Source: Blasia pusilla (lineage: Eukaryota). From it: a DNA stretch of 64,000 nt. The position numbers were made by a program, and so were the translations under genes. Positions within the stretch are counted from its first letter, which is position 1. Each line of letters starts with the position of its first letter. The DNA lies in assembly GCA_050084515.1 (NCBI GenBank), contig CM114271.1, positions 4,278,001 to 4,342,000 on the forward strand, in the 5' to 3' direction. The notes under the pieces are model-generated. The model saw only the letters and a program-made list of their open reading frames with translations. It had not been told where the DNA came from and did not search any database. Below are positions 1-64,000 of the stretch, piece after piece.

Positions 1-671
1 TTTTTTAGGTTTATCCCCTACTTCAAATGCAAGAAATCTTTTAAAGAGAGTAAGAAGTGCACCACTTTGGGGGAAAAAGTAACCACATTTTTTCAGACCA
101 AGATGTGAAGATGGAAATATTATCGTCAACAATTAGTCATGAAAGTGCAAGAGTGTTTTGCTTCTCCCTCTTGCTAGAGAGACCAATCTCCCATCATCAA
201 CGAATTTATAGGTGGAATTTGGGTATTTTAGGGAAAAACAAGGAAAGTAAAAGTAAAAGTAAAGATGATTTGTGGCAACATACTGGACCAAATTATGATA
301 GGTCGCCAACTCAGATGAGTTGGCATTTCTTCGCAGAGTGCAAATAGTTGCTTCTTCTTCCCCTGGAATGGAAGAATGTTTCTTCCACTCTGCCAAACGG
401 CTCTACCACTCGCCCCTGAAAGCCTCACTAGATTTCGGATTAAGTTACCAATTCTCGAGCAAAGCTTCATAAGGGTCTTTCTCAATGTCGGGGACTTTTC
501 CCTCCCTCGAAGCACAGATCCATGAAATATCCTAGGGGCATATTTTAGACCTTTTCTCATATGAGTTAGTGGCCTATACTCTGACGGGTTGGACGGACAT
601 TTGTTCAGAAACCTCTGTTCGTAACAGCTGGCGGCCCTCAATAGCACTCCTCCACAGGCTTCCTCTAAACA

Positions 672-1581
672 TGCAACCCGTCGGAAATCGACATGTTGCG
701 ACTACTTTCAATCGTTCGGACCTGGAAACAATAAAAGAACAGGGCTCAGAAGGAAACCTCCAGTGGCTGCCTGCAGACAAGCAACCCATCGGAAACCGAC
801 GTGTTGCAATTGCAAGCAATCGTTTGGACCTGCAACCAGCCACTAATCCGGACCGTGGAGAATGTTGGATTCTGAGAGGTTGCATGACAGGAAAAGGATT
901 CATGAGGGTTAAACTGCTATGCAGACCTATCATGTTCAATAAAGTTTTTACGCATGACATAAACTAGGTGCGAAAAAAGTTATAGAGGGAAGGATCCCAA
1001 AACTTCACAATAGTCAGTTTAGACATGCAACTTATCCAAATTCGACTGGTTGAATCACATCAAGAAATAAAAAGGTTGAAAAGGTTTCACAAGCTGCACT
1101 GAAAAATGCAACCTATCCGAATCCGACGGGTTGTAGGACACGTCAAGATAAGTTGTGTCTATCTTCCTGTCGCAAATATCGCAAGACCCAAGAATTTCTA
1201 CATACATCTTCAATCATCAACTTCCATTCTCGGCTTGCAACCCGTCAGAATCCGGCAGGTTGGAAGATGGAAAAAAATGACAATCTAAAGGAGACACCAA
1301 AACGCGGACCTTTCAAGTCAATCAGAATCAGTTTGCAACTTCTTGTAATTCGACATGTCGCAAACTTAGTTTCTCGTTTGCAACCCGTCGGGTTGCAAAC
1401 CTTGTCCAATGTAACTTGTCGGAATCTGAGAAATTCCAAACTCGGTCCATGGTCCCTCATTTGCAACCCGTCGGAAACCAACAGGTTGCAAATTGGGGCT
1501 ATGGTTCGCAACCACATCGTAATCCGACGGTCTGCACAATTTTTCTCTGGTTTGCAACCCATCGAAATCCGACGGGTTGCA
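672..1581. repeat. Array of ~12 degenerate copies of a ~29-bp palindromic motif (consensus ~TGCAACCCGTCGGAATCCGACGGGTTGCA) with irregular spacers
   Basis: Copies read at ~672, 781, 1026, 1107, 1236, 1334, 1379 (short), 1462, 1508 and 1553, plus partial copies. Confidence 0.8.
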
Positions 1582-3841
1582 AAATAAACAACATCGAGTA
1601 GATAGATGAACACAATCCAATTATACATTGTGTATCAAATATCCTTCCAAGATACACATTTTTTTTTGGATGTATGGATACATTTTTAATGTACTGCGGT
1701 CTTCTCTATTGTCAAATGACCCCATCAAGGTTATAACCCTTCTTACATACTAGCTCATTCATGGTTCTTTATCGTTTGGCCATACCTACAAATAGAAGAG
1801 GTACAATGTGGATAAAAGGTATTCACAAGTAATTAGATCAAAATCTAGAAGAGCCTTTTATGGTTTACAGATGTCAATAGAGTGGAGAAATCATAATCAC
1901 TCGAGGTAATTTGATCTCCCTGCAAGAGGATCTTACAAAAATCTTCCCAAGAACATCAAATTAGAACTAACCTTAGGGCATAACTATTCCACATAACACA
2001 ATAAAAAAAACAAAAAAAGAGCAAAGTAAAAAAGTACAGAGGCGCACAAAAAACAAGAGTGAGGATGCTTGAATATGAGCAAAATGGGGTATCAAGCTAA
2101 GTTGAAAAGTAAACCCACTAGAGAGGCAGCAATAGCAAAGTAGTGAACAATGACAATAACAACGATGAAAACACCATAAGTTTGCTATAATATGAATAGC
2201 ATTGATGAATTGAATGATGAAAAAATTTCCGGCCAAGATTACTCTTAACCTCGGATTACCCTTACCATTGTTGAATATTGACTTTGAAGCAAGCAACAAC
2301 AATTGTGAAAATCTAAGTGAATTGGGCATCATGAAGCAATGATGTAACAAAACAACAACTGAGAAACATAAAAGAAGTAGCAAGTGAGGCACACAAAGTA
2401 GCAATGTCACGTCGAAGCAATAGAGTGATGAAGCTTGAGAAGAAATTGCAAGAGGACAAAGCGTGCAAAGCAACAAAAATACAACTAAGCACATGGAGAT
2501 CACCAAAAACGACTGAGTGGTAGCTCAATGGGCAATGGAGGCTACAAAGTGGGGAAGAGAAAGGAGGGAGCGAAGGTGCAGAGGAGAGCGTGGAGAGCGA
2601 AGCACGTAAAGTAGCACAACTTAGCATGCTGAGAATTGCAACAATGGTGGAGTAGGGGTTGAAAAGTTGAGGTTGGGGAGAACAACGCAGAGCGCATAGC
2701 AGATCCCATAGAATTCAAAATTGAAGCAATAGAACTAAGTGTGGAGAATTGGGGGCCGGAGGGGGCGATTAAGGTTGTGGATAGGAGAGAGCAAGGTTGT
2801 ACCATTGCTGAGGAGAGAAAAACTGGGGAGGGGAGGGCAGGGTTGCATTGGCAAGATAAGCTGGCAAGCATGAAAGCAAAAGGAGAGAGCAAGGATGAGG
2901 AGGAGAGCGTGGAGAGCAATGCGCACAAACCACAACTATGCAACTACGAAACTAAGCGTGGAGAGCAACTACGCAACAACAAGGTAGCAGAGCTGCAAGA
3001 ACAGCGAAGGTTGCAAAAGGGAGGGCGCCAACTGGGACGGGAGAGAACAAGGTTGCACTCTTGCGGAGGAGGGCAAAAAAGAGGAGGAGAGGGCCCTACC
3101 CGAGAGTCTCACCCAAACCCTAAACCCCCTCCCCTCCCAATGTGTCTACATGCCGTCCAGTACTCCATCGGACGGCTTAACACAACTACATATTGCGATG
3201 GGTAGCCTCCAAAGATACACCACTAAATCCTACGGCCGAGATTAGCCATCTACCTCCTCCGTCCATTCGACAGTCTGTCCTCCTAGTCTATCAGGAGTGA
3301 GTAACTATTTCGCAGCAATCGGAAGTCAGCCTGAAATTGCCCTGAATATCAGATATTCAGGATACGGGAGAATTTCCAAAATTGGGAACGTGTTTCCATC
3401 AGGTGCCGGAATCCCCCTGTAAAATAATAGGAAACCTGTCGAAACTTTTAAAAACTGTCAGTGAAGGTTACTCGTAAGCTCGGATCTCCCGGATCTCTGG
3501 TCTGAAGGCCTAGGTAGAACCTTCATAAAGCCTAGTCCAATCATGCCTTTCAAGGATAAATTACAAGGCTAAATCTTCACCGTATGTTCCGCACTCATTT
3601 TCGTTGATAATATAACTCCCATAAAAGTCCACTTCACCAATGTTGTCCATGATATTATATCTTAGCATTACATCTATACTATTAAAAAAATATGGGTTTT
3701 CAAACGTGACACATGTGCATTTTAGGCTTTCCTGTGCTGACATGTGACGGGTTTACAGGAACTAACAGTTAAATAAAGGGACCGGCCGGTTGTATAGGGT
3801 TTAGGCCTCAGATAGCATATCCTTTGTCCATCAGTGTTTTC

Positions 3842-3998
3842 ATTAGCGAAATGGAATCGGAGAGACTGGGTTTGAACTAAAATTGGGACTAAGTTTGAGT
3901 CAGAGATAAGAGATCCGGTTTCTATTAGCGAAATGGAATCGGAAAGACTGGGTTTGAACTAAAATTGGGACTAAGTTAGAGTCATAGATAAGAGATCC
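3842..3998. repeat. Tandem duplication, two ~75-bp copies with 82-bp period
   Basis: ATTAGCGAAATGGAATCGG...GATAAGAGATCC at 3842 and 3924. Confidence 0.9.
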
Positions 3999-4706
3999 AG
4001 TACAAGCACACAGTTCTATTAGGCGTTTAGAGGTCAGTTCTCACCAAGTCGGGAAAAAAGAAATAGAAAACTGCAAAAAAGAAAATTTCTTCGAAGGGTA
4101 ATTCTTGAAGAGATGCACCAGATGCGTGAGATGAGTTCAAAACTTTAGACAGAAAGTGGGATGTCAGTCACACGAACCTGAAAAGGGACTTTCACCAGTG
4201 GATTACTTTTCCTCGCTCGCTGGATAAAGCCGAACTATAAACCAAAATTGGCCTGGATTGAGCACCTACCTCATCTACCGATCAATAGAGTCGAAGAGAA
4301 GGATGACGTCTCTAACAGAAACTGCACCAAAAGCTGATACATCTCATGCAGGGCAAAGTATTTCCTGGCTACCAACAGTGGTCCGAGAAATTGGTACATC
4401 TGACTTGGGGGAGGGGCACTGGCTAGAAGTCTGGAAGTGATGGATTCTACTAAGATAGCAGCTAGACAAGACCAGCATTAAGTTGATAAGAGTTCAGGTC
4501 AAGATGTTCAATAACATAAGCAGAATTTTCTCAAAATAAGGAGTTTGAAACACCCCAGTTGATCAAATTTTACAGTGTACTAGAATCAGAAGACAGTTCT
4601 TCCGAATCATTTCTTACTTGATACTTACATCACCATGGGCAGTTCTCTAAAAAAAAAAAACAATCATCGCATGAGCACAGAATTGTAGAAGTGCCCTTTG
4701 GAATGT

Positions 4707-5658
4707 AAGCTGCCAAAGGGTTTTATAAAGCTACAAGGGCCGAAGTAAGCCAATAAAGGGTCAGGTCCATCCGCATGGCTGCGTGAGGAACGTGTGACAA
4801 AGCATGAATGAATCATATACTTGAAAAGAGACTTAAAGACCTGAGAATATGATTGACCAGCAGAAGTATCTCCTTGTACAAAGTCAGAGCTAGCATCAGC
4901 TAGACCATCCATGATTTCAGCTTGTACACAATCAGCAAATCAGTCCCTATCTCTATTGCCAAATCAGAGCCCTACCATGATGTGACTCTTCTTACTGTCT
5001 AAGAGATACTAAGAAGGATTCTACTCAGCCACACCTTGCACTCACACTACAGGTCCTCACATGTCACCAGCTCAGAGATCAGACATGGCTCACCATTGAG
5101 CACAAACAATCTCCATCAGCATACTAGACAAAACAACCTGCCTTCCAGTGAGGCTCTAGCAAGCACAGCAATTAGTCTCAATCTCCTCTTCCTACTCTCT
5201 GATCACTCTGCAGCAGGACCAAGAGCCTCAGGAGTCCTCACCAAAACTGTGCATGCTGTAGAATTGGCTTCTGCTCTCTAAACAGAGACATTATATACAT
5301 CAGGGTGAGCACTTCTGGCCCTTAGATCTTCTTGAACAGATCCATACCCTAAATAACAGATGGTGGCTAACCCTAACTCGAGAATTGCCCTAATTCAAGG
5401 TTACCCTAAAAAGATAGAGGAACACTAAGTTATCTCTAGCTAACTAAAATAGTATCCAACTAAGTTAGTATCTGACTAACTACTTTTAGAACATGACTAA
5501 ACTAGATATTAACAAATTTCAACAAAGCTGCCAAAGGGTTTTATAAAGCTACAAGGGCCGAAGTAAGCCAATAAAGGGTCAGGTCCATCCGCATGGCTGC
5601 GTGAGGAACGTGTGACAAAGCATGAATGAATCATATACTTGAAAAGAGACTTAAAGAC
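4707..5658. repeat. 134-bp direct repeat (4707-4840 and 5525-5658) flanking an LTR-like segment
   Basis: AAGCTGCCAAAGGG...GACTTAAAGAC occurs twice, apparently identical. The intervening segment has a TATA-like motif and ends TTCAACA. Confidence 0.85.
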
Positions 5659-5699
5659 AAGGAGTGACACAAATAAGCCGGTGCAGATATTGGCGACAA

Positions 5700-7800
5700 A
5701 TAGACATCTTCACTTGCCCCAATACCGACAAGGGAAGAATTGGTAGAAAAGTTTGACCAAACTAAATCCGATAAGACCATGGGAGAAAAGTGAGAACTTC
5801 GGTGATTTAATCACAGAAACAAGAAGTATGGTCACCTATGTAAGAAGATGATGGGCACAAAGTCCATTACAATTCAAAACAGAAAAAACCAAGAAAATAG
5901 CATCAAGGAGTGAAATAATGAAGGGATACGAAAACATGCAGTACTTTACTATCGAAAGTAGTGAGAAGCTAGCACTGACTTCACAATAATTGGGAATAAG
6001 AGACTGCTGCAATCTTTCGGATCGAATAAATGTCTTCACATGGGCAACTTAACGGAATTGCTACAAAGAACCATAATACGGCAAAATTGAGCCCAAACAA
6101 AGGGGTTGTTCCTTAAACATGCCACTAAATACTCAGAAATGACTCCTCAAGAGTGACCTATGCAGGTTTGTAATTGTACGAATATGATATTCTACCTCTA
6201 ATTAAATACACCAGCCAATCTACTTGAAATCTTACAACCGATGTCATTCTGTGCTGTCACATTGAGTCTCATCAACAAGTCACCTTGAAGTTGAATGAAT
6301 TGATATTCCTTGTAAGTTCTGCTACAGGGAAATTTATTAGCTATTCTGTAATTTTGTAAGACAAGCTTAAGCTTCAATACCAATTCTCTAATGAGCCGCC
6401 TTCTTCTCTTCGTGTGTTGCATCCAAATAATATACAATAATGTGGGGGACTTTAGCTGATCAATAAGCTACATGGTCTAACCTCCCCTTCACTTTTCCAG
6501 ATTTTTTCCTAAGTCTGAGAAGCACTTTCCTTGGATTCTGCACTATAATACATTCTATCTCTGAGGAGACAAGTTTTGACATAGGCTAATATCTACCTTC
6601 TATTCTAAAGTGGACATGGAAATCTTCAATGGAAGAATGAAGCCTTTGACTGGCTAGCCATCAGCTTTTGTACATGAAACCTTGAGGCATGATAATTATA
6701 AACCCTAAATGGAGCTGAGAGAGAAACTTGCACGCCGCAAGAAAGTCCACCTCACTGTAGAATCAGTCTCACCCACTAGATTGTATCCCTCAGTGAGCCA
6801 TCTGCCAGTCCTCAGTAAGTACATGAGGACAAGGTAGGCCTCTTAACCAAGTTTGCTGTATTTTACATTGACAAGTAATCCCAAAGAGTTACAAATACCG
6901 AAGAGCCAATCTTCTGCACATCAGAGAAAGAAATCTTAGTCCAAAAAAATTAGGAAAATCCTACAAATGAATGTTAATTCGTGCAACAAACCTTTTTCAA
7001 GACAGCCTGACCAGGCTTATTAGACAAAATGTTCATATATAGGTGACACTGCTCATCAAGCTTTTGTCACCAAATATCTACTAAACGTAACATATGAATA
7101 TGGGGGATTGAAGCTAAGGACGTACTATGGCCTTTCTTTGGTCAAACAATGAACCAAATTTGGTGGCCATAAAACTTAACTACATGTCATCTTAAGACCA
7201 GTCTTCAAAAGCACCTAAAACACAACCTCTTTAAGGAAAAGACATTTTTTTGGGTCTATGAGCATAGTATCAATAAAGCTTACATGATCCTTGACAAGTT
7301 CAGAGGGTGCCAGTCCAACATGCACTCACTTCAGGTTCTTCTTCTGGGATCTGCAGGGTACCTGGACCAAAATTCAAACTCTAATTAAAATTTCTCCTAA
7401 TGACCTCTCCATGCAAAGATTCTTTTCCCATTATTGCCTGGGAAAGTATCTGGACAAATAGAAAGAGCAGTCTTCTTGCATTGTTTCTCCAAGAGTTTAT
7501 AGCAGTTCAGAGATGTCTTCACTTATAAACTGCAAATTCTCCATTCACCTACCCTCACGTTGGTATTGGGACAAGCGAAGCTTAACAATATCCCATTTCA
7601 CATGTGACTTCTCAAAAGAAGATTTGGAAACAGGATGCACAGTGTACAATTGGGTTACAAGACACCTTGAAGGCTCAGTTATGAAAGACGTGTCTTTCCA
7701 ATGATTCCCTCTTTTGATGTCCCAAGGTGTACTTACCAAATGTTTGCTCTGACACAAGCTTAATAAGCTATAAGCTATTGTTTAAGGAAATTTAAAACGT
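5700..7800 (+). mobile_element. Highly degenerate LINE-like (non-LTR) ORF2 relic
   Basis: Broken RT motif LKVDME...KAFD near 6600-6660; no long ORF. Confidence 0.3.
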
Positions 7801-7835
7801 ATTGATGTTTAGAACAAAGTGATGTTCTGACTGCA

Positions 7836-7890
7836 ATTCAGAAAGCTCAATCTTGCTGAATTTCAGTCAGCAAGATTGAGCTTTCTGAAT
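7836..7890. repeat. Perfect 24-bp inverted repeat with 7-nt loop
   Basis: ATTCAGAAAGCTCAATCTTGCTGA-atttcag-TCAGCAAGATTGAGCTTTCTGAAT. Confidence 0.9.
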
Positions 7891-8192
7891 CCAGAAAATT
7901 TTGCTGCCTCCAGTATTTTGATAAGAATACCTTGCCCTTCTTTTGTCCTATCGCATTGACCAATCAATTCTCCAGACTGCCCACACTCAGGTTCCTTGGT
8001 CAAAGAGAGAATGAGTAGAACAAATACTAAGATCTCTCTCCCAAGCACCGTACAACCAGGGCACGGGATCTCTGGTCACAAGGCTGCAACAGGCACAACT
8101 TAATGAGAAGAGTCTGGGCGACAACCTGGCAAAGAGGAGAACCAAGACCAACACTAGTACTTGAGTGAATAAGAGATCCCCATGTGCCCACA

Positions 8193-9447
8193 TACACCTA
8201 TCTGGGCATTGAATTCTCAGAAGACTGCATGTGGGATGCCTACATTAAGAAGACTACTTAGAAAGGCCACAAGCAGGTGAATGGACTTTCGAGATTCCTA
8301 CACTGCCAGGACATCACATTAGGAGTGAAGCTCTGTCATTCTGCATACCATTCGTCCCTCACTGGAATATGGCCCACCAGTGTGGGATGCCAACACCAAA
8401 CAAAGGGACAGGCTTGAAGCTGTCCAGCTGAAGGCGTTTCCGGGTATGATGTCAGCTTCCTCACAAACAGCCAGAGTTGGTGTGAGATCAGAACTTGGAG
8501 TGGAACCCCTGGAGGATAGCCGTGACATCGCCAAGTTGAAATGGCGGAGGCAGTCGGAGACAATGGACTCCCATCGGCATCCTAAAGAGGTGACGGGGGA
8601 AAACTTGAAGACCAGTAAAGCAGGCCAAAACTTGGACAAAATAGGTTCAAGAGATTGTGCGGGCAACCAAGCTCCCTGCAGGGCCTGAACTGTGGGAGCA
8701 AGATGAGGAACCATTTATGGATACCATAACCAAAGCAGAGGCCAAACGCTCACAGCAGAACAGCACAGATGAAGCAATGAAAATGTCTGACCTCTCTCTC
8801 TTGACGGTATATCCTTAACAAGCAGCACTGAAGAACTATTCCAGGGAAACACCTTGCTTGGTAACCCGGCTTAAGTTTAAGTTTAGGACGGGGGCAATCC
8901 CTTGAACCATAAGAAAAGCAGGATGTGAACACAACTAAATCCTTGCGGGTTGTGATGATGGAGATAGAACCTCTAGTCACTACTTGGTCTCCTGCATAAA
9001 ACTCGGAATACACAGGGCAAGAGCATATGCTGATATTGCTAAGCTGGTAACACCAGAATTGTTCAACACATTCAGTAGCCTAGATTCACAGCCCAAAGCT
9101 GCTCCACTGGTAAGTAATGATTGTTGGGGATCCCAATCAGGTAAAGAGGGTGGTGTGCTGAAGAGCTTCACGGTTGACACTTGGAAGCTCCGCACTAGCA
9201 CATTGTATGGTCAGCACTCGCACTATATGAGAGTGTCTCCCTCCTCTAATATGGTACCTTCTTCACTTCTTCCTCTCTCTACACCCATCCCAGTCTAAAG
9301 CACGGTTCAACCAGGGCAGGGGGTGTATGGTCACAAGGCTACGATAGGCACTACTTAATGTGTAGAGTCTCTGGGAGAGAGCACGATCCAACCAGGGCAT
9401 GGGGTCTATGGTCGCAAGGCTACAACAGGCACTACTTAATAGGTACA
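8193..9447 (+). mobile_element. 5'-truncated LINE, same family as 55970-60627, with duplicated 3' terminal motif
   Basis: Colinear with ~59445-60625 (WDANTKQRDRLE, GVRSELGVEPLED). The 3' motif GGTC(G/A)CAAGGCTAC..AGGCACTACTTAAT occurs twice (~9329 and ~9410). Confidence 0.85.
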
Positions 9448-9961
9448 GTTTCTCTCTTAATTCTTACATTGTTGTGTGACGACTAGAGAAAATCACCTGG
9501 CACAAAGGACCTCTTAAGCCCTTGCTGTGCTTTCTTCGAATTGCTGTTCTTTTTGCAAAACTGAGTCTCATGGCCCTGTGGGGTCCCCATGGACAATCAA
9601 TCTATTTGTTCATTCATTCATTCTCTCTCTGTCTCTGTCTCTCTTTTTCTTTTTTTTCTTTTGTTTTGAATCTCAGAATCCAGACGAGAAACTGCAAATA
9701 GTTTATCTTTTAAGACAGCTTGTACCACTGGAGTTCCAAATCTACTGGACTGCCTCTAGTAGCTATGAAGTACAAAAAGAAGATAAGCCACTGTCAAATA
9801 AGCTCTGCAACGATGTGAGTCTGAAAAACAGGACTCACCTGTAGTCTGGCACCTGTAGTCGGGCACACCAAAGTGCTGAGGCTGCAGAAAAGAATAGAGT
9901 TTCATATTTCGTACTTTACACCACAACCTTTTGATGAGAGACGAGCTGGCTCACAAAGACC

Positions 9962-12202
9962 TCATTTGGTGGGCTCGGAGAGTAAAAGAAAAAGCTCCTC
10001 GTCTGTCACGGGTCCCAGTTCCAAAGCACAATCCAGAGGAGATTTGCCCCAGCCGTCAGCAGCCGTTGGACTGGCTCCCCGCATCACTAATAGCTTCGCA
10101 CAGAAATTCTTGCCATAAATGACACAGTGATGAAGAGGAGTTCTACCAGATCGATCACGTACATTTACACGAGCGCCATACTGGAGGAGCATCTCTATCA
10201 TTGCCAGATCACCAGTTTGGCAGGCCAAATGCAGGAGAGTGCATCCCCACGCGTTGTCTTCAAACTCTTCTTCGGTGTCAGCCCCTTGTGATCCATGATC
10301 CACGTGTAGTCCCATTGCTTGCTCGTGTGTTGTATTTGCGTCCGCCGATTGAATAATCAAAAGTCTCAGCGCCATCTGCTTGTTGTTCGCTACAACCGCA
10401 TCCCAAATGCAGGACGCCACGCTCGCTCCCTGAGGAAGGCTCTCTACTACCTTCCGTAGGAAACGTTTATCAACATACTTGGAGTGTATGAATCTCTCTT
10501 TGATAGCAATAGGATCTCGAGGCAGGGGTTTCGATAGGACGTCCTTGTGCTCGATGTGAACGCTGCCACTCCTCTCAAATCTTCTGGAACTGCTGTTAGA
10601 GCGCCCAAGATCTTCCTCCCAAATTGAATTCGCAAAAACATTGCCAACCGACAAAAAAAACGCAATCACGGATGGATCCCAAACTTTCACATCAAGGGTC
10701 AAAGAGCGCATCTTAGAAATGTGTACACCAAGATTTCGATGAATACCCGCACATTCTATACAAAGTAAGATTCCCAGATTTAGAGAAGCCCAATCTGGAT
10801 CCGGAGCACCACAATCAGCGCAAAACTCATTCCCTTGAACAGCTCGCAAGATGTCCAACGGCTTCTCTTGACGTTCACGGTATTCACAGCTTCTTCGATG
10901 TGAAGAGATACTCAAGGAACCAGTCTCCTCAAAGAGTGAATGTTCCGAGTCCAAGGCGAAACTGCTAGAGCTGCTGTTAATAGGCCTCTGATCTGTGATC
11001 TGGGAATTCAGGAGTGAAGCTATTACTCCGGTGATCTTGTCAATCCAATCCATCCTGTCCAGTGCGTTTTCAGCCTGCAGAGTGTAGCTTTTGGAAGGAG
11101 ATATGATCCGGAAACAGAAACGAAGGTCCGTCTGCTCTGCATCCATCTTTATTGTGGATGTCAGCAAGTTGACCGTATGATGAGCGATAGTCTTCTCATC
11201 CGTTGGTTTGCCCCACTGCTTCCGATAGTAGTACAACTTCCCGAAACTGTCCAGAACAAAAAATCTTCTCTTCCAATCTCCACGCAAGTTTGTGGAGCGC
11301 TTGAGAAGGTAACCCTGTTTGATAGTTTGAACCTTTCCCCCCGGCGTCGATTGCATCACCGCCTCAATTAACCTATGTGAGCTCCTCCCAACGGTTTGAA
11401 TTCCATCACCCGCAGTAGAGACATCGGTCTTACTAAAGGACCTTTGATTCTCACGCTCCATTCGTCGAGTAAACTCCTGCATTCTGTCGGCGAGTGCTGC
11501 CTGCTCATAATTCGCTCTCTGCCTAGATTGCTGCGCGTATGCTAGCACCTGATGGATGTACGGCTCCATCTGATGGAGCAACTCATATCCCTGTTTGAAA
11601 TACCGTAAGTGCGCATCCATGCATTCGCTAACCGCTTCGAGAAACTCAAACTTCTTCTTGGCCTCAAGATTTGACAGAGCAGATACCAGATTAAACCGAG
11701 CTTGTTCGAACGAACTTCTCGCAATTCGCAGGTCCTCTTCAGCCTCGATCACGACGTCCACTTTGGCATCCTTTCTCAGATTCAAGAACTTAACTCGCAC
11801 CTGATCATAGTGCAGGCTCGATTTTTCAAATCGCTTGCGGAGCTCTTTGACCTCATGAAGATCGAGGCTTACGAACTGCGTTAGGCGATCCTCTAACGTC
11901 TGTTCAACTTGAGAGCGGAGAACTTCTTTGTAGGTACCAATCTCCCGCAATGCTATAGTGAATTTCGTCATCACCGGCCCTCCAACGGCTATGCTGATTG
12001 GATCATCCAGGCCTCCGCCGAAACTTTCTAGCGCATTCGCGAACGCAATGTCTCCATCGTACGCCTCTCCTAGGACTTCGGAGTATTTGCGACAGCCTTT
12101 GTGGAACTTCTGACATCTCTCCCTCAAGGCCTCTGCAGTCTCCTCGAGTGCTAAGATCTGCTTCCTAAACATGGGAGAGTCATCTAGCTTGGAAAACTGC
12201 AT
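9962..12202 (-). CDS. ADP-ribosylation factor GTPase-activating protein, AGD1-4/VAN3 (ACAP) type: BAR-PH-ArfGAP-ankyrin; single exon
   Basis: Uninterrupted ORF. Family N-terminus MQFSKLDDSPMFRKQ (ATG at 12202; upstream in-frame ATG at 12235; the ORF-track start at 12322 is a TTG). PH domain KQGYLLKRS..WKRRFFVL, zinc finger CADC..WASLNLGILLCIECAGIHR, ankyrin GCTLLHLAC and GRTPLHHC. Confidence 0.95.
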   Translation of the reverse strand: MQFSKLDDSPMFRKQILALEETAEALRERCQKFHKGCRKYSEVLGEAYDGDIAFANALESFGGGLDDPISIAVGGPVMTKFTIALREIGTYKEVLRSQVEQTLEDRLTQFVSLDLHEVKELRKRFEKSSLHYDQVRVKFLNLRKDAKVDVVIEAEEDLRIARSSFEQARFNLVSALSNLEAKKKFEFLEAVSECMDAHLRYFKQGYELLHQMEPYIHQVLAYAQQSRQRANYEQAALADRMQEFTRRMERENQRSFSKTDVSTAGDGIQTVGRSSHRLIEAVMQSTPGGKVQTIKQGYLLKRSTNLRGDWKRRFFVLDSFGKLYYYRKQWGKPTDEKTIAHHTVNLLTSTIKMDAEQTDLRFCFRIISPSKSYTLQAENALDRMDWIDKITGVIASLLNSQITDQRPINSSSSSFALDSEHSLFEETGSLSISSHRRSCEYRERQEKPLDILRAVQGNEFCADCGAPDPDWASLNLGILLCIECAGIHRNLGVHISKMRSLTLDVKVWDPSVIAFFLSVGNVFANSIWEEDLGRSNSSSRRFERSGSVHIEHKDVLSKPLPRDPIAIKERFIHSKYVDKRFLRKVVESLPQGASVASCIWDAVVANNKQMALRLLIIQSADANTTHEQAMGLHVDHGSQGADTEEEFEDNAWGCTLLHLACQTGDLAMIEMLLQYGARVNVRDRSGRTPLHHCVIYGKNFCAKLLVMRGASPTAADGWGKSPLDCALELGPVTDEELFLLLSEPTK

Positions 12203-15200
12203 GACCGCTTCTAAGTTGGAAGAATGTATTTGCATAGAAGCAGACTGTGATGATCTCCAGCTGCTTTCTTCACCAATCTCACACCTGTTTCTTTCTTGTC
12301 GAGAGAACCCTACCGCACTCAATGCGTCTGGCCTTTCAACTTGCTGTTCAAGAATCTAGGTCTTCTTCGTTCTATCCCTCCTCCTCCCAATTCTGATTAC
12401 GTTTCTTTCTTCGCACTGATCCCTTCTGCTCCTGCTTCCTGTCTCCAAGATCTTGCCTAAACAAGCACGCAAGATGTGGCGGTACGGTTATCCAATGTCC
12501 CCGACGTTTGCCAACACTACATTTCACGTTACGACAGACTATCAGTATATCTTTCGATAGTGTACAGGGCCCTGGGGTTCAACAAGGGTGAAACATGAAA
12601 CTACGCTTTTGCTTCGGTTTCCTCCTCATGATCCAGCTCAGCTTCGTACCTCCCCCCGCCCCCCCCCCCCGCACTGTGCACCTTCAGCTCGTTGGATCTC
12701 TGACGCACTTTCCTTTATAATGTCCCTTCCTCCCCTCCCTCGCGACAATCGACGGCGCACCGTCATATCCCAGCCTGCCCCTGATCTGCCTTCAACGGCG
12801 CACCGACAACCCCGCTCTCCGTCAACTTGCCCGCGCCAGAAATGGCAACGCGCGGCCCCACCGTCACCGTCTCGGCGCTGCAACATACCGTTGGCATTTC
12901 CCACTCCCCGGCATATCCTCCCCGCTCCTCGTGGAATTTTCTTTAGGGGGTTGTTTTTTCTGAGAGACGGACTCTCACCCACAGTCGTTCCTCGACATGC
13001 GGAGCCTAAAAGCTACTGCAGTTGAAGCAGCGATCCTTGTCGCCACCACGGAGGAAGCAGGTTGCAGTACAACGCGGCGTAGTGGGGAAAAAACTGGCAC
13101 GCAGTTGAGAGCCGTTATCACAGGGCTGGGGGCGGATGTGCGAAGGCCTGGAGCCGACGCGCTGTTCCCGTCATACGGCCTGAGTGCCGAGGAAGACGCT
13201 TACTAGTACCTACAGTAGATTGCGCTCCCCGACATGGGGGGAGGAACATGTAATGTGTAACATGTATAAGTGCGTTCAATGAATCCGGGAAAGAAGATGA
13301 CATGGAGATTCGTTCCGGATTCTTCGGGGTCGTTGTCTCGGGGCGAGGGCGTCTCGCACAAGTAAGAGATATGCTTCTGTCCAAGATGAGCATGCGTGTA
13401 TTTCTGGGCCAACGCTACCAGGGAGTAAAGGTTCCGCATATCAAGACATCTGAGAATTTGAAACCGAGGAGGAAACGCCGCTTTAGTGCACCGGCAGTAG
13501 TGGCATTCCCGATTGTCGCACATGTGTCCGCTCCGTGAGTGGATATCAGGCCAAGTCACTGCAGTCATCATGTGCAGCTCAACAGCGGCGCCCGCACTCC
13601 ACATCGCGTCGATGGCTGTGGCGGGCAGGTCGACGAATGTCCAGTGAGTGAGTAGATCGGTTGTAAGAATTAGCTCTCCGTTGCGGCGTCTGCTAGGAAT
13701 CCAACTTGCATTAAGCGGCCCACGAACTGATTCGAGAGTACTCTCCGGAGTCACCTGCAAGTAGGAGGCTACAGTCCCAGATTCGAAGAGCGCTTAGAAT
13801 GGATCGAGAAACTATACATCCGACAAAACCTTATAAATAGATCAACATCTACACTCTTTAAATCTGTCAATGCACGAATTTACTAAATCTGTCGATGCAA
13901 GACTTTACTAAACCTGTCAATGCACGATCAAGAAAGAGATTGGTGTGACCATGTGGATTTGTGATCATTGGACTTGTGAGGAGGAAAGCACCACTGCTCC
14001 GAAAATCACATGCGAGGCACCAACCGAAGCGAAACAGTGGGCATTTATATCGGAGGGCTAGAAAGGAAGAAGCGTACAGGGAGAAGAGGCATCGAATGCG
14101 AGAATTCGCTTCACCATTAGGAAGCACGGACGGGAAAAAATGATATTGTAAAAGTGCTGCAAATGTTAAAGAAAAACATAGAAAAAATGAACTCGCGTCG
14201 TCACCTAGTATCGCATCTGTCCAAAAGTACAGCTGTCGAGACGACGACAGATGGAAAATAAGATTTCCAGAATGGCGTCAAAGCATGGTAGGAATCTAGA
14301 AAGAAAAGCCGCGACAGGGTTTTCTCTCAAAAGCACTACAGTCATAAGAATCCCAACGCACGGGACGATCGCAAACACTGTGAGCTGCGTTCGCAATCAC
14401 AGGCGTTGAGATTGCCAAATAAAAGTGTTTAACCTAGGAGATGGACGTTCGAATGGCACGGTGTTGAGGAAATGCACATCATGTCTTCGCAGACCGAACG
14501 TCACATAGCCGTGGATTAGGTCGAATCTACCTTTACTCTAAAACTTTAAATGCTCAAGCGTTGGATGCACGTGGATATTCGGCGTTCTGCGAACACGATC
14601 TAGCGGATCAAAGTAAGTCGAAGCTGAGCCGCAATAAGGAAGAGAAATATCAAACACGGCTTGCACCTTGGGGAAACCAACTGCGGTGAAAATCTAGCCG
14701 AATCGCACTTTCTTCTCTCAAGTGACTCCTGTCCTCGGCTAGACGTTAATGTTACACGGCGGCTTAACAGAAAGGTTTTCTTGGCACTCACACACTTCAC
14801 GCGGATTCAGCTGTAAGTTGTACTCGAAGTAGGCATGTCAAACAGAACTATCACTCAGAAATGGGATCAACAAGAAGTGAGAAAAAGTTTCATTTCCACC
14901 TTTAGTACCACAATTTGAACGGCGAGGTTGTTGCTTGTAATCGAGGACAATAACAAGGCGTGTGGCCTGCCGGCATTACAAATGAATGAGAATCTTTTAA
15001 CATTCATTTAATACACAATCGACCCAAGCTTGCTTCACAAGAAACAAACTACGAGTCGGTGGGACGCACAGGATTGATTACGAAAGCCAATGAGGTTTGC
15101 TTTGGAGTTACATGCTGACAAGCAATAAGCAAGCGCACGCACCGTTGTTCGCTCGCTCTCGAGGGAAGAGACAGAAACATTACTGAAAAGCCCCATTCAT

Positions 15201-17589
15201 AAATCAACAACAAGAAAAATCCTTCTCACGAGACGCAAGAGAGAAAACTGTCTTGCCACGACCAAATATCTTCACCTCCATGATAGGAGTACATTCATCT
15301 GACGATCTGTACTCCGTAGTCCCTAAGCTTGAAATGACTGGCATTCTTCCTGTGCAATTTTCGCATTATGGAGATTGCCATCTCGAGTAGACATACAATT
15401 CATAGCGCGTCATTAGTGACGGGCTCTGGTTTGACAGACCCTCCCGAGGTGTGCCCTGATTGCGGAAGATTGAAGCCTGCAAGGCCTTGAACAAAATTCG
15501 CCAACCATAGTTGCCATCAACTCATTGCGAGTATCATGATGAAGTGACGCAAAGCTGAAAGATAGGAACTTACCACTGGCTGTCCCAATTTGCAGACAGT
15601 CGGAGTTCAGCAGAGGCCAGGTCACAGACACGACCATCGTAACTCAACGGGTGTTCACAGGTTTAGTTGTAAATTTCTCGAATTCATACAGAGGAATTAC
15701 AGAAAGGCCAGCTGACGCAGGAAACTTGGAATGCTTTCGTGGTTTGGCTATCCTTCTTAGCCATCCTTCAAGGTGAATAGCAGTAGAGTGTCGTAGTGCT
15801 TGGTGAATTGGATGTTCTATATGGTCAACAGGTCGTTCGTTCTCAAAGATTTCGTAATCCTGGAGCAATTGTGTTCACATTAGTCTAGTCCATCATCAAG
15901 TAGCGAGATTGCATCAGTTGGCGATACGCAGTCAGCCGTCTGTGTGCCACGCATCGATTAATCATGACCAGAAAGAGGATAGAAGCAACTGGGTATTTCA
16001 GATTTGCAAAAACTTTTGTCAGTTGCGTACCTTACTTTCTGCCAGCAAGGAATACTTTGTTGATACTCTGACAAACAACAATCCTTCGATGTGAGTTGTT
16101 GCAGCCAAGATTTTTAAATTATTTGCAAGGCCATTACCTTGCTTTAGGTCTACTCTTCTTTTGACGCCAAAAACTTCAGCCATCTTCCTGATCGAAGCGC
16201 ACACTCACGATTACTCGGGATTGAAAATCTCTATCACCGCTTTCTTCTCCTTTGGAGCCTCTTCGGGGCCGATTTCGGTGAGTTTTCGTTTTCCTTTCCA
16301 TCCCGGTTTCTATTAAAGTTTTCTGTCATTATACATTTCGAAATAATACTTATTTTATTATAGAAATAAACCTCAAAAGAATTTTATTACAATTTAATTA
16401 CTTGCAAGAATTTTTTAAATAATTTATCATTAAATTTTTTTAATGTATTGCATAATTTTTTAATTAAAAAATAATAATTGAAAAATAAAATTCAACACCC
16501 GTAATCGATTTCACTCCCCATGAGAGTTTGAAAATACTTACTTTTCTCACCAAAATAATTTTGAATAATTATTTTTAAAATTTTAATTAGCTGATTAATT
16601 TCCATTTTCCATTCAAATTCATTTTACTTCCGAAAATATCACATGAGAAAGTTTTTTATTATTTAAAAATAATCGAAAATTTTATTTAACCCTTCCAAAA
16701 AATTTAGAAAGCTTCTATTCCATTTCCATTAGAATATACTTTTCCTTCCCATCAAATATGAGTCAAAGAAGAAAGTTCTATATATTTTATATTTCTTATT
16801 TATCTTGTTATTATTTACAATATACACTTTTTATGATCCATTATAATATATTGTAATATTTATATTATATTATAAAATAAGAATATTAATTTTTCATTCA
16901 ATTTCATGTTTCTAACCATCAAATAAGGTTTAGGAAACAATTTGAACCCATCTACCCATGGTACTATTTTATCTTATTATCTTACTATTTTTTCTATATA
17001 TGCATATGGGTTCGCCCATTATAATGTAGATAACAAAAAATAAGCGACAATAAATATAATCTAAACCATTAATTTATAATATATACAATTATTTATATTA
17101 TAATATCATTTACATCTTTCCTTATGACACATGATTGTTTGTCTTACTAGCTAATAACACACATAATAAAAATTTCTCAACTATTATTGTCATTCTAAAT
17201 TGATTTGAAAGGTTTTTAGGGTTAGTCAAGTCATTGCTCACGGTAATTATAGATATTAATAGAAATAACTTGTGCATCGTATGGGCCTTTACTAGTATAT
17301 TATTATTAGAGAGTTTCCCTCCGATTTTCTCACTCCTCTCCTTCTACTATGTGGTATTTTTACTAGTAACATGTTAAGAATTTAGAATCACTTCGGAAGT
17401 CAATCAAATTAAGGCAAATTAGGAGTATGTGGGATAGATTTGGGAGGAATTTAAGAGGCTATTTAAGGGGAATTTGAGAGCTAATTCCTCCCAATAGTAG
17501 TGCATAGTGTCTTTGATTTGTTTGAGTTCATAGTAGGTGTCTTAGTCCATTGCAATGTGCGCTCTAGTGGAATGTGAGAGGTAAATTTA

Positions 17590-18220
17590 GATTAGGAGGA
17601 GACACGTGGCCGAGATATTCACAACAACGGGGTAATCTTGGGATACCTACGTACTAGCAACATAGTGGACACGATGTATGCCAACGATTAGGATTGGATC
17701 CTATCACAAGCAAGATAGGGGACATATGCTTTAAGAGTTTGAGAGCCTAAGGATGGTAGAATGCAAGTGGTGCTTCGTCTTCTTAGAGAGCATATTTGGT
17801 GCAACATGCTCACGAGGAATAGGAGCATTTTGGGATATAGCGTACATATAGCTTGCTCTAGTTACAATATTGGTGGCGAGGCACGCAGACAAATGTATAA
17901 TAGTTTGTTGCCTTGTGTATGGTATGTGTTCAGGTGCGAGTATTGTACAATGTTATGACTCCACAATTGCATCCACTATAGATCTTGGGTTTAGGCTACC
18001 GATGGAATTTAGATTTTGCAAGGCCTTTACTATTGAAGAAGTGCCACAATCATTATTTTTTGGTGAGGATCGAATAGTATAACGAATACTTCTTGAAGTG
18101 AATAGAGTTGGTTAGATTATTTGACAAGGTGAGTGAGGGAGTAGTGTATGCACTCCTCAATCGAGTGTAGATTCAATTTGGTGTACCACTAAAAGTGTTG
18201 ACGAACCATGGATGCTTGTG
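17590..18220 (+). mobile_element. Degenerate Gypsy integrase fragment related to the DNMT-carrying family
   Basis: Remnants matching QHAHEELGHFG, WWRG, PQLHPLPIMGLGYR and EGVAYAFLDRV of element 1. Confidence 0.65.
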
Positions 18221-19427
18221 GATGGAGAGGCAAAGGTGGGAATGAGATGAAAAAAACGTTTTTCATCACAAATAAGTCTATCCTATGGATGGAAATATTT
18301 TTGTCTATGAGATACAAGTTTTTATAGGAGATGTTTTTGTAATTACTTGCCTCCATGTCTAGACTCCATTGTTGAATGTGTTAGCCTAATGCTTTGTGTG
18401 TGTGGTTAGTAACGATATGCACATATGTGTACAACAACACAATCCTCATGACTAACAACAAAGAGGACGTGATTAAAAATCACCACAAAAGATTATGAAC
18501 TTTCTTCCAAATGAAAAGTCTCTTGAATGAGCGAAACATTCCCATAATGACCTAAAATGCATAGTGATCTTCCCCCTCTACAAAGCATATTAAAGCTAAG
18601 CCCCCTTTAGCAACAAGAAAGTTTGCACATGTCTCACACGTCCTTAAGAGAGTTTGGATACATAGAGCTAGCTCGACTTACGACTAATGGGACATTCGTA
18701 TCTCTCACAAAGTATGAATGTCGCACTTGGACCAGGAAATAAGTGTAAAATATAAATATAAAAAAGGATGGGAAACCCATGATGATATAAATGAGGGGGC
18801 ATAGAGAGGGAAAAAAAACCATAAGGGGCCAAAACCGGCCCCGAAGAGAAAGAAGGGGGTCTTCCCCAGCAACCAAAATCACCAATAGCAGAGACAATAT
18901 GAGCAACACCTAGAGAACTATAACTACAACTAAGTGGGCCTCTAGCATTGGCATCTCCAACCGCCAAAGCTTGCTGCAAAAATCCATTTGCCTGGGCACG
19001 TTGCGAAACTATGGAGATCCGTTGTTTACAATAAAATATCGCAGTGGCTAAGGACAATCCATTTCTTGACCGGAGATATGGGCGCTATCCGTAACCCATT
19101 TCTGGACCGGAGAGGATGAAAACAATCCGTAAGGTCTACAATGTCTACGTACGGACTTCAAATGGGTCTTTGCTTAAGTCGAGGGAGTGCTGAAACGGAC
19201 GACGAGGGGGCTACTTAAGCGTAGAGGATCGGGAAAATCGATTGGAAAACGCAGCGGAGTCTGAAACGGGCGAGGAGGGAGGAGCTGTTTAAGCGTAGAG
19301 GAGCGGGGAAATCGTGTAAAGTACAGCGGAGAGTAGTCGGGGCAGGTCGAATACTGATCGACTGAGTGAAGTTTCCACGAGCACGAAGAGGAGGGTCGCA
19401 GGTCCCACACCATCCAGAGCAGCAATC

Positions 19428-22160
19428 ATGGTCTTGAAGCTCTACGGCGAGTTTACTTCCCAGCCTTGCAGGGCTGTTGCAGTTTTTCTGAAGTAACATC
19501 TCTTATCCTCATGTTCAGCTGAATGAAGGGATTATGCTGTGTAGTACCCTGCCTTATTGTTTGTCTTGTGAAATTCTTTCGAAGTCGTACATGCTCAACA
19601 CGCGTATCAGTACGCTCGCAGTAGGAGTTATTTTACATCCTGAGAGGGTCCCTTTTTGTTGTTAGTATCGTCGAAGATACTCGGAAAGTGCTATATGTAC
19701 GATGGAAGAGTTACGCAACTCAACTTGTTACCAATTCTCCACATTGTTCTTATGTCGTATCACAAGTCAGGACACCATAATTCTTGTTGAGTTGGCCATA
19801 CTTTCATTCGGCAATGTTGGTTCTCTGCTTTATTTGGCTCAAAATAGTTCAATTTGTAGTCCACAATTCTGGAAGCGGTGTAGTTCGTGGATTTGGAATG
19901 TAGCTTCGGCCAGCCTCTTCCAACTGGCCTATCGAAAATTTTGATGGAACATGCGTTGATTAAGAGGGTGTAATATTTTGATTTTGTAGTCAATCGTTAC
20001 TTTAGGCAAATGATTTTAGCCGTTTTCTCTGATGGACAAGCTACCTTTCTTGGACATTGAATCAGGCATTTAGATGAGTGTGCTAGCCAATCAAGAAATG
20101 CTGTCACTATTGCAACTTATCGAGTCATTACCTCCTGGAACCTGTAATGCAGAGTCAACAATATCGAATACGATTTCAACATTGTGCACCTTGGGAAACT
20201 CGAGCATAGAAGCCCCGCGTTCTTAGGTGCGGTTTATGCGGCCCTTTGCGGAGTTCCCCTATTGCCTTTTCAAGCTTTTAGAGATCGATTTCAAATTATC
20301 TAACTGCTGTCATCTTATGAGTGGATGCTAAGCTGAAAGATGTGATTTATATCCAGCGGAAATCTGCAAAGATGATCGTAACTTCAAGCTGTCATCATAC
20401 GACACCTCGCATCTGTAACGCTAGACTGAGTTCCTGCCAAGAGTAACAGAAGAGTAGTAGACAATACAATTTTTTCGCTTCCATGTCCTGCCGAAATTGG
20501 CCTTGTTACTTTTCAAGAGAGTGCGCAATTCGGACTAGTATCATGGAAGTTGCCCCACGTAGTAGTTCTCTGTCAGCAAAGGTTTAAGTCTAAGAACGTT
20601 TTTCACGTTGCCTCTTCCAATGTTGTCAATCCTATGGGGCAAATACCAGCCATCGATGATGATGGTTTTTGTCTTGCCGAAGGGTGATTCCTGAAAACCT
20701 AGGTCCTTGAATGTGGGACATGCCAATGGTTTGACTGTGATATGTCGTCGCAGGATAGTCTCAATGATAGATGTGGAACAACATTTCCCCTCTGTATATT
20801 GCATTCGTGAATGGTAGATGTAGAACAACATTTTTCCGGATAATGCATTCGTGGTCGACCTGAGGTTCGTGTATGTCGAGGCAGTTCAAGGAATTCCTGT
20901 TACAATTTGTATGTCTTAACGTGTCAAATGAATGTTACATGAGAAAAGCTGTCTAGAATAGAGTACCGTGTTTCTGATTCCCTCTGGAATTTGTCATATC
21001 TTTGATCGGCTCGACGAGAAAACATGAGTCTCACCCGGTGGCAGCGCTTTGGATGTTGCTGGATTGTTCCAAAAGTTGCCACGACATGTGACGTCTGAAT
21101 ATGATTGATTTGATGTATACATTGTGAAAGAGGTTTTCTAATTTGGGCTACGTCTGTGTTTGGCACGTTACAATTTTGAAATACCTCTTGCTACACGCTC
21201 TGTACCCGCTCACTGGTGAGTCCAAGCGTTTCATTCCTTCGCTTCTGACACCGAAATCCCAAAACGCCGTTCAGTCATAGCGGAAGTCGACGAGCTTCTC
21301 TCCTTGTCTTTGGCATGAGAACAGCAGATTTCTGATTGAAGACAAATTCTGGGGCCTGCTTTAATTGCAATAGTGTGTCAGGTGTGTGAAGTGTGAAAGG
21401 TTTGTTTTTAGATCAAACTTTAGGACCTTACAAGAAACGGTATATGTATGGGTACACACTAGAAATTGCTCAGTATTAGCTGATGAACTTGAAGATTTTT
21501 CCGAGACAGGTACCCTGCAGATGTGAAGCAAAGGGCTAAACTAGACTGGATATTGGACTGGTACCATTCCAATCTTCGTAAAACTGCATGTAAGACTCTG
21601 TAAGTCTGTATTCTATTCGAGCTTTTGTTTGATACCCCTGAGATATTCTCATTATGAATCATTGCTTGTCGATGGATCACTTCAACTAGATCTTTACTGT
21701 TTAAGACGTTTTCCACACGGTTTCAGCGCCAATGTATGGATTACTTTTGACTTTGAGACGGCGATGACGTTCTCTAGAGTTCATTGAAGCCAATTGGTTA
21801 ACGGCGGATGGCCCTTTAGTGCCACTGAGCCGTCCTTGGCCGAATGTTTTTTAGCCCCTCTTCGACTCCATCACGCTAATTATAGTTGTCCTAAATTTGT
21901 GGATAATTCCGTCGGATTTTGTTTAGGTGTGAGTGTGAAACTAATGAGCGATCTGTGATTTCCTTCCTCCGGATCTTGTGCTTTATGCGGACGTGGGGGC
22001 TGGATTGCAGTTGCTGAACAAGGAAGGTCAGGAAGCGGCGCTCGGTAAAAGGGAGAAAATCAAACTGTGGGCCAAAGCATTTAGATAAATCCGCACTATG
22101 CAGAAGTGTGTGATCTGGGAAACGGCGAAAGGTCAAGAAAACACATGCCAACTATTAGAA
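19428..22160 (+). pseudogene. Disrupted paralog of theta-class GST
   Basis: Exons 1-2 match the 40450 copy. Splice acceptors of exons 3, 4 and 6 and the exon 6 donor are lost, and exons 6-7 carry multiple deletions. Confidence 0.8.
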
Positions 22161-23545
22161 ACCGGATTCTACATTGAGGATGGGGTCGGAGGACCTGTTC
22201 ATTTTGGCCTCCTACGTGTACCACAAGAACTAAATTAAGATAAGACAAGAGTTAAACCTCAATTATCGAAGGTGATTTTCACCCGTGCATTGTGCTAGTC
22301 CCTTCTTAGTAAAGGTTGCTTACGGCAACTCGCCGCCAAGTGGCGATGTTTTTCAACGTCATATCAGTACTCCCTACCGGGGTTGTGGCCTATTGTGATG
22401 GCTGAATGTCCCTCGGCCTAGTCCTATGGACAAGAAATCGTGGCGATGAGTTTTGGGTCGCTAGTTTTTTCTATGCCAAGGTTTTGGAAGCAGAAAGTGT
22501 CTGGTCCTTGTTACCCCGACTAGCAAATATCCAACCGTAACTATCAATACAATAGGGCCAGTCAAATACAGCATGTTCACCGGTCCTGGGAGCCCTTGTT
22601 ATGGTGAATCCCCAATTGAAGATGTTTGGGATGATAATAATTTTGTTTTTGTTTAATAATTATTATTATTATTAAAAGCTCAGTCGTGTGGATTGAAGGA
22701 TCATTTCTTCCCAACCCAAACTTCTTTCCCGTGGGGCAGAACTGAGTGGCCCAAATAACCATTTTTTTGGATTTTCTTTAAAAAATGGTCTCACCACAAC
22801 CTCCATGGCCGTTAGACAAAATGTGTTTCATCCAACCCCAAACTAGTGATATTGGTTGGTTTTGGCATGGCAAAGTCGCCACATTTCTTACGCCCTAAAA
22901 TTTTGAGTACAAGAAAGGCATGATGTTCTTACGCCCTCCCCGCCCTATAAGAACTTTGAAAGAACCGGTTGTTGTATGTCAAGAATGTCCCCGTGCCATC
23001 CCGCCAAGTAATAACTCTAAAAGAGTGGTTTTTTATTTCGTCAAGAAAAAGAGTCCTTTCGAGAGTGGTGATTCATAAAACACATATTTGAAAATAATTC
23101 ATTTCATACACCCACTCTCGTGGAAGTGTGGAGCCATCACAAATCTATGCACAAACTTTTTCCAGCCTAACACACACGATGGAAGGACAACCTATTGTGC
23201 TTGAGGTTGTGTTTTCCTTGTTCCTAGTAGGTTATAGCCAAGTATAATGTTGTTGTTGGATTATCCTTACGTTTGTTGCGAATAAAGAGCTCCATTCTCC
23301 CTTTCACCTAATTATTCGAGTCTCTCTCTTCTCTCCATCTTTCAATATCTAGATCTCGATCCCTCTCCAAAATCTTTTATCCATCATGATGATTCTACAT
23401 GAAGAGAGCAATCGCGCTCTCGATCAATTCCCACAAAAAGATGCTTACAACAGTTGTACCCCACACTAAAGCGCCAATTATGTTCTTTGTTCCCTCCTAC
23501 ACCTCCTCTTTCCTCCTCCTCAGATCTTTTCTTCTTCTTCTTCTT

Positions 23546-23984
23546 TGTCGTGCGAATCCACACCGTCATACAACATACATCGCTGACATATCATATTCAC
23601 ATACATACATAACATAGACGAGAGCATACACAAACACAAGTGTACCACAACTGAAATCCGTGAAAGACCTACTGTCATAAAACACATATATAATCACATA
23701 CAGCCAAACACTGGAGTAAACCACCATAGCCAAGAGCTCTACTCACTACCAAGGCTAACTCCCAACGCAACAGGCTCAACTCAAAGAACTAATTGTTCTT
23801 TGAGTACACTCCACACTATATCCTCCAACCTAAGGGCGGGCCCTACTGGAAAAGTCACCCTCAATGGAGTAAACCCCAACCCTATGTATGAAACCGCATC
23901 CCTACCTAGACACTACGGCCCTACATATGGTATGGCCTCTACTAGCACACTATACTCTACGACATAATCCGTATGGTCATGACA
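23546..23984 (-). mobile_element. Solo terminal unit (solo-LTR-like) related to the split-repeat family
   Basis: TGTCGTGCG...ACAACATACATCGCT...TGACA termini like elements 1 and 2. TCTT on both flanks (within a CTT run). Absent at the paralogous site ~44650. Confidence 0.8.
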
Positions 23985-25139
23985 TCTTCTTCTTCTTCTT
24001 TCCTTCGATCGTGGGCCTCACTTCACCAAATCACACAACATTCCTTCTCCTCCTCCTCCTTTCCTTCCTTTTGTCGCATTTTTTCCATCCTAACTTTTGT
24101 CTATCTATCCTTCCTACTCTCTATCATCATCTTCTGCATAATCTCCTTTTCGTCTGTTGTTTGCTTTATCGACTCTGTCGTGCGCATACACATCGCTACA
24201 CAACATACATCGCTATCACTGAACACACACACAAACACACACGATCCCATGCTAACTCATGACATCCAAACAACGAGACAAGAAGTACCAAAATATCTCC
24301 AATAAAGTAAGATCTCACAATCTCTCTCTACACAATCTCACACCATAGCTCTCAAAGGTGTGCACTCTCTCTCATGTCAAACTAAACCCACTCTCCTAAT
24401 GAGAGGCTTGGGTTACACTCACAAGGCAAGGGACCATAGCTCCGTCGCCTCATGCCAAGAGGTTCAACAAAGAGAGAATGAGCTCTCAAGCTCTCTCTCT
24501 CCTTGGGATATATATCCCTCCCCTCTCCCAAGCTCTCTCCATGGTAACCTATTCTCCCAAGTCACCTCTTTGGCTCTTGACCTGATGTAGGAGGTCAAGG
24601 GCCACTTAACAAAAATAGAAAGTTGATCATATACTCAAAATGGTACTTACCTAAAATAGTAATTTCCTCAATATGGCTCCAAAGGAGCCAAAACGAAGGG
24701 GAAACCTGTTCTCTCACGTTTCCCCGGGCCCTAGCAGGTCATCCTCGACCTCCCAGGCCTGTCCTCCACTACTCTTGAAGACGCTCTACTAGATCTCACC
24801 GATGTATCCTAAAGGACGTGACAACTGTCGTGCGCATACACATTGCTAAACAACATACATCGCTATCACTGAACACACACACAAACACGTACGATCCCAT
24901 GCTAACTCATGGCATCCAAACAACGAGACAAGAAGTACCAAAATATCTCCAATCGCCCCCCTAGCTGGTGGTTAGGTCCCTCTAACTCCAGATAGCCATC
25001 TATCCCTACCTTCCATGACATACATCTCTCGGACACTAAGAGCAAGAAGGTCGGGTGCTCATGTGGCCTCATCGTTAGTCGCCTTCATGTAATCCATATC
25101 AAAGAAAAAGTCGGGATCGAAACCTACCTAGTATCTCCT

Positions 25140-28100
25140 CTATGTACATCTGGGACACATCCATCGTCCCCGAGGAACCCTAGTGAGAGGTGGCGTCAGA
25201 CATGCCATATGTCAACCTCTCGAACAACCATCACAGACTAGCATTGTGGCCGCACCACGGGCAGAACCACACAACATACAACGCAAGCCTGCAGGAATTA
25301 CTGCTAAGCTCGGATCCACTATACTATCAATGTTAGGAAGGTGACATGGTCCTTCCATACCATACCATCGCGTCCCTCCAACAAGAGAACACCGGATGGC
25401 AAAACGTCACACACTCTCAGGATAGTGCGCCCTGCAGTCACATCCAACGTCATCGTTGCCGTCTGCTGCAAGTAGACATAATCTCCCTGATGAAACCTCC
25501 AGATAGTTGGTCGATAACCACCACCCCGAATAGTCGCATACCTCAATGTATCTCGATGTTGCGCAATCGCCAAGTTCTCGAACGCCATGGGCATCATTCT
25601 CTGAAATAACTCAGCCCTCTGAGAACATGCTCGCACCCATACATCTGGGTCATCAAGGTCCAACACCTCACCCGCATCTCGACGAATGGCCGCATGTAAA
25701 TCTGGCTCTCGGCCATAAAGTAGCAAGTACGGTGAAAAAGACGCTAAGGATGCCTGCTTGCTGAATCTGTATCCCATCGCCAACCATGGCAACTGGAGGT
25801 CCCAATCTCCTAGGTGACCTCTCTGCAAGCCATACTTGTGTAAACCCCTCTTCACCGTCTGCACAACTCTCTCCGCTAATCCATCCGCCTCGGGATGATC
25901 TCACAAAGTCATGCAGTGGTCGATAAGCACTTGATCACACAAGGCTTGGAACTCACCTCGAAACTCGGTACCCTGGTCTGTCAACACCTCAGCCGGTGCG
26001 CCATAATGACTCAGCACTCTGTCAAGGAAGGCATAAGCTACTCCCTCACTCGCTTTGTCAGGCAATGCAACCAACTCGATCCACTTTGAGAAGTGCTCGA
26101 CCATCACCAACACATAACGACTGTGACGCTTTGTCAAAGGCAAAGGTCCTCCAAAATCCAAACTCCATCTATACCCTAAGCCCATGATCGGTAATGGATG
26201 CAACTGTGGAGTCGGAGCATTGAACGATGCTCGGACCCAATCACACACCATGCACCTGGCAACAAACTGCTGAACGTCAGTCTGCATGCCTCGCCACCAA
26301 TCGAATCTGGAGCAAGTCGACGTCCGCTTCACCCCAAAGTGACCCAACTCCTCGTGGGCATGCTGCACTAGTCGTGCTCTCTGCGAAGGATGCGGCACTA
26401 TGAGTACTCTGCCATCCTCCCAAACCCTCAAAACATGTCTCCCCTCCCAACGGAACCGTATGGCCCGCTGTAGGATCCGATCTCGCTCTCTAGCACCCAT
26501 AGTGCTCGCAACGCTGCCCGTACAAAGGTACTCCAAGACTACTCCATCATCATGAATATCTCGGCCACCTGTCGTCTCCTCACTGGCCTCGGGATCCAAG
26601 GACTCTCCATTAGACCTCACCATCGAAGTCTCCACACTCTGGCTCTCCATAGCAAACATGCCTAAATAGGCTGACGCGTGCCATCCTGGCACCGACTCCT
26701 CATCACTCTCTCCATGCCATCGAGCTCCAGTCGCATCTCGCTGACTCGGGCATGGGTTACGACTCAACCCATCTGCATCTTGGTTGAGCCTCCCAAGTTT
26801 ATGTACCACCTGAAAATCATACTCCTGCAACAACAGAGCCCATCTCGCAAGCTTCCCTATAAGCTTGTCGGACTCCATCAACCACTTCAGTGGTTGATGA
26901 TCAGTGATGATAGTAAAGGGGTTGCCGAATAAGTAACACCTGAAATGCGCGACAGCCCACACCGCAACCAAGCACTCACCCTCATATGAGCTGTACTTTG
27001 CCTATGCAGCGTTGTTCGAGCGGCTAGCGTAAGCCACCATGAACTCTCTACCCTCATCATCATGTTGGGTGAGCACCGCTCCAAGCCCCAACATGCTCCA
27101 ATTGTGTGCAACTGGAAAGGACGCCCCCTGATCGGTCTCCTCAAGATGGGCGCAGACATCAACCTGTCCTTGAGCAACTGAAATGCTTGCTCCTGCTCAT
27201 CCCCCCAGTGCCACTCGTGATCCACCTTGGTCAGAAAGGTCAGTGGCTTCGCAATCGAACTAAATCCCTTGATGTATCGCCGATAGAAGTTTGTCAATCC
27301 CATGAATGCGCGAACCCGGCTCACATCTGTAGGGCGTGGAATGCGTGAGATAGCGTCTACCTTCGTTTGCTGAACACCAAGGCCCCCTAGGTATATCGTA
27401 TGACCCAAGTACTCAATCTGGTCGTAGAAGAACTTGCACTTGCCTGGATGTAGCTTCAACCCATGTAATTGCAATCATGGAAACACCTCCTCTAGATGTC
27501 GCTCATGCTCCTCAACCGTGGCGCTAAAGACTACGATATCATCAATATAACACCTAGCAAAATCTAGACCAGCGAAGATCCTATCCATCACCCTCTGAAA
27601 CTCAGCCGTGGTGTTCTTTAACCCAAATAGAAAGAACCGCGACTGGTACAAACAATCCTTCCCGTGAGGATCGATGCCCCAAAATGTCGTCTTCACTTTG
27701 TCCTCCAATCGATAGGCGGTGATGGTATCGGCTCATAAATCCAATGAATCAAGACCTTTGCGTGACCAATCGCATCAAAGATCTCCTCAGGGGTGGGCAT
27801 GGCATACCTATTGGACTTCGTGTGTCGATTGATAGGTCGGTAATCCCCACACATCCGCCTATCCGTCCAGTTGCCATGCACATCCTTCTTGGCGGGCATG
27901 ACAGTGGAAGATGCAAACTCCCCATGCGACATCTCGACTAGTCCTGCTCTGACCAAGTCCTACCTCCTACTCTAAATCAGAGCCCTCTCCATATCACTGT
28001 ACCTGTAGGGTCGTCGGAAGATCGGCGTATCACTTGACAACTCAATGCGGATCCCCAGTCCCTTCAGCGTACCCAAATCCTCCATGCTAAACCCAAAGCA

Positions 28101-28190
28101 ACTCCTATAACTCCTGAGGAACTGATGTATTCGGCGCCGCTCTCCTCTTGTCAACTTAGGGCCCATATCTGGCTCCCAAGTCTCCATCCT
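25140..28190 (-). pseudogene. Element 1 RT-RNase H-integrase-PHD, frameshifted
   Basis: RRMCGDYRP, YIDD, TDHQPLKWL, HEELGH..CMVC, WSLDF..VLTDQG. C-terminal CMLC..CDGC..H..C..W.CPRC at ~25140-25283. Confidence 0.92.
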
Positions 28191-28233
28191 AACTACGGTA
28201 GGACTCTCCCGCGCGCGTATCGGTGGTTGCTAT

Positions 28234-29263
28234 TGTCGCGACCCTCATAACCAAACAACACCAAATAGGCGCCAAGCGAAACATAAGAACTCCAAGGAAC
28301 TCACGTTGCGAGGTTTGCGCTTTGGAGAGGCGTTTGGAAGAGTCTCTTGGAAAAGTCTAAGAGACGAAACGCGGAACAGAGTTGTGCATTTCATGCATTA
28401 GTGGTCGCGACCAGGAAACCTAGACCATACGCAGCCGAGACTTGAGGTGAGTTGAGTCTTGGGAGGTTGGTTGCCAAAGAGGCGAGAACCAGTTTGGAAC
28501 ACGACTAGCGTTTGAGAGAATCTGACTGTGTTTAGGACCATAACGTTGATCTCCAAGATGCGTTTGAGACAAATAAGGGCGCGTTGGAAAGCTGATCTTG
28601 AGACGCTTCCAACGCACCAAAGATCTTAGAAAACGCATAAGTACAGGCTGAGATATTGGCCGAAAACAATTGAGAGACCAATCGGGTTGAGGGCCAATTG
28701 GAGAGGCCCGGGTGTCTTTCCCTAAATGTAGGGGGCCCCCGGAGATCCCCAGAAGTACTAGTAAGGAAGGACCTTCTCCGAGATGTCTCGGGAAACGAAA
28801 CCCCACTTTGGGCGCCAAACGGCGTTTCAGAGGCACGGGATGGAACAGGAGTTTGGCGCGGAAACCCGAAAACCAAACCTGATCCAAGGGAGTGGACTTT
28901 GTATGCCACACTTGGATTCCAACCCGAGATTCACTTCGTGCGAGTCTTGGTGAGGAACTCATTGGATGTTCATCGGACAGTTGGAACCGCTAGGCGCGAA
29001 ACGCCGTTTCAGGTTCCTGAACCGACCAGAAAGTCTGTCCCAAGTCTTTTGAGATTTGCCCGTGTTGGAAACCGCAAAACTAGGAAGGTTGAGCTTGAAG
29101 AGAGTCCGAGACGAGAACTCGGAAAGTAATCCCGCTGATTGATCCAAGACCCGACTAACCGAAGTGCGTGTTTGGATGCAGATCAACGTTGAGAGCCTGA
29201 CCTACTGAACGCACGCTTCCGCAACAAACAAGATTAACGTTCAAGGAGAGTAGGCGCACGACA
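28234..29263. mobile_element. Nested ~1030-bp solo LTR inside element 1
   Basis: TGTCGCG...GCGCACGACA with 5-bp TSD GCTAT; absent from the equivalent linker of element 2. Confidence 0.85.
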
Positions 29264-29519
29264 GCTATGGTGCAACCCCGTCTCGAACAACAACACTCGG
29301 CCGCTCTCCTGCAGCCAACTGCAAACTCTGCTCTCCTCCACGTGCAGTGCCTGAAACCACGCTCGATGTTGTGGCTATCATCTCCTTGCGTACCTGCAAA
29401 ACATCCCAAGAAGTCTAAGGGTGTCTCTCCGGATCTCCTCGGGTCTCGCCCCCACCCACTGCCTCCACTGTCTCGGTAGGCATGGGGCTCACCAACGCAA
29501 CCGCTGTGATCTGTCGCGA

Positions 29520-30490
29520 TCTCATACGACGCTGCTCAGCCACTCCCAAGCTGAGGATCCATGTCAAGCAATTCAGGTCCATCGCCTGACCCAAGATATG
29601 GCATCGTGATGCCTCTTATATTGACGGTACTGGCGTCACCCCTGTGGGAAATCCCATCGCTTGCTCTCTCTCGTCGGCGTTGGGCTCAACTAACCGCTGA
29701 ACATGGTCATCCCAAACCAAGCCAGGACCGGCCTCCTTGTATGCATAGGAAGCGGGAAAACTCATGAACGTGGGCAAGGCTGACCGCCGCCTGCCTACCC
29801 TGTTGACCACAGTCAATGTTGGTCGATCATCGTGCCTCACGCTGTGATCGACGACTTGGATCCAGAATGGAATCCACTAAAAAATGGGAGGGGCGCTCCA
29901 CTCTCGCATACGCCCTTCGTAATACCGCATGGGGCACCAAGTTGGTCCACCATAGACGCGGGCGATGGGCTCTAGAACCTACACTCGCCGCATCCAAGAA
30001 CACTGTTGGGCCGATCCACGCACGCACTTGATGAGCACTCGTCACCACCCATGACCGGGAGTCTCCTAAGATCGGCACATTCTCCAGAATGTAGGATGGA
30101 GAATGAGACTGGTGCTCCTGTAACTACCGTAAGACCCTCAACATCTCCCAAAACAACCTGGACCGAGTGTCAACCAACCCGCTGCCTCGTCCAGCACTTG
30201 ATTGGCCGTGACATGGCCAACCGGCAATGACCAAATCAATGGTCCCTACCCGCTCTAACTCTTGCGCCCCCAACAACGAAATATCCCTCGGTAGGGAACT
30301 CTGATACCCCTGTATTGCGGAGGCAGACAATAAGTCGAGAAAACGTAGGCGTAACTACGCCACATGTCGTAGTGAGACACGCCTCGCAACATCATCACTC
30401 TCCACATACAGGTGCCGTTGTACTCGCACTCCTGCCTGCAATACAACAGCTAACCCGGTGCTAATCCTTCCAAAGAGATCTAACACTCAA
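29520..30490 (-). pseudogene. Element 1 DNMT3-like C5 cytosine methyltransferase domain
   Basis: Motifs VLDLFGRISTG (I), IDLVIAGWPCHGQS (IV), ILENV (VI), AHRPRLWWTN (VIII), EREQAMGFP (IX). Confidence 0.88.
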
Positions 30491-30839
30491 ATATCCTCCT
30501 CCGGGGTACACCACACAATGGGTGTGGTATCCAAGGGTGTCATCGTAGCACTCCCTGCTACCTCGGGTTCCTCAGACCCATCACGCTTCGGTGCAAACGC
30601 TTCGCTCCACGCGGTCTGCACGTGCTCATTTGCCAATCGTCGAAGCTCCTCAGTCGAGCCCCACATCGGCACCTCTCCTCCACGGAATGATGCACCTACC
30701 ATAACACTCCTCTCCATAGAAATGTCAGGAACGGGAGTATCCTCTGCATGGACATGTCCCTCAATCAAATCACTAGGCCAAGTGATGGCACTGCTAAATG
30801 CTGCTAAGATCGCCATCTCTCCTGGCCGTTGCTCGATCA

Positions 30840-33350
30840 CTGCACATGTGAATCGAACGGGTAATGAGCTAAGGCGCCCATCACCTCATTGCCATCCTGG
30901 TCTATAGGACGCTGACTCCTCCCAGTAATCCAGGGAAAACCCCATCGGGTATAACACTGCTCCACCAACCAAGGCGATAGTGACTCTGCATGAGTCACTA
31001 TCGCCTTGGCGCGCACCACGGACTCATCTGTAGGATGTCCCGGGTGAATCCTCACCACAACCTCTTGTCGGGTGATATACTGTGTGGTACTCGCTCCACC
31101 CAAGGATGTCTATATCCGGAATGGACAACGCTCCACATCGGCTCTCGTCAAGCCCAATCCTCTGAATGACGCTTTCCCCAACATCAAGGGTTGCGCTCTT
31201 GAATCCAACAAGACGCGCTACGGACTAAAAGCTCTACCTCCTGGACTCACCAAGTGGAAGACCTCTCCTCGGTTATCCAGCAACACAACACCAGGAGAAG
31301 CCATGGCACGCTCTATTGCGGGTCGAGCAGGCATCTCCGCCATTCTAGCAGCCCCAGCCTGCCATGAATCTGACGTGGACGGTCCGAGCATCCGCTCCAA
31401 GGGCAGGTCCATCACCTCCTCTACAATCACCTCTGAATGTGTTGTAGGAACTCCAACTCCACGCTCACATAGCGACGCGGCCAGCCAAAAAGCCTCAGCG
31501 GGCGTACCCCCCAACGTCATAACATCGGAAGCAGAAAACAAAGGAGTGCGGAACACAACGGTGGTCGCCCCCAACAATGTGCTTGACACATGCCCCTCCT
31601 AAGCATCAACAATATGAGTCATCGCACTCGCTTCTCCCATCGCCCTCCATGCCTGCACACCAGCATCACCAACTCTTAAGGAACTTTGATGAGGACCCAT
31701 CGATGGGGTCCTCATCGCTTCGGACAACGTGAAATACTGAGGAAGCCTAGTCTGTTTTCTGGCTTCCCCTCGTTGTGGATCCAACTTTGCGGTTGCTCCA
31801 CATGTCACAACTGCGGCGGACTCCATCTAGGCAAATCCGCACATCCAAACAGGATCCTCCAGATCTCTAGCTGCTCCATATGATGTCGATGCCACGGATC
31901 TGGCATCGGGTAACCTCAATGCCATAGCGGCAATCTGCTCCTATAGCTATTGTATCTGAGCAGCCATCCCAGCCTCACATCCGGCATCTCCCTCGGCGCG
32001 TCTAGGTGGTGGTACTCTACCTCCTCCATGGGCAGCTCCACCACCCTGTCGGGCAACTCCAGCTCCTCGTCCCCCAACGGGACCACCTGGTGCACAATCT
32101 CTAGTCCCACCCGGACCGGCTACTCGCTCTGGTGCCCTCTCTGGCCCTCGGTCCGAACGTAACTCATGATGTAAACTGAAACACCTGGCGTGTGTATGAC
32201 CATACCTCTGACAATAGTCACACTGATAACCTCCTGGTGCAGCACCATCTCCTCCTCCATGCTGAGGCATACGTCCATGACCCTGACGAGTGCAATGGCG
32301 CTGATGATGGGCTCCACCACATGACCAACAAGTAATAGTAGGCGGTTTCTGTTGAGTCGCATATGAAGGCGCAGGTCTCTGTGCCACGGGCTCCGAGTAT
32401 CCTACCTGAGCTCGTGGTGCCACAGTTGACCTATCTCAGAGTCCACGTTGCTGCATAGGTGGTGCAGCCAATCGCGACTGCTCTCGCCCAGAACCCATGG
32501 TGGCTACGCTCTCCTCCGCCATGTTGCGCTCAATATTCTCGGTGGTCCTAAAAACATCTCTCAACGTAGGTGAGGTGTTCATAAGAAGCACCCCCTCCCG
32601 CACCCATGGCCGCAGGGTCTGGTCCAGCATCACATACCATGACTGGATAGCCTGAGCCTCTGTCACTCCCTGAGTGACGTTGATCAACCGGCGCAAGCGA
32701 GTGTAAGCCTCACGTAAACTCTCATCCAGGCGCCTCTGGAAGTTGTGGATGCTCCGCAACTTTTCCGTCCATACCCCTTGGTAGCTCGCCCTCAACTCAC
32801 CAAAGAACTCAACCACGGAGTTGAACCTGGGACGAACCCGACTAGACGGTGCAACTACTCCAGTGCGAGTGACCCCTCCTAAAACATCACTAGTGGAAGA
32901 GGAAGTAGCCTCTCCTGACTCCTCCTCCTCGTGTGGGAATGGCTCCGTCCATGATTCATAGTGTGGGTCGTAGTAGAGTCGCCATGCCTCAATCTCCTGG
33001 GCATATCTGTGGGAAAACTGATGGTAATCGTCCATGGGTGCCCCCTCTAAATGCTGGAACATATCGTTCCACGTTGTAAACGGGTTGAACTCTCTAGAGT
33101 TCGTGGCCCACTGGGAACTGCACCAACTCCTAAACTCTGCTATGAAATCGTGCAACTCAATCGTACCTACTGCACCTGAAAACCTACGCAATCCTCTACC
33201 CCGGTCGTCCATCTCGTACGCCCAATTGGTAGGACCACTCAGAATATGTGGCGATGAGCTCACAAATTCCTCCACACCCTCCCCCTTGTCTAACGATGAC
33301 ACAGAAGGAGGTCGAGGTGGTCCTTGAAGTGAAGACCCTCGGAACCTCAC
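30840..33350 (-). pseudogene. Element 1 gag with two CCHC zinc knuckles, and aspartic protease
   Basis: Gag-like QRRLDESLREAYTRL; CWSCGGAHHQRHC and CDYCQRYGHTHARC; VLLDSRAQPLMLG near 31180-31215. Confidence 0.8.
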
Positions 33351-34324
33351 GCCACTCCGCGTAAAACCTCTAGAGCTACTCTCGAGTTCACCACCTCACC
33401 TCTCAAAGTCCCGAGCGGACGCCGTGATGACCCTCGTGCCTTTCTCACCCGATTACTCTTGCCTCGCGAGTAATCCCTCAATCACTCATGCCAAACATGC
33501 GGCACTCGATCTACACTCGCCCTCCCCGAGACATGTAACGTACGGCAATAAGCGGCGTGGTGCGGAAAATCGACCAGGCTATCATCTCATCCACAACCTA
33601 CCCTCAACTCCGGACATCCCACACAGGTCTATGTCCCCTAAATCACATACATAAATGTTGCTCTCAGCATCCACACACCCAATATCCCCAAATAAAATAC
33701 CCAGATCCAAGAATCCCTCACACGTGCAGGGTAAGGGACCAGAATGGGTAACCTGAACACATGTCAATGTCGCTCCTCAGCAACTGCGAAACTGCGACCC
33801 CAACTCAGTCATGGAGACAACTCCTCCAATCAGCAAGTCATACTCCTCCCGTATTGACGTTGCTCAAAACTCCTCGATAGGCAGTGCGGTTCAGCGAACG
33901 GGGCGGTGTTGCAGCAAAGACGGAGGCGGCTCGAACGGCACCGCCCTCGATGATGGGATTCGGCACTCGGCGGCATACCCTCCTCAATCAACAATAAACC
34001 CACACTCTGCTCCACAATGCTGGAGCGGCTCCGCGATGAAGACGGTGCGGTGCGGCCACCAGTGGCACGGTGTGGCAATCGGCGGCGCGTTGCGGCTACG
34101 GGCGTCACGGCACGGTACCCAATCGTCGTTGAGCGGCTACCAATCACAACATAGCAGAAGGAAATCAAAACTCAAACACTATAACATGAGGTCATATGCC
34201 ATCACAGGTTGATGACGGTGGCGGCGAAAACAAAGTACGTGATGGCGACGCAAGTCCAAGAATCAACGAACGTAATGGAAGACCCTCCACTCCGTAACGG
34301 CGGCAATGGCAACCAAGGGTGGAC

Positions 34325-34515
34325 AACGGACGGTGGACCATTGACGGTGACGGTGACGGTTGACCGTTGATGATGACGCACGAACGGTGACGGTGACGGT
34401 TGATCGTTGACCATGACGGTTGATCGTTGACTGTGACGGTTGACCATCGACAGTGAAAGTTGGCCATTGACGGTTGAAGGTTGACGGTTGACGGTGACTA
34501 TGACGGCGACGGTCG
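34325..34515. repeat. Low-complexity GACGGT(TGA) tandem array in the element 1 leader
   Basis: Repeated gacggt/gacggttga units. Confidence 0.8.
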
Positions 34516-37500
34516 CCGCCGGTGTGGCGGCTGGTTTAGGGTTTGCATAATTTAACCCTAAAAATTGCCTAGCAATGGTAGTTTTTCAATATTGACCATA
34601 ACTTTTTGCTCGTAACTCCAAATTGAGCATTGTTTGTTGCACAGCGTGCACAGCTTCACGATCTACGCTAACATCAAAAAATAATTGGAATCGGACATTC
34701 CAGTAAAAATTGGAGGGGACTGTCGTAAAGCCCAATGTCTCTTTCTTCTACCCAACATTCGGCAGGGCTTCCGCGCTTATTCCTCCCAAAAAAAATGTAA
34801 AACCTATAAAAATGCAAATGAGCAAGCGACATGATGCTCCCAAAAGCACTGGCATGGGGCAACCCGCCCCCATACTCAATCCCTATCAGAAATTGGGCAG
34901 CGCTTTCGCGCGCCACTCTTCCACACGAAAAATCGACAAATGCAATGAACAATCCAAGCAACCCTTGCTCCGATGAGCACTCCCATGAGCCGTTGAACGG
35001 GGAACACGGTCCCCAACCTGCAAAAACAGCGAGTGACCAGCGAGCTTCCCCATGAAGCTCTCTCACTCTCTCATTCTCGCATTCTCTCTTTCTCTCATTA
35101 TCTCATTCTCTCTTTGTAAAATAAGATCCAATCTCTCTCTACATAATTTCACACCATAGCTCTCAAAGGTGTGCATTCTCTCTCATGTCAAACCAAACCC
35201 ACTCTCCAAATGAGAGGCTTGGGTTACACTCACAAGGCAAGGGACCATAGCTCCGCCGCCTCATGCCAAGAGGTTCAACAAAGAGAGAATGAGCTCTCAA
35301 GCTCTCTCTCTCCTTGGGATATATATCCCTCCCCTCTCCCAAGCTCTCTCCATGATAACCTATTCTCCCAAGTCACCTCTTTGGCTCTTGACCTGATGTA
35401 GGAGGTCAAGGGCCACTTACCAAAAATAGAAAGTTGATCATATACTCAAAATGGTACTTACCTAAAATATTAAGTTCCTCAATATGGCTCCAAATGAGCC
35501 AAAACGAAGGGGAAACCTGCTCTCTCACGTTTCTCGCGGCCTAAGCAGGTCATCCTCAACCTCCTAGGCCTATCCTCCACTATTCTTGAAGACGCTCTAC
35601 TAGATCTCACCGATCTATCCTAAAGGACGTGACAACTCAACCCTCATCCTCACCCGTTTGCTTATTTCGGTTCCTCCACTGAGGGACCGCCTCTTTGCGT
35701 GGATGGCTATATTAGACTATTTGGTGGATCCGTAATCTACCAATATTGTGACGCATGAGGGCAAGTGTTTCTGGCAAACAAAGAGTTCCATTCTCGCTCC
35801 CAGAGTTGTGCCTTACATACACCACCGTCCCTTGAATTTTGAGTAGTTTGACTTTCCTCCCCAAACGGATTGTCCAACACTTTTGTGAAAGTCATTCGCA
35901 CGATCTCAAGCTGGACTCTGGAGTTTTATAGAGGTGGTGCGTTCACTCCATCCCAAGCTTTCCTGTGGATTTGATGATTGTATTCCATTTCTTATGTTTG
36001 AGCTTATTGCACCCATCCCATTGTGGGCACTCTAAATGTTTCAATATCTAGTGTCTTGAATGTCATTTGGAAGCAGTTTATGGCACTGCACAACCTCTTC
36101 CATCTCTTACATATTCCCAAACGTCAGACTTAGGGTTGTATTGTAGTGCACATATCTTGGATTATTTGTTGGGAGTTTAGATCATAGCAAGTCTTTTTCA
36201 GCCAATATGACATGCTTCTAGCCAAGTCTATCCAAGTCTATCCAAGGGTCTTTTACCTTTCTTGCCTCACCCTTATCACTTTAAGTGGTTGCGCCCCTTC
36301 TCTCCTAAGGTTAGTCTCAAGGTGCATGCATATCTTTACTAACTTTAGTCTATGGCACGTTCCTTTCTAGTCTTGTGACTATCTGGTCTAGGTTGTGACT
36401 TTGGCACGTCGCATTTTAATCTTCACAATGGATTTCCCTTTCAACACCAAGTCGGATTCGCCTCCATCTCTACGATAGTTGCTTTGAGATGCTTTTACGC
36501 ATCGTCTTGGTTCTCAATCGACTATCAGTCTTCATTTGACAATAAGGGTATCTCAATAGATATTTCCCATGGAAGATCCAATTTGGAAGGGTAAGGTGCT
36601 TCTTTTGTTGTAATTTCTCCCAAATGTGAATAGATAATCACCTTCAATAGCGAGATTGTGTCTAATGTCATGAGATTCATGGAAAACACCCCTCTTTTGA
36701 AAAATCCACATGGTGAATACCATGTTAGTCTGCTAAAGATACTGGACTTAGAAAAGTTGGTTGCGGATGTTCAAAAAGGTTTGACTTCAAGCATTGTTGG
36801 TATTGGCCTTGATTAAGGAACATACCCTCCTTGTTCTCCATCCCTCTTTCTACAATTATCATGGAATCTCGAGACATTCCCATGGCATGGGTATTGGATT
36901 GACATATTACGTAAGGAAACGCTAGATCTTCTCTAAGACATGTCTTGAATTCCTACAAATGAAACATGAGTCATCTGGTTGGTATTGCCTCTCAAATGGT
37001 TGGTTATAAGGAGAAAGACCACCTAAAATTTCTCTCTGTGGATTGAGATAATCTGGCTCATGCATTGGCTCCAAACTTGCTAAAGGATAAGAAAACAATG
37101 GATTGTGGTTTGAACATGTGATTCAAGATATACCATGGGAGAAAATTCAATTTTCCAATCTCAAAAATCTGAAAATAATATGTATTAGACCTAATGGCAC
37201 AAAGTATATGCTTTGATGTCACATCTACTTTCAAAATGGTTGGTAAAGTTGCACTTGCAGCAGCAACAAACAACTCAAGTTGAACTTGTGTGTCTTGTAT
37301 TGACTTCTAAGTCTCAGATGGTAGCGCAAAAGCAACATAGTCAGTAGATCAGCCGTAGCAAGATGCAGGGAGAGACACTTATCGACGTTGGCTGGTTCTT
37401 TCTCTCTAGAGCAACATCTAGTTGTGAGTATGAGCACATCAAAATTATTTCCATCTCTACCTTGCGTTGATACATGCCATGATACCATTATCGTTTCAGT

Positions 37501-38099
37501 ATCACTGTTATGCCTTGAGGTTACGAAAATTATATGTAGGGACTACAAATGGTTTTCTTTGTTCTTTACGTCATTTATTACAAAGGTTAGGATGCAAATT
37601 TTAGACTTTTTGGATCAAGAATAGTTTGACACTTTGATTCTTAAAGGAGGAAGGGTCTTTTGAGCTAGATTAATTGCCTTTGTAGTGTCTATTCTCTTTG
37701 TTACTAATTTTTTGTTTGTGTAAGGTCCATTCCTTTCGTCAAGTGAGAGATCCAAGTCTAGAAAGAGTCTTCAATCTTGCAATCTTCACTTCTCTGTGGA
37801 GACTCACTCTAATCCATCAATGTAACAATACACATGAATCCTTTCACATGAATCACCCCTACACTTTGCATTCAATTGACGTATATGATTAGCATAGGAG
37901 CTTGTTGACTCAAATTTAGACTCAAATTTAGTTCGCTTGAAAGTATGTAGAGTATTGTGATTACACTCAACTTTTTGTGCACGTATACTCCTGAGAACAA
38001 GAAATATGGTGAAAATGATGTTGGGGATACATGATTACTAAAATGGTAACCGATAACTCAACACACTAATTGTAGTTCCCTTTGAGTTTTCCAATGGCA

Positions 38100-39430
38100 T
38101 ACCAATCTTCTTACGTAGTTATAAAGGTACAATGATATGGAAAGGACCGTGTTCCAAGCAAGAGCCATGACTTCATTGATGTAGAACTAGTGGAGATGCC
38201 ACATGGAGAGTATGCACTGTTTCAATTTTTGTTTAGATGTGACATTGACGATATGGTTGTCTTCAATAGCATGGTTAAGGAGCATGATCAACATCTTGCG
38301 TATGTGTTTCAACGATTGTTATTATATGAACTGCAGTAATGTGACATCCATGCAAGTGCCAATATTTCTATGACAAAATCAAGTACATGGGTCATATAGT
38401 ATACCCAAGTAGACTTAGTGTTCAACATATAAAGATTTAGACTATTTTGCGCATTCTACACCCTAAAGATGAGCTAAGTTTGGGCATTCAGGGGATTGGC
38501 GAGCTTCTATCGATGGTAGGTCAAGGGATTTCATGCGATTGCAAAGCCTTTGACCTTATTCATGAAGGTGATCAAGAGTTATAGTGGAGGATGAGTAGAA
38601 GAGAGCATTTCAATTGCTTAAGGACTAATTGGCATTTGTGGCTATCTTTAGGAAACCAATTAGGGGGCATCCTTTCCAATTGCAGATTGATTGGATTATG
38701 TTGGAATCTTGAGCAGTGTTCACCAAAAGTGATGATGAGGGTAGAGAAATTCCAGTGGTTTATGCTAGCCGCTCGAACAATGCTACAAAGGAAAAGTACA
38801 ACTCTTATGAGGGAGAATGCTTGGCTGAAATATGGGCCATTGTACATTTTAGGTGTTTTGTTTTTTGGTAATCCTTTTTCTTTCATCATCGATAATCAAC
38901 CATTGAAATGGTGGATGGAGTCCCACGAGCTTACAAGAAGGTTTTGTTGTTGTAGGGTTATGATTCGCAAATGGTATACCAACTTAAGAGACTTAATCGA
39001 GATGCAAAATGGGTTGAGTCATAACCCATGCGAGATGCGATTGGAACTTGTTGGCATCTTGAAAGTGATCATGCAAGCAAACCTTTAATTGGTGGCGAGG
39101 CATGCAAACAAACCTTTAATAGTTTGTTGCCATGTGTATGGTATCTGCTCAGGTGCGAGTATTGTACAATGCTATGACTCCACAATTGCATCCACTATAG
39201 ATCTTGGGTTTAGGCTACCGATGGAATTTAAATTTTGCAAGGCCTTTACTATTGAAGGAGTGCCACAACCATTATGTGTTGGTGACGATCGAGTAGTATG
39301 ACAAATACTTCTTGAAGTGAATAGAGTTGGCTAGATTATTTGACAAGGCGAGTGAGGGAGTAGCGTATGCACTCCTCAATCGAGTGTAGATTCAATTTGG
39401 TGTACCACTAAAAGTGTTGACGAACCATGG
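38100..39430 (+). mobile_element. Old, internally deleted pol relic of the same Gypsy family
   Basis: Remnants of LVEMPHGEYA, DIDD, YASRSNN..SSYEGECLA, FGNPFSFIIDNQPLKW and integrase; its 3' part duplicates 17870-18220. Confidence 0.75.
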
Positions 39431-40449
39431 ATGCTTGTGGATGGAGAGGCAAAGGTGGGAATGAGATGAAAAAAAAGTTTTTCATCACAAATAAGTCTAT
39501 CCTATGGATGGAAATATTTTTGTCTATGAGATACAAGTTTTTATAGGAGATGTTTTTGTAATTACTTGCCTCCATGTCTAGACTCCATTGTTGAATGTGT
39601 TAGCCTAATGCTTTGTGTGTGTGGTTAGTAACGATATGCACATATGTGTACAACAACACAATCCTCATGACTAACAACAAAGAGGACGTAATTAAAAATC
39701 ACCACAAAAGATTGAACTTTCTTCCAAATGAAATATCTCTCGAATGAGCGAAAACATTCCTATAATGACCTGAAATGCATAGTGATCTTCCCCCTCAACA
39801 AAGCATATTAAAGTGGCTCAATCGTGTAGCTCGTTGAGCTAGTGTTTGTGTTGGCTTGTTACCATTTTTCTTTTTGCATTCTTGTATGCATTTTTTTACT
39901 CCTCTTTTGAATTGTTATTACCTTTCCTTGTCCTCTTATGAGGATATTTTTATAATAAAGTGGATATATTTTATATTAAAGCTAAGCCCCCATAAGCAAC
40001 AAGAAAGGTTCCACGTGTCTCACGCATCCTTAAGAGAGTTTAGATACGTAGGTATACGAGCTACGAAGTCGTATACTTACGACTTATGGGACATCCGTAT
40101 CTCTGACAAAGTACGAAGTTACGAACCAGGAAAGCCCCCCGGAAGGACCCAATATCGTCAAACGGACTTGAAATGGGTCTTTGCTCTTAAGTCGCCCTCT
40201 CGAGGGAGTGCTGAAACGGACGACGAGGGGGCTACTTAAGCGTAGAGGATCGGGGAAATCGATTGGAAAACGCAGCGGAGTCTGAAACGGGCGAGGAGGG
40301 GGAGCTGTTTAAGCGTAGAGGAGCGGGGAAATCGATTGTAAAGCACAGCGGAGAGTAGTCGGGGCAGGTCGAAGACTGATCGACTGAGTGAAGTTTTTAC
40401 GAGCACGAAGAGGAGGGTCGCAGGTCCCACACCTTCTAGATCAGCAATC

Positions 40450-43309
40450 ATGGTCTTGAAGCTCTACGGCGAGTTTACTTCCCAGCCTTGCAGGGCTGTT
40501 GCAGTTTTTCTGAAGTAACATCTCTTATCCTCATGTTCAGCTGAATGAAGGGATTATGCTGTGTAGTACCCTGCCTTATTGTTTGTCTTGTGAAATTCTT
40601 TCGAAGTCGTACATGCTCAACACGCGTATCAGTACGCTCGCAGTAGGAGTTATTTTACATCCTGAGAGGGTCCCTTTTTGTTGTTAGTATCGTCGAAGAT
40701 ACTCGGAAAGTGCTATATGTACGATGGAAGAGTTACGCAACTCAACTTGTTACCAATTCTCCACATTGTTCTTATGTCGTATCACAAGTCAGGACACCAT
40801 AATTCTTGTTGAGTTGGCCATACTTTCATTCGGCAATGTTGGTTCTCTGCTTTATTTGGCTCAAAATAGTTCAATTTGTAGTCCACAATTCTGGAAGCGG
40901 TGTAGTTCGTGGATTTGGAATGTAGCTTCGGCCAGCCTCTTCCAACCGGCCGATCGAAAATTCTGATGGAACATGCGTTGATTAAGAGGGTGTAATATTT
41001 TGATTTTGTAGTCAATCGTTACTTTAGGCAAATGATTTTAGCCGTTTTCTCTGATGGACAAGCTACCTTTCTTGGACATTGAATCAGGCATTTAGATGAG
41101 TGTGCTAGCCAATCAAGAAATGCTGTCACTATTGCAACTTATCGAGTCATTACCTCCTGGAACCTGTAATGCAGAGTCAACAATATCGAATACGATTTCA
41201 ACATTGTGCACCTTGGGAAACTCGAGCATAGAAGCCCCGCGTTCTTAGGTGCGGTATATGCGGCCCTTTGCGGAGTTCCCCTATTGCCTTTTCAAGCTTT
41301 TAGAGATCGATTTCAAATTATCTAACTGCTGTCATCTTATGAGTGGATGCTAAGCTGAAAGATGTGATTTATATCCAGCGGAAATCTGCAAAGATGATCG
41401 TAACTTCAAGCTGTCATCATACGACACCTCGCATCTGTAACGCTAGACTGAGTTCCTGCCAAGAGTAACAGAAGAGTAGTAGACAATACAATTTTTTCGC
41501 TTCCATGTCCTGCCGAAATTGGCCTTGTTACTTTTCAAGAGAGTGCGCAATTCGGACTAGTATCATGGAAGTTGCCCCACGTAGTAGTTCTCTGTCAGCA
41601 AAAGGTTTAAGTCTAAGAACGTTTTCTCACGTTGCCTCTTCCAATGTGCAGCTGTCAATCCTATGGGGCAAATACCAGCCATCGATGATGATGGTTTTTG
41701 TCTTGCCGAAGGGTGATTCCTGAAAACCTAGGTCCTTGAATGTGGGACATGCCAATGGTTTGACTGTGATATGTCGTCGCAGGATAGTCTCAATGATAGA
41801 TGTGGAACAACATTTCCCCTCTGTATATTGCATTCGTGAATGGTAGATGTAGAACAACATTTTCCCTCCGGATAATGCATTCGTGGTCGACCTGAGGTTC
41901 GTGTATGTCGAGGCAGTTCAAGCGAATTCCTGTTACAATTTGAATGTCTTAACGTGTCAAATGAATGTTACATGAGAAAAGCTGTCTAGAATATTTCGCG
42001 AGTACCGTGTTTCTGATTCCCCTCTGGAATTTGTCATATCTTTGATCGGCTCGACGAGAAAACATGAGTCTCACCCGGTGGCAGCGCTTTGGATGTTGCT
42101 GGATTGTCTCCAAAAAGTTTCACACGACATGTGACGTCTGAATATGATTGATTTGATGTATACATTGTGAAAGAGGTTTTCTAATTCGGGCTACGTCTGT
42201 GTTTGGCAGCGTTACAATTTTGAAATACCTCTGTGCTACACGCTCTGTACCCGCTCACTGGTGAGTCCAAGCGTTTCATTCCTTCGCTTCTGACACCGAA
42301 ATCCCAAAACGCCGTTCAGTCATAGCGGAAGTCGACGAGCTTCTCTCCTTGTCTTTGGCATGAGAACAGCAGATTTCTGATCACTTGAAGACAAATTCTG
42401 GGGCCTGCTTTAATTGCAATAAGTGTGTCAGGTGTGTGAAGTGTGAAAGGTTTGTTTCTTAGATCAAACTTTAGGACCTTACAAGAAACGGTATATGTAT
42501 GGGTACACACTAGGAAATTGCTCAGTATTAGCTGATGAACTTGAAGATTTTTCCGAGACAGGTACCCTGCAGATGTGAAGCAAAGGGCTAAACTAGACTG
42601 GATATTGGATTGGTACCATTCCAATCTTCGTAAAACTGCATGTAAGACTCTGTAAGTCTATATTCTATTCGAGCTTTTGGTTGATACCCCTGAGATATTC
42701 TCATTATGAATCATTGCTTGTCGATGGATCACTTCAACTAGATCTTTACTGTTGTGCAGTCTACGTTTTCCACACGGTTTTAGCGCCAATGTATGGATTA
42801 CGGAGTATGGGCGAGAAAGCGATTCGAGACTTTGAGACGGCGATGACGTTCTCCCTAGAGTTCATTGAAGCCAATTGGTTAACGGCGGATGGCCCTTTTC
42901 TCTTGGGTGCCACTGAGCCGTCCTTGGCCGATCTCGTTCTGGTTTGCGAAGTGGAGCAGCTAGTGGTAAGTTCCCCTCTTCGACTCCATCACGCTAATTA
43001 TAGTTGTCCTAAATTTGTGGATAATTCCGTCGGATTTTGTTTAGGTGTGAGTGTGAAAACTAATGAGCGATCTGTGATTTCCTTCCTCCGGATCTTGTGC
43101 TTTATGCGGACGTGGGGGCTGGATTGCAGTTGCTGAACAAGGAAGGTCAGGAAGCGGCGCTGGGTAAAAGGGAGAAAATCAAACAGTGGGCCATAGCGGT
43201 CAAGGAGAAGCTAAATCCGCACTACGCAGAAGTGTGCGCAACGATCTTTGAAACGGCGAAAGTTCTGGAGGAGAAGAGGAATACACATGCCAAGCAAGCG
43301 GCATTGTAG
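40450..43309 (+). CDS. GSTT: Glutathione S-transferase, theta class; 7 exons (40450-40514, 41175-41248, 41652-41712, 42210-42260, 42562-42641, 42760-42965, 43130-43309), 238 aa
   Basis: All introns GT-AG; exons sum to 717 nt in frame. Motifs MVLKLYGEFTSQPCRAV, VNPMGQIPAI, HWYPADVKQRAKLDWILDWYHSNLR, FLLGATEPSLADLVLVCEVEQL. Confidence 0.93.
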
Positions 43310-45569
43310 AGACCGGATTCTAAATCCGTAACTAATAAAGGTTGCTTGCGGCAGCTCGCCGCGAAGTGGCGATGTTTCTCAACGTCATATCACTAGTCCC
43401 TACCGGAGCTGTGTCCTGTGGTGATGGCCGAATGTCTCCCGGCCTAGTACTATGGACGGGAGGTCGCGGTGATGAGTTTTGTGTGGCGTCGCTAGAATTT
43501 CTGCGCCAAAGTTTTGGGAGCAGAAACTGTCCAGTCTTGCCACCCTAACAAATATCCAACCGAACCTATCCATACGATATCATCACTCAAATTCGGAGGT
43601 CCCCGGGAGCCCTAGTTATGGTGAATCGCCGTTTGAAGAAACGAAAACTATTTATCAGCACGGCCATTTCGCAGGGACGGGCGAAAGAAAATTAATTAAT
43701 TTGAATTCTTCTATATTTATTAAACATACTCGCATGGACTGAAGTATCGTTTCTTCCAAAGTGGCCCCATTAACCAGTTTTTTTTCTTCTCGGATTGTGG
43801 TCGCATGAATGATGTAAAGGTAACCTCCATGGCCATCTTTTCTGATGACGTTCGACAAGATGCATCGCCCCCAAACTAGTAAAAGTGGTCGGTTTGCCTT
43901 TCGGGTTGTGGAAATTTGCTAGGGTCACTACATTTCATGCGCCCAAAACTTTTGGGCGCAAAAGAGAAGTGGCCTCGCGCCCTCCCCATGTGGCAAGGAC
44001 TTTGAAAAAGCGGGTTGCTGGTTGTCAAGAATCCGCTCGCCTTCCACCATTTCCATTATCTGCAATCCTTCCGAGAGTGATGATCTCGTAGAGTGACAGG
44101 CGAGTCGCGAGCATATTTGAAAATTTATGATTTCCCATTGTAGCACATTTCAATCCGAGCGACCCAATCTCAAATTCGTGAAGGTGTGGAATTTGTGGAG
44201 GTGGATTTCTGCCATCGCTGATCTATGCACAATACTTTTTTCTAGCCACATGTTGCAACGTATTGATTTGCTGCAGCAGGGCATTACAACCTATCGTGCT
44301 TGAGCTTGTGTTTTTAGATAAAATTTCCTTGTTCCTGTTGGGTTATAGGCAAGTATAATGTCGTTGCTGGATTATCCTTGCGTTGGTTGCGAACAAAGAG
44401 TTCCATTCTCTCTTCCACCCAATTATTCGAGTCTCCCTCTTCTTTCTATCTTTCGGTATCTAGATCTCGATCCCTGTCCAAAATCTTCTATCAATCAGGA
44501 TGAATCTACATGAAGAGAGCGAGCGCGCTCTCGATCAGTCCCCACAGACATATGCATACAGCAACCGCATCCCGCACTAAAGCGCCAATTATGTTCTTTT
44601 TCCCCTCCTCCACCTCCTCTTTCCTCCTCTTTCGTCCTCAGATCTTTTCTTCTTCTTCTTCTTTCCTTCGATCGTGGGCCTCACTTCGCCAAATTACACA
44701 ACATCCCTCCTCCTCCTCCTTTCCTTCGATTCGTTGCACTTTCTTCGTCATCTCATTTCTGTCTGTCTTGACTTCCGTCCGTCTGTCCTTCCTACTCTTT
44801 GTCATCCTCCCCTCCACAATCGCGTTTTCGTGCGGTCGTTGCCCTATCGGCTCGACCCTCATCCTCACCTCGTTTGCTTGTTTCCGTTCCTCCACGGAGG
44901 GATTGCTACATTAGACCGTGTGGTGGATCCGTAACTTACCAACAATGTGACGTAGGAGGACAAGCGTTTCTTGCGAATAAAGTTCCATTCTCGCTCCCAG
45001 AGTTGTGTCTTACATACACCGCAGTCCCTCGAATTCTGAGTAGTTCGACTTTCCTCCCCGCACCGATTGTCCCCCACTTCTTTGAAACTCATTCACACAT
45101 TCCCAAGCTGGCTTGTGGATTGTTACATGGGTGGTGCGTTCACTCCATCCCGAGCTTGTCTGCGGATTTGATGATTATATTCCATTTTCTATGTATGAGT
45201 TGATTGCGCCCGTTACGGGCACTCTGAACGCTTCAATATATAGTGTCTTGAATGTCACTAGGAAGCAGTTTACCATCTCTTGCAAATACCCAAGCGTCAT
45301 ACTTAGGGTTTTAGGGTTTTATTGTAGTGCACACATCTTGGATTATTTGCCGGGAGTTCAGCTCGTAGCAATTCTCCTTCAGCCGATATGACATGGTTCT
45401 AGTGGGTTGGTATGAAGTGGCATTTTTGTAGAATAAGGAGTTTTGGAGAATTGGAGGATCATAAATAGAAGCGGGATATCCGATAAACACATCCAAGAAC
45501 TATAGTCTTGAATCAACGATAGCTTCTATAGCTTTTAGGACTATACTATATTTTTGAATTTGCTCCTAT

Positions 45570-46610
45570 TGGTAGTTCTAGGAGTGAGTCACAACAATTG
45601 CACCGCAAAAATTCGAAAAGCCATGTTGTGCTTCCAAATCAGATTTAATCCTCTCAATATGCTGTCCTTTTGGCCAACTGATTGGCCCATGAACCTCCTC
45701 CACAAGAGCATTAGTAACTATGACTCTAGATAACCTACACAATTGTAGACTACCCAACGTTGAAGAGCTCTGCGATCCCTTTTGTGTGATTCCCTATGGC
45801 AAGACAACGTAGATCCATCGAGTCTTTAGCATTTCAAAAAGGAAGTCAAATGTATTGCCACTCACACGAAAGGAAGCTCTAAAACACTCTTGATGATGTC
45901 TTCGTAAAATATTTTCATCAATAAAAAGACATGTAAATCCCATGGGTCGTGGTAGAATATACCAAGGGGAGGAGATGCAACATGGCATAGTACTTGCATT
46001 GTTAATCATCATTGAGTGGAAGGAGAAGAGAGCACGAGAACAAAAGAGGGACCTCCTACATCTACCATAGGAGAGAAGAAGACGAAGAGAAAGAATTTCA
46101 TTTCCAAGCAGAAAAGAAAGAAGCAACAAGAATGTAATCAAAGAATCCGATTCATCGTTCCGCCAAAGATGTAAAGCATCCATAATTGGAAAAAAAGTCG
46201 AGGAGAATGATGGAAAAAAAGGCCAATGAAAGTAAAGGAAAAAAACCTACTATAGTACAAATGAGAAAAACAAAGTAAATAACAAAGAGATAAGAAAAAT
46301 AGAGAAAGAGAAGGTTGGAGTAAGGGGAAGGGTGGAGGGAAATGTAAAGGGGGGTTAAAATGTAAAGGGGATTTATGGGGGAGGAGAGGAGGGAGCAGGT
46401 GCATGTAGTGGTGGAGGGGATTTCAGTTAGAGGTATTAGAGGGGAGATTTATTTTTTCAATAAGGGAAACACGCACCTTCAGTTAGGGAAATAGGTAGGT
46501 AGACATGCCACATGTTCGGCCTGAAATTGATTGAGAACCGCCGGCCAATTAGAGGTTTCAGCCATAAGGGCGTTTCTTGGGGTTGTACGCAACCCCAAGA
46601 AAAAAGGCCC
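45570..46610 (-). mobile_element. PIF/Harbinger transposon 5' fragment
   Basis: FRASFRVSGNTFDFLFEML and WPKGQHIERIK..GF.NFCGAIVVTH (decayed GAIDGTH). Terminus GGGCC next to TTA/TAA at 46610. Subterminal palindrome at 46573-46602. Confidence 0.7.
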
Positions 46611-47629
46611 TTAGACGAAGTCATTTTGGTCTTTTAGGATTTTCTTCCGAAAATGGCAACTCCTTATATTCCTCAGGAGTCGGACTCATACTCGAATTGG
46701 AGTGGGTAGGCCCTCAAAGTCAAGGAGGGATTCTTTGGGAATACTAATATCTCTTCACGATCATTCCCTCATGATTTTTGCTTTCTTGGTGCGTTTCATC
46801 CCATATGTCGTGCGCATACATATCGCTACACAACATACATCGCTGGTCACATCTACACCACACAACACCAATCTTCCCCACACACGGGTCAATCCACACA
46901 TGTACAAAAATCAACTTATACATATACATGGAGATCACACAACAAAAATAAAGAGTAGTAAAACTAGCACACCCGGCCTAGAACTCCACTCCTCAATCTA
47001 CATCGGCATATCGAGCCTGCGCTATCAAGAAATCCGGACGCTAGCACCCTAGTCCTATCTCACACACATACAAGAGAGGTGCTCCAACGACCCAACATGA
47101 GAAAGATGGCTAAGGAAAGCCATCCTCCTCTCTTATATAGGGTTGGGAAGAGCCAAAAGCCTCTTCCCCTAAAAATAACCATCCCCTTGGTAACCTCCGC
47201 GCACAGGTTACCAAGGGCGGGTGACCTGGTCAACAAATCACCCAGTTGTGGAAGACCTCAACAGGAAAGTTTTCAGAAACAACGTTCCTGACACAATGGA
47301 CAGATCCTCAACCTCATTCGACACCGTGGGACAAAGTTACACTCAAGATAGTCCGTTGGCTCCTACGCCCTACCCACGATAGATCTCGGCCTATCGGCGA
47401 TTCAAATGTGACAGCTGTCGTGCGCATACATATCGCTGCACAACATACATCGTTGGTCACATCTATACCACACAACACCAATCTCCCCCACACACGGGTC
47501 AATCCACACATATAAAAAAATAAACTTATAAATATACATGGAGATCACACAACCGCCCCCCTAGTTGGCAGTTGGATCCCCCCAACTCCAGATAGAAAAT
47601 ATCACATCTCTCTGACATGACCTACTACC

Positions 47630-50600
47630 GTATACACATCTCGGACACATCCATCATCATGTGGGAACTACATCAAGAGGGGGGTTCAGACATGACATAT
47701 GCCACCCTCGAGAACAACCATCACATACCAACATGGTGGCTACACCCCTCGCAGATCCGTACAACATACACCTCAAGCCTGCAGGTACCACTGCCCAGCT
47801 CAGATCCATAGTCCCATTTACGTTTGGAAGATAACATGGCGCACAATTGCGCATATGATCCTTCCAAACCATACAATCCCGTCCCTCCAACATGAGGACT
47901 CTGGTCAGTAATACCTCACGCACATAGGATCGTGCGCCCTACAGTGATATCTAGCATCGTGGATGCCGCCTGCTGTAAATACACGTAATCTCCAGGATGA
48001 AACCTCATAATCCCTGGATGATAACCTCCTCCATAAATAGTCGTGTACCTCTGTGTATCTCTATGTTGAGCAATAGCTAAGTTCTCACAGGCCATAGGCA
48101 TAACTCTACGAAAAATCTCCGCCCTCTGAGAACACGCTTGTACCCACACAACTAGATCATCAAGATCTAACACCTCCGCCATATCACGTCAAATAGCTGC
48201 AAGTAAATCTGGCTCTCTCCCAAAGAGCAAAAATTATGGTGAAAATAACGCCAAGGATGCCTGCCGACTAAAGCGATAATCCATAGCCAACCATGTCAAG
48301 TGTAGGTCCTACTCCCTCAACTGTCCTCGCTGCAAGCCATACTTACGCAATCCTCTCTTCATTGTCTGTACTACTCTCTCCGCCAACCCATCCGCCTCAG
48401 GATGATATCTGGACGTGGTACAGTGATCTATTAGCGCCTGATCACACAAGGCCTGAAACTCTCCCCTAAACTCGATACCCTGGTCAGTCAACACCTCCGT
48501 CGATGCACCAAAGTGACTAAGCACACGATCTAGAAACGCATAAGTTGTTCCCTTGCTCACCTTGTCCGGTAGTGCCACCAACTCTATCCACTTGGAGAAA
48601 TGCTCCACCATGACCAACACGTACATGTGATGACAGCCCGTCAATGGCAAAGGTCCCGCAAAGTCTAAACTCCACCGATAATCTAAACCCATAATCGGAA
48701 AAGGATATAACTACAAAGTGGGAGCATTGAAGGATGCTTGCACTGTGTCACATACCATACATATGGCCACAAACTGTTGTACCCCAGTATGCATGTCGCG
48801 CCACCAATACTAAATCTGGAGTAAGTTGTAAGTACGCTTCACTCCAAAATGTCCCAACTCCTCATGGGCATGTCGCACTACACGTGCTCGCTCAGAAGGA
48901 TGAGGTACCACTCCTATCCTACCATCTCCCCATACCCGCAAAATGTGAATCCCCTCCCACCTGAACCTCCTGGCTCGCTGTAGGATCCGATCCCGCTCCC
49001 TAGCACTCACTATGCTTGCTATGAGGCCACTGTGCAAGAACTCCATAACCTCCACGTCGTCATGGATATCTCGACCACCTGTTGCCTCCTCACTGACCTC
49101 CAGATCCAAAGACTCATCATCCAACCCCACCATTGGAGTCATCACCTGTGCTGACCTACCATAGTCAACCAAAAAAGATAGACATATGCATGCCAACCGA
49201 GCACCATCTCCTCATCACTCTCTCCCTGCCATCGAGCTCCTGTATGGTCTCTCTGACTCGGATATGGGTTACGACTCAACCCATCCGCATCCTGGTTCAC
49301 CCGGCCTGGCTTATGAACCACCTCAAACTCATACTCTTGTAGTAATAGAGCCCACCTGGCAAGCTTTCCCATAAGCTTCTCGGACTCCATCAACCACCTC
49401 AACGGCTGATGATCAATGATAAGTGTGAAAGGGTTGCCGAATAAATAGCACCTGAAATGTGCCACGGCCCACACTACAGCCAAGCACTCTCCCTCATAGG
49501 AGCTGTACTTTGCCTCTGCAATGTTGTGTGATCGGCTCGCGTAAGCCACAACGAACTCCCTCTCCTCGTCATCCCTGTGAGTAAGCACTGCTCCTAGACC
49601 CAACATGCTCCAATCCGTATGTAACTAGAATGGGCGACCCCTAACCAGTCTCTATAAAATGGATGAGGACGTTAACCTGTCCTTGAGCTCTTGAATTGCT
49701 CACTCCTGATCATCTCCCCACAACCAAACCTGATCAAGTCTTGTCAACAAGGTCAAAGACTTTGCGATCGCACTAAAACCCTTGACATACCGTCCATAGA
49801 AGTCTGCTAGTCCAAGAAACGCTCGGACTCAACTCACATTTGTAGGGCATGGAATCTACGCAATAGCCTCCACCTTTGTCTGATGAACGCCTAACCCACT
49901 CCAATATATGGTGTGTCCCAAGTACTCAATCAGATCCTAAGAGAATCTTCACTTGCCTGGATGTAACTTCAGTCCATGTAACTGCAATTGCCGAAACAAC
50001 TCCTCCAGTGTCGCTCATGCTCCTCAACCGTGGAACTGAAGATAAGAATGTCATCTATGTAACATCGTACAAAATCCAAGCCAGCCAAAATCCTATCCAT
50101 CACTCTCTAAAACTCCGCAGGCGCGTTCTTTAACCCAAATGGTAAGAACCGCCACTGATACAAGCAATCTCTCCCGAACCGATCTATCCCCCAGAATGTT
50201 GTCTTCACCCTGTCCTCCAACTTGATAGGAAGCTGATGATAGCGAGCACATAGATCTAAAGTATTGAAGATCTTTGGATGCCCTACCGCATCAAAGATCT
50301 CCTCAGGAGTAGGCATGGCATACCGATCTGACCTGGTTTGTTGGTTGATAAGACCGTAATCTCCACACATCCGTCTATCCATCCAATTGCCATACATATC
50401 CTTCTTTGCCGGCATGACTGTGGCAGATGCATACTTCCCATGTGATAACTCCACAAGTCCTCCCTCCAACAAGTCCTGACTCTTGCTCTGAATCAAGGCT
50501 CGCTCCATATGAGAATACCTATGGGGTCGACGAAAGATCGGCGTATCACTAGCCAACTCAATCCGTTTCCCGAGACCCTTCAACGTACCCAAGTCTCTCA

Positions 50601-53600
50601 TACTGAAGGCAAAACAACTGACATGCCCTCTCAGAAACCTATGTACTTGCCGTTGCTCTCCTCCCATCAACTTGAGACCTATCACAGGCTCCCAAGTCTC
50701 CATCGTGATCTCACTCGGAGAGGACGCAACCTCCGGCTTTGGTTGCTTTGTAGCAACCCTAGCCACCTTCGCAATAGCCACTCTATTGTGATCTCCTACA
50801 CCATGATCCACATCCAAAAAATGAACATGTGCTACTCTCGCCGCCTTCGCACTCTCTGCTTGAATGACGTCCAAGGAAGTCCATGGGTGCCTATCTCTCC
50901 TCGTCTCGCCCCCAACCAATGCATGTACAGACCCTATAGGAAATGGTCCAACTTGTGGATGTAATGATATGGATGACACTCACATCCGTCTCTGCTCAAC
51001 CATACCTAGGCTGACTATCCATGTGAGACAGTTGAGGTCCATGGCCTGCCCCAACACCTGTCTCCGAGATGCCTCAATCATACCTCGCACCGCCGTAGTA
51101 CCCGTAGCAAACCCCATGGCGCGCTCACGCTCATCTGCTGTAGGCTCCTCTAATGCTCGGGTCATCTCATCCCAAATCATGTCTGGCCCTCCCTGACAAA
51201 AGGTATGGGATGCTGGGAAGCTCACCAACATTGGTAAGGCTACCCTAAACTCCCCCACCCTATTGGCCATCACCAACGGTGGTCTATCATCCCGCGTCAC
51301 CACCTGAGATCGACGCCCTGAGCCCAAAATAGCATCCACTATGAGATGTGGTGCAATCGAGACTCCATCGTATGCTCGACTCAGTACCTCTGATGGTATT
51401 ACGTTCGTCCACCACAGTCGTGGATGATGGGCATATGATCCAACTCTCGCTGCATCTAGCAACACGACAGGTCCCAACCAAGACCTCACCTGATGCACAC
51501 TCGTCATCACACGTGCACGAGTGTCTCCCAACAACGACACGTTCTCCAAAATGTACGTTGGAGAACATGTCTGACGCTCATGCAAGTGTCCTACTACTTG
51601 AAGCATCTCCCAAAACATCCCTAACCTCGGATCCTGCAATCCAAATCCTCGGCCAGCTTATGAATGACCCTCACATGGCCATCCAGCAATCACCAAATGA
51701 ATGGTGCCAACTCTATCTAGATCCAGCGCCCCCACGTCGGCGGATAGTGTATGTTGATATCCCCGTACTCTAGAGACCGAAAACAACTCAGGATATCTCT
51801 GGACCAATCTCGCTACGTGATGTAATGACACTCGCCGCGCAGTCTCATCTCTCTCCACATAAAGGTTCTAATGCACCCGTATGCCCGCCTGCAATACTAC
51901 AACCAATCTAGTGCTAATCCCTCCAAAGAGATCTAACACCCTAACACCCTCCTCTAGACACTGCCACACAATGGGTGTGATATCCAGTGGGGTCAACGTC
52001 TCCACTCTAGGGGCCCGATCATCACGTGACTCTTGCTGCTCCGAGATAAAGGCATGACTTCACGCCTGCCTCACAAGGTCGTGGGCACCCCTCTGTAGCT
52101 CTCGAGTCGTACTCCACAATGGTGAAGAGGTCTTGCCAACATGGGAAGAGACACCTGCCATGGTTTGTCTCTCTGTGGGACTATCCGCTACTGGGACATC
52201 CTCTGCATGTGCGTTCCCCTCCAACAACTCTCCTGGCCAACTAACACTACCTGTGAAAGCTGCCAACGTGGTCACAGACTCGTCTCGTGATCGACCACCT
52301 CGTCCCGCAAACTGCATGGGTAACTGACTCATCCGCCCGTCACTTGACCGACACCCTGGCTGATAAGCAATGATCTCCTCCCATAAGTCAAGGATGAATC
52401 TTAGGGGATATAACACTGTATTCCCCCACCAACACATCGTACGACTCAGATGGTGTCGTAATCGCACGTGTGCGCACCATAGCACTATCCGTCGCATGCT
52501 CTAGCTGGACTCTGACAACTATCTCCTATCGAGTCATATATTGTATGGGTGACGTGCCCCAAATCGAGGTCTCTATCTGGAAGGGACAAGGCTCAATGTC
52601 GGCCTTTTGTAACCCCAACGCTAAACACACCGCCTTCCCTAACATCAAGGGTTGCGCTCCCAAATCAAGTAGGGCGCGTTGCAGGTGGTAGACTCTCCCC
52701 GTTGGACTAACCAAGAAAAATACTCCAGGTCGGTTATCCAGTAACACTACTCCATGAGTCACCACTGCTCGCTCTATGGCCGGTCGAGCTGGCATATCTA
52801 CCAACTTCGCCGCCGCCGTATGCCATGACTATGTGGAGAACGTCCCAAGCACCGGCTCTGAGGGCAAGTCCACCACCTCCTCAACTACCTCTGAACAAGA
52901 AGCAGTCACCCCTCCACGCTCACACAACGTGGCGGCCAACCAAAACACCTCAGCTGGTCCAACTCCCAACGTCGCCAACTCTATGGCAGAAAATAGGGGA
53001 GTCTGACTCACTCTATGGCCACCTCCAACACTATGGTCGACATTGACTCCACTCGAGCCGGCATAGGAGTTGTCACTCCAACTCCTCGTGACGTCCACGT
53101 GGGTGCTTGAGTTGTAGGCACCGCTGGTCGTCGAGGCACCATCGATGGTGTGTGTAGTGCCTCGGACAATGTGAATGACTGTGGAACCCTAGCTTGGCAT
53201 CCATCGGTCCCCTCCGGTGGGTCAATCTCAACTCCACCTCTTGATGGCTTGGTGCCTCTCGTAGCAAACCGAGTCACCACTACAGCCGCCTCAACCTGAG
53301 CTGCACTACACATAAACCCCATACTGGCGAGATCCTCACCCGAGTCAGGGTAAGAGGTAGAAGCTGGAGCCACACTAGCTGCTCGTGGCTCCTTTCCTTC
53401 CCTGAGCTGCATCATCGTCATGGCAGCAATTCTCTGCTCCAACTGATTGATGCGTGAGAGAAGTGCCGACTTTGGTGCTCCTGCTCCATCTCCTCAGGCT
53501 GGTGGTGGTCCTCTACCACCACGTCCACGAAGAATTCCCCGAACTCCTCCAGGACGACCGTCCCCAAGCCCTCGGCCTGCCTCTTGACATGCCTCTCAAC

Positions 53601-53685
53601 GAACGTCATAACATCTATCCCTAGTGTGACCATATCTGTGGCAATAGTCACACTGGTATTGTGGTGGGCTCTGGGGTCTCACTTC
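47630..53685 (-). pseudogene. Element 2 gag C-terminus-protease-DNMT-RT-RNase H-integrase-PHD, decayed
   Basis: Colinear with element 1: ALLDLGAQPLMLG, RRMCGDY, LPFGLKNAP, YASRS..YSSYEGECLA, WSLDFAG, LVCDGCSRGWHMSCLNPPL. Confidence 0.9.
50980..51945 (-). pseudogene. Element 2 DNMT3-like C5 cytosine methyltransferase domain
   Basis: RVLDLFGGIST, LVIAGWPCEGHS, YILENV, LDAARVGSYAHHPRLWWTN, ERERAMGF, SRRQVLGQAM. Confidence 0.9.
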
Positions 53686-53889
53686 TACGGAAGAGATCCA
53701 TCACGTACGACAAAGTATAGGGTTTTTTAATTCAATTTCGGGGAAGACTTATAAGGTTTTGTGGAAGAACTTAAGGGTATTTTTAATATAGGAAAACACT
53801 TATAACAAACATAGGGATTTATTAATTCTTTTTCTGTACATGGAAGATGTTCAAGGAAGTAAGGGGGAGATTAAGAAGATAGGAGACCA

Positions 53890-55415
53890 AATGTAGGGTT
53901 TGCGATTTTTATTTTCATGTGTGGGAGTTTATTTGAAGTTTTGATTTTTTCCCTGTCTTCCCAGGCTTGGAGTGTCTCTTTATGAAAATTTTCGTGATTT
54001 TTGAATCCTAGTTGAAGGCGAGGGGACAAAAAGAGGGGTCAAGAAGGAAGAGGAGGGCTTCGAGTAAGAAAGTTCCAAGTCTTTGTTAATTTCATATCCA
54101 CATTGAGTTATGTTTTGTTCCAACCATTGGATGGTGTTGACACTTGGCACATACCTTTATATTAAATCCCTTGTAAACTTCAATGGCTCAGATTTGCTAT
54201 CTTGGCTTCCATGCTCAAACAAAAAATAGAAGACCATTTTTTGGGTTGAGGATTTTTATTTTCATATGTGGGCGTTCATTTGAAGCTTTGATTTTTTCCC
54301 TATGTTCCTTGGCTTGGATTTCCCCTTTGGGAAAAGTTGTGTGATTTTTGGAACCCTGGTTGAAGGGGAGGGGACAAAAAGAGGGGTCAAGAAGGAAGAG
54401 GAGGGCTTCAAGTAGGAAAGTTCTAAGTCTTTGTTAATTTTCATATCCACATTGAGTTATGTTTTGTTCCAACCATTGGATGGTATTGACACTTGGCACA
54501 TACCTTTATATTAAATCCCTTGCAAATTTCAACGGCTCAGATTTGCTATCTTGGCTTCCATGCTCAAACAAAAAATAGAAGACCATTTTTTGGGTTGAGG
54601 ATTTTTATTTTCATATGTGGGCGTTCATTTGAAGCTTTGATTTTTTTCCCTATGTTCCTTGGCTTGGATTTCCCCTTTGGGAAAATTTGTGTGATTTTTG
54701 GAACCCTGGTTGAAGGGGAGGGGATAAAAAGAGGGGTCAAGAAGGAAGGGGAGGGCTTCGAGTAAGAAAGTTCCAAGTCTTTGTTAATTTTTATATCCAC
54801 ATTGAGTTATGTTTTGTTCCAACCATTGGATGGTATTGACACTTGGCACATACCTTTATATTAAATCCCTTGCAAATTTCAACGGCTCAGATTTGCTATC
54901 TTGGCTTCCATGCTCAAACAAAAAATAGAAGACCATTTTTTGGGTTGAGGATTTTTATTTTCATATGTGGGCGTTCATTTGTAGTTTTGATTTTTTTCCC
55001 TATGTTCCTGGGCTTGGATTGCCTCTTTGGGAAAGGTTGTATGATTTTTGGAACCCTGGTTGAAGGGGAGGGGACAAAAAGAGGGGTCAAGAAGGAAGAG
55101 TAGGGCTTCTAGTAGGAAAGTTCCAAGTCTTTGTTTCATTTTCATGTTCACATTGAAGTATGTTTTGTTCCAACAATTGGATGGTGTTGAAACTTGGAAC
55201 GCATTGGAATGCATTGAAAACTTCAACGGTTCAGATTTGCCATTATGACTTCCATACTGAAACAAAAAATGGGAGACGACTTTTAGGATTTACGATTTTC
55301 ATGCGTGAATGGTTGTTTAAAGTCTAAGAATTCCTATGCTTGGACTAGTTCCTTTTTTTTAGGCTTGGATTAATTCTTTAGTTGGAAAAAATTGGATGAT
55401 TTTTGGAACCCTAAC
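53890..55415. repeat. ~350-bp tandem repeat, ~4.5 copies
   Basis: CACTTGGCACATACCTTTATATTAAATCCC at 54141, 54490 and 54840; terminal copies more diverged. Confidence 0.92.
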
Positions 55416-55904
55416 TTATGCTAAATTTGAATTGGCAAGGTATGTGGCTTTGGCTACATTATGTTTTGTATAACTTTAGTTGAAAATTCCCTTGTTTGAA
55501 AGGGAGAGTAGTATGTTTTATTTTTGTATATTTTCACAACACACTACTCACCCGTCGATCAAACAGATCATTCTAACTTGGGATGCGGAGGCGGGCTTTG
55601 GAGTCTCGGACGTGGGCATTGGAGCTCTACACTCTCTTGCGCGGAAAAAATTCCTCGTTTGTAGCTCTTGCGCGACAAAAATTTTTCTGTTTCTCTCGTC
55701 TTTCCGGTTGGTTGTTGCCTTCTTGAAGGTGCTCGGTGCCAGTACTCGCGTCGTTGGCCACCGTTCAACCTACGCTCTCCGGGTGCACTCCAAGTAAGAA
55801 TCTCTGGATCTGTCTATGTTTCTCTCTTTGTCTGTCTGATAACATGGATTGCAAGAATTACATTCGGAGTCGCATGGCCCTTTTCGGGTCCCTTGTACAT
55901 TGGT

Positions 55905-55908
<4 letters not shown>

Positions 55909-55969
<61 letters not shown>
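55909..55969. repeat. (CT)n microsatellite
   Basis: Direct read. Confidence 0.98.
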
Positions 55970-55971
<2 letters not shown>

Positions 55972-58900
55972 GCCTGGTTGGGTTTAAACCCCAAAACTAC
56001 AAGTCCCGACAGGCCTGGTATGTTGGGACGACATGTTCTAAAGCATTGCTCCTGGGTAGCTTATAATGAGTGAACGCGCGTGCAAGCAATATAGCAATAC
56101 TCTCTGTCGAGTTGCCCATTCTTTGTAGTTGGAACTGTAGTGAGCTTGCGATGTCGTTCCCTGGTTGGTAGGTGTGGATTAGTGTGTCATGTAATCCATG
56201 TGACTTGTGTGATTGTGCCACAAGTAAGGTGTCCGATGGACTTAGTTGGAGAAATGGAGACCTCTCCTTCTTTTGAACTGGATTCACGGGCCCTCCTCTG
56301 CAGCTTAATGCCAGGTACATTCACCTTGGCGGTAGTGATGATCTCAGGGGGGGTAACAAGCGGGCTCTCTTTGGGCACCTGCCGCTTGGAGGCACCCCTC
56401 CGCACAAATAGGACAGCGAGTCCCTGTCTGGACTCTCGGTGGGAGCTTAAACATTCTCCCAAGATCCTAAATCAGTTGTTTGCCAAACCTCTACATATAA
56501 TGAGCGCCTTGAGCCCAACATATCTCCGTTCCTCCCAAGCTTGTGAGGAGTATCAGTTCACCTATCAAGGCGCATACCAAAGCCCAAAGCATCCCCAAGC
56601 TGGGTGGGGAATACCGGAATGTTTACGTGAGATGCTCAAAGGCCCCGGAGTTCGGACTGGGCAGCGAGTTCAATCTGGTCTGAGGAGGAGACCACGGTTC
56701 CACATGATCATTTTCGGTGTACGTCCCACATTAGACTTTGTCTCATTTAAGATCATGTGCGCAACTTTGGGCTTTGAATTCCAATGCTTGGCTTGCCACA
56801 AAAACCAGGTGTCTCAAGATCTGAGACGTGCCTACAACTGGAGGGCTATGGTAGTCGAGGGTGGTTCGGCTTGAAGGAAAGGCCCATCTCCACAAAAGCT
56901 GCTGGTGATCTACACACCTAATGTCTTTAGTGTTCTCCAAGGGACCAGCGATGAAGAGCCTACACATGAAGAGGTTCCATGTCGCAAGCGACCACACCGA
57001 CGCCAAAAGCGTGCCGCCGATCCCCAACTCACTTAGTGACAGTCTCCGTTTGGGTACTGGAACTTCACGTGGACTGACCCATGCAATGAAGCATTTGGAG
57101 GTTGCTGAAGTTTTGCTGAAAAATCAAATACATATATATGCGGGGGTCAGAAACTTGGGAAACCAAGTTAATGGAGATACCCCATGTACCACACTATGCA
57201 TGGTTTGGAAAGATGTGCGAAAGACCAGGCGAACAACAAGAGAGGTATGAAGGGTGTCGGGTTCTTCATCGAGAATTATGGTGGACAGTGTGAGATCATC
57301 AAACACATGGCTAGAGTATGAACACTGACATATGGGTCAAAGTCCAGTGAGTGCAACTCCGGGATATGTATATTGGGTGTATTTACATGCCTACAAACAA
57401 TGAATCTGCTCTTTGAATAGAGAGGGGCGTTTGATAGTGTGAAAACTGATTGCCTTGGGTTCTAGACAAAGGGAACATAGTCATGCTTTGGGAGACTACA
57501 AACAAGGCACCGATCCCAGCGGAGATTGGGATGTTTGGAGATGTGAGAGTGAATGGCAATGGTACACGGTTGATCACGATGTTGAGGGAACTTCAACCGA
57601 TGGCTCTTAATGATAGGCATAAGGTGGGATCCCTTGGCTTGGACTAGGGTCAACTTCAAGGAGAATGAGAGCTCCATTGTGGACTACATAGTTGTGGATG
57701 AGGAACTCTACACACGCAGTGGGAAGATCACAAAGTGGATGCGACATGACATTGGAAGATCATATCATTCATTGGTCGGACAGAGTTGCAACAAAGGCTA
57801 AAATGCTCAACCAAACCAAAGTGAAGAGGGTGATCAAGAAATGGAGGATAGAGGACTTCCAAGATGAGGGCAACAAGAAGGTGTACATTGGCAAGTGGAA
57901 GAAAATCTCTTTGCATTTGACACTTTCATTGAATCTACCGTCAAGACCTTTGGGTTCACAAGAACAACTCTGGACATGGTCTTTGGCATGGTGGGGCGTG
58001 GAGTGACAGATGCCGCCGAGATTGTCGGGGGAAATTGATAATATCGGCAAAGCCGACAAATGGTGGTCCTTGGAACTCAAGGCGACCATTGCCAAACGAA
58101 AAGCGTATGTCACAAGTGCCAAAGCTAGGGCGATGCATCCTTGTGGGCGAGTATGTGGCCCTACGCAGTGAAACCCGTCTTCTCGTGCGCATGCACAAGA
58201 AGAAAATGAACCAAGCCACATACTCATCCATCAATGAGAATTTCACGAGAATCGAAAAAGTTCGGATGGAAGTGCAGAAATTGAGCAAGGCCAGGAAAGA
58301 AACAGCGTAAAGGCCTTGAAGAGAAAAGACGGTGGAATGGTGACCATAGCTAAATAGATCCGACATGTGTTGGAAGGCCATTACAAGGAGTTAGGCGGGA
58401 AGCCCGCTCGGACATCCCTTGAAGAGCAGAACTTGAGAGAGGGTGGTGGAGGATTTTGTAAAGATACAACGGGAGAAGGCGGATGATGATGAGGTTGAGT
58501 TGGGCAATGCATATAATGATTGGTTCTCCCTGGCTGAGGTGGGAGCAGCGATCAAAGAACTTGTGAACCACAAAGCGGCGGTGGTGATGAGCTTGTGAAT
58601 GAGTGTTAAAGTATAGCGATCTTTGCTATGGCTCGTTCTCTAGTGAGTCTCTTCAACTGGTCAGCGGCGAAGTCATCCCACAAAGATGGCGGATGGGAGT
58701 CATCGTGAACCTCTTCAAGAAGGGTGAGCGAGAAGACTCTGGAAACTACTGAGGGGTATTACATTCTTGAGTGTAGTCGGGAAGCTCCTTTGCCGTATAC
58801 TCAACAATAGGATCTCTGTGCACCTTGAGGAGAATTTTGTCATCAAGGAAGGCCAGGTTGGCTTTCGGCAAGCCCAAGGATGCGTGGACCACATCTTCAC

Positions 58901-60625
58901 CTTTAGTCAGATCATCCAGGGTAGGAAAAAGGGAAACCCACCTATTGCTTCTTCTTGGACCTCAAGAAGGCATATGACCTTGTATGGCGTGGCGGGCTTT
59001 CTTATAGCCTTTGTGGAAGGCGGGTGAGAGGGAAAATGTGGAGGATGGTGGAGAAGATGTGCAGAACACAAGGAGTAGAGTTACGTGAATGGCCAAAAGA
59101 GTGGGACATTCGACATCAAGCAAGGAGTGGCTCAAGGATGCCCGCTCTCCCCACCCTCTTCAACATTTTAGTGAATTCCCTATTGGAAGAAATGGAGGAT
59201 AGTGGACTAGGCATACGGGTGGGCAACAACTCTATTGTTGCCCCGATGTTTGCTTGATGACTTTGGTGGCCTTGAGGAAACAGGAGAGAAACTCCAAGAG
59301 ATGATCTCCTTGACCAAAATCTGGTGTGACATGTGGGGCATGGAGGCAAATGTCTTGAAGTGCGGTGTGATGATTTTCAATGGCAAGGAGGAGGACCAAG
59401 ACCAACAGTGGTACTGGGGTGACCAAGAGATCCCCGTGTGGCTACCTACACCTATCTGGGCATAGAATTCTCGGAAGATTGCATGTGGGATGCACACATT
59501 AAGAAGACTCGAGAAAGGCCACAAGAAGGTGAACGGTCTGTCGATTTCTCTGATGTCGGGACATCACATCGGAAGTAAAGCGCTATGTCATTTTGCATAC
59601 CATTCGTCCCTCGCTGGAATACGGGCAGCGCGTGTGTGGGATGCCAACACCAAACAAAGGGATAGGCTTGAAGTTGTGCGGTGAAGGCGTTTGGGGTATG
59701 ATGTCAACTTCATCACGAGCGACCAGCGTTGGTGTGAGATCAGAACTAGGTGTGGAACCCTTGGAGGATAGGCGTGACATCGCCAAGTTGAAATGGCGGA
59801 GGCACCTGGAGACAATGGACTCCCATCGCTATCCTAAAGAGGCGATTGGGAAAACCTGGACCCAAAGAAGACCCGTAAAACAAGCCAAATCTTGGACGAA
59901 AAAGGTTCAAGAGATTGTGCAAGCATCAAGCTCCCCAGAGGCCTGAACTATGGGAGCAAGATGAGAAAGCATTCGTGGATACCATAACCAAAGCATTGGG
60001 CAAACGCTCACAACAGAATAGCATGGAGGAAGCCATGAAAATGTCGACCTCTCTCTTTTGACGGTATATCCGGAGAGGCGAAGCGAAGAACTATTTGCGG
60101 GAACCCCTTGCTTGGGAACCCGGCTCAAGTTCAAGTCAGGGACGGGGCAATCCCCTTGAACCATAAGAAAAGCGGGATGGGAACACAACTAAACTCTTGC
60201 GCCTTGTGTGACGATGGGGACGAAATCTCTAGTCATTACTTGGTCTCTGCGCAAAATTCACAACACACTGAGCAAGAGCATATCTTGATATTGCTAAATT
60301 TGGTAGCACAGGAATTGTTCAACACATTGTAGCCTTGATTCATTGCCCAAAGCTGCTTTGACCTAGTAAGTAATGTCTATTAGGGATCCCAATCGGGTAA
60401 AGTAGATGGTGTGATGAAGAGCTTCTTGGTTGACACTTGAAGCTCCGCACAAACACGTTGTTTGGTCAAGACACTCACACTATATGAGAGTGTCTCCCTC
60501 CTCTCATATGGTACCTTCTTCACTTGCTTCTCTCTCTACACCCATCCCAGTCTCAAGCACCGTCCAACCAGGGCGCGGGGTCTATGGTCGCAAGGCTACG
60601 ACAGGCACTACTTAATGAGTACACA

Positions 60626-60627
<2 letters not shown>
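55970..60627 (+). mobile_element. Near full-length decayed LINE (APE endonuclease + RT)
   Basis: SIVDYIVV, QVGFRQAQGCVDHIF, DLKKAYDLVWR, GVAQG, MFA/DD, C-terminal CALC..H motif; many frameshifts. Confidence 0.88.

Positions 60628-60717
<90 letters not shown>
60628..60717. repeat. (CT)n microsatellite
   Basis: Direct read. Confidence 0.98.
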
Positions 60718-60720
<3 letters not shown>

Positions 60721-61560
60721 GCGATGATCTCTATTGAATTCCGATGATCCCCCTCCCCTCTAAACGAGAACAAAAGAGCTCAAAGCTGCTCCACAGATTT
60801 CTCGTTCTCCTTTTGCTTCTTCTTCTCCGAGGCGCTTGTAGGTAGTATGGGTAGAGGATACCAAAAATCAATTCAGCTTTGATTCCGCTTTGATTTGCTC
60901 CATGTTTGAAAATGGATCTCCGAGAGAAATCATGGATGCACATATGATTGTTTGGCAGGCACAGTAAACCTCTACTTCAAGCCTTAGTGAGATAAGACTA
61001 CCACTCTCAAGGAGCTAGTCTTTCCTCCTGATAATACTTTTAGATGAATTCACTTGCAATAGTCTTTGTAATGATCACAAAGAGATTTCATCCTAGATTT
61101 CCCTCTACAACAGAAATTTGAGTTGTAACCTGTTATTGCCTCAAGCAAGGCTTTTGCTCACTCCTCTTCAATGTGGGGAAAATTTCTTCAAATACCCTAG
61201 AATCGAGCCACATGTCCTAGAGTTTTGGCCCGTTCTCCAATAACCGCATCTGAGACTCCATGGGTAATCGTATTTGAAATCCACTCAAAATGGTTTAACA
61301 CCTTTAGTAAACTATTCAAGATGTAAAATAGCATGGATAAGATGTAAAGCCTCAAATCAAGACTACTACGTTTATGCTTGTGTTTGCATTAGCCTTACTA
61401 AAACTTGCATGTGTTGGCATCCTCTTTGTGCATGGTATATTGAAGGAGACCATAGGGAAGTGATTGCCCTATTGGAGGCCATTGGATTTGACCACCATTG
61501 GGATGCAACTCCTTTTTTCCGCATCATAGAGAGTCTTTTGGCGCACACACTCCATAACAC

Positions 61561-61796
<236 letters not shown>

Positions 61797-63649
61797 GGAT
61801 TGAATGTTCCCATTTTATCAATACTCATATACTAAGCATATACTAAGACATGCATCCTATTGTGCTCTTTGTACGATTGGAGTGGACCTTGGGTATGTGA
61901 CCTAGATTTGATCTAGCCATTTTTTTCTCCTCTCAATCTTGAGTTTGAGACACGACTCATCAAGACAACGCTTGCTTGTCGGAGGACTTGCTCACCTCAA
62001 AGGTTAATGCCACAAGCAAGCTAATGCACTCATTTGCATCACTATTGTGTTCTGCAAGGTATATCATGGGGCATAAATTTCTTCAAATGTCGTAGATGTT
62101 CCCGTGCTTGGTGTTATGTTCAGACCCCACGAAGCAAGAGACACTTGCACAAAGGCTGTGATGTTAATGGCAGGTGGAATTTTGGTGAGTGGCAACTTGT
62201 GTATTTCCGTCATCATACAATTCCAGAGGGCCAGTGTGTGCCTACTTGCGAGTGAACCTACCATGGGACTAGCCCCTCATGCTACTTTCTAAGAAACTCC
62301 ACTTGGGCAATACATGCAAGTAAGGCCACTAGATTTTGGGATTTAGGATTGAGTATTTAAAAGAAAATGTTTGCCCCGTGGTGGCTTTAAATGGGATGTC
62401 TTAGATTCAGGAGATGACATGACAGTGTATATGAATTTATACTGAGTGAGATTGAATGCAAAGTAGCATTTAATAGTAGAATTGCTTTGGATGTGATCTG
62501 TGGAGTTGTATTCTCTGTTGTGGTTTGTATAACAGGTTCATGTGTGTATCCCCATAGTTTCCAATGTTGACTTGGAAACTATAGGGGGAATAAATGCGAG
62601 GGGGGGGCGTCGCGCCCGTTCGCCCATCGGCGACCTAATTTCCGGCCTCCTCTTGCTCTTTCCCGACACACCGGCTTGCGTATCCTCCACGCCACACCAC
62701 ACGCTACACTCGGTTGTTGTCTCACGTCACCCCGTACCAAAGAAATCTGCGAAAAATGGAAAGCGCTTCCACGCACGGTCTCTTAAACACAAAAATGACC
62801 AATACAACGCCAACCAACATCTCCACGGGCTCCCCATCGAGGCAACTTGCTTGCCTACCGGCAAAAAACAAATTCCCACCAGCCCTCACATCTTTCTCAT
62901 GTAAAAATAAAAAGTAGTAAAAACGGCACACCCGGCATATCAAGCCTCGTCCACCCTGTGCTATCAAGGAATCTGGATGCTAGCACCCTAGTCCTATCTC
63001 ACACACATACAAGAGAGGTGCTCCAACGGCCCAACATGAGAAAGATGGCTTAGGAATGCCATCCTCCTCCCTTATATAGGGTTGGGAAGAGCCAAAAGGC
63101 TCTTCCCCTAAAATAGCCATCTCCTTGGTAACGTGCACGCATAGGTTACCAGGGGTGGATGACCTGATCAACAAGTCACCCAATTGTGGAAGATCTCAAA
63201 AGGAAAGTTTTCAGAAATAACGTTCATGACATAATGGACCTATCCTCAACCTCATCCGATAGTCCGTTGGCTCCTATGCCCTATCCACGGTAGATCTTGG
63301 CCTATCGGCTACTCATATGTGACACATACGAGGATAATGTCAATAGTTTTCTATTGGTGTGCACATATTTAAAGGAGTCTCGAACCATACAAAGTGAAAG
63401 AAGAAAGAAGAAACTTCAATAAAAAAAAAACACACAAATGGAAAACCCATCGAGTGTACGAAAGAGGGCGACTCAAAGACTTGAGTGTGTGAAGTCCACA
63501 ACCGGTTGGTAAAGTTATACCTTCTTAGAAAAATCCCTCACATCTATTCATCCTTGGGTTAGTTAACCCGAGGTCCAGATCCCGCAGCCACAGGTTCTAT
63601 TTTGAATAACAGAATAAGAATTTTATTAATACCATATTTTTCACGCAGT

Positions 63650-63720
63650 GACTACAGTGGAGTGGATGGTGTGCTTACTACAGATGTGTAGGTCTCAGGT
63701 TCGAATCCCCTCATATGTGG
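63650..63720 (+). other. tRNA-derived (SINE-head-like) Pol III promoter remnant
   Basis: A-box-like TGGAGTGGATGG at ~63658 and B-box GGTTCGAATCC at 63698; no convincing cloverleaf. Confidence 0.4.
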
Positions 63721-64000
63721 CATGTTTTGCATGAGCCCCTCTTGAATCATAACCCACGTCTAACCCTTATGCCTCTAACCCAAGGACCCGAGGATGAATA
63801 GGCACAAGGGAAAACTCCAAGCATCATATGCACAAGAGGATGGAGCTTCTATGCAAACAAATATGTTGCCCATGCAATTTTAGAAAATATTTTTAAAAAT
63901 TTATTTTGTAATGTTGTTCTCTAGTAATTTTGGTAGAAATTATGTGTTTTCAAGACCATATTTTAAATGCATGGAGGAGTGGGAGAAAAAGAAAAGTTCC

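What the first reader, a model, noticed from the sequence alone, without database searches (positions are those of the whole stretch)
24176..35634. DDE-integrase Gypsy-like element with split direct repeats (B...A-B-A) instead of paired LTRs
Seen: on + the element reads A(128 bp)-B(520 bp)-ac-A(128 bp)-internal-B, so the sense order is B-gag/pol-A-B-A. Ends are TG...CA with a 4-bp TSD (ACTC), confirmed by the empty paralogous site at ~44850. Known: split direct repeats are typical of tyrosine-recombinase retroelements (PAT/Ngaro/TOC1), which lack DDE integrase and usually lack TSDs; Ty3/Gypsy elements have two complete LTRs. Inference: a hybrid replication strategy. I do not recall it being described for Gypsy elements, but could not check databases.
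Basis: partly seen in the sequence, partly recalled or inferred. Interest (0 to 1): 0.93.

Follow-up and report, generated by a model that had tools for sequence, protein, structure and literature searches.

The report
Gypsy retrotransposon with split terminal repeats
This is a decayed copy of a plant-lineage Gypsy-type jumping gene that carries its own DNA methylase and, instead of two matching end repeats, has a conserved B...A-B-A repeat layout that suggests its DNA copy is closed end to end before its integrase inserts it.

Summary
On the + strand the element reads A(24176-24303)-B(24304-24823)-ac-A(24826-24953)-internal-B(35118-35634). It has TG..CA ends, a 4-bp ACTC duplication and an empty paralogous site at 44850.

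The layout is not a one-off. A second element in the window (46806-63324) and 9 distinct metagenome loci have it, and RNA and DNA reads show the B-NN-A junction in other copies.

It is already in print. De Mendoza et al. 2018 note in one figure legend that KnitGypsy-Dnmt3 of Klebsormidium has DIRS-like repeats with Gypsy domains. This is therefore a new member of a known kind, with its nearest named proteins in liverworts.

- A Tf1-like self-priming site abuts the 5' B.
- A G6 polypurine tract abuts the inner A.
- Reverse transcription should therefore make LTRs of the form a-GC-b.
- The integrase ends sit at a palindrome (GACAGCTGTC) inside that LTR, so the integrated copy is a circular permutation of the RT product.

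I infer a circular or end-joined intermediate opened by the integrase. This is not shown.

A repeat-less b-internal-a form with 4-bp duplications is at least as common as the split-repeat form.

The parts
24172..24175 (.). Left copy of the 4-bp target-site duplication (ACTC)
   Evidence: the empty paralogous site has a single GCTC at 44850-44853
Its sense-strand end ...GCGCACGACA is the right integrase end.
It holds a TATA-like box and, 32 nt downstream, the 16-nt segment complementary to the PBS (24467-24482).
24824..24825 (.). 2-bp spacer ('ac' on +, GT in sense) between the a2 end (CA) and the b1 start (TG). With its arms it reads GACAGTTGTC, one transition away from the palindrome GACAGCTGTC seen in E2.
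24826..24953 (-). a2: the inner copy of the short repeat
24954..24964 (-). Polypurine tract CTAGGGGGGCG (sense), directly upstream of a2. It is identical in E2 and present about 945-960 nt after the integrase match in most metagenome relatives.
25319..27001 (-). Integrase (H2C2 zinc domain, rve DDE core, C-terminal part) and RNase H, in broken frames
   Evidence: best solved relative: Ty3 Gag-Pol, then PFV integrase
26887..27959 (-). Reverse transcriptase (RVT_1; YIDD motif) and the start of RNase H, in broken frames
28234..29263 (+). Nested 1030-bp insertion of another TG..CA element (ends TGTCGCG...GCGCACGACA, 5-bp duplication GCTAT). Not part of the ancestral element.
   Evidence: joint 28228->29264 in RNA and DNA of other copies
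29827..30354 (-). C-5 cytosine DNA methylase domain (PC and ENV motifs) with one in-frame stop
   Evidence: PF00145; 65% identity to a Marchantia protein, 42% to K. nitens KFL_009030040; family M copy closest to DNMT3A/3B
31947..33395 (-). gag-like region with two zinc-knuckle-like motifs
   Evidence: motifs read by eye; Pfam gave no hit
35102..35117 (-). Putative self-priming PBS: 16 nt directly after b2, perfectly complementary to b positions 342-357
   Evidence: 0 of 300 shuffles reach 16 nt; paired in the MFE and centroid folds
35118..35634 (-). b2: the 5' copy of the long repeat. Its sense-strand start TGTCAC is the left integrase end. TATA-like box near 35319-35325; putative RNA 5' end and self-primer at 35278-35293.
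35635..35638 (.). Right copy of the target-site duplication (ACTC)
46806..63324 (-). E2: second, older element of the same layout. A' 46806-46943, B' 46944-47413, 'gc', A' 47416-47553, PPT 47554-47564, internal region with nested junk, PBS 62889-62902, B' 62903-63324. 4-bp duplication CATA.
23546..23984 (-). E3: solo b-a unit (439 bp, TG..CA, about TCTT duplicated in a microsatellite), absent from the paralogous flank. Same family as the metagenome loci.

Best explanation
What it is (shown). E1 (24176-35634, minus strand) is a dead copy of a Ty3/Gypsy-type retrotransposon of the Dnmt3-carrying lineage first seen in Klebsormidium. In sense orientation it reads b - PBS - gag - Dnmt3 - RT - RNase H - DDE integrase - PPT - a - GC/GT - b - a. 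It has TG..CA ends and a 4-bp target duplication. This split-repeat layout is conserved across diverged families.

How it works (inferred).
1. Transcription starts about 30 nt after a TATA box inside b.
2. The first 14-17 nt of the RNA fold back on the complementary site that directly follows the 5' b and prime minus-strand DNA, as in Tf1.
3. The G6 polypurine tract directly before the inner a primes the plus strand.
4. Ordinary strand transfers would then give linear DNA whose LTRs are a-GC-b, that is a-GC-b-internal-a-GC-b.
5. The integrase ends (TGTC... of b and ...GACA of a) lie abutted inside each such LTR as a palindrome, GACA-GC-TGTC.
6. The integrated copy b-internal-a-GC-b-a is a circular permutation of that product. 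Its b|a junction is exactly [last base before the PBS][first base after the PPT].
7. I therefore propose that the cDNA ends are joined into a 2-LTR-type circle or concatemer, and that the integrase cuts one palindrome after each CA. That would leave 3'-processed ends with 2-nt overhangs, which it then inserts.
8. Cutting a 1-LTR circle, or using the inner sites of the linear DNA, would give the repeat-less b-internal-a form, which is also found. Only the split-repeat form can again make a terminally redundant RNA.
For: Layout: E1 and E2 in the window share the layout, the termini and a 4-bp duplication.

Relatives: of 60 metagenome loci that encode relatives, 26 could be scored at the 3' end.
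- 11 (9 distinct) have a-NN-b, and the outer a is present wherever the contig reaches it.
- 15 (11 distinct) end at the first a.
- Complete split-repeat copies L006 and L011 have perfect 4-bp duplications.

Reads: RNA reads (83+121) and 2 DNA contigs join the end of E3 back to its start with 2 letters between. The junction therefore exists in other, transcribed copies.

PBS: the bases directly after the 5' b are complementary to b 31-32 nt after a TATA-like box.
- E1: 16 nt. E2: 14 nt. 0 of 300 shuffles reach these lengths.
- Family M: up to 16-17 nt, and at least 9 nt at offset 0-1 in 9 of 15 loci.
- The three families use three different sequences, so the pairing covaries.
- The E1 fold pairs the two segments, z = -4.7.

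PPT: CTAGGGGGGCG abuts the inner a in E1, E2 and family M.

The b|a junction equals [pre-PBS base][post-PPT base] in E1, E2 and family M, and is precise in 7 of 9 family M copies, E3 included.

The a pair and the b pair of one element are similarly diverged in E1, L006 and L011, as expected if both pairs were made at insertion.

Spacers GC, GT, AC and AT are all transitions of GC.

Precedents:
- PFV integrase cleaves the palindromic LTR-LTR junction of 2-LTR circles (abstract of PMC1180852).
- HIV-1 integrase does so in vitro (title and start of abstract of PMC1905944).
- Self-priming is known in Tf1/sushi and is predicted for plant Tcn1 elements (passages of PMC7175516 and PMC6317226).
Against: - No circle, no linear cDNA and no RNA end was observed. 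The start and end table did not resolve the transcription start or the poly(A) site.
- A circle with two identical palindromes should open equally often to b-a-GC-b-internal-a. That form was seen at 0 of 15 5' ends. This asymmetry is unexplained. Faster collapse of its longer, closely spaced b repeats is only a guess.
- The b|a junction is mostly precise, which templated copying would also give.
- The b-internal-a copies could be simple deletions between the two a copies rather than a separate integration product.
- E2 and L045 show more divergence between the b copies than between the a copies, though the samples are small.
- Integrase cleavage of an internal palindrome by a Ty3/Gypsy enzyme is untested.
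- All copies examined are degenerate.
Confidence: 0.5

Rival explanations
1. Every integration gives the split-repeat form directly, by a reverse-transcription or recombination route that needs no circle. For example, the RNA may run through the outer a and only U3 is restored. The repeat-less b-internal-a copies and the solo b-a units would then be later deletions between the a copies or the b copies.
For: The mirror form b-a-NN-b-internal-a is absent (0 of 15 5' ends). The b|a junction is precise in 7 of 9 copies. The 4-bp duplications of b-internal-a copies (5 of 8 perfect) fit deletion equally well.
Against: No primer site exists where this route needs one. The sequence before b1 is not purine-rich, and a1 is followed by host DNA. 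The conserved PBS and PPT sit exactly at the other pair of repeat boundaries, which this route leaves without a role. b-internal-a copies outnumber split-repeat copies (11-13 against 9 distinct 3' ends), although old split-repeat copies such as E2 kept both a copies.
Confidence: 0.2
2. A DIRS/Ngaro-like route: the inner a-NN-b junction serves as a splint that brings the two ends of a single-stranded cDNA together into a circle in the integrase register. That circle is then opened by the integrase in place of a tyrosine recombinase.
For: The repeat topology is the same as A1-internal-B1-A2-B2 of tyrosine-recombinase elements (passage of PMC8969392; legend in PMC5890265). The a-NN-b junction is transcribed.
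Against: This route gives no role to a PBS and a PPT that coincide with the repeat boundaries. It does not require the a copies and the b copies to be alike at insertion, yet they are similarly diverged. No tyrosine recombinase was found in the frames scanned.
Confidence: 0.1
3. The split-repeat form arises by homologous recombination between an integrated solo b-a unit, or a b-internal-a copy, and an extrachromosomal circle of the element.
For: Solo b-a units exist (E3). A crossover in the longer b would favour the observed form over its mirror form.
Against: It needs a pre-existing solo unit at every site. Split-repeat copies have their own 4-bp duplications at unrelated sites (E1, E2, L006, L011). 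The a and b pairs would not be expected to be equally diverged.
Confidence: 0.05
4. The A-B-A block is an assembly error or a one-off rearrangement of an ordinary Gypsy element with paired LTRs.
For: No single long read spanning the block could be examined.
Against: The same block, with the same termini and a 2-bp spacer, occurs in E2 (76% identical pol) and in 9 distinct metagenome loci. It also occurs in RNA and DNA reads of other copies. An independent description exists for K. nitens.
Confidence: 0.02

Closest known systems
KnitGypsy-Dnmt3 of Klebsormidium nitens (de Mendoza et al. 2018, PMC5890265; section 9 and the Fig. 4 legend were read)
   Same: Gypsy domain set with a Dnmt3-type methylase upstream of RT in pol. 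The repeats are stated to be arranged as in DIRS elements. Proteins are homologous and colinear: RH-IN is 46% identical to KFL_009030040 and the DNMT is 42% identical.
   Different: A different host lineage: the nearest named proteins are from liverworts (Calypogeia fissa 70%; Marchantia DNMT 65%). The paper gives the repeat layout one sentence and no mechanism. Its supplements could not be read and may hold more.
DIRS-order elements with split direct repeats (PAT, Ngaro; layout A1-internal-B1-A2-B2)
   Same: The same topology of two interleaved repeat pairs, with an inner junction that abuts the two element ends.
   Different: Those elements use a tyrosine recombinase and lack target duplications (passage of PMC8969392). 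Here there is a DDE integrase, TG..CA ends, a 4-bp duplication, a self-priming PBS and a PPT.
Tf1/sushi and plant Tcn1 Ty3/Gypsy elements (self-priming)
   Same: A PBS complementary to the first bases of the element's own RNA instead of to a tRNA (passages of PMC7175516 and PMC6317226).
   Different: Those elements have ordinary paired LTRs whose ends are the integrase ends. No phylogenetic placement was made here. No chromodomain was found. Relatives carry a PHD finger according to the precomputed Pfam hits.
Integrase cleavage of retroviral 2-LTR circle junctions (PFV, HIV-1 in vitro)
   Same: A retroviral-type integrase cuts a palindromic end-to-end junction and yields 3'-processed linear DNA (abstract of PMC1180852; title and start of abstract of PMC1905944).
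   Different: In retroviruses the junction is made by joining the LTR ends and is at most an accessory route. Here the palindrome is built into every LTR, and the joined ends (b|a) are the non-integrase ends.
IS3/IS30-type insertion sequences and pararetroviruses
   Same: IS circles carry abutted ends separated by 2-3 bp that a DDE transposase uses for insertion. Caulimovirus-type replication turns a terminally redundant RNA into a unit-length open circle.
   Different: Neither is an LTR retrotransposon. The likeness is one of mechanism only.

Membership tests
Ty3/Gypsy (Metaviridae) LTR retrotransposon | pol domain order RT - RNase H - integrase, with a DDE (rve) integrase | tested here: met
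   Pfam RVT_1, RT_RNaseH, Integrase_H2C2 and rve in that order on the minus strand. The best solved relative is Ty3 Gag-Pol.
Ty3/Gypsy (Metaviridae) LTR retrotransposon | Two complete, identical long terminal repeats whose ends are the integrase ends | tested here: not met
   The 5' end carries b only and the 3' end carries a-NN-b-a. 0 of 15 related 5' ends have an a next to b.
Ty3/Gypsy (Metaviridae) LTR retrotransposon | TG..CA termini and a short (4-6 bp) target-site duplication | tested here: met
   E1 ACTC, E2 CATA, L006 AAGG, L011 TCTC
Ty3/Gypsy (Metaviridae) LTR retrotransposon | gag with a zinc knuckle, and an aspartic protease | tested here: inconclusive
   Two CX2CX3-4HX4C motifs were read by eye in 31947-32435. 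Pfam found neither a knuckle nor a protease in the broken frames.
Gypsy-Dnmt3 lineage (KnitGypsy-Dnmt3) | A Dnmt3-type C-5 methylase inside pol, upstream of RT | tested here: met
   PF00145 in E1 and in L029 and L006, directly before RVT_1. The closest solved proteins are DNMT3A/3B. Colinear with K. nitens KFL_009030040.
Gypsy-Dnmt3 lineage (KnitGypsy-Dnmt3) | Repeats arranged as in DIRS elements (A-coding-B-A-B) | tested here: met
   against the legend read
DIRS order (PAT/Ngaro type) | A tyrosine recombinase in place of a DDE integrase | tested here: not met
   No PF00589 hit in any frame scanned, and a DDE integrase is present. Not every short frame was scanned.
DIRS order (PAT/Ngaro type) | No target-site duplication | tested here: not met
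   4-bp duplications flank E1, E2, L006 and L011
Self-priming Ty3/Gypsy elements (Tf1/sushi, Tcn1) | A PBS next to the 5' LTR that is complementary to the 5' end of the element's own RNA | tested here: inconclusive
   The complementarity is shown in three families, at the distance from a TATA box expected for the RNA start. The RNA 5' end itself was not mapped.
Self-priming Ty3/Gypsy elements (Tf1/sushi, Tcn1) | Phylogenetic placement of RT/IN within that clade; a chromodomain | not tested
   No reference set was at hand. No chromodomain hit in E1. Relatives list PF00628 (PHD).

The most novel reading that the evidence does not exclude
This lineage has uncoupled the ends made by reverse transcriptase from the ends used by integrase. 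Its cDNA must be circularised or end-joined, and a DDE integrase then linearises it at an LTR-internal palindrome before insertion. Insertion from a circle junction is known for IS elements and was once proposed for retroviruses. Here it would be an obligatory step for a Ty3/Gypsy element, possibly with a pararetrovirus-like episomal cycle, in which only the 1.x-length (split-repeat) insertions remain able to replicate.
Probability: 0.35. Interest if true: 0.8.

Novelty: new member of a known kind. Interest (0 to 1): 0.55.

Why it matters
LTR retrotransposons are defined by two identical LTRs whose tips are the integrase substrates. This lineage spans a streptophyte alga and bryophyte-like hosts and breaks that rule in a conserved way. 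It has been noted in print in only one sentence.

The sequence features found here are a self-priming PBS, a PPT and a palindromic end-to-end junction inside the RT-defined LTR. Together they turn the oddity into a specific, testable model: a DDE integrase working from a circular or end-joined cDNA.

The model bears on three matters:
- how tyrosine-recombinase elements with the same repeat layout replicate;
- the old question of whether circles can be integration precursors;
- TE annotation, because LTR finders that expect paired LTRs will miss or mis-delimit these elements and their repeat-less b-internal-a derivatives.

The element's own Dnmt3 adds the possibility that the cDNA is methylated before insertion. 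That idea comes from the 2018 paper and was not tested here.

Tried and rejected
Window copies, read laying and metagenome loci were used instead.
- Earlier findings of this scan: nothing by place, by sequence or by words.
- The viral contig scan found no relative.
- Run index: no RNA holder listed. Raw RNA runs of the same species label were laid instead.
- In one search the contigs were too short to span A-B-A. The 30-bin depth and the start/end table did not resolve the RNA start or the poly(A) site. Joints between A and B at 24303/24953 -> 35117 only reflect ambiguous placement between B1 and B2.
- Pfam found no protease, zinc knuckle, chromodomain or tyrosine recombinase in the broken frames.
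- A tRNA-type PBS (TGG...) is absent after b2 and after a2 (read).
- I considered the intron hypothesis for the internal region (no GT..AG at its borders) and for the 1035-bp skip (it also stands in DNA contigs), and rejected both.
- I considered whether indels at the b|a junction betray end-joining. Only 2 of 9 family M copies, E3 included, have an insertion there (L001 +1 nt; L009/L011 +19 nt). That is too few to argue from.
- The first script for the PBS test timed out and was rewritten.
- Literature searches for another description of Gypsy elements with split repeats, or of a circle-dependent route for LTR retrotransposons, found only the 2018 paper.
- Supplements are closed, so Supplementary Figs 13-14 of that paper were not seen.
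Full report
**1. The observation**

- A1 is 24176-24303.
- B1 is 24304-24823.
- The two bases 'ac' are at 24824-24825.
- A2 is 24826-24953 and differs from A1 at 5 of 128 positions.
- About 10.2 kb of internal sequence follows.
- B2 is 35118-35634 and differs from B1 at 23 of 517 aligned positions.

The element begins TG and ends CA. ACTC stands on both sides, at 24172-24175 and 35635-35638. A paralogous copy of the flanks has a single GCTC at 44850-44853 with nothing between.

All coding capacity is on the minus strand, in broken frames:
- a gag-like region with two zinc-knuckle-like motifs, read by eye;
- a C-5 cytosine methylase domain (PF00145);
- RVT_1, RT_RNaseH, Integrase_H2C2 and rve.

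The integrase region is closest to Ty3 Gag-Pol and PFV integrase among solved proteins. So the DDE integrase is real.

From here on I use sense-strand names: a = reverse complement of A, b = reverse complement of B. The element then reads b2 - internal - a2 - GT - b1 - a1.

**2. It is not a one-off**

A second element, E2 (46806-63324), is 76% identical in pol. It has A'-B'-gc-A' at the same end, a second B' at 62903-63324, the same termini (TGTCGTGCGC...GTGACA on +) and a 4-bp duplication CATA.

A 439-bp solo b-a unit, E3 (23546-23984), sits in the left flank and is missing from the paralogous flank.

A scan of metagenome contigs with the RNase H-integrase frame returned 60 loci at 50-82% identity. 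Most belong to one family ('family M', the family of E3). In it, a is 115 nt and b is 339 nt, and the same methylase lies before RT.

The 3' end could be scored in 26 of these loci.
- 11 (9 distinct after removing the pairs L009/L011 and L045/L046) have a-NN-b.
- The outer a is present wherever the contig reaches it.
- L006 and L011 are complete b...a-NN-b-a copies with perfect 4-bp duplications, AAGG and TCTC.
- Two loci of other families (L024, L025) also show ...CACGACA-GT/GC-TGTCAC.

Reads of runs with the window's species label were laid at 90% likeness.
- The family is transcribed from the strand that carries the genes. Depth is 10-125 with the first mate on +, against 0-13 on the other side.
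- Most reads are 90-95% alike, so they come from other copies.
- 83+121 RNA reads and 2 DNA contigs join the end of E3 back to its start with two letters between (GC or AC on +).
- 43+83 RNA reads join the a of E3 to E1-like sequence on the PPT side.

So the a-NN-b junction exists in other copies and is transcribed. No read or contig long enough to span the A-B-A block of E1 itself was available.

**3. It is already in print**

De Mendoza et al. 2018 (PMC5890265; section 9 and the Fig. 4 legend were read) describe KnitGypsy-Dnmt3 of Klebsormidium nitens. It is a Gypsy element with a Dnmt3 domain in pol. [quoted passage not shown]

E1 belongs to that lineage.
- Its RH-IN frame is 46% identical over its whole length to K. 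nitens KFL_009030040, which carries PF00145.
- The methylase of family M aligns colinearly with that protein at 42% identity.
- The methylase is closest to DNMT3A/3B among solved structures.

The nearest named proteins are from liverworts: Calypogeia fissa at 70% for RH-IN, and Marchantia polymorpha at 65% for the methylase piece. The host is therefore not Klebsormidium.

Six literature searches found no other description and no mechanistic treatment. A 2026 preprint only refers to 'streptophytes (Gypsy-DNMT3)' (passage). Supplements could not be read.

**4. Priming sites**

*PBS.* The bases that directly follow the 5' b are perfectly complementary to a segment inside b that begins 31-32 nt after a TATA-like box.
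- E1: 16 nt. E2: 14 nt. 0 of 300 shuffles reach these lengths.
- Family M: up to 16-17 nt in L006, and at least 9 nt at offset 0-1 in 9 of 15 loci with a 5' b. The remaining loci are decayed.
- The three families use three different sequences, so the pairing is kept by covariation.
- Folding the predicted E1 leader pairs the two segments in both the MFE and the centroid structure, z = -4.7.

This is the signature of Tf1-type self-priming, which is also predicted for plant Tcn1 elements (passages).

*PPT.* Directly before the inner a stands CTAGGGGGGCG. It is identical in E1 and E2 and present at a fixed distance after the integrase match in most family M loci.

*The b1|a1 junction.* It is exactly [last base before the PBS][first base after the PPT] in E1, E2 and family M.

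**5. What follows from this (inference)**

With these priming sites, ordinary strand transfers give linear DNA of the form a-GC-b-PBS-internal-PPT-a-GC-b. The LTR defined by reverse transcription is therefore a-GC-b.

The ends defined by integration, the b start TGTC... and the a end ...GACA, lie abutted inside that LTR. In E2 they form the perfect palindrome GACAGCTGTC.

The spacers seen are all transitions of GC.
- E1: GT.
- Family M: GC four times, AC four times, AT once.
- Reads, in sense: GC and GT.

The integrated copy b-internal-a-GC-b-a is thus a circular permutation of the canonical two-LTR product.

The simplest route has two steps.
1. The two cDNA ends are joined, as in a 2-LTR circle or a concatemer.
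2. The integrase cuts one palindrome after each CA. That would leave recessed CA-3'OH ends with 2-nt overhangs, the normal strand-transfer substrate.

There are precedents for integrase cutting such junctions: PFV (abstract) and HIV-1 in vitro (listing).

The a pair and the b pair of one element are similarly diverged, as expected if both pairs are made at insertion.
- E1: 3.9% and 4.4%.
- L006: 7.0% and 7.7%.
- L011: 8.7% and 5.5%.
- E2 (5.8% and 10.7%) and L045 (5.4% and 13.5%) fit less well, on small samples.

**6. A second integrated form, and an unexplained asymmetry**

15 of the 26 scored 3' ends (11 distinct) stop at the CA of the first a and run into unrelated DNA. Two more (L007, L023) do so by eye.

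Eight such loci also contain the 5' b, giving b-internal-a with no repeat at all.
- 5 of the 8 have perfect 4-bp duplications.
- 2 have a duplication with one mismatch.
- 1 has none.

These may be products of a 1-LTR circle or of the inner sites of the linear DNA. They may equally be later deletions between the two a copies. Nothing here separates these options.

The mirror form b-a-NN-b-internal-a, which a symmetric circle opening predicts, was seen at 0 of 15 5' ends. This counts against the simple circle model, and I cannot explain it. Faster collapse of that form's long, closely spaced b repeats is a guess.

Only the split-repeat form can produce an RNA with R at both ends, so it should be the replicating master form.

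**7. Verdict**

The novelty claim is wrong.
- E1 is a dead member of a known lineage in a new host group.
- The mechanistic reading given here is new as far as my searches reach, but it rests on sequence logic alone.

Noticed in passing
window 28234-29263 (+): A 1030-bp element is nested inside E1 in the opposite orientation. Its ends are TGTCGCG...GCGCACGACA (the same integrase-end motif) and it has a 5-bp duplication GCTAT. Other copies of E1's family lack it, in both RNA and DNA (joint 28228->29264). At 28846, RNA reads of other copies diverge into different sequence, so it may be a solo b-a unit of yet another family.
   Followed up: partly
window 23213-24106 and 35636-36221 versus 44324-45402: A segmental duplication of at least 1.4 kb (79-90% identical by segment). 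One copy received both E3 and E1; the other stayed empty. E2 lies 1.4 kb beyond the empty copy.
   Followed up: partly
window 53876-55302, 58925-59943, 61565-61797 (inside E2): E2 is inflated to 16.5 kb by foreign sequence: a 347-bp tandem repeat (about 4 copies), a frame with a LINE-like RT motif (read by eye), and a long CA/GT microsatellite.
   Followed up: no
window 17596-18212 (+) and 38235-39431 (+): Two further fragments of related Gypsy pol genes (37-60% amino-acid identity to E1). No recognisable PPT, a or b lies nearby.
   Followed up: no
relatives P0001-P0066: Many relatives of the pol protein list a PHD finger (PF00628) after the integrase, rather than the chromodomain usual in chromoviruses. 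No such hit was found in the decayed E1 copy.
   Followed up: no
family M b, e.g. L006 about 10500-10535; window E3 about 23775-23810: The predicted RNA start lies in a hairpin-like palindrome, CTCAAAGAAC-ATA-GTTCTTTGAG. So b holds a copy of the PBS sequence right next to the self-primer.
   Followed up: no
L009/L011 (b1|a1 junction, L011 10838-10856): A 19-nt filler at the b|a junction partly repeats a nearby stretch of b (TTATGATAGTA). This kind of templated insertion is seen at end-joined junctions, but it is a single case.
   Followed up: partly
window 34344-34463: A 20-bp tandem repeat (5 units, 65-85% alike) in the leader between the PBS and gag of E1.
   Followed up: no

Follow-up and report, generated by a model that had tools for sequence, protein, structure and literature searches.

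The 64,000-nucleotide stretch of the Blasia pusilla genome analysed here (NCBI GenBank assembly GCA_050084515.1, contig CM114271.1, positions 4,278,001 to 4,342,000 of the forward strand; hereafter the window, whose own numbering is used) holds two retroelements in which the element's own termini meet a second time in its interior, raising the question of what such an internal end-to-end junction does. Self-comparison delimited the two elements, E1 (24176-35634) and E2 (46806-63324), each with the order A-B-A-internal-B on the + strand and each opening with TGTCG and closing with GTGACA on that strand. Because the frames are on the - strand, the layout in sense orientation reads B'-internal-A'-j-B'-A', with j denoting the junction. 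In E1, B'1 (35118-35634, - strand, TATA at about 35316-35327) forms the 5' end, beginning TGTCAC. On the 3' side, A'1 (24826-24953, -), the start of U3 as defined by self-comparison and by PPT-side junctions, is followed by the junction GTGACA-nn-TGTCG (24818-24830, with a 2-nt spacer at 24824-24825), the 520-bp B'2 (24304-24823, -; rest of U3, TATA at 24505-24518 on the - strand, and R/U5; 95% identical to 35117-35634) and the 128-bp terminal repeat A'2 (24176-24303, -; 96% identical to 24826-24953), which is the sense 3' end of the element and ends in CGACA. E2, a second subfamily on the - strand with the same layout and 75% DNA identity to E1 in pol, has A repeats at 46806-46943 and 47416-47553, B repeats at 46944-47413 and 62903-63324 (all -) and its junction at 47408-47420 (-). 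Neither of two complete terminal LTRs was found, the 5' end carrying B' only and the 3' end A'jB'A', and a full repeat at the PBS side (A after B) occurred in none of 30 PBS-anchored loci; the split direct repeats by which PAT and Ngaro elements of the DIRS order are recognized were present, as B'-internal-A'-B'-A'.

The initial annotation had described the internal junction as joining the element's own two termini across 2 nt, and this was confirmed at both sites, 24818-24830 reading GTGACA-AC-TGTCG and 47408-47420 reading GTGACA-GC-TGTCG, with CA-3' on both strands and both halves corresponding to the termini of the respective element. Its expectation that the spacer would keep its length across copies was likewise borne out: the pattern TGACA-NN-TGTCGTG had 2,528 matches in the 390-Mb genome versus 13 for a reversed-pattern control, and other spacer lengths were rare (148 matches with 3-4 nt and 73 with 0-1 nt, control 30 in each case). 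Among 58 distinct E1-family junctions the spacer was called as 2 nt in 55 by script, and one of the three exceptions, L102, proved to be a parsing error with a true spacer of 2 nt. The letters were AC in 20, GT in 16, GC in 8, AT in 8 and others in 6 of these 58, collected with a query that itself carried AC, and GC in about 21 of 30 E2-family junctions by an eye count, with a query carrying GC. Spacer length is thus kept while spacer identity drifts. Since the letters vary among junctions, a perfect palindrome is unnecessary, and palindromy was ruled out as a required signal; the palindrome pointed out earlier does exist at 47408-47420, where the spacer is GC, but it is not conserved, GC being dominant only in the E2 family.

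The two spacer columns (24824-24825 in E1) were the second and third most variable of 1,216 in the E1 family, at 49% and 47%, compared with a mean variability of 11% at CTG sites. Plain post-insertion deamination is therefore insufficient as the sole cause of this variation. Nearly all the variants in these columns were G/A and C/T, in a family with a star-like phylogeny, and their distribution was not clearly linked to the main lineage markers.

By its predicted enzymes, though not by canonical structure, the element is a member of Ty3/gypsy. Pfam and tblastn comparisons gave the sense order C5-methyltransferase, RT, RNase H, H2C2/rve integrase and a weak C-terminal PHD match (E=0.042), with PF00078, PF17917, PF17921 and PF00665 in Ty3/gypsy order. 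The pol remnant of E1 from RT to PHD (25143-28211, -) is interrupted by stops and frameshifts, and the C5 cytosine methyltransferase remnant lies upstream of RT (29526-30486, -; PF00145, E=2.5e-8; tblastn to P0023, P0030 and P0031), so that the distinctive trait of KnitGypsy-Dnmt3-like elements, a C5-methyltransferase in a Gypsy pol region, was found here as well. As a side observation, the element with the variable spacer columns encodes its own methyltransferase. Neither gag nor aspartic protease had a Pfam match in E1; 30850-31280 matched the N-terminal part of P0031 weakly, and protease families were listed for the relatives P0030 and P0063. Among the top 58 relatives listed, PF00628 was present and PF00385, the chromodomain that self-priming chromoviruses carry at the integrase C-terminus, was absent. 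No tyrosine-recombinase family was detected by Pfam in 79 E1 frame pieces of at least 62 aa from both strands, nor any recombinase family in the Pfam lists of 120 listed relatives.

Varied 4-bp target-site duplications (TSDs) together with TG...CA ends are the signature of a DDE integrase. ACTC flanks E1 (24172-24175 and 35635-35638) and CATA flanks E2, and an exact 4-bp TSD was present in 15 of 17 paired ends. When 40 stretches were fetched for far ends, 24 such ends were found, of which 16 had an exact 4-bp TSD, 6 had three of the four letters and 2 were mismatched, the other 16 stretches being without a scoreable end of their own. Solo B'/A' units also had TG...CA ends, with an exact TSD in 9 of 10; the window holds a unit of this type from a third subfamily, E3 (23546-23984, -; TGTCGTG...CATGACA, TSD TCTT). 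These varied TSDs and ends indicate that insertion is integrase-like, and the integrase-type TSD, together with the lack of a detected recombinase, places the element outside the DIRS order as far as its sequence can be read. Separately, a target bias was observed outside the TSD in the E1 family, with A/T at -7 in 57 of 67 left flanks, C/G at -6 in 50 of the same 67 and A/T at +7 in 31 of 37 right flanks; this bias may be a source of chance TGACA-like flanks.

Priming sites define which repeat is replicated. A G-rich polypurine tract (PPT; 24954-24964, -, sense TAGGGGGGCG) adjoins A'1 directly, an arrangement seen in 67 PPT-side junctions of the E1 family. At the other side, a 16-nt PBS adjoining the end of B'1 (35102-35117, -) is complementary to 35278-35293 within B', and the primer so defined begins 32 nt past the TATA; a second copy of the self-primer lies in B'2 (24467-24482, -). 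E2 (PPT 47554-47563, PBS 62889-62902, primer 63034-63047, all -) has a different, 14-nt primer/PBS pair, starting 31 nt past its TATA. The complements of 16 and 14 nt compare with shuffle maxima of 10 and 9, a complement of at least 13 nt was kept in 22 of 29 E1-family copies, and five different primer/PBS sequence pairs were found across relatives. The arrangement is that of Tf1-type self-priming, priming itself being putative. Because the PPT adjoins A' and the PBS adjoins B', the replicated LTR would be A'-j-B', with ends that are not TG/CA and with the att pair 128 bp inside U3; the premise of the initial annotation, a replicated repeat A-B (sense) with the att site in its middle, therefore holds. 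Moreover, in 43 elements the two A copies of one element had 38 variants in common where 15.7 were expected, and in 11 elements the divergence of B copies was 4.6% within elements versus 6.7% between them, as would follow if both copies were recopied from one template. On the - strand, segments upstream of the presumed RNA start, 35301-35316 in E1 (by eye) and 63051-63068 in E2 (by folding), can pair with the primer region, and such pairing could mask the primer copy of the 3' repeat where RNA reads through it.

If the replicated repeat is A'-j-B', the true end-to-end joint is the B'/A' seam, where the U5 end meets the U3 start (24296-24312, -, with the putative cDNA-end joint at 24303/24304), 520 bp from the junction. 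The earlier view that the CA-nn-TG junction is itself the place of end joining did not survive, the junction being instead an internal, transcribed site in U3. Among 63 seams, 39 were blunt, 16 had an extra T, 2 GT, and one each TTGT, CGCCCCT and AT, the other 3 being deleted, unparsed or otherwise different; this set over-represents the blunt type of E1 itself. Among 33 loci found without a seam query, the numbers were 16 blunt, 11 with T, 2 with GT, none with TTGT, 1 with CGCCCCT, 1 with AT and 2 deleted or other. The additions T, GT and TTGT correspond to the PBS side, of which they are the initial one, two and four letters, and CGCCCC corresponds to the PPT side; retained primer letters of this kind are typical of joined retro-cDNA ends, as described for Tf1 ends and HIV-1 circles (PMC11042837). 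Unlike the seam, the PPT-side and PBS-side borders were nearly invariant. As 55 of the 63 seams were blunt or carried one extra letter, most of them could also be inherited, and a tree of 46 copies was star-like (31 of 43 inner branches unresolved) and uninformative on whether seam or spacer types follow lineage. Two aberrant loci were noted, L068/L030 (C9:11502607), in which the seam joins a shortened A to some 140 nt of sequence from beyond the PBS (L068), and L011 (C5:37452301), which has an extra junction-A-PPT piece after the PBS-side B; both are possible cases of mis-processed cDNA ends.

RNA coverage distinguished the junction from the seam. In three raw runs of one study under the same species label, with reads mostly 90-95% alike and so from other family copies, sense RNA ran through PPT, A', j and B', with depths at the junction of 92, 162 and 102. 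In the seam bin the depths were 17, 12 and 7, whereas an edge control near the opposite edge of the stretch gave 124, 146 and 134, a drop of about tenfold at the seam with some RNA still crossing the bin. A sharp RNA start or end was not called in any of the three runs. The host expresses the element family, and since depth falls at the seam, the junction would be inherited through RNA and the seam mostly not. Many reads with loose ends resembled the A repeat of E3's subfamily, which also seems to be expressed.

Taken together, these observations suggest that the junction is probably the att site used by the integrase of a self-priming Ty3/gypsy element, and that this site has shifted from the ends of the cDNA to the middle of U3. 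First, RNA would run from B'1, about 32 nt past the TATA, through PBS, pol, PPT, A', junction and B'2, mostly stopping before the seam; the sense RNA and the drop in depth are observed, and its exact start and end are deduced. The 5' end of this RNA would then pair with the PBS, to which it is visibly complementary, and prime as in Tf1. Ordinary strand transfers, expected from the positions of PPT and PBS, would give A'jB'-internal-A'jB' with ends that are not TG/CA. Subsequently the U5 end would be joined to the U3 start, at times retaining the primer or PPT letters seen in the seams. Finally, integrase would nick both strands of the PBS-side junction just past CA, generating two standard processed ends with 2-nt 5' overhangs, and insertion with a 4-bp stagger would yield B'-internal-A'jB'/A', the product whose ends and TSDs are observed. 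The same cleavage geometry was reported in vitro for foamy-virus integrase, which cuts both strands of its LTR-LTR junction 3' of CA and produces a 5' overhang of AT (PMC1180852). In a broader form that we favour only somewhat, end-joined cDNA resembling a 2-LTR circle would be the obligate integration substrate of a widespread Ty3/gypsy clade of the green lineage with a templated two-sided att cassette in U3, so that ragged self-primed ends would never need processing. In this form the circle may be closed by RT itself through a jump from end to end, and cuts at different junction pairs of the resulting longer-than-unit DNA would directly produce full copies as well as the two shorter forms described below.

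The form of the intermediate is constrained by a product that is missing. If the intermediate were a closed circle whose two junctions are equal, either of them could be opened, and the mirror form B'/A'-j-B'-internal-A' would also be expected. In the E1 family GACA-NN preceded 544 of 925 A-PPT matches versus 7 of 722 A-seam-B matches, and all seven candidate mirror copies were rejected as host flanks with no B upstream, leaving no true case among the 722. The absence of this permutation implies a one-sided intermediate. The proposal of the initial annotation, a two-repeat circle opened at one junction, is therefore supported in part but is too simple in its symmetric form. The one-sided choice of junction suggests a nicked or longer-than-unit circle rather than a relaxed symmetric one, such as would arise if RT jumped to the U3 start on reaching the U5 end. 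Shorter forms made up about a third of copies, among 30 loci B'-internal-A' in 8 and solo B'/A' in 10. They may derive from post-insertion recombination between repeats or from cuts at other junction pairs of a longer-than-unit cDNA, A'jB'-internal-A'jB'/A'j..., which would give both short forms and never the mirror form.

The best surviving alternative, which we consider unlikely, reverses the order of cutting and joining: integrase would bind the junction in the 5' repeat of a linear cDNA and insert both arms, the short A' and the long remainder, and host end-joining would then seal the break between U5 end and U3 start to make the seam, without any circle. Such a route predicts the same product, TSD and primer-bearing seams; it accommodates seam deletions with short shared sequence (L013, L074), and the 5' repeat, which would become double-stranded first, could explain the one-sidedness. 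Each insertion would, however, leave a chromosome break, and many copies lacking A'2 or with damaged seams would be expected, yet 55 of 63 seams were within 1 nt of blunt, an argument weakened by the fact that the set was chosen for having both sides. A more doubtful possibility is templating as in Ngaro and PAT elements, with an RNA that spans B'-internal-A'jB'A', an inherited seam, a junction that templates the ends and integrase in the role of the recombinase. In its favour, the split-repeat layout is that of PAT/Ngaro elements (PMC7192593; PMC5890265, Fig. 4 legend), 39 of 63 copies have the most frequent seam in common, and RNA does cross the seam at a low level. It has difficulty with a PPT and a self-priming PBS that delimit A'jB' exactly as an LTR, with the roughly tenfold fall in RNA depth at the seam, and with primer and PPT letters, whose repeated gain during a star-like burst would not be expected of a seam that is inherited.

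It is still less probable that the junction is opened not by integrase but by a second enzyme, either one of the host or a trans-acting tyrosine recombinase or other nuclease. The junction is near-palindromic, like recombinase sites, and the broken frames of E1 could hide a decayed extra gene; against this stand the DDE-type TSDs and ends and the failure to find a recombinase family in either the 79 frame pieces or the 120 listed relatives. The last rival, an ordinary LTR element (LTR = B'A') in truncated, tandem or nested copies with the junction a chance abutment of LTR ends, is the least credible and already largely refuted: the solo B'/A' units do resemble TG...CA solo LTRs with TSDs and tandem LTR structures are common in plants (PMC11899658), but a nested solo would leave a 4-bp duplication and not a fixed 2-nt spacer, A never followed B at the PBS-anchored loci, the published tandems have the order LTR-internal-LTR-internal-LTR (PMC11899658), and the same layout is repeated across hundreds of copies whose TSDs match, as well as in relatives of 43-68% identity.

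The reading of the junction as an att site moved into U3 was also compared with relatives outside this genome. Named close relatives occur in Calypogeia, Marchantia, Sphagnum, Klebsormidium, Closterium and Chlamydomonas eustigma, and many of them carry methyltransferase and PHD domains. Relatives that keep the layout have 43-68% protein identity; the design is an old one. Of 79 metagenome loci, many of which are re-assemblies of one copy and so not independent, 49 extended 1.3 kb or more past the match, and the pattern PPT-A-CA.nn.TG occurred in 31 of these 49 versus 2 of 250 control windows, with a second A in 25 of the 31. The 18 others lacked the PPT-junction pattern, several of them having a junction-like motif without a scoreable PPT. 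The metagenome junction is typically CACGACA-RY-TGTCATG, and E1 in sense orientation has the near-match GCACGACA-gt-TGTCACG. Nine distinct metagenome copies had both ends, with an exact TSD in 5, three of four letters in 3 and no TSD in 1. Of 10 distant relatives, 7 had a self-primer that exceeded every one of 100 shuffles, in five of these at 31-32 nt past the TATA, whereas the self-priming test failed in the other three, L207 (6 nt), L262 (7 nt) and L228 (10 nt). A scan of IMG/VR returned no relatives.

Several other sequences were noted in the window. A repeat of about 7 kb is present in two copies 77-96% alike, one made up of 17594-23546 with 23985-24175 and 35636-36221, the other at 38135-45402; it comprises a fragment of E1-clade RT-RH-IN in the opposite orientation and 5 kb without long frames, and self-comparison revealed no terminal repeats in it. 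E1 and E3 are inserted in its first copy. At 9965-12355 (-) lies an unbroken frame of 797 aa with BAR, PH, ArfGAP and ankyrin domains; genes of this type are usually intron-rich, and the frame is possibly a retrocopy. Two related fragments of a non-LTR-type RT, 83% alike, were located at 8127-9364 and 58728-60621, the second nested in E2, as is an array of tandem repeats of about 350 bp each (53876-55302).

Among known elements, the architecture has been described once, for KnitGypsy-Dnmt3 of Klebsormidium nitens, whose repeat structure 'is the same as that of a DIRS retrotransposon' while its domains are those of Gypsy (de Mendoza et al. 2018, PMC5890265, Fig. 4 legend). Like E1, this element combines a Gypsy pol carrying a C5-methyltransferase with a DIRS-like repeat layout (PMC5890265), and the K. 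nitens protein P0031, with the same domains, is 46% identical to the RH-IN piece of E1. Neither an att junction nor a TSD, priming site, seam or mechanism appears in its published description, the term 'target site' being absent from the main text and 'TSD' from the supplement text (PMC5890265). A literature search, mostly without subscription papers and Repbase reports, turned up neither an internal att site nor such a mechanism, and the text available for 10.1101/2020.06.13.149070 and PMC2864245 has no mention of an E1-type layout. What appears to be new is hence the mechanism, to which several independent lines of sequence evidence point, and it is offered for the so far unexplained DIRS-like layout of KnitGypsy-Dnmt3. 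It would also imply that a tyrosine recombinase is not needed for split direct repeats to arise. Finders that demand two matching LTRs, the rule of selection in PMC6317226, would overlook these elements or misplace their limits, and annotation of the clade in bryophytes and streptophyte algae is therefore probably incomplete.

In the standard view, linear cDNA is integrated through att sites at its ends, and 2-LTR circles are regarded either as dead ends or as a minor reserve (PMC4372172). The present family, whose junction copies number in the thousands, apparently integrates by way of joined ends in every case and uses an internal att site; if true, it would be the first DDE-integrase retroelement to integrate through joined ends as its normal route. 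With host expression and sharp predictions for seam, junction and mirror form, the question of circles as integration precursors becomes testable in a natural system. In Tf1/Tf2 and in Tf1/sushi/Tcn1 elements the RNA's own 5' end is the primer and the PBS adjoins the LTR (PMC5341516, PMC6317226, PMC11042837). The latter group shares with E1 the self-priming PBS and the order RT-RH-IN, and Tf1 cDNA ends often keep PBS or PPT letters; as described in those sources, however, Tf1 has two full LTRs with att at the cDNA ends, whereas in E1 att lies inside U3 and the integrated copy is permuted, and the chromodomain of Tf1/sushi/Tcn1 elements is replaced in E1 by methyltransferase and PHD. PAT-like and Ngaro elements have split direct repeats and an internal copy of the end-to-end junction, as E1 does, and a circular intermediate has been proposed for them (PMC7192593), but they use a tyrosine recombinase, in contrast to the DDE integrase, TG...CA ends, 4-bp TSD, PPT and PBS of E1. 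The 2-LTR junctions of foamy virus and HIV-1 resemble the model for E1 in that an abutted att pair is cut after CA with 2-nt 5' overhangs, on a side path in which the cut site is the ligated joint and a normal provirus is restored (PMC1180852, PMC4372172). In E1, the putative cut site is templated, internal and apart from the joint, and the product is permuted. Finally, in the circles of IS3/IS911 elements a DDE enzyme opens a junction of two abutted ends separated by a spacer of 2-3 bp; these are DNA transposons whose junction is remade from the ends in each cycle, whereas that of E1 would be inherited through RNA.

Follow-up and report, generated by a model that had tools for sequence, protein, structure and literature searches.

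A PHD finger ends the integrase frame of a high-copy, Gypsy-like element family in Blasia pusilla that also carries a DNMT3-like methyltransferase domain

The DNA analyzed here (the window) is a stretch of 64,000 nucleotides from the liverwort Blasia pusilla (assembly GCA_050084515.1, contig CM114271.1, positions 4,278,001 to 4,342,000). On its minus strand, from 35634 to 24176, lies an element with the order A, gag-like region, protease (PR), DNMT3-like methyltransferase (DNMT), reverse transcriptase (RT), RNase H (RH), integrase (IN), PHD finger and B-A-B, where A and B are terminal repeats (Table 1). A 4-bp target duplication also stands after the 3' repeats, and a purine-rich tract is found just before B1. 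The order gag-PR-RT-RH-IN together with a DDE integrase is that of Ty3/Gypsy elements, and the element is best explained as a dead member of a high-copy Ty3/Gypsy family, a land-plant relative of the KnitGypsy-Dnmt3 kind. The copy is regarded as dead because the 19-nt deletion near 25344 puts its PHD out of frame with the integrase. A second element, of a sister subfamily, has the order protease, DNMT (50860-51885), RT-RH-IN, PHD (47633-47770) and B-A-B (46806-47553). A 350-bp tandem array occupies 53876-55302, where the 5' part of this second element ends, and a 20-bp tandem lies at 34344-34463 in the leader of the first. Sequence similar to the insertion at 28229-29263 recurs at other loci and is possibly a solo LTR of another family.

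Table 1. Positions of the features of the two elements in the window
Feature	Position	Strand	Remarks
PHD finger (C4HC3), last domain of the Pol ORF	25143..25280	-	PF00628; one internal stop
Integrase C-terminal region (presumably GPY/F-like) and linker	25296..25546	-	frame broken by 19-nt deletion near 25344
Integrase zinc-binding and DDE core domains	25718..26389	-	PF17921, PF00665
Reverse transcriptase and RNase H	26819..28043	-	frameshifted in window copy
In-frame TAG then CAA CCA, candidate readthrough site, ORF1/ORF2 boundary	28224..28232	-	conserved among copies
1035-bp TG...CA insertion with 5-bp duplication, at the stop junction	28229..29263	.	specific to window copy
DNMT3-like C5 cytosine methyltransferase domain	29400..30432	-	broken in window copy
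Aspartic protease	31038..31223	-	match to protease region of a homolog (PF13975/PF13650)
Gag-like region with zinc-knuckle-like motifs	31950..33395	-	without a Pfam match of its own
5' repeat A, starts TG, 4-bp target duplication before it	35117..35634	-	repeat comparison
3' repeats B1 (24825-24953), A2 (about 24304-24823), B2 (24176-24303)	24176..24953	-	ends CA
Second element, sister subfamily, 5'-truncated	46806..53700	-	75% DNA identity over Pol

The initial annotation had placed a C4HC3 PHD finger at the C-terminus of the integrase, and the finger itself proved to be real. Its peptide (25146-25280) is the sole match to the C4HC3 pattern in all six frames of the window, and a PF00628 search in which the internal stop was read as X returned an E-value of 6.8e-13 and 48.9 bits against a cut-off of 24. 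The homolog reported at about 47630-47780 was also found, at 47633-47770, in a degenerate state with Cys2 lost and two stops. The position at the integrase C-terminus was upheld for the family but not for the window copy. In a genome copy set retrieved with the PHD alone as query (3,912 candidates), the PHD was in frame with the integrase in 28 of the best 30 of 40 scored copies; among these same best 30, the linker was stop-free in 22 of the 28 in-frame copies, all eight zinc ligands were kept in 22, and a stop occurred one residue past the last cysteine in 29. Between the integrase C-terminal anchor and the first cysteine there were 282 nt in 27 copies, 276 and 281 nt in one each, and 263 nt in the window copy. 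In one genome copy a frame of 386 residues runs uninterrupted from the integrase core through to the end. Across the family, the integrase ORF has the PHD as its final domain. With an earlier query that spanned the window-copy deletion, no more than 6 of the 31 rows were in frame; every copy that it returned had a linker deletion, and we read the figure as the outcome of selection by a gapped query that favours such copies.

The fusion was also followed from the other end of the element, in 80 metagenome loci retrieved with only the DNMT as query. The integrase landmark was reached in 29 of them and a PHD was present in 25 of these, 23 times in frame; in three of the four PHD-less loci fewer than 150 nt remained. 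For the PHD, uncorrected pN/pS came to 0.119/0.649 when the subfamilies were compared and to about 0.18-0.19/0.70-0.76 against four metagenome copies, and across five outside elements uncorrected pN was 0.18-0.25 and pS 0.70-0.88. By these values the PHD is conserved at the protein level, and such purifying selection indicates a function without saying which one.

A DNMT3-like domain in the same element had likewise been claimed from the window, and copies followed upstream bore this out, with DNMT in 11 of 12 and gag through integrase in 10 of 12. The domain is intronless and lies within the Gypsy element. In the window, PF00145 matched the copy of the second element with an E-value of 1.3e-5, and the DNMT of a genome copy had DNMT3A, DNMT3B and DNMT3C as its nearest solved structures (E 1.8e-8). 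Of 20 copies examined, each of five methyltransferase motif patterns occurred in 10 to 18.

The coding region is divided at a junction between DNMT and Pol. Between gag and integrase, each of the 20 modal spacings (9-13 copies each) is a multiple of three, and the layout gag-PR-DNMT, TAG, RT-RH-IN-PHD runs in one frame. The DNMT is in the Pol frame, yet it is located ahead of a conserved TAG. Among 30 copies with the RT landmark, the TAG was in frame in 23, displaced by a frameshift in three, altered by a point change in three and lost to truncation in one; of the 29 informative copies, 26 have it at the same position, and they span two subfamilies whose flanking protein differs. CAA CCA follows in 21 of the 23 copies with an in-frame TAG. 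At the metagenome loci a stop was present at the junction in 37 of 38 in-frame cases, with CAA CCC next in 34 of the 37, and a strict stop plus CARYYA occurred in only 1 of 48 loci. Three distant elements have TAG-CAG-TTA or TAG-CAA-TCA at the junction, and in one of them an unbroken gag-PR-DNMT frame of 1369 codons is directly followed by an RT-RH-IN-PHD frame of 1047 codons. UAG followed by CARYYA is the readthrough context known from tobacco mosaic virus and other plant viruses (PMC4132726), and the in-frame UAG-CAR YYA of the Blasia genome and the three distant elements is like it. In contrast to the tobacco mosaic virus type, the stop here follows a methyltransferase rather than gag directly, and many relatives have CAA CCC. 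Readthrough of TAG-CAA-CCA is the most probable reading of the junction. Re-initiation is a possible alternative, at a methionine about 15 codons past the TAG that the two subfamilies share.

The possible target of the finger was approached through its solved relatives. Among the 60 listed of 88 solved-finger matches, the closest were those of CHD4, PHF12, Lid/KDM5 PHD1, KAT6, DPF, BHC80, AIRE and UHRF1, and no ING, BPTF, TAF3 or Pygo finger occurred among these 60. In KDM5A PHD1, the pocket for H3 A1 is formed by L309, P331, G333 and W335, R2 is bound by D312, and K4 contacts E305 and D292; PHD fingers without a cage favour unmodified K4 (10.1101/715474). The family PHD has like counterparts of all five A1 and R2 residues (L309, P331, G333, W335 and D312), and an Asp follows Cys3 in 82 of 87 homologs. 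The position two before the His, which we take to be that of the cage Trp, is Gly, Ala or Met in 87 of 87 homologs and never aromatic. The counterparts of KDM5A E305, D292 and D315 are non-acidic in the land-plant finger, and with these acids missing, H3 affinity or K4 discrimination may be weak. The finger resembles readers of unmodified H3 (the KDM5 PHD1/BHC80 type) with no methyl-lysine cage, and from this likeness we infer that it may bind H3.

The explanation that we consider moderately probable as a whole is that of a KnitGypsy-Dnmt3-kind copy in which the stop splits the products, the PHD tethers the integrase and the DNMT acts in the particle. ORF1 (Gag-PR-DNMT) would be the main product, and ORF2 would be made through occasional readthrough of TAG-CAA-CCA. 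Cleavage by the protease would leave the PHD on the integrase, where it would tether the integration complex to nucleosomes via the free, unmethylated H3 N-terminus (A1 and R2). Its role would be similar to that of the chromodomain of chromoviruses, and insertions would be steered off H3K4me3 promoters. The DNMT, packaged at Gag-like amounts, would methylate the cDNA of the element in the particle, unguided by the PHD. RT and RNase H occupy about 3 kb between DNMT and integrase and, since these domains and the conserved TAG separate the two, most of the DNMT would be made without the PHD. A role in methylating cDNA has been proposed for DNMTs of this sort in the case of SymbioDIRS-Dnmt3 (PMC5890265), and a DNMT made mainly with Gag, as both readthrough and re-initiation would imply, would fit this proposal better than joint targeting. 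In yeast, no activity of the Klebsormidium DNMT was seen, a result that its authors called inconclusive (PMC5890265).

The initial annotation had envisaged one chromatin reader that targets both insertion and methylation. In such a scheme the PHD would bring integrase and DNMT together to chromatin, so that new copies are methylated at insertion, and would stand in for the ADD domain with which host DNMT3 senses unmethylated H3K4. Both domains do share one element and one frame, and their pairing has been kept across green algae and bryophytes; however, a conserved stop and RT-RH lie between them, and the protease of the element would normally cut the two apart. The idea thus found no support, and we regard this coupling as unlikely. 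It is a weaker reading than a split reader and writer, and joint targeting is doubtful in this family.

It is less probable still that the PHD is not a histone reader, and instead interacts with a protein of the host or of the element, or contributes to folding or multimerization of the integrase. The K4-contacting acidic residues missing from the land-plant finger would be consistent with this, as would a selection pattern that does not specify the function, but the H3 A1 pocket and the R2-binding Asp are kept, and the closest solved relatives among the 60 listed of 88 are H3 readers. A chance cysteine pattern, a captured piece of host gene or an assembly chimera of one copy, to which the out-of-frame, stop-bearing window copy and the 6 of 31 rows in frame with the deletion-spanning query might have pointed, is refuted by the in-frame PHD in genome copies (28 of the best 30 of 40 with the PHD-only query) and in DNMT-found loci (23 of the 25 PHDs at the 29 loci reaching the integrase) and by the intact distant element; PF00628 matches in 97 of 100 retroelement-type homologs, the query for which included the PHD, also speak against it.

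These homologs came from a query of integrase tail plus PHD, which retrieved 102 proteins, 100 of them of retroelement type, and they include Coleochaete, Volvox, Pleodorina, Tetrabaena, Tetradesmus and Hariotina. A DNMT query retrieved 57 proteins, among them those of Calypogeia and Marchantia, mostly at 55-76% identity, and also of Sphagnum and Closterium. No named Klebsormidium sequence was present among the homologs from either query. The chlorophyte relatives have the same PHD with a DNMT between RNase H and integrase, and usually continue for more than 100 residues past the PHD (69 of 87 homologs overall). RNase H and integrase are both present in 48 records; in 30 of these a related DNMT lies between the two domains, and in the other 18 it does not. 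A tree of 35 rows picked from the 100 homologs plus one genome copy split these two groups with 100/100 support and placed the Blasia genome copy and Coleochaete in the second; as it has no outgroup, it separates two groups and cannot show one clade or the order of events. The PHD-DNMT pairing persists across green algae and bryophytes. A Marchantia gene model has the same integrase tail and PHD. The Marchantia 'hypothetical protein' models Mp4g09160, Mp8g17980, Mp6g11220, Mp2g26090 and Mp7g09570 are pieces of the family, and several family-matching models end shortly after the DNMT, like ORF1 of the Blasia element. A literature search for six Marchantia gene ids found none of them.

The terminal repeats have the arrangement A...B-A-B and are not two equal LTRs. 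A complete B-A-B was found in 13 of the best 30 of 40 scored copies, the others being truncated or interrupted, and no TGG-type primer site was seen by eye after the 5' repeat. Copies with both ends start with TG and end with CA (TA at one 3' end); an exact 4-bp target duplication flanks six of 10 such copies, the window copy included, and three of four bases agree in the other four. These ends and duplications indicate that, despite its DIRS-like repeats, the family inserts as a DDE-integrase element. Family DNA formed the 3' flank in 4 of 13 cases against a 13% background (p about 0.08), which is no significant nesting preference. The B|A junction (24823-24826 in the window) reads CA-NN-TG inside a short inverted repeat. 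Its NN varies while the neighbours are nearly fixed, with seven types in the 17 loci, of 58, that show the junction. The pattern is suggestive of two ends being joined afresh in every round of replication.

Several known systems share parts of this architecture. In Klebsormidium, a Gypsy-DNMT3 element with the DNMT in its Pol ORF occurs in few copies and was attributed to an acquisition in the K. nitens lineage (PMC5890265), and Gypsy-DNMT3 elements have been named for streptophytes (10.64898/2026.05.21.726589). The Blasia family resembles KnitGypsy-Dnmt3 in its Gypsy domains, its intronless DNMT3-like domain and its DIRS-like A-coding-B-A-B repeats (PMC5890265). It differs in its thousands of copies, in its relatives in liverworts, Sphagnum and chlorophytes, and perhaps in the place of its DNMT, which shares the frame of Pol but closes ORF1 ahead of a conserved TAG. 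The term PHD occurs 0 times in the text and three supplements of the Klebsormidium paper, a scope outside which lie Fig. 4c and the main supplementary PDF, which may show one (PMC5890265). In Chlamydomonas, the Gypsy element Gypsy-7a_cRei has a PHD finger in its Gag-Pol that was proposed to help avoid harmful insertions, and its intergenic insertions are 2.6-fold enriched (10.1101/2022.06.16.496473). Compared by description only, the two are alike in having a PHD finger in a Gypsy Gag-Pol, whereas the legend for Gypsy-7a_cRei puts the PHD before INT, and a DNMT is not mentioned with that element (10.1101/2022.06.16.496473). As in chromoviruses, a histone reader ends the integrase, but in the Blasia family this is a putative reader, a PHD in place of a chromodomain. 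Chromovirus membership was rejected, as the 386-aa integrase-PHD frame has no chromo match and the ORF stops after the PHD.

EpiLTRs similarly pair a reader with methyltransferases, although their DNMTs are placed as sister to DNMT4 and are accompanied by an adenine methyltransferase (10.64898/2026.05.21.726589). PHD and chromo are the commonest chromatin domains fused to transposable elements, and the PHDs named there are cnidarian, Pygo-like readers of H3K4me (10.1101/2021.11.30.470311), in contrast to the Blasia finger, which appears to be of the unmodified-H3 type. The Phygy clade of REXdb prefers NCGN targets (PMC6317226); membership in it was rejected, a central CG being present in 0 of 6 exact target duplications, and PHD is absent from the text of the REXdb paper (PMC6317226). 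Nothing relevant was found in 10.1101/363937 and PMC11982613. Fusions of PHD to transposable elements and Gypsy-DNMT3 elements have thus each been published. For their combination, range and readthrough no description was found: a PHD plus DNMT3 in one Gypsy element, chlorophyte members and the stop junction did not come up in a search that covered subscription papers, theses and Repbase thinly.

A wider scenario is possible, and we would place it somewhat short of an even chance. A green-lineage Gypsy clade would have carried writer and PHD since before the chlorophyte-streptophyte split, and its DNMT would have moved between two positions. In streptophytes a leaky TAG-CARYYA would give a high ratio of writer to integrase, pre-methylation of the cDNA and landing on H3K4-unmethylated chromatin; DIRS-like repeats would be combined with a DDE integrase and an internal CA-NN-TG junction serving as template for the ends, in a family that would make up about one-eighth of the genome and be present in Marchantia. 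For plant and algal retroelements, guidance of insertion by a PHD is so far a proposal in the literature covered. The family links this question, and that of what retrotransposon DNMTs do, to a model plant, in which Mp7g09570, Mp4g09160, Mp8g17980 and other gene models are pieces of it. The conserved stop makes it possible to predict clearly the place of action of the methyltransferase, and chlorophytes would be added to the range reported for Gypsy-DNMT3.

The family accounted for 53,340 of 400,000 bases (13%) in 40 evenly spaced 10-kb tiles, with six PHDs and eight DNMTs, and is on this sample a major genome component; extrapolation gives roughly 2,100-12,700 PHD copies. Expression was examined in three RNA runs that come from a single study; their species label is coded, and they may not be from the same species as the genome. 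About 5,300-5,700 reads per run of 10-12 million matched, mostly 85-95% alike, with a strong bias to the expected sense orientation from gag to PHD. This RNA comes from other copies and not from the window copy, since the reads skip the 1035-bp insertion and carry extra letters at 25344.

Elsewhere in the window, more distant Gypsy fragments are present on the plus strand at 17594-18212 and 38234-39430, with about 52% identity in integrase and RNase H, and no PHD or DNMT match was found near them. The segments 17869-22134 and 39088-43265 are the two copies of a local duplication; some 21 kb separates them, and their identity is about 95% over stretches of 0.7 and 3.1 kb. Two 83%-identical fragments at 8127-9364 and 59381-60621 appeared LINE-like by eye from their translation. 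On the minus strand, 9965-12355 holds a single 797-codon frame with the domain order BAR-PH-ArfGAP-ankyrin and no intron break.

Follow-up and report, generated by a model that had tools for sequence, protein, structure and literature searches.

A transposon that carries the host's own silencing enzyme is a rare case in which the usual arms race is inverted. In the text of PMC5890265, such transposons are documented in one streptophyte alga and in dinoflagellates, and the paper bears out what the first-pass annotation of the present DNA says of the 2018 report of de Mendoza on dinoflagellates and Klebsormidium. According to that text, a Gypsy element with a DNMT3-type DNA methyltransferase was reported for Klebsormidium nitens alone, its acquisition being placed "in the K. 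nitens lineage," and the element combines repeats as in DIRS with domains as in Gypsy (Fig. 4c legend, PMC5890265). The methyltransferase domain of the K. nitens element is under purifying selection, with a ratio under 0.2, and a yeast assay of the Klebsormidium domain saw no methylation, a result that the authors do not take as decisive (PMC5890265). DNMT3-type retro-DNMTs of dinoflagellates methylate CG de novo in yeast, alternative roles for retro-DNMTs are listed in the discussion of the same text, and repeated capture of DNMTs by retrotransposons is documented there and in a later paper. The words liverwort and moss are not used in the text of PMC5890265, and the text of two later papers cites "streptophytes (Gypsy-DNMT3)" without new hosts. 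Furthermore, no report of Gypsy-DNMT3 in land plants or chlorophytes was found in the literature, figures and supplements aside (including PMC5890265, PMC12344493, 10.1101/363937, 10.64898/2026.05.21.726589, and PMC9033089).

The window analyzed here, a 64,000-nucleotide stretch of DNA from Blasia pusilla, very probably contains two old, inactivated insertions of the Ty3/gypsy-type "Gypsy-DNMT3" lineage first described in K. nitens (Table 1). In its intact form, such an element would encode one Gag-Pol polyprotein in the order gag(CCHC)-protease-DNMT3-like-RT-RNase H-DDE integrase-PHD finger, would be bounded by split direct repeats in the arrangement A-coding-B-A-B, and would insert with a 4-bp duplication and TG...CA ends. 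Like KnitGypsy-Dnmt3, the window elements hold a non-permuted DNMT3-type domain inside the Gag-Pol of a Gypsy-type element, with the same CCHC-PR-DNMT order (GAQ93235.1) and a domain of the same DNMT clade; according to the text of PMC5890265, A-coding-B-A-B repeats and purifying selection on the domain are common to both as well. Unlike that element, the window copies are dead, their host is a land plant, and their identity to the Klebsormidium clade is about 31-36%. The window elements also have a PHD finger, a target-site duplication, and TG...CA ends, features that the main text of PMC5890265 does not mention. What looks new is the land-plant host, the family itself being known already, and the window extends the lineage to a genome whose nearest relatives are liverworts and mosses.

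Table 1. Features of the two elements and of the related empty site, in window positions (PR, protease; RH, RNase H; INT, integrase; TSD, target-site duplication)
Feature	Position	Strand	Basis or remark
Element 1, whole: A1-gag-PR-DNMT-RT-RH-INT-PHD-B1-A2-B2, ends 5'-TGTCAC...GACA-3'	24176-35634	-	Empty site
Element 1, TSD GAGT (element orientation)	24172-24175 and 35635-35638		Empty site comparison
Element 1, long repeat A1 (5' end)	35117-35634	-	95% identical to 24303-24826
Element 1, gag with two CCHC-type knuckles	31947-33197	-	tblastn to Marchantia P0125 residues 9-354, 46% identity; knuckles seen in ORF translation
Element 1, aspartic protease, frameshift near 30981	30870-31556	-	tblastn to P0141 residues 714-867 (Asp_protease_2)
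Element 1, DNMT3-like domain	29523-30486	-	PF00145, motif reading
Element 1, extra sequence of about 1.1 kb between DNMT and RT	28250-29400, approximate	-	Absent from element 2
Element 1, RT (block 25418-28229)	28229-27480	-	Pfam RVT_1; tblastn
Element 1, RNase H (same block)	27474-26640	-	Pfam RT_RNaseH; tblastn
Element 1, integrase zinc domain	26389-26243	-	Pfam Integrase_H2C2; tblastn
Element 1, integrase rve core	26173-25907	-	Pfam rve; tblastn
Element 1, C-terminal PHD finger	25146-25349	-	tblastn to P0150 residues 1448-1513; 72% aa identity to element 2 PHD
Element 1, short repeat B1 (internal)	24826-24953	-	96% identical to 24175-24303
Element 1, long repeat A2	24304-24823	-	Self-comparison, junction reading
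Element 1, short repeat B2 (3' end)	24176-24303	-	Self-comparison, junction reading
Paralogous unfilled target site of element 1	44648-45097		Aligns to both flanks, junction 44851-44853
Element 2, whole: A-coding-B-A-B	46806-63324	-	TSD TATG at 46802-46805 and 63325-63328
Element 2, protease, followed by DNMT (block 47636-53011)	53011-52424	-	tblastn
Element 2, DNMT3-like domain	50983-51948	-	One frame; PF00145
Element 2, RT	50745-49643	-	tblastn, Pfam
Element 2, RNase H	49642-48807	-	tblastn, Pfam
Element 2, integrase	48806-47925	-	rve 57.5 bits
Element 2, PHD finger	47839-47636	-	Pfam 26.9 bits (cut-off 24)

The first-pass annotation had described the domain as a C5 methyltransferase close to DNMT3, with its motifs in linear order in both elements and not permuted as in plant DRM, and each part of this description held when it was followed up. 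A search with PF00145 gave matches above the cut-off of 22 bits in both copies, namely 34.2 bits (E 2.5e-8) for the ORF piece at 30127-30354 of copy 1 and 23.4 bits for the domain of copy 2; the intact relative P0153 scored 49.5 bits, and the remaining two DNMT pieces of copy 1, each taken alone, had no Pfam match. Motif reading found motifs I, IV (PC), VI (ENV), VIII, IX, and X in linear order in both copies. With X at breaks, copy 1 reads LDLFGRIS (motif I), IAGWPCHGQS (motif IV), ILENV (motif VI), then RAHRPRLWWTN, EPNADEREQAMGF, and LGQAMDLN, while copy 2 reads VLDLFGG, AGWPCEGHS, ENV, ERERAMGF, and LGQAMDLN. The strings DLVIAGWPC and ERERAMGF, which had been likened to DNMT3, are present, and their DNMT3A counterparts appear in the phmmer alignment.

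Searches against solved structures ranked the animal enzymes first. With a single-sequence query, phmmer against the PDB placed DNMT3A at the top (E 3e-5) and DRM2 far behind (0.014). A family profile built from 17 sequences gave 57 hits, led by DNMT3A at 1.6e-23 and by DNMT3A/B/C at about 1e-23 in general, followed by tobacco and Arabidopsis DRM at 1e-14 to 1e-12 (best 2.7e-14), M.HhaI at 4.5e-9, and DNMT2 at 5.9e-8; no DNMT1 chain was among the 57 hits. The match between profile and DNMT3A consists of three collinear blocks, covering motif I, motifs IV-VIII, and motifs IX-X. In DRM chains, only the C-terminal part was matched, to the N-terminal half of the family profile, as the known DRM permutation predicts. 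The circular permutation that defines DRM, with motifs VI-X before I-V, is absent from the window domain. The copy 2 domain, with X at stops, was modeled with AlphaFold at a pLDDT of 74.8 and a pTM of 0.79; among the Foldseek matches listed for this model (E 3e-15 to 3e-12), every chain was DNMT3A/B/C, with a target-normalized TM of about 0.7 for catalytic-domain chains. Given the DNMT3A match at 3e-5, the profile match at 1.6e-23, and 134 relatives at E <= 1e-3, the identity of the domain is not attributable to chance.

On profile and fold ranking, the window domain is thus assigned as a C5 cytosine methyltransferase of DNMT3-like type, the trees having held family members alone. Animal DNMT3A and DNMT3B are its best profile and fold matches and share the motif order I-IV-VI-VIII-IX-X, with PC, ENV, and the RxR-containing motif aligned. 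However, identity to them is about 20%, the stretch from motif VIII to motif IX is longer by about 70 residues, and the window domain stands without PWWP or ADD, embedded in the polyprotein of a retrotransposon. Plant DRM2, a member of the DNMT3-related group, came second among the classes found by the profile, but it is circularly permuted, whereas the window domain is linear. Across the 17 family members, the catalytic columns PC and ENV are kept in the alignment. As a side observation, an unbroken 225-aa ORF fell in the ESM Atlas among generic DNA cytosine methyltransferase clusters, mostly phage-labeled.

Both copies are collinear by tblastn with P0125 and P0131 of Marchantia, P0141, and P0150, following the layout gag-PR-DNMT-RT-RH-INT-PHD. 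Neither the gag pieces nor the protease pieces of the window had a Pfam match, so these two domains are placed by alignment only. In the relatives, Pfam gave the order CCHC-PR-DNMT for P0141, DNMT-RT-RH-INT-PHD for P0150, and DNMT-RT-RNase H for Marchantia P0131, and P0315 is one uninterrupted 2811-aa ORF of the order PR-DNMT-RT-RH-INT-PHD. Apart from the inserted DNMT, the Pfam matches of relatives and window pieces follow the Ty3/gypsy order PR-RT-RNase H-DDE integrase; no match to the phage-integrase (tyrosine recombinase) family was found by Pfam, and an rve integrase was found instead. The tblastn layout and the uninterrupted relatives uphold the earlier proposal of a domain embedded in the polyprotein, after protease and before RT. 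The first-pass annotation had named two grounds for giving the proposal up, a missing PF00145 match and a separate insertion out of frame with pol in intact copies; PF00145 matches above its cut-off, and the domain proved to be in frame with pol in P0315 and P0131.

The same evidence bears on the reading that sees in the domain a piece or pseudogene of a host DNMT3 gene, or a separate nested insertion, never part of the polyprotein. The two copies, whose DNA identity is about 76% over RT-integrase (window self-comparison) and 64% over the methyltransferase, carry the domain at the same place. In copy 2, one 797-codon frame with four stop codons runs from upstream of the DNMT into the RT, so the domain shares a frame with the RT there. 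Stops and frame changes abound in both copies, and the frame continuity of copy 1 is consequently not directly readable, which would suit a host fragment. Nevertheless, relatives encode the domain within one continuous ORF each, 1190 to 2811 aa long, which refutes this reading, and Pfam found no PWWP or ADD domain of the kind carried by host DNMT3 in P0001, P0125, P0131, P0141, P0150, or P0153, the region upstream being protease instead. We therefore give this reading almost no credence and treat the domain as a part of the Gag-Pol polyprotein.

The bounds of element 1 and its 4-bp duplication follow from a paralogous empty site that aligns to both flanks and reads GAGC where the element 1 duplication reads GAGT. 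Both elements begin with TGTCAC and finish with GACA, so that they share TG...CA ends while their 4-bp duplications differ. Two identical terminal LTRs were not found: the 5' end consists of the long repeat only, and the short repeat sits both before and after the 3' long repeat. A canonical LTR reading, pairing 24303-24826 with 35117-35637, was considered and is ruled out by the short repeats and the empty site. In element 1, the G-rich tract CTAGGGGGGCG (24954-24964) stands immediately ahead of B1, and 2 nt separate B1 from A2; the internal B1-A2 junction amounts to the two termini abutted with two bases between them. A tRNA-type primer site was not identified when element 1 was inspected for a PBS and a PPT. 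The metagenome loci L066, L069/L076, and L051/L054 show the A-coding-B-A-B arrangement as well.

This repeat structure resembles that of Ngaro/PAT-like (DIRS-order) elements, which are likewise arranged A1-coding-B1-A2-B2 with abutted termini at the internal junction. However, those elements use a tyrosine recombinase, whereas the window elements have a DDE integrase, a 4-bp duplication, and TG...CA ends. Chromoviruses offer a second parallel, since they too carry a chromatin-reader module fused to the integrase C-terminus. The window reader is not a chromodomain but a PHD finger, closest to those of CHD4, PHF12, PHF21A, KAT6A, ATXR5, and KDM5A PHD1.

Word-based searches recovered 134 near-length relatives (E <= 1e-3) and 30 longer ones, the named hosts being Marchantia polymorpha, M. 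paleacea, Riccia, Calypogeia, and Sphagnum, with a best identity of 62-66%. An exhaustive profile search yielded 523 cluster representatives at E <= 1e-30; the best 150 of these were all below 1e-69, and many were polyproteins of 1000-3456 residues. Gene models from Marchantia polymorpha (Mp_4g09160, Mp_8g17980, MARPO_0091s0058), Calypogeia fissa, and Sphagnum spp. share 55-66% DNMT identity and the polyprotein order with the window elements, but their annotation is hypothetical protein or "DNA (cytosine-5-)-methyltransferase" rather than transposon gene, and they appear to be unpublished. Among 312 domain-bearing proteins, 45 have the window order (PR-DNMT or DNMT-RT) and 90 the other order, RT-RNase H-DNMT-integrase-PHD; the domain stands alone in 176, and one is ambiguous. 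Both orders were confirmed on examples by Pfam. Most metagenome copies are degenerate as well, the ORF around the DNMT match being shorter than 850 codons in 79 of the 80 metagenome loci.

In a FastTree phylogeny of 168 near-complete domains, one branch (support 97) splits the two orders, corresponding to a single change of state, and a quick IQ-TREE analysis of 45 rows gave the same split. Supports are FastTree local values and, for the quick IQ-TREE, SH-aLRT; both trees were built without a host DNMT outgroup. A 13-row clade (support 100) unites both window copies with Marchantia, Calypogeia, and Sphagnum sequences; the window copies lie at its base, and no member matches them closely. On the window side of the 97-support branch also lie K. 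nitens GAQ93235.1 (P0165) and a protein of Closterium sp. NIES-68, both with the order CCHC-PR-DNMT. The tree with Klebsormidium retro-DNMTs that had been proposed earlier therefore places the window copies in the same clade as the algal protein, within a tree of family members only. On the RT-RH-DNMT-INT side, which forms the larger sister group, the sole named host is Scenedesmus sp. PABB004; hosts were named for 3 of the 30 proteins looked up, so sampling of the host ranges is thin. In one subclade, the DNMT domain closes ORF1 ahead of a conserved UAG-CAG-UUA stop.

These trees bear directly on whether the bryophyte-type elements gained their DNMT3 independently of the Klebsormidium ones, a convergence like that between dinoflagellate DIRS and Klebsormidium Gypsy elements. 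Such a gain would agree with the wording "in the K. nitens lineage" in the text of PMC5890265, with the repeated DNMT capture by retrotransposons documented there, and with the low identity of about 31-36% between the window domain and the Klebsormidium part of the tree. Against it, the 97-support branch has the K. nitens and Closterium proteins on the side of the PR-DNMT-type sequences, nested among them, and the CCHC-PR-DNMT order and the unusual split direct repeats are common to both groups. Additionally, no host DNMT3 separates the clades, in a tree that contained none. An independent gain is consequently regarded as improbable, and the window elements are, on sequence grounds, assigned to the known Gypsy-DNMT3 lineage rather than to an invention of their own.

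The first-pass annotation had placed the domain in both elements, and it is present in each, but it is not intact, with stops in both copies and a frameshift in copy 1. In copy 1, in-frame stops lie at 30489-30487 (the 5' edge), 30357-30355, 30126-24, and 29618-16, a frameshift occurs near 29841, and motif I has changed from FGG to FGR, altering a SAM-binding glycine. In copy 2, two stops fall inside the domain (51870-68 and 51660-58), and either edge has a further one (bounding stop 50982-80). The residue after the catalytic PC is altered in both, from PCQ to PCH in copy 1 and to PCE in copy 2. Over about 1670 aligned codons, 34 stops were counted, of which copy 1 has 13 and copy 2 has 21, with several frame changes besides. 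Both copies are dead and make no enzyme. A programmed frameshift between PR and DNMT was considered, since the frame shifts at nearly the same point in each copy. However, the two breaks, within the conserved protease C-terminus, are separated by about 15 nt and run in opposite directions, and we read the change as decay rather than as a signal.

Other traces of decay are spread over the elements. The extra sequence between DNMT and RT of element 1 had no match elsewhere in the window or among the 80 loci. Element 2 is missing the first ~320 gag codons, and its positions 53700-62954 are filled with unrelated repeats over about 9 kb; the region 53700-62955 held no gag N-terminus, and its 6 ORFs had no Pfam match. 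With regard to CpG-driven decay, half of the stop codons (17 of 34) are one step from the codon of the other copy, with no clear C-to-T excess. For copy 1, the CpG observed/expected ratio comes to 0.81 within the interior and to 0.34-0.36 within the long repeats.

Despite this decay, the copies diverged while the DNMT domain was under purifying selection. The dN/dS comparison that had been proposed at the outset found constraint, with a pN/pS between copies of 0.38 over 379 codons, compared with 0.95 and 1.50 in shifted frames. Elsewhere, pN/pS was 0.40 in the protease, 0.25 in the RT, and 0.18 in the integrase; constraint on the DNMT thus resembles that on the protease and is weaker than that on RT or integrase. 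The Ka/Ks of the DNMT between copies is about 0.20, a rough value because Ks is saturated (1.5).

Since both window copies are broken, nothing in them bears on present-day function, and a proposed role concerns active copies. In these, the methyltransferase would be made as part of the polyprotein and may then methylate cytosines, most likely CG, on the element's own new cDNA or fresh insertion, whereby the new copy would enter the genome already marked. With a conserved catalytic centre lying inside Pol, the reading that needs the fewest assumptions is self-methylation of new cDNA, and we offer it tentatively, with distinctly less than even confidence.

It appears rather unlikely, though by no means negligible, that active elements retain the domain for something other than methylation of element DNA; RNA methylation, a purely structural or DNA-binding part in the pre-integration complex, and methylation of host DNA in trans are the candidates. 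The sole assay of the Gypsy-DNMT3 lineage saw no DNA methylation, and such alternatives are among those listed in the discussion text of PMC5890265. In addition, where the domain ends ORF1 before the conserved stop, its output would be at the level of Gag and would far exceed that of RT, a stoichiometry that also speaks for another role. However, PC, ENV, and the SAM-binding motifs are conserved over very wide divergence, which a structural role would not require, and the DNMT3-type retro-DNMTs of dinoflagellates do methylate CG de novo in yeast (text of PMC5890265).

The relatives also suggest a broader interpretation, which as a whole stands at slightly better than even. Under it, Gypsy-DNMT3 would be no oddity of the Klebsormidium lineage but an ancient and very large clade of retrotransposons in the green lineage, with split direct repeats, a DDE integrase plus PHD finger, and a DNMT3-type methyltransferase as its hallmarks. 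The clade would have persisted into land plants, in Marchantia (the model liverwort), Calypogeia, and Sphagnum. Within the polyprotein, the DNMT would have moved once, giving PR-DNMT-RT elements whose hosts include streptophytes and RT-RH-DNMT-INT elements whose hosts include Scenedesmus. Finally, one subclade would carry the enzyme in ORF1 ahead of the UAG-CAG-UUA stop, which is probably read through. None of the large green-lineage clade, the DNMT relocation, or the ORF1 subclade was found in print.

Many of the relatives are Marchantia polymorpha gene models, which offers a tractable model for the genetics of the domain's putative activity. One relative sits in a bacterial metagenome-assembled genome (MAG). 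Copies annotated as host "DNA (cytosine-5-)-methyltransferase" genes and the one in this MAG can both inflate DNMT gene counts in comparative work.

RNA reads from three runs labeled with the same species provide a hint that relatives of the window element are transcribed. About 600-680 reads per run fell on the window, nearly all of them 95-99% alike (e.g., 629/639), a level of identity at which they are taken to come from related copies or another strain rather than from this copy. Reads covered INT/PHD and the 3' repeats to a depth of 15-30 and the DNMT to one of 0.5-7, and the first mate lay nearly always on the + strand.

A single in-frame TAG separates gag-protease-DNMT from RT-RNase H-integrase-PHD in the sister subclade represented by two metagenomic DNA loci of the same family, L030 and L032. 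In L030, this TAG is the sole stop in a frame of 2417 codons. The stop lies in the context GAT TAG CAG TTA in this type, which is known from two DNA examples that are closely related (93% at the amino-acid level downstream of the stop). TAG-CAR-YYA constitutes the tobamovirus-type readthrough context. The homologous position is the protein end in eight of the nine proteins of the L030/L032 clade, with the motif G-x-G-x-x-S-[ST]-[DN], and the relatives P0023, P0041 and P0040, which belong to other subclades, likewise end at one common column. Additionally, the 455-aa family member P0025 is labelled 'DNA cytosine methyltransferase' in a Candidatus Obscuribacterales MAG. This protein of a eukaryotic retrotransposon family almost matches the L030/L032 type in sequence, so the bacterial bin has probably taken in a contig of eukaryotic DNA.

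In a larger sister group, the same DNMT3-type domain is located between RNase H and integrase rather than between protease and RT, and the two domain orders are parted by one branch of the DNMT tree. The P0255 cluster comprises ten members on ten contigs, all with a length of 2487 aa, a pattern suggestive of a family with recent activity.

The C-terminal module of the integrase, in the window copies as well as in L030, is a PHD finger and not a chromodomain. Its closest solved relatives are those of CHD4, PHF12, PHF21A, KAT6A, ATXR5, KDM5A (PHD1), UHRF1 and AIRE, most of which recognise unmethylated H3K4, as does the ADD domain of host DNMT3.

Features of the window and of related sequences (window positions unless a locus is named)
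Feature	Position or protein	Remark
In-frame TAG	L030:5083-5085; L032:2081-2083	
PHD finger at integrase end	47636-47839; 25146-25349; L030:8023-8226	
RNase H-DNMT-integrase order	P0169, P0178, P0173, P0196, P0239	P0239, Scenedesmus sp. PABB004 'pol'
Repeated unit, first copy	17869-24175 plus 35636-36221	Interrupted by element 1
Repeated unit, second copy	39088-45402	Uninterrupted
Another Gypsy-type RT/integrase, fragment inside repeated unit	17752-18600; 38227-39813	+ strand
Segments inside element 2	53876-55299; 55910-55969; 60628-60717; 61565-61796; 59381-60621	
Long repeats of element 1	24304-24823; 35117-35634	CpG o/e 0.34-0.36

Within the window, a unit of more than 6 kb is present twice, with identity of up to 96%. 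The interior of element 2 contains a tandem array whose units measure ~350 bp, as well as three microsatellites. A 1.2-kb segment there has 83% identity to 8127-9364. RNA reads from all three runs begin at 28801-28802, within the 1.1-kb extra sequence of element 1, and, past 28846, continue for ~105 bases unlike the window; a transcribed locus elsewhere therefore has the 45-base piece 28801-28846 in common with element 1. The CpG observed/expected ratio is 0.81 in the interior of element 1 and 0.69 across the whole window.
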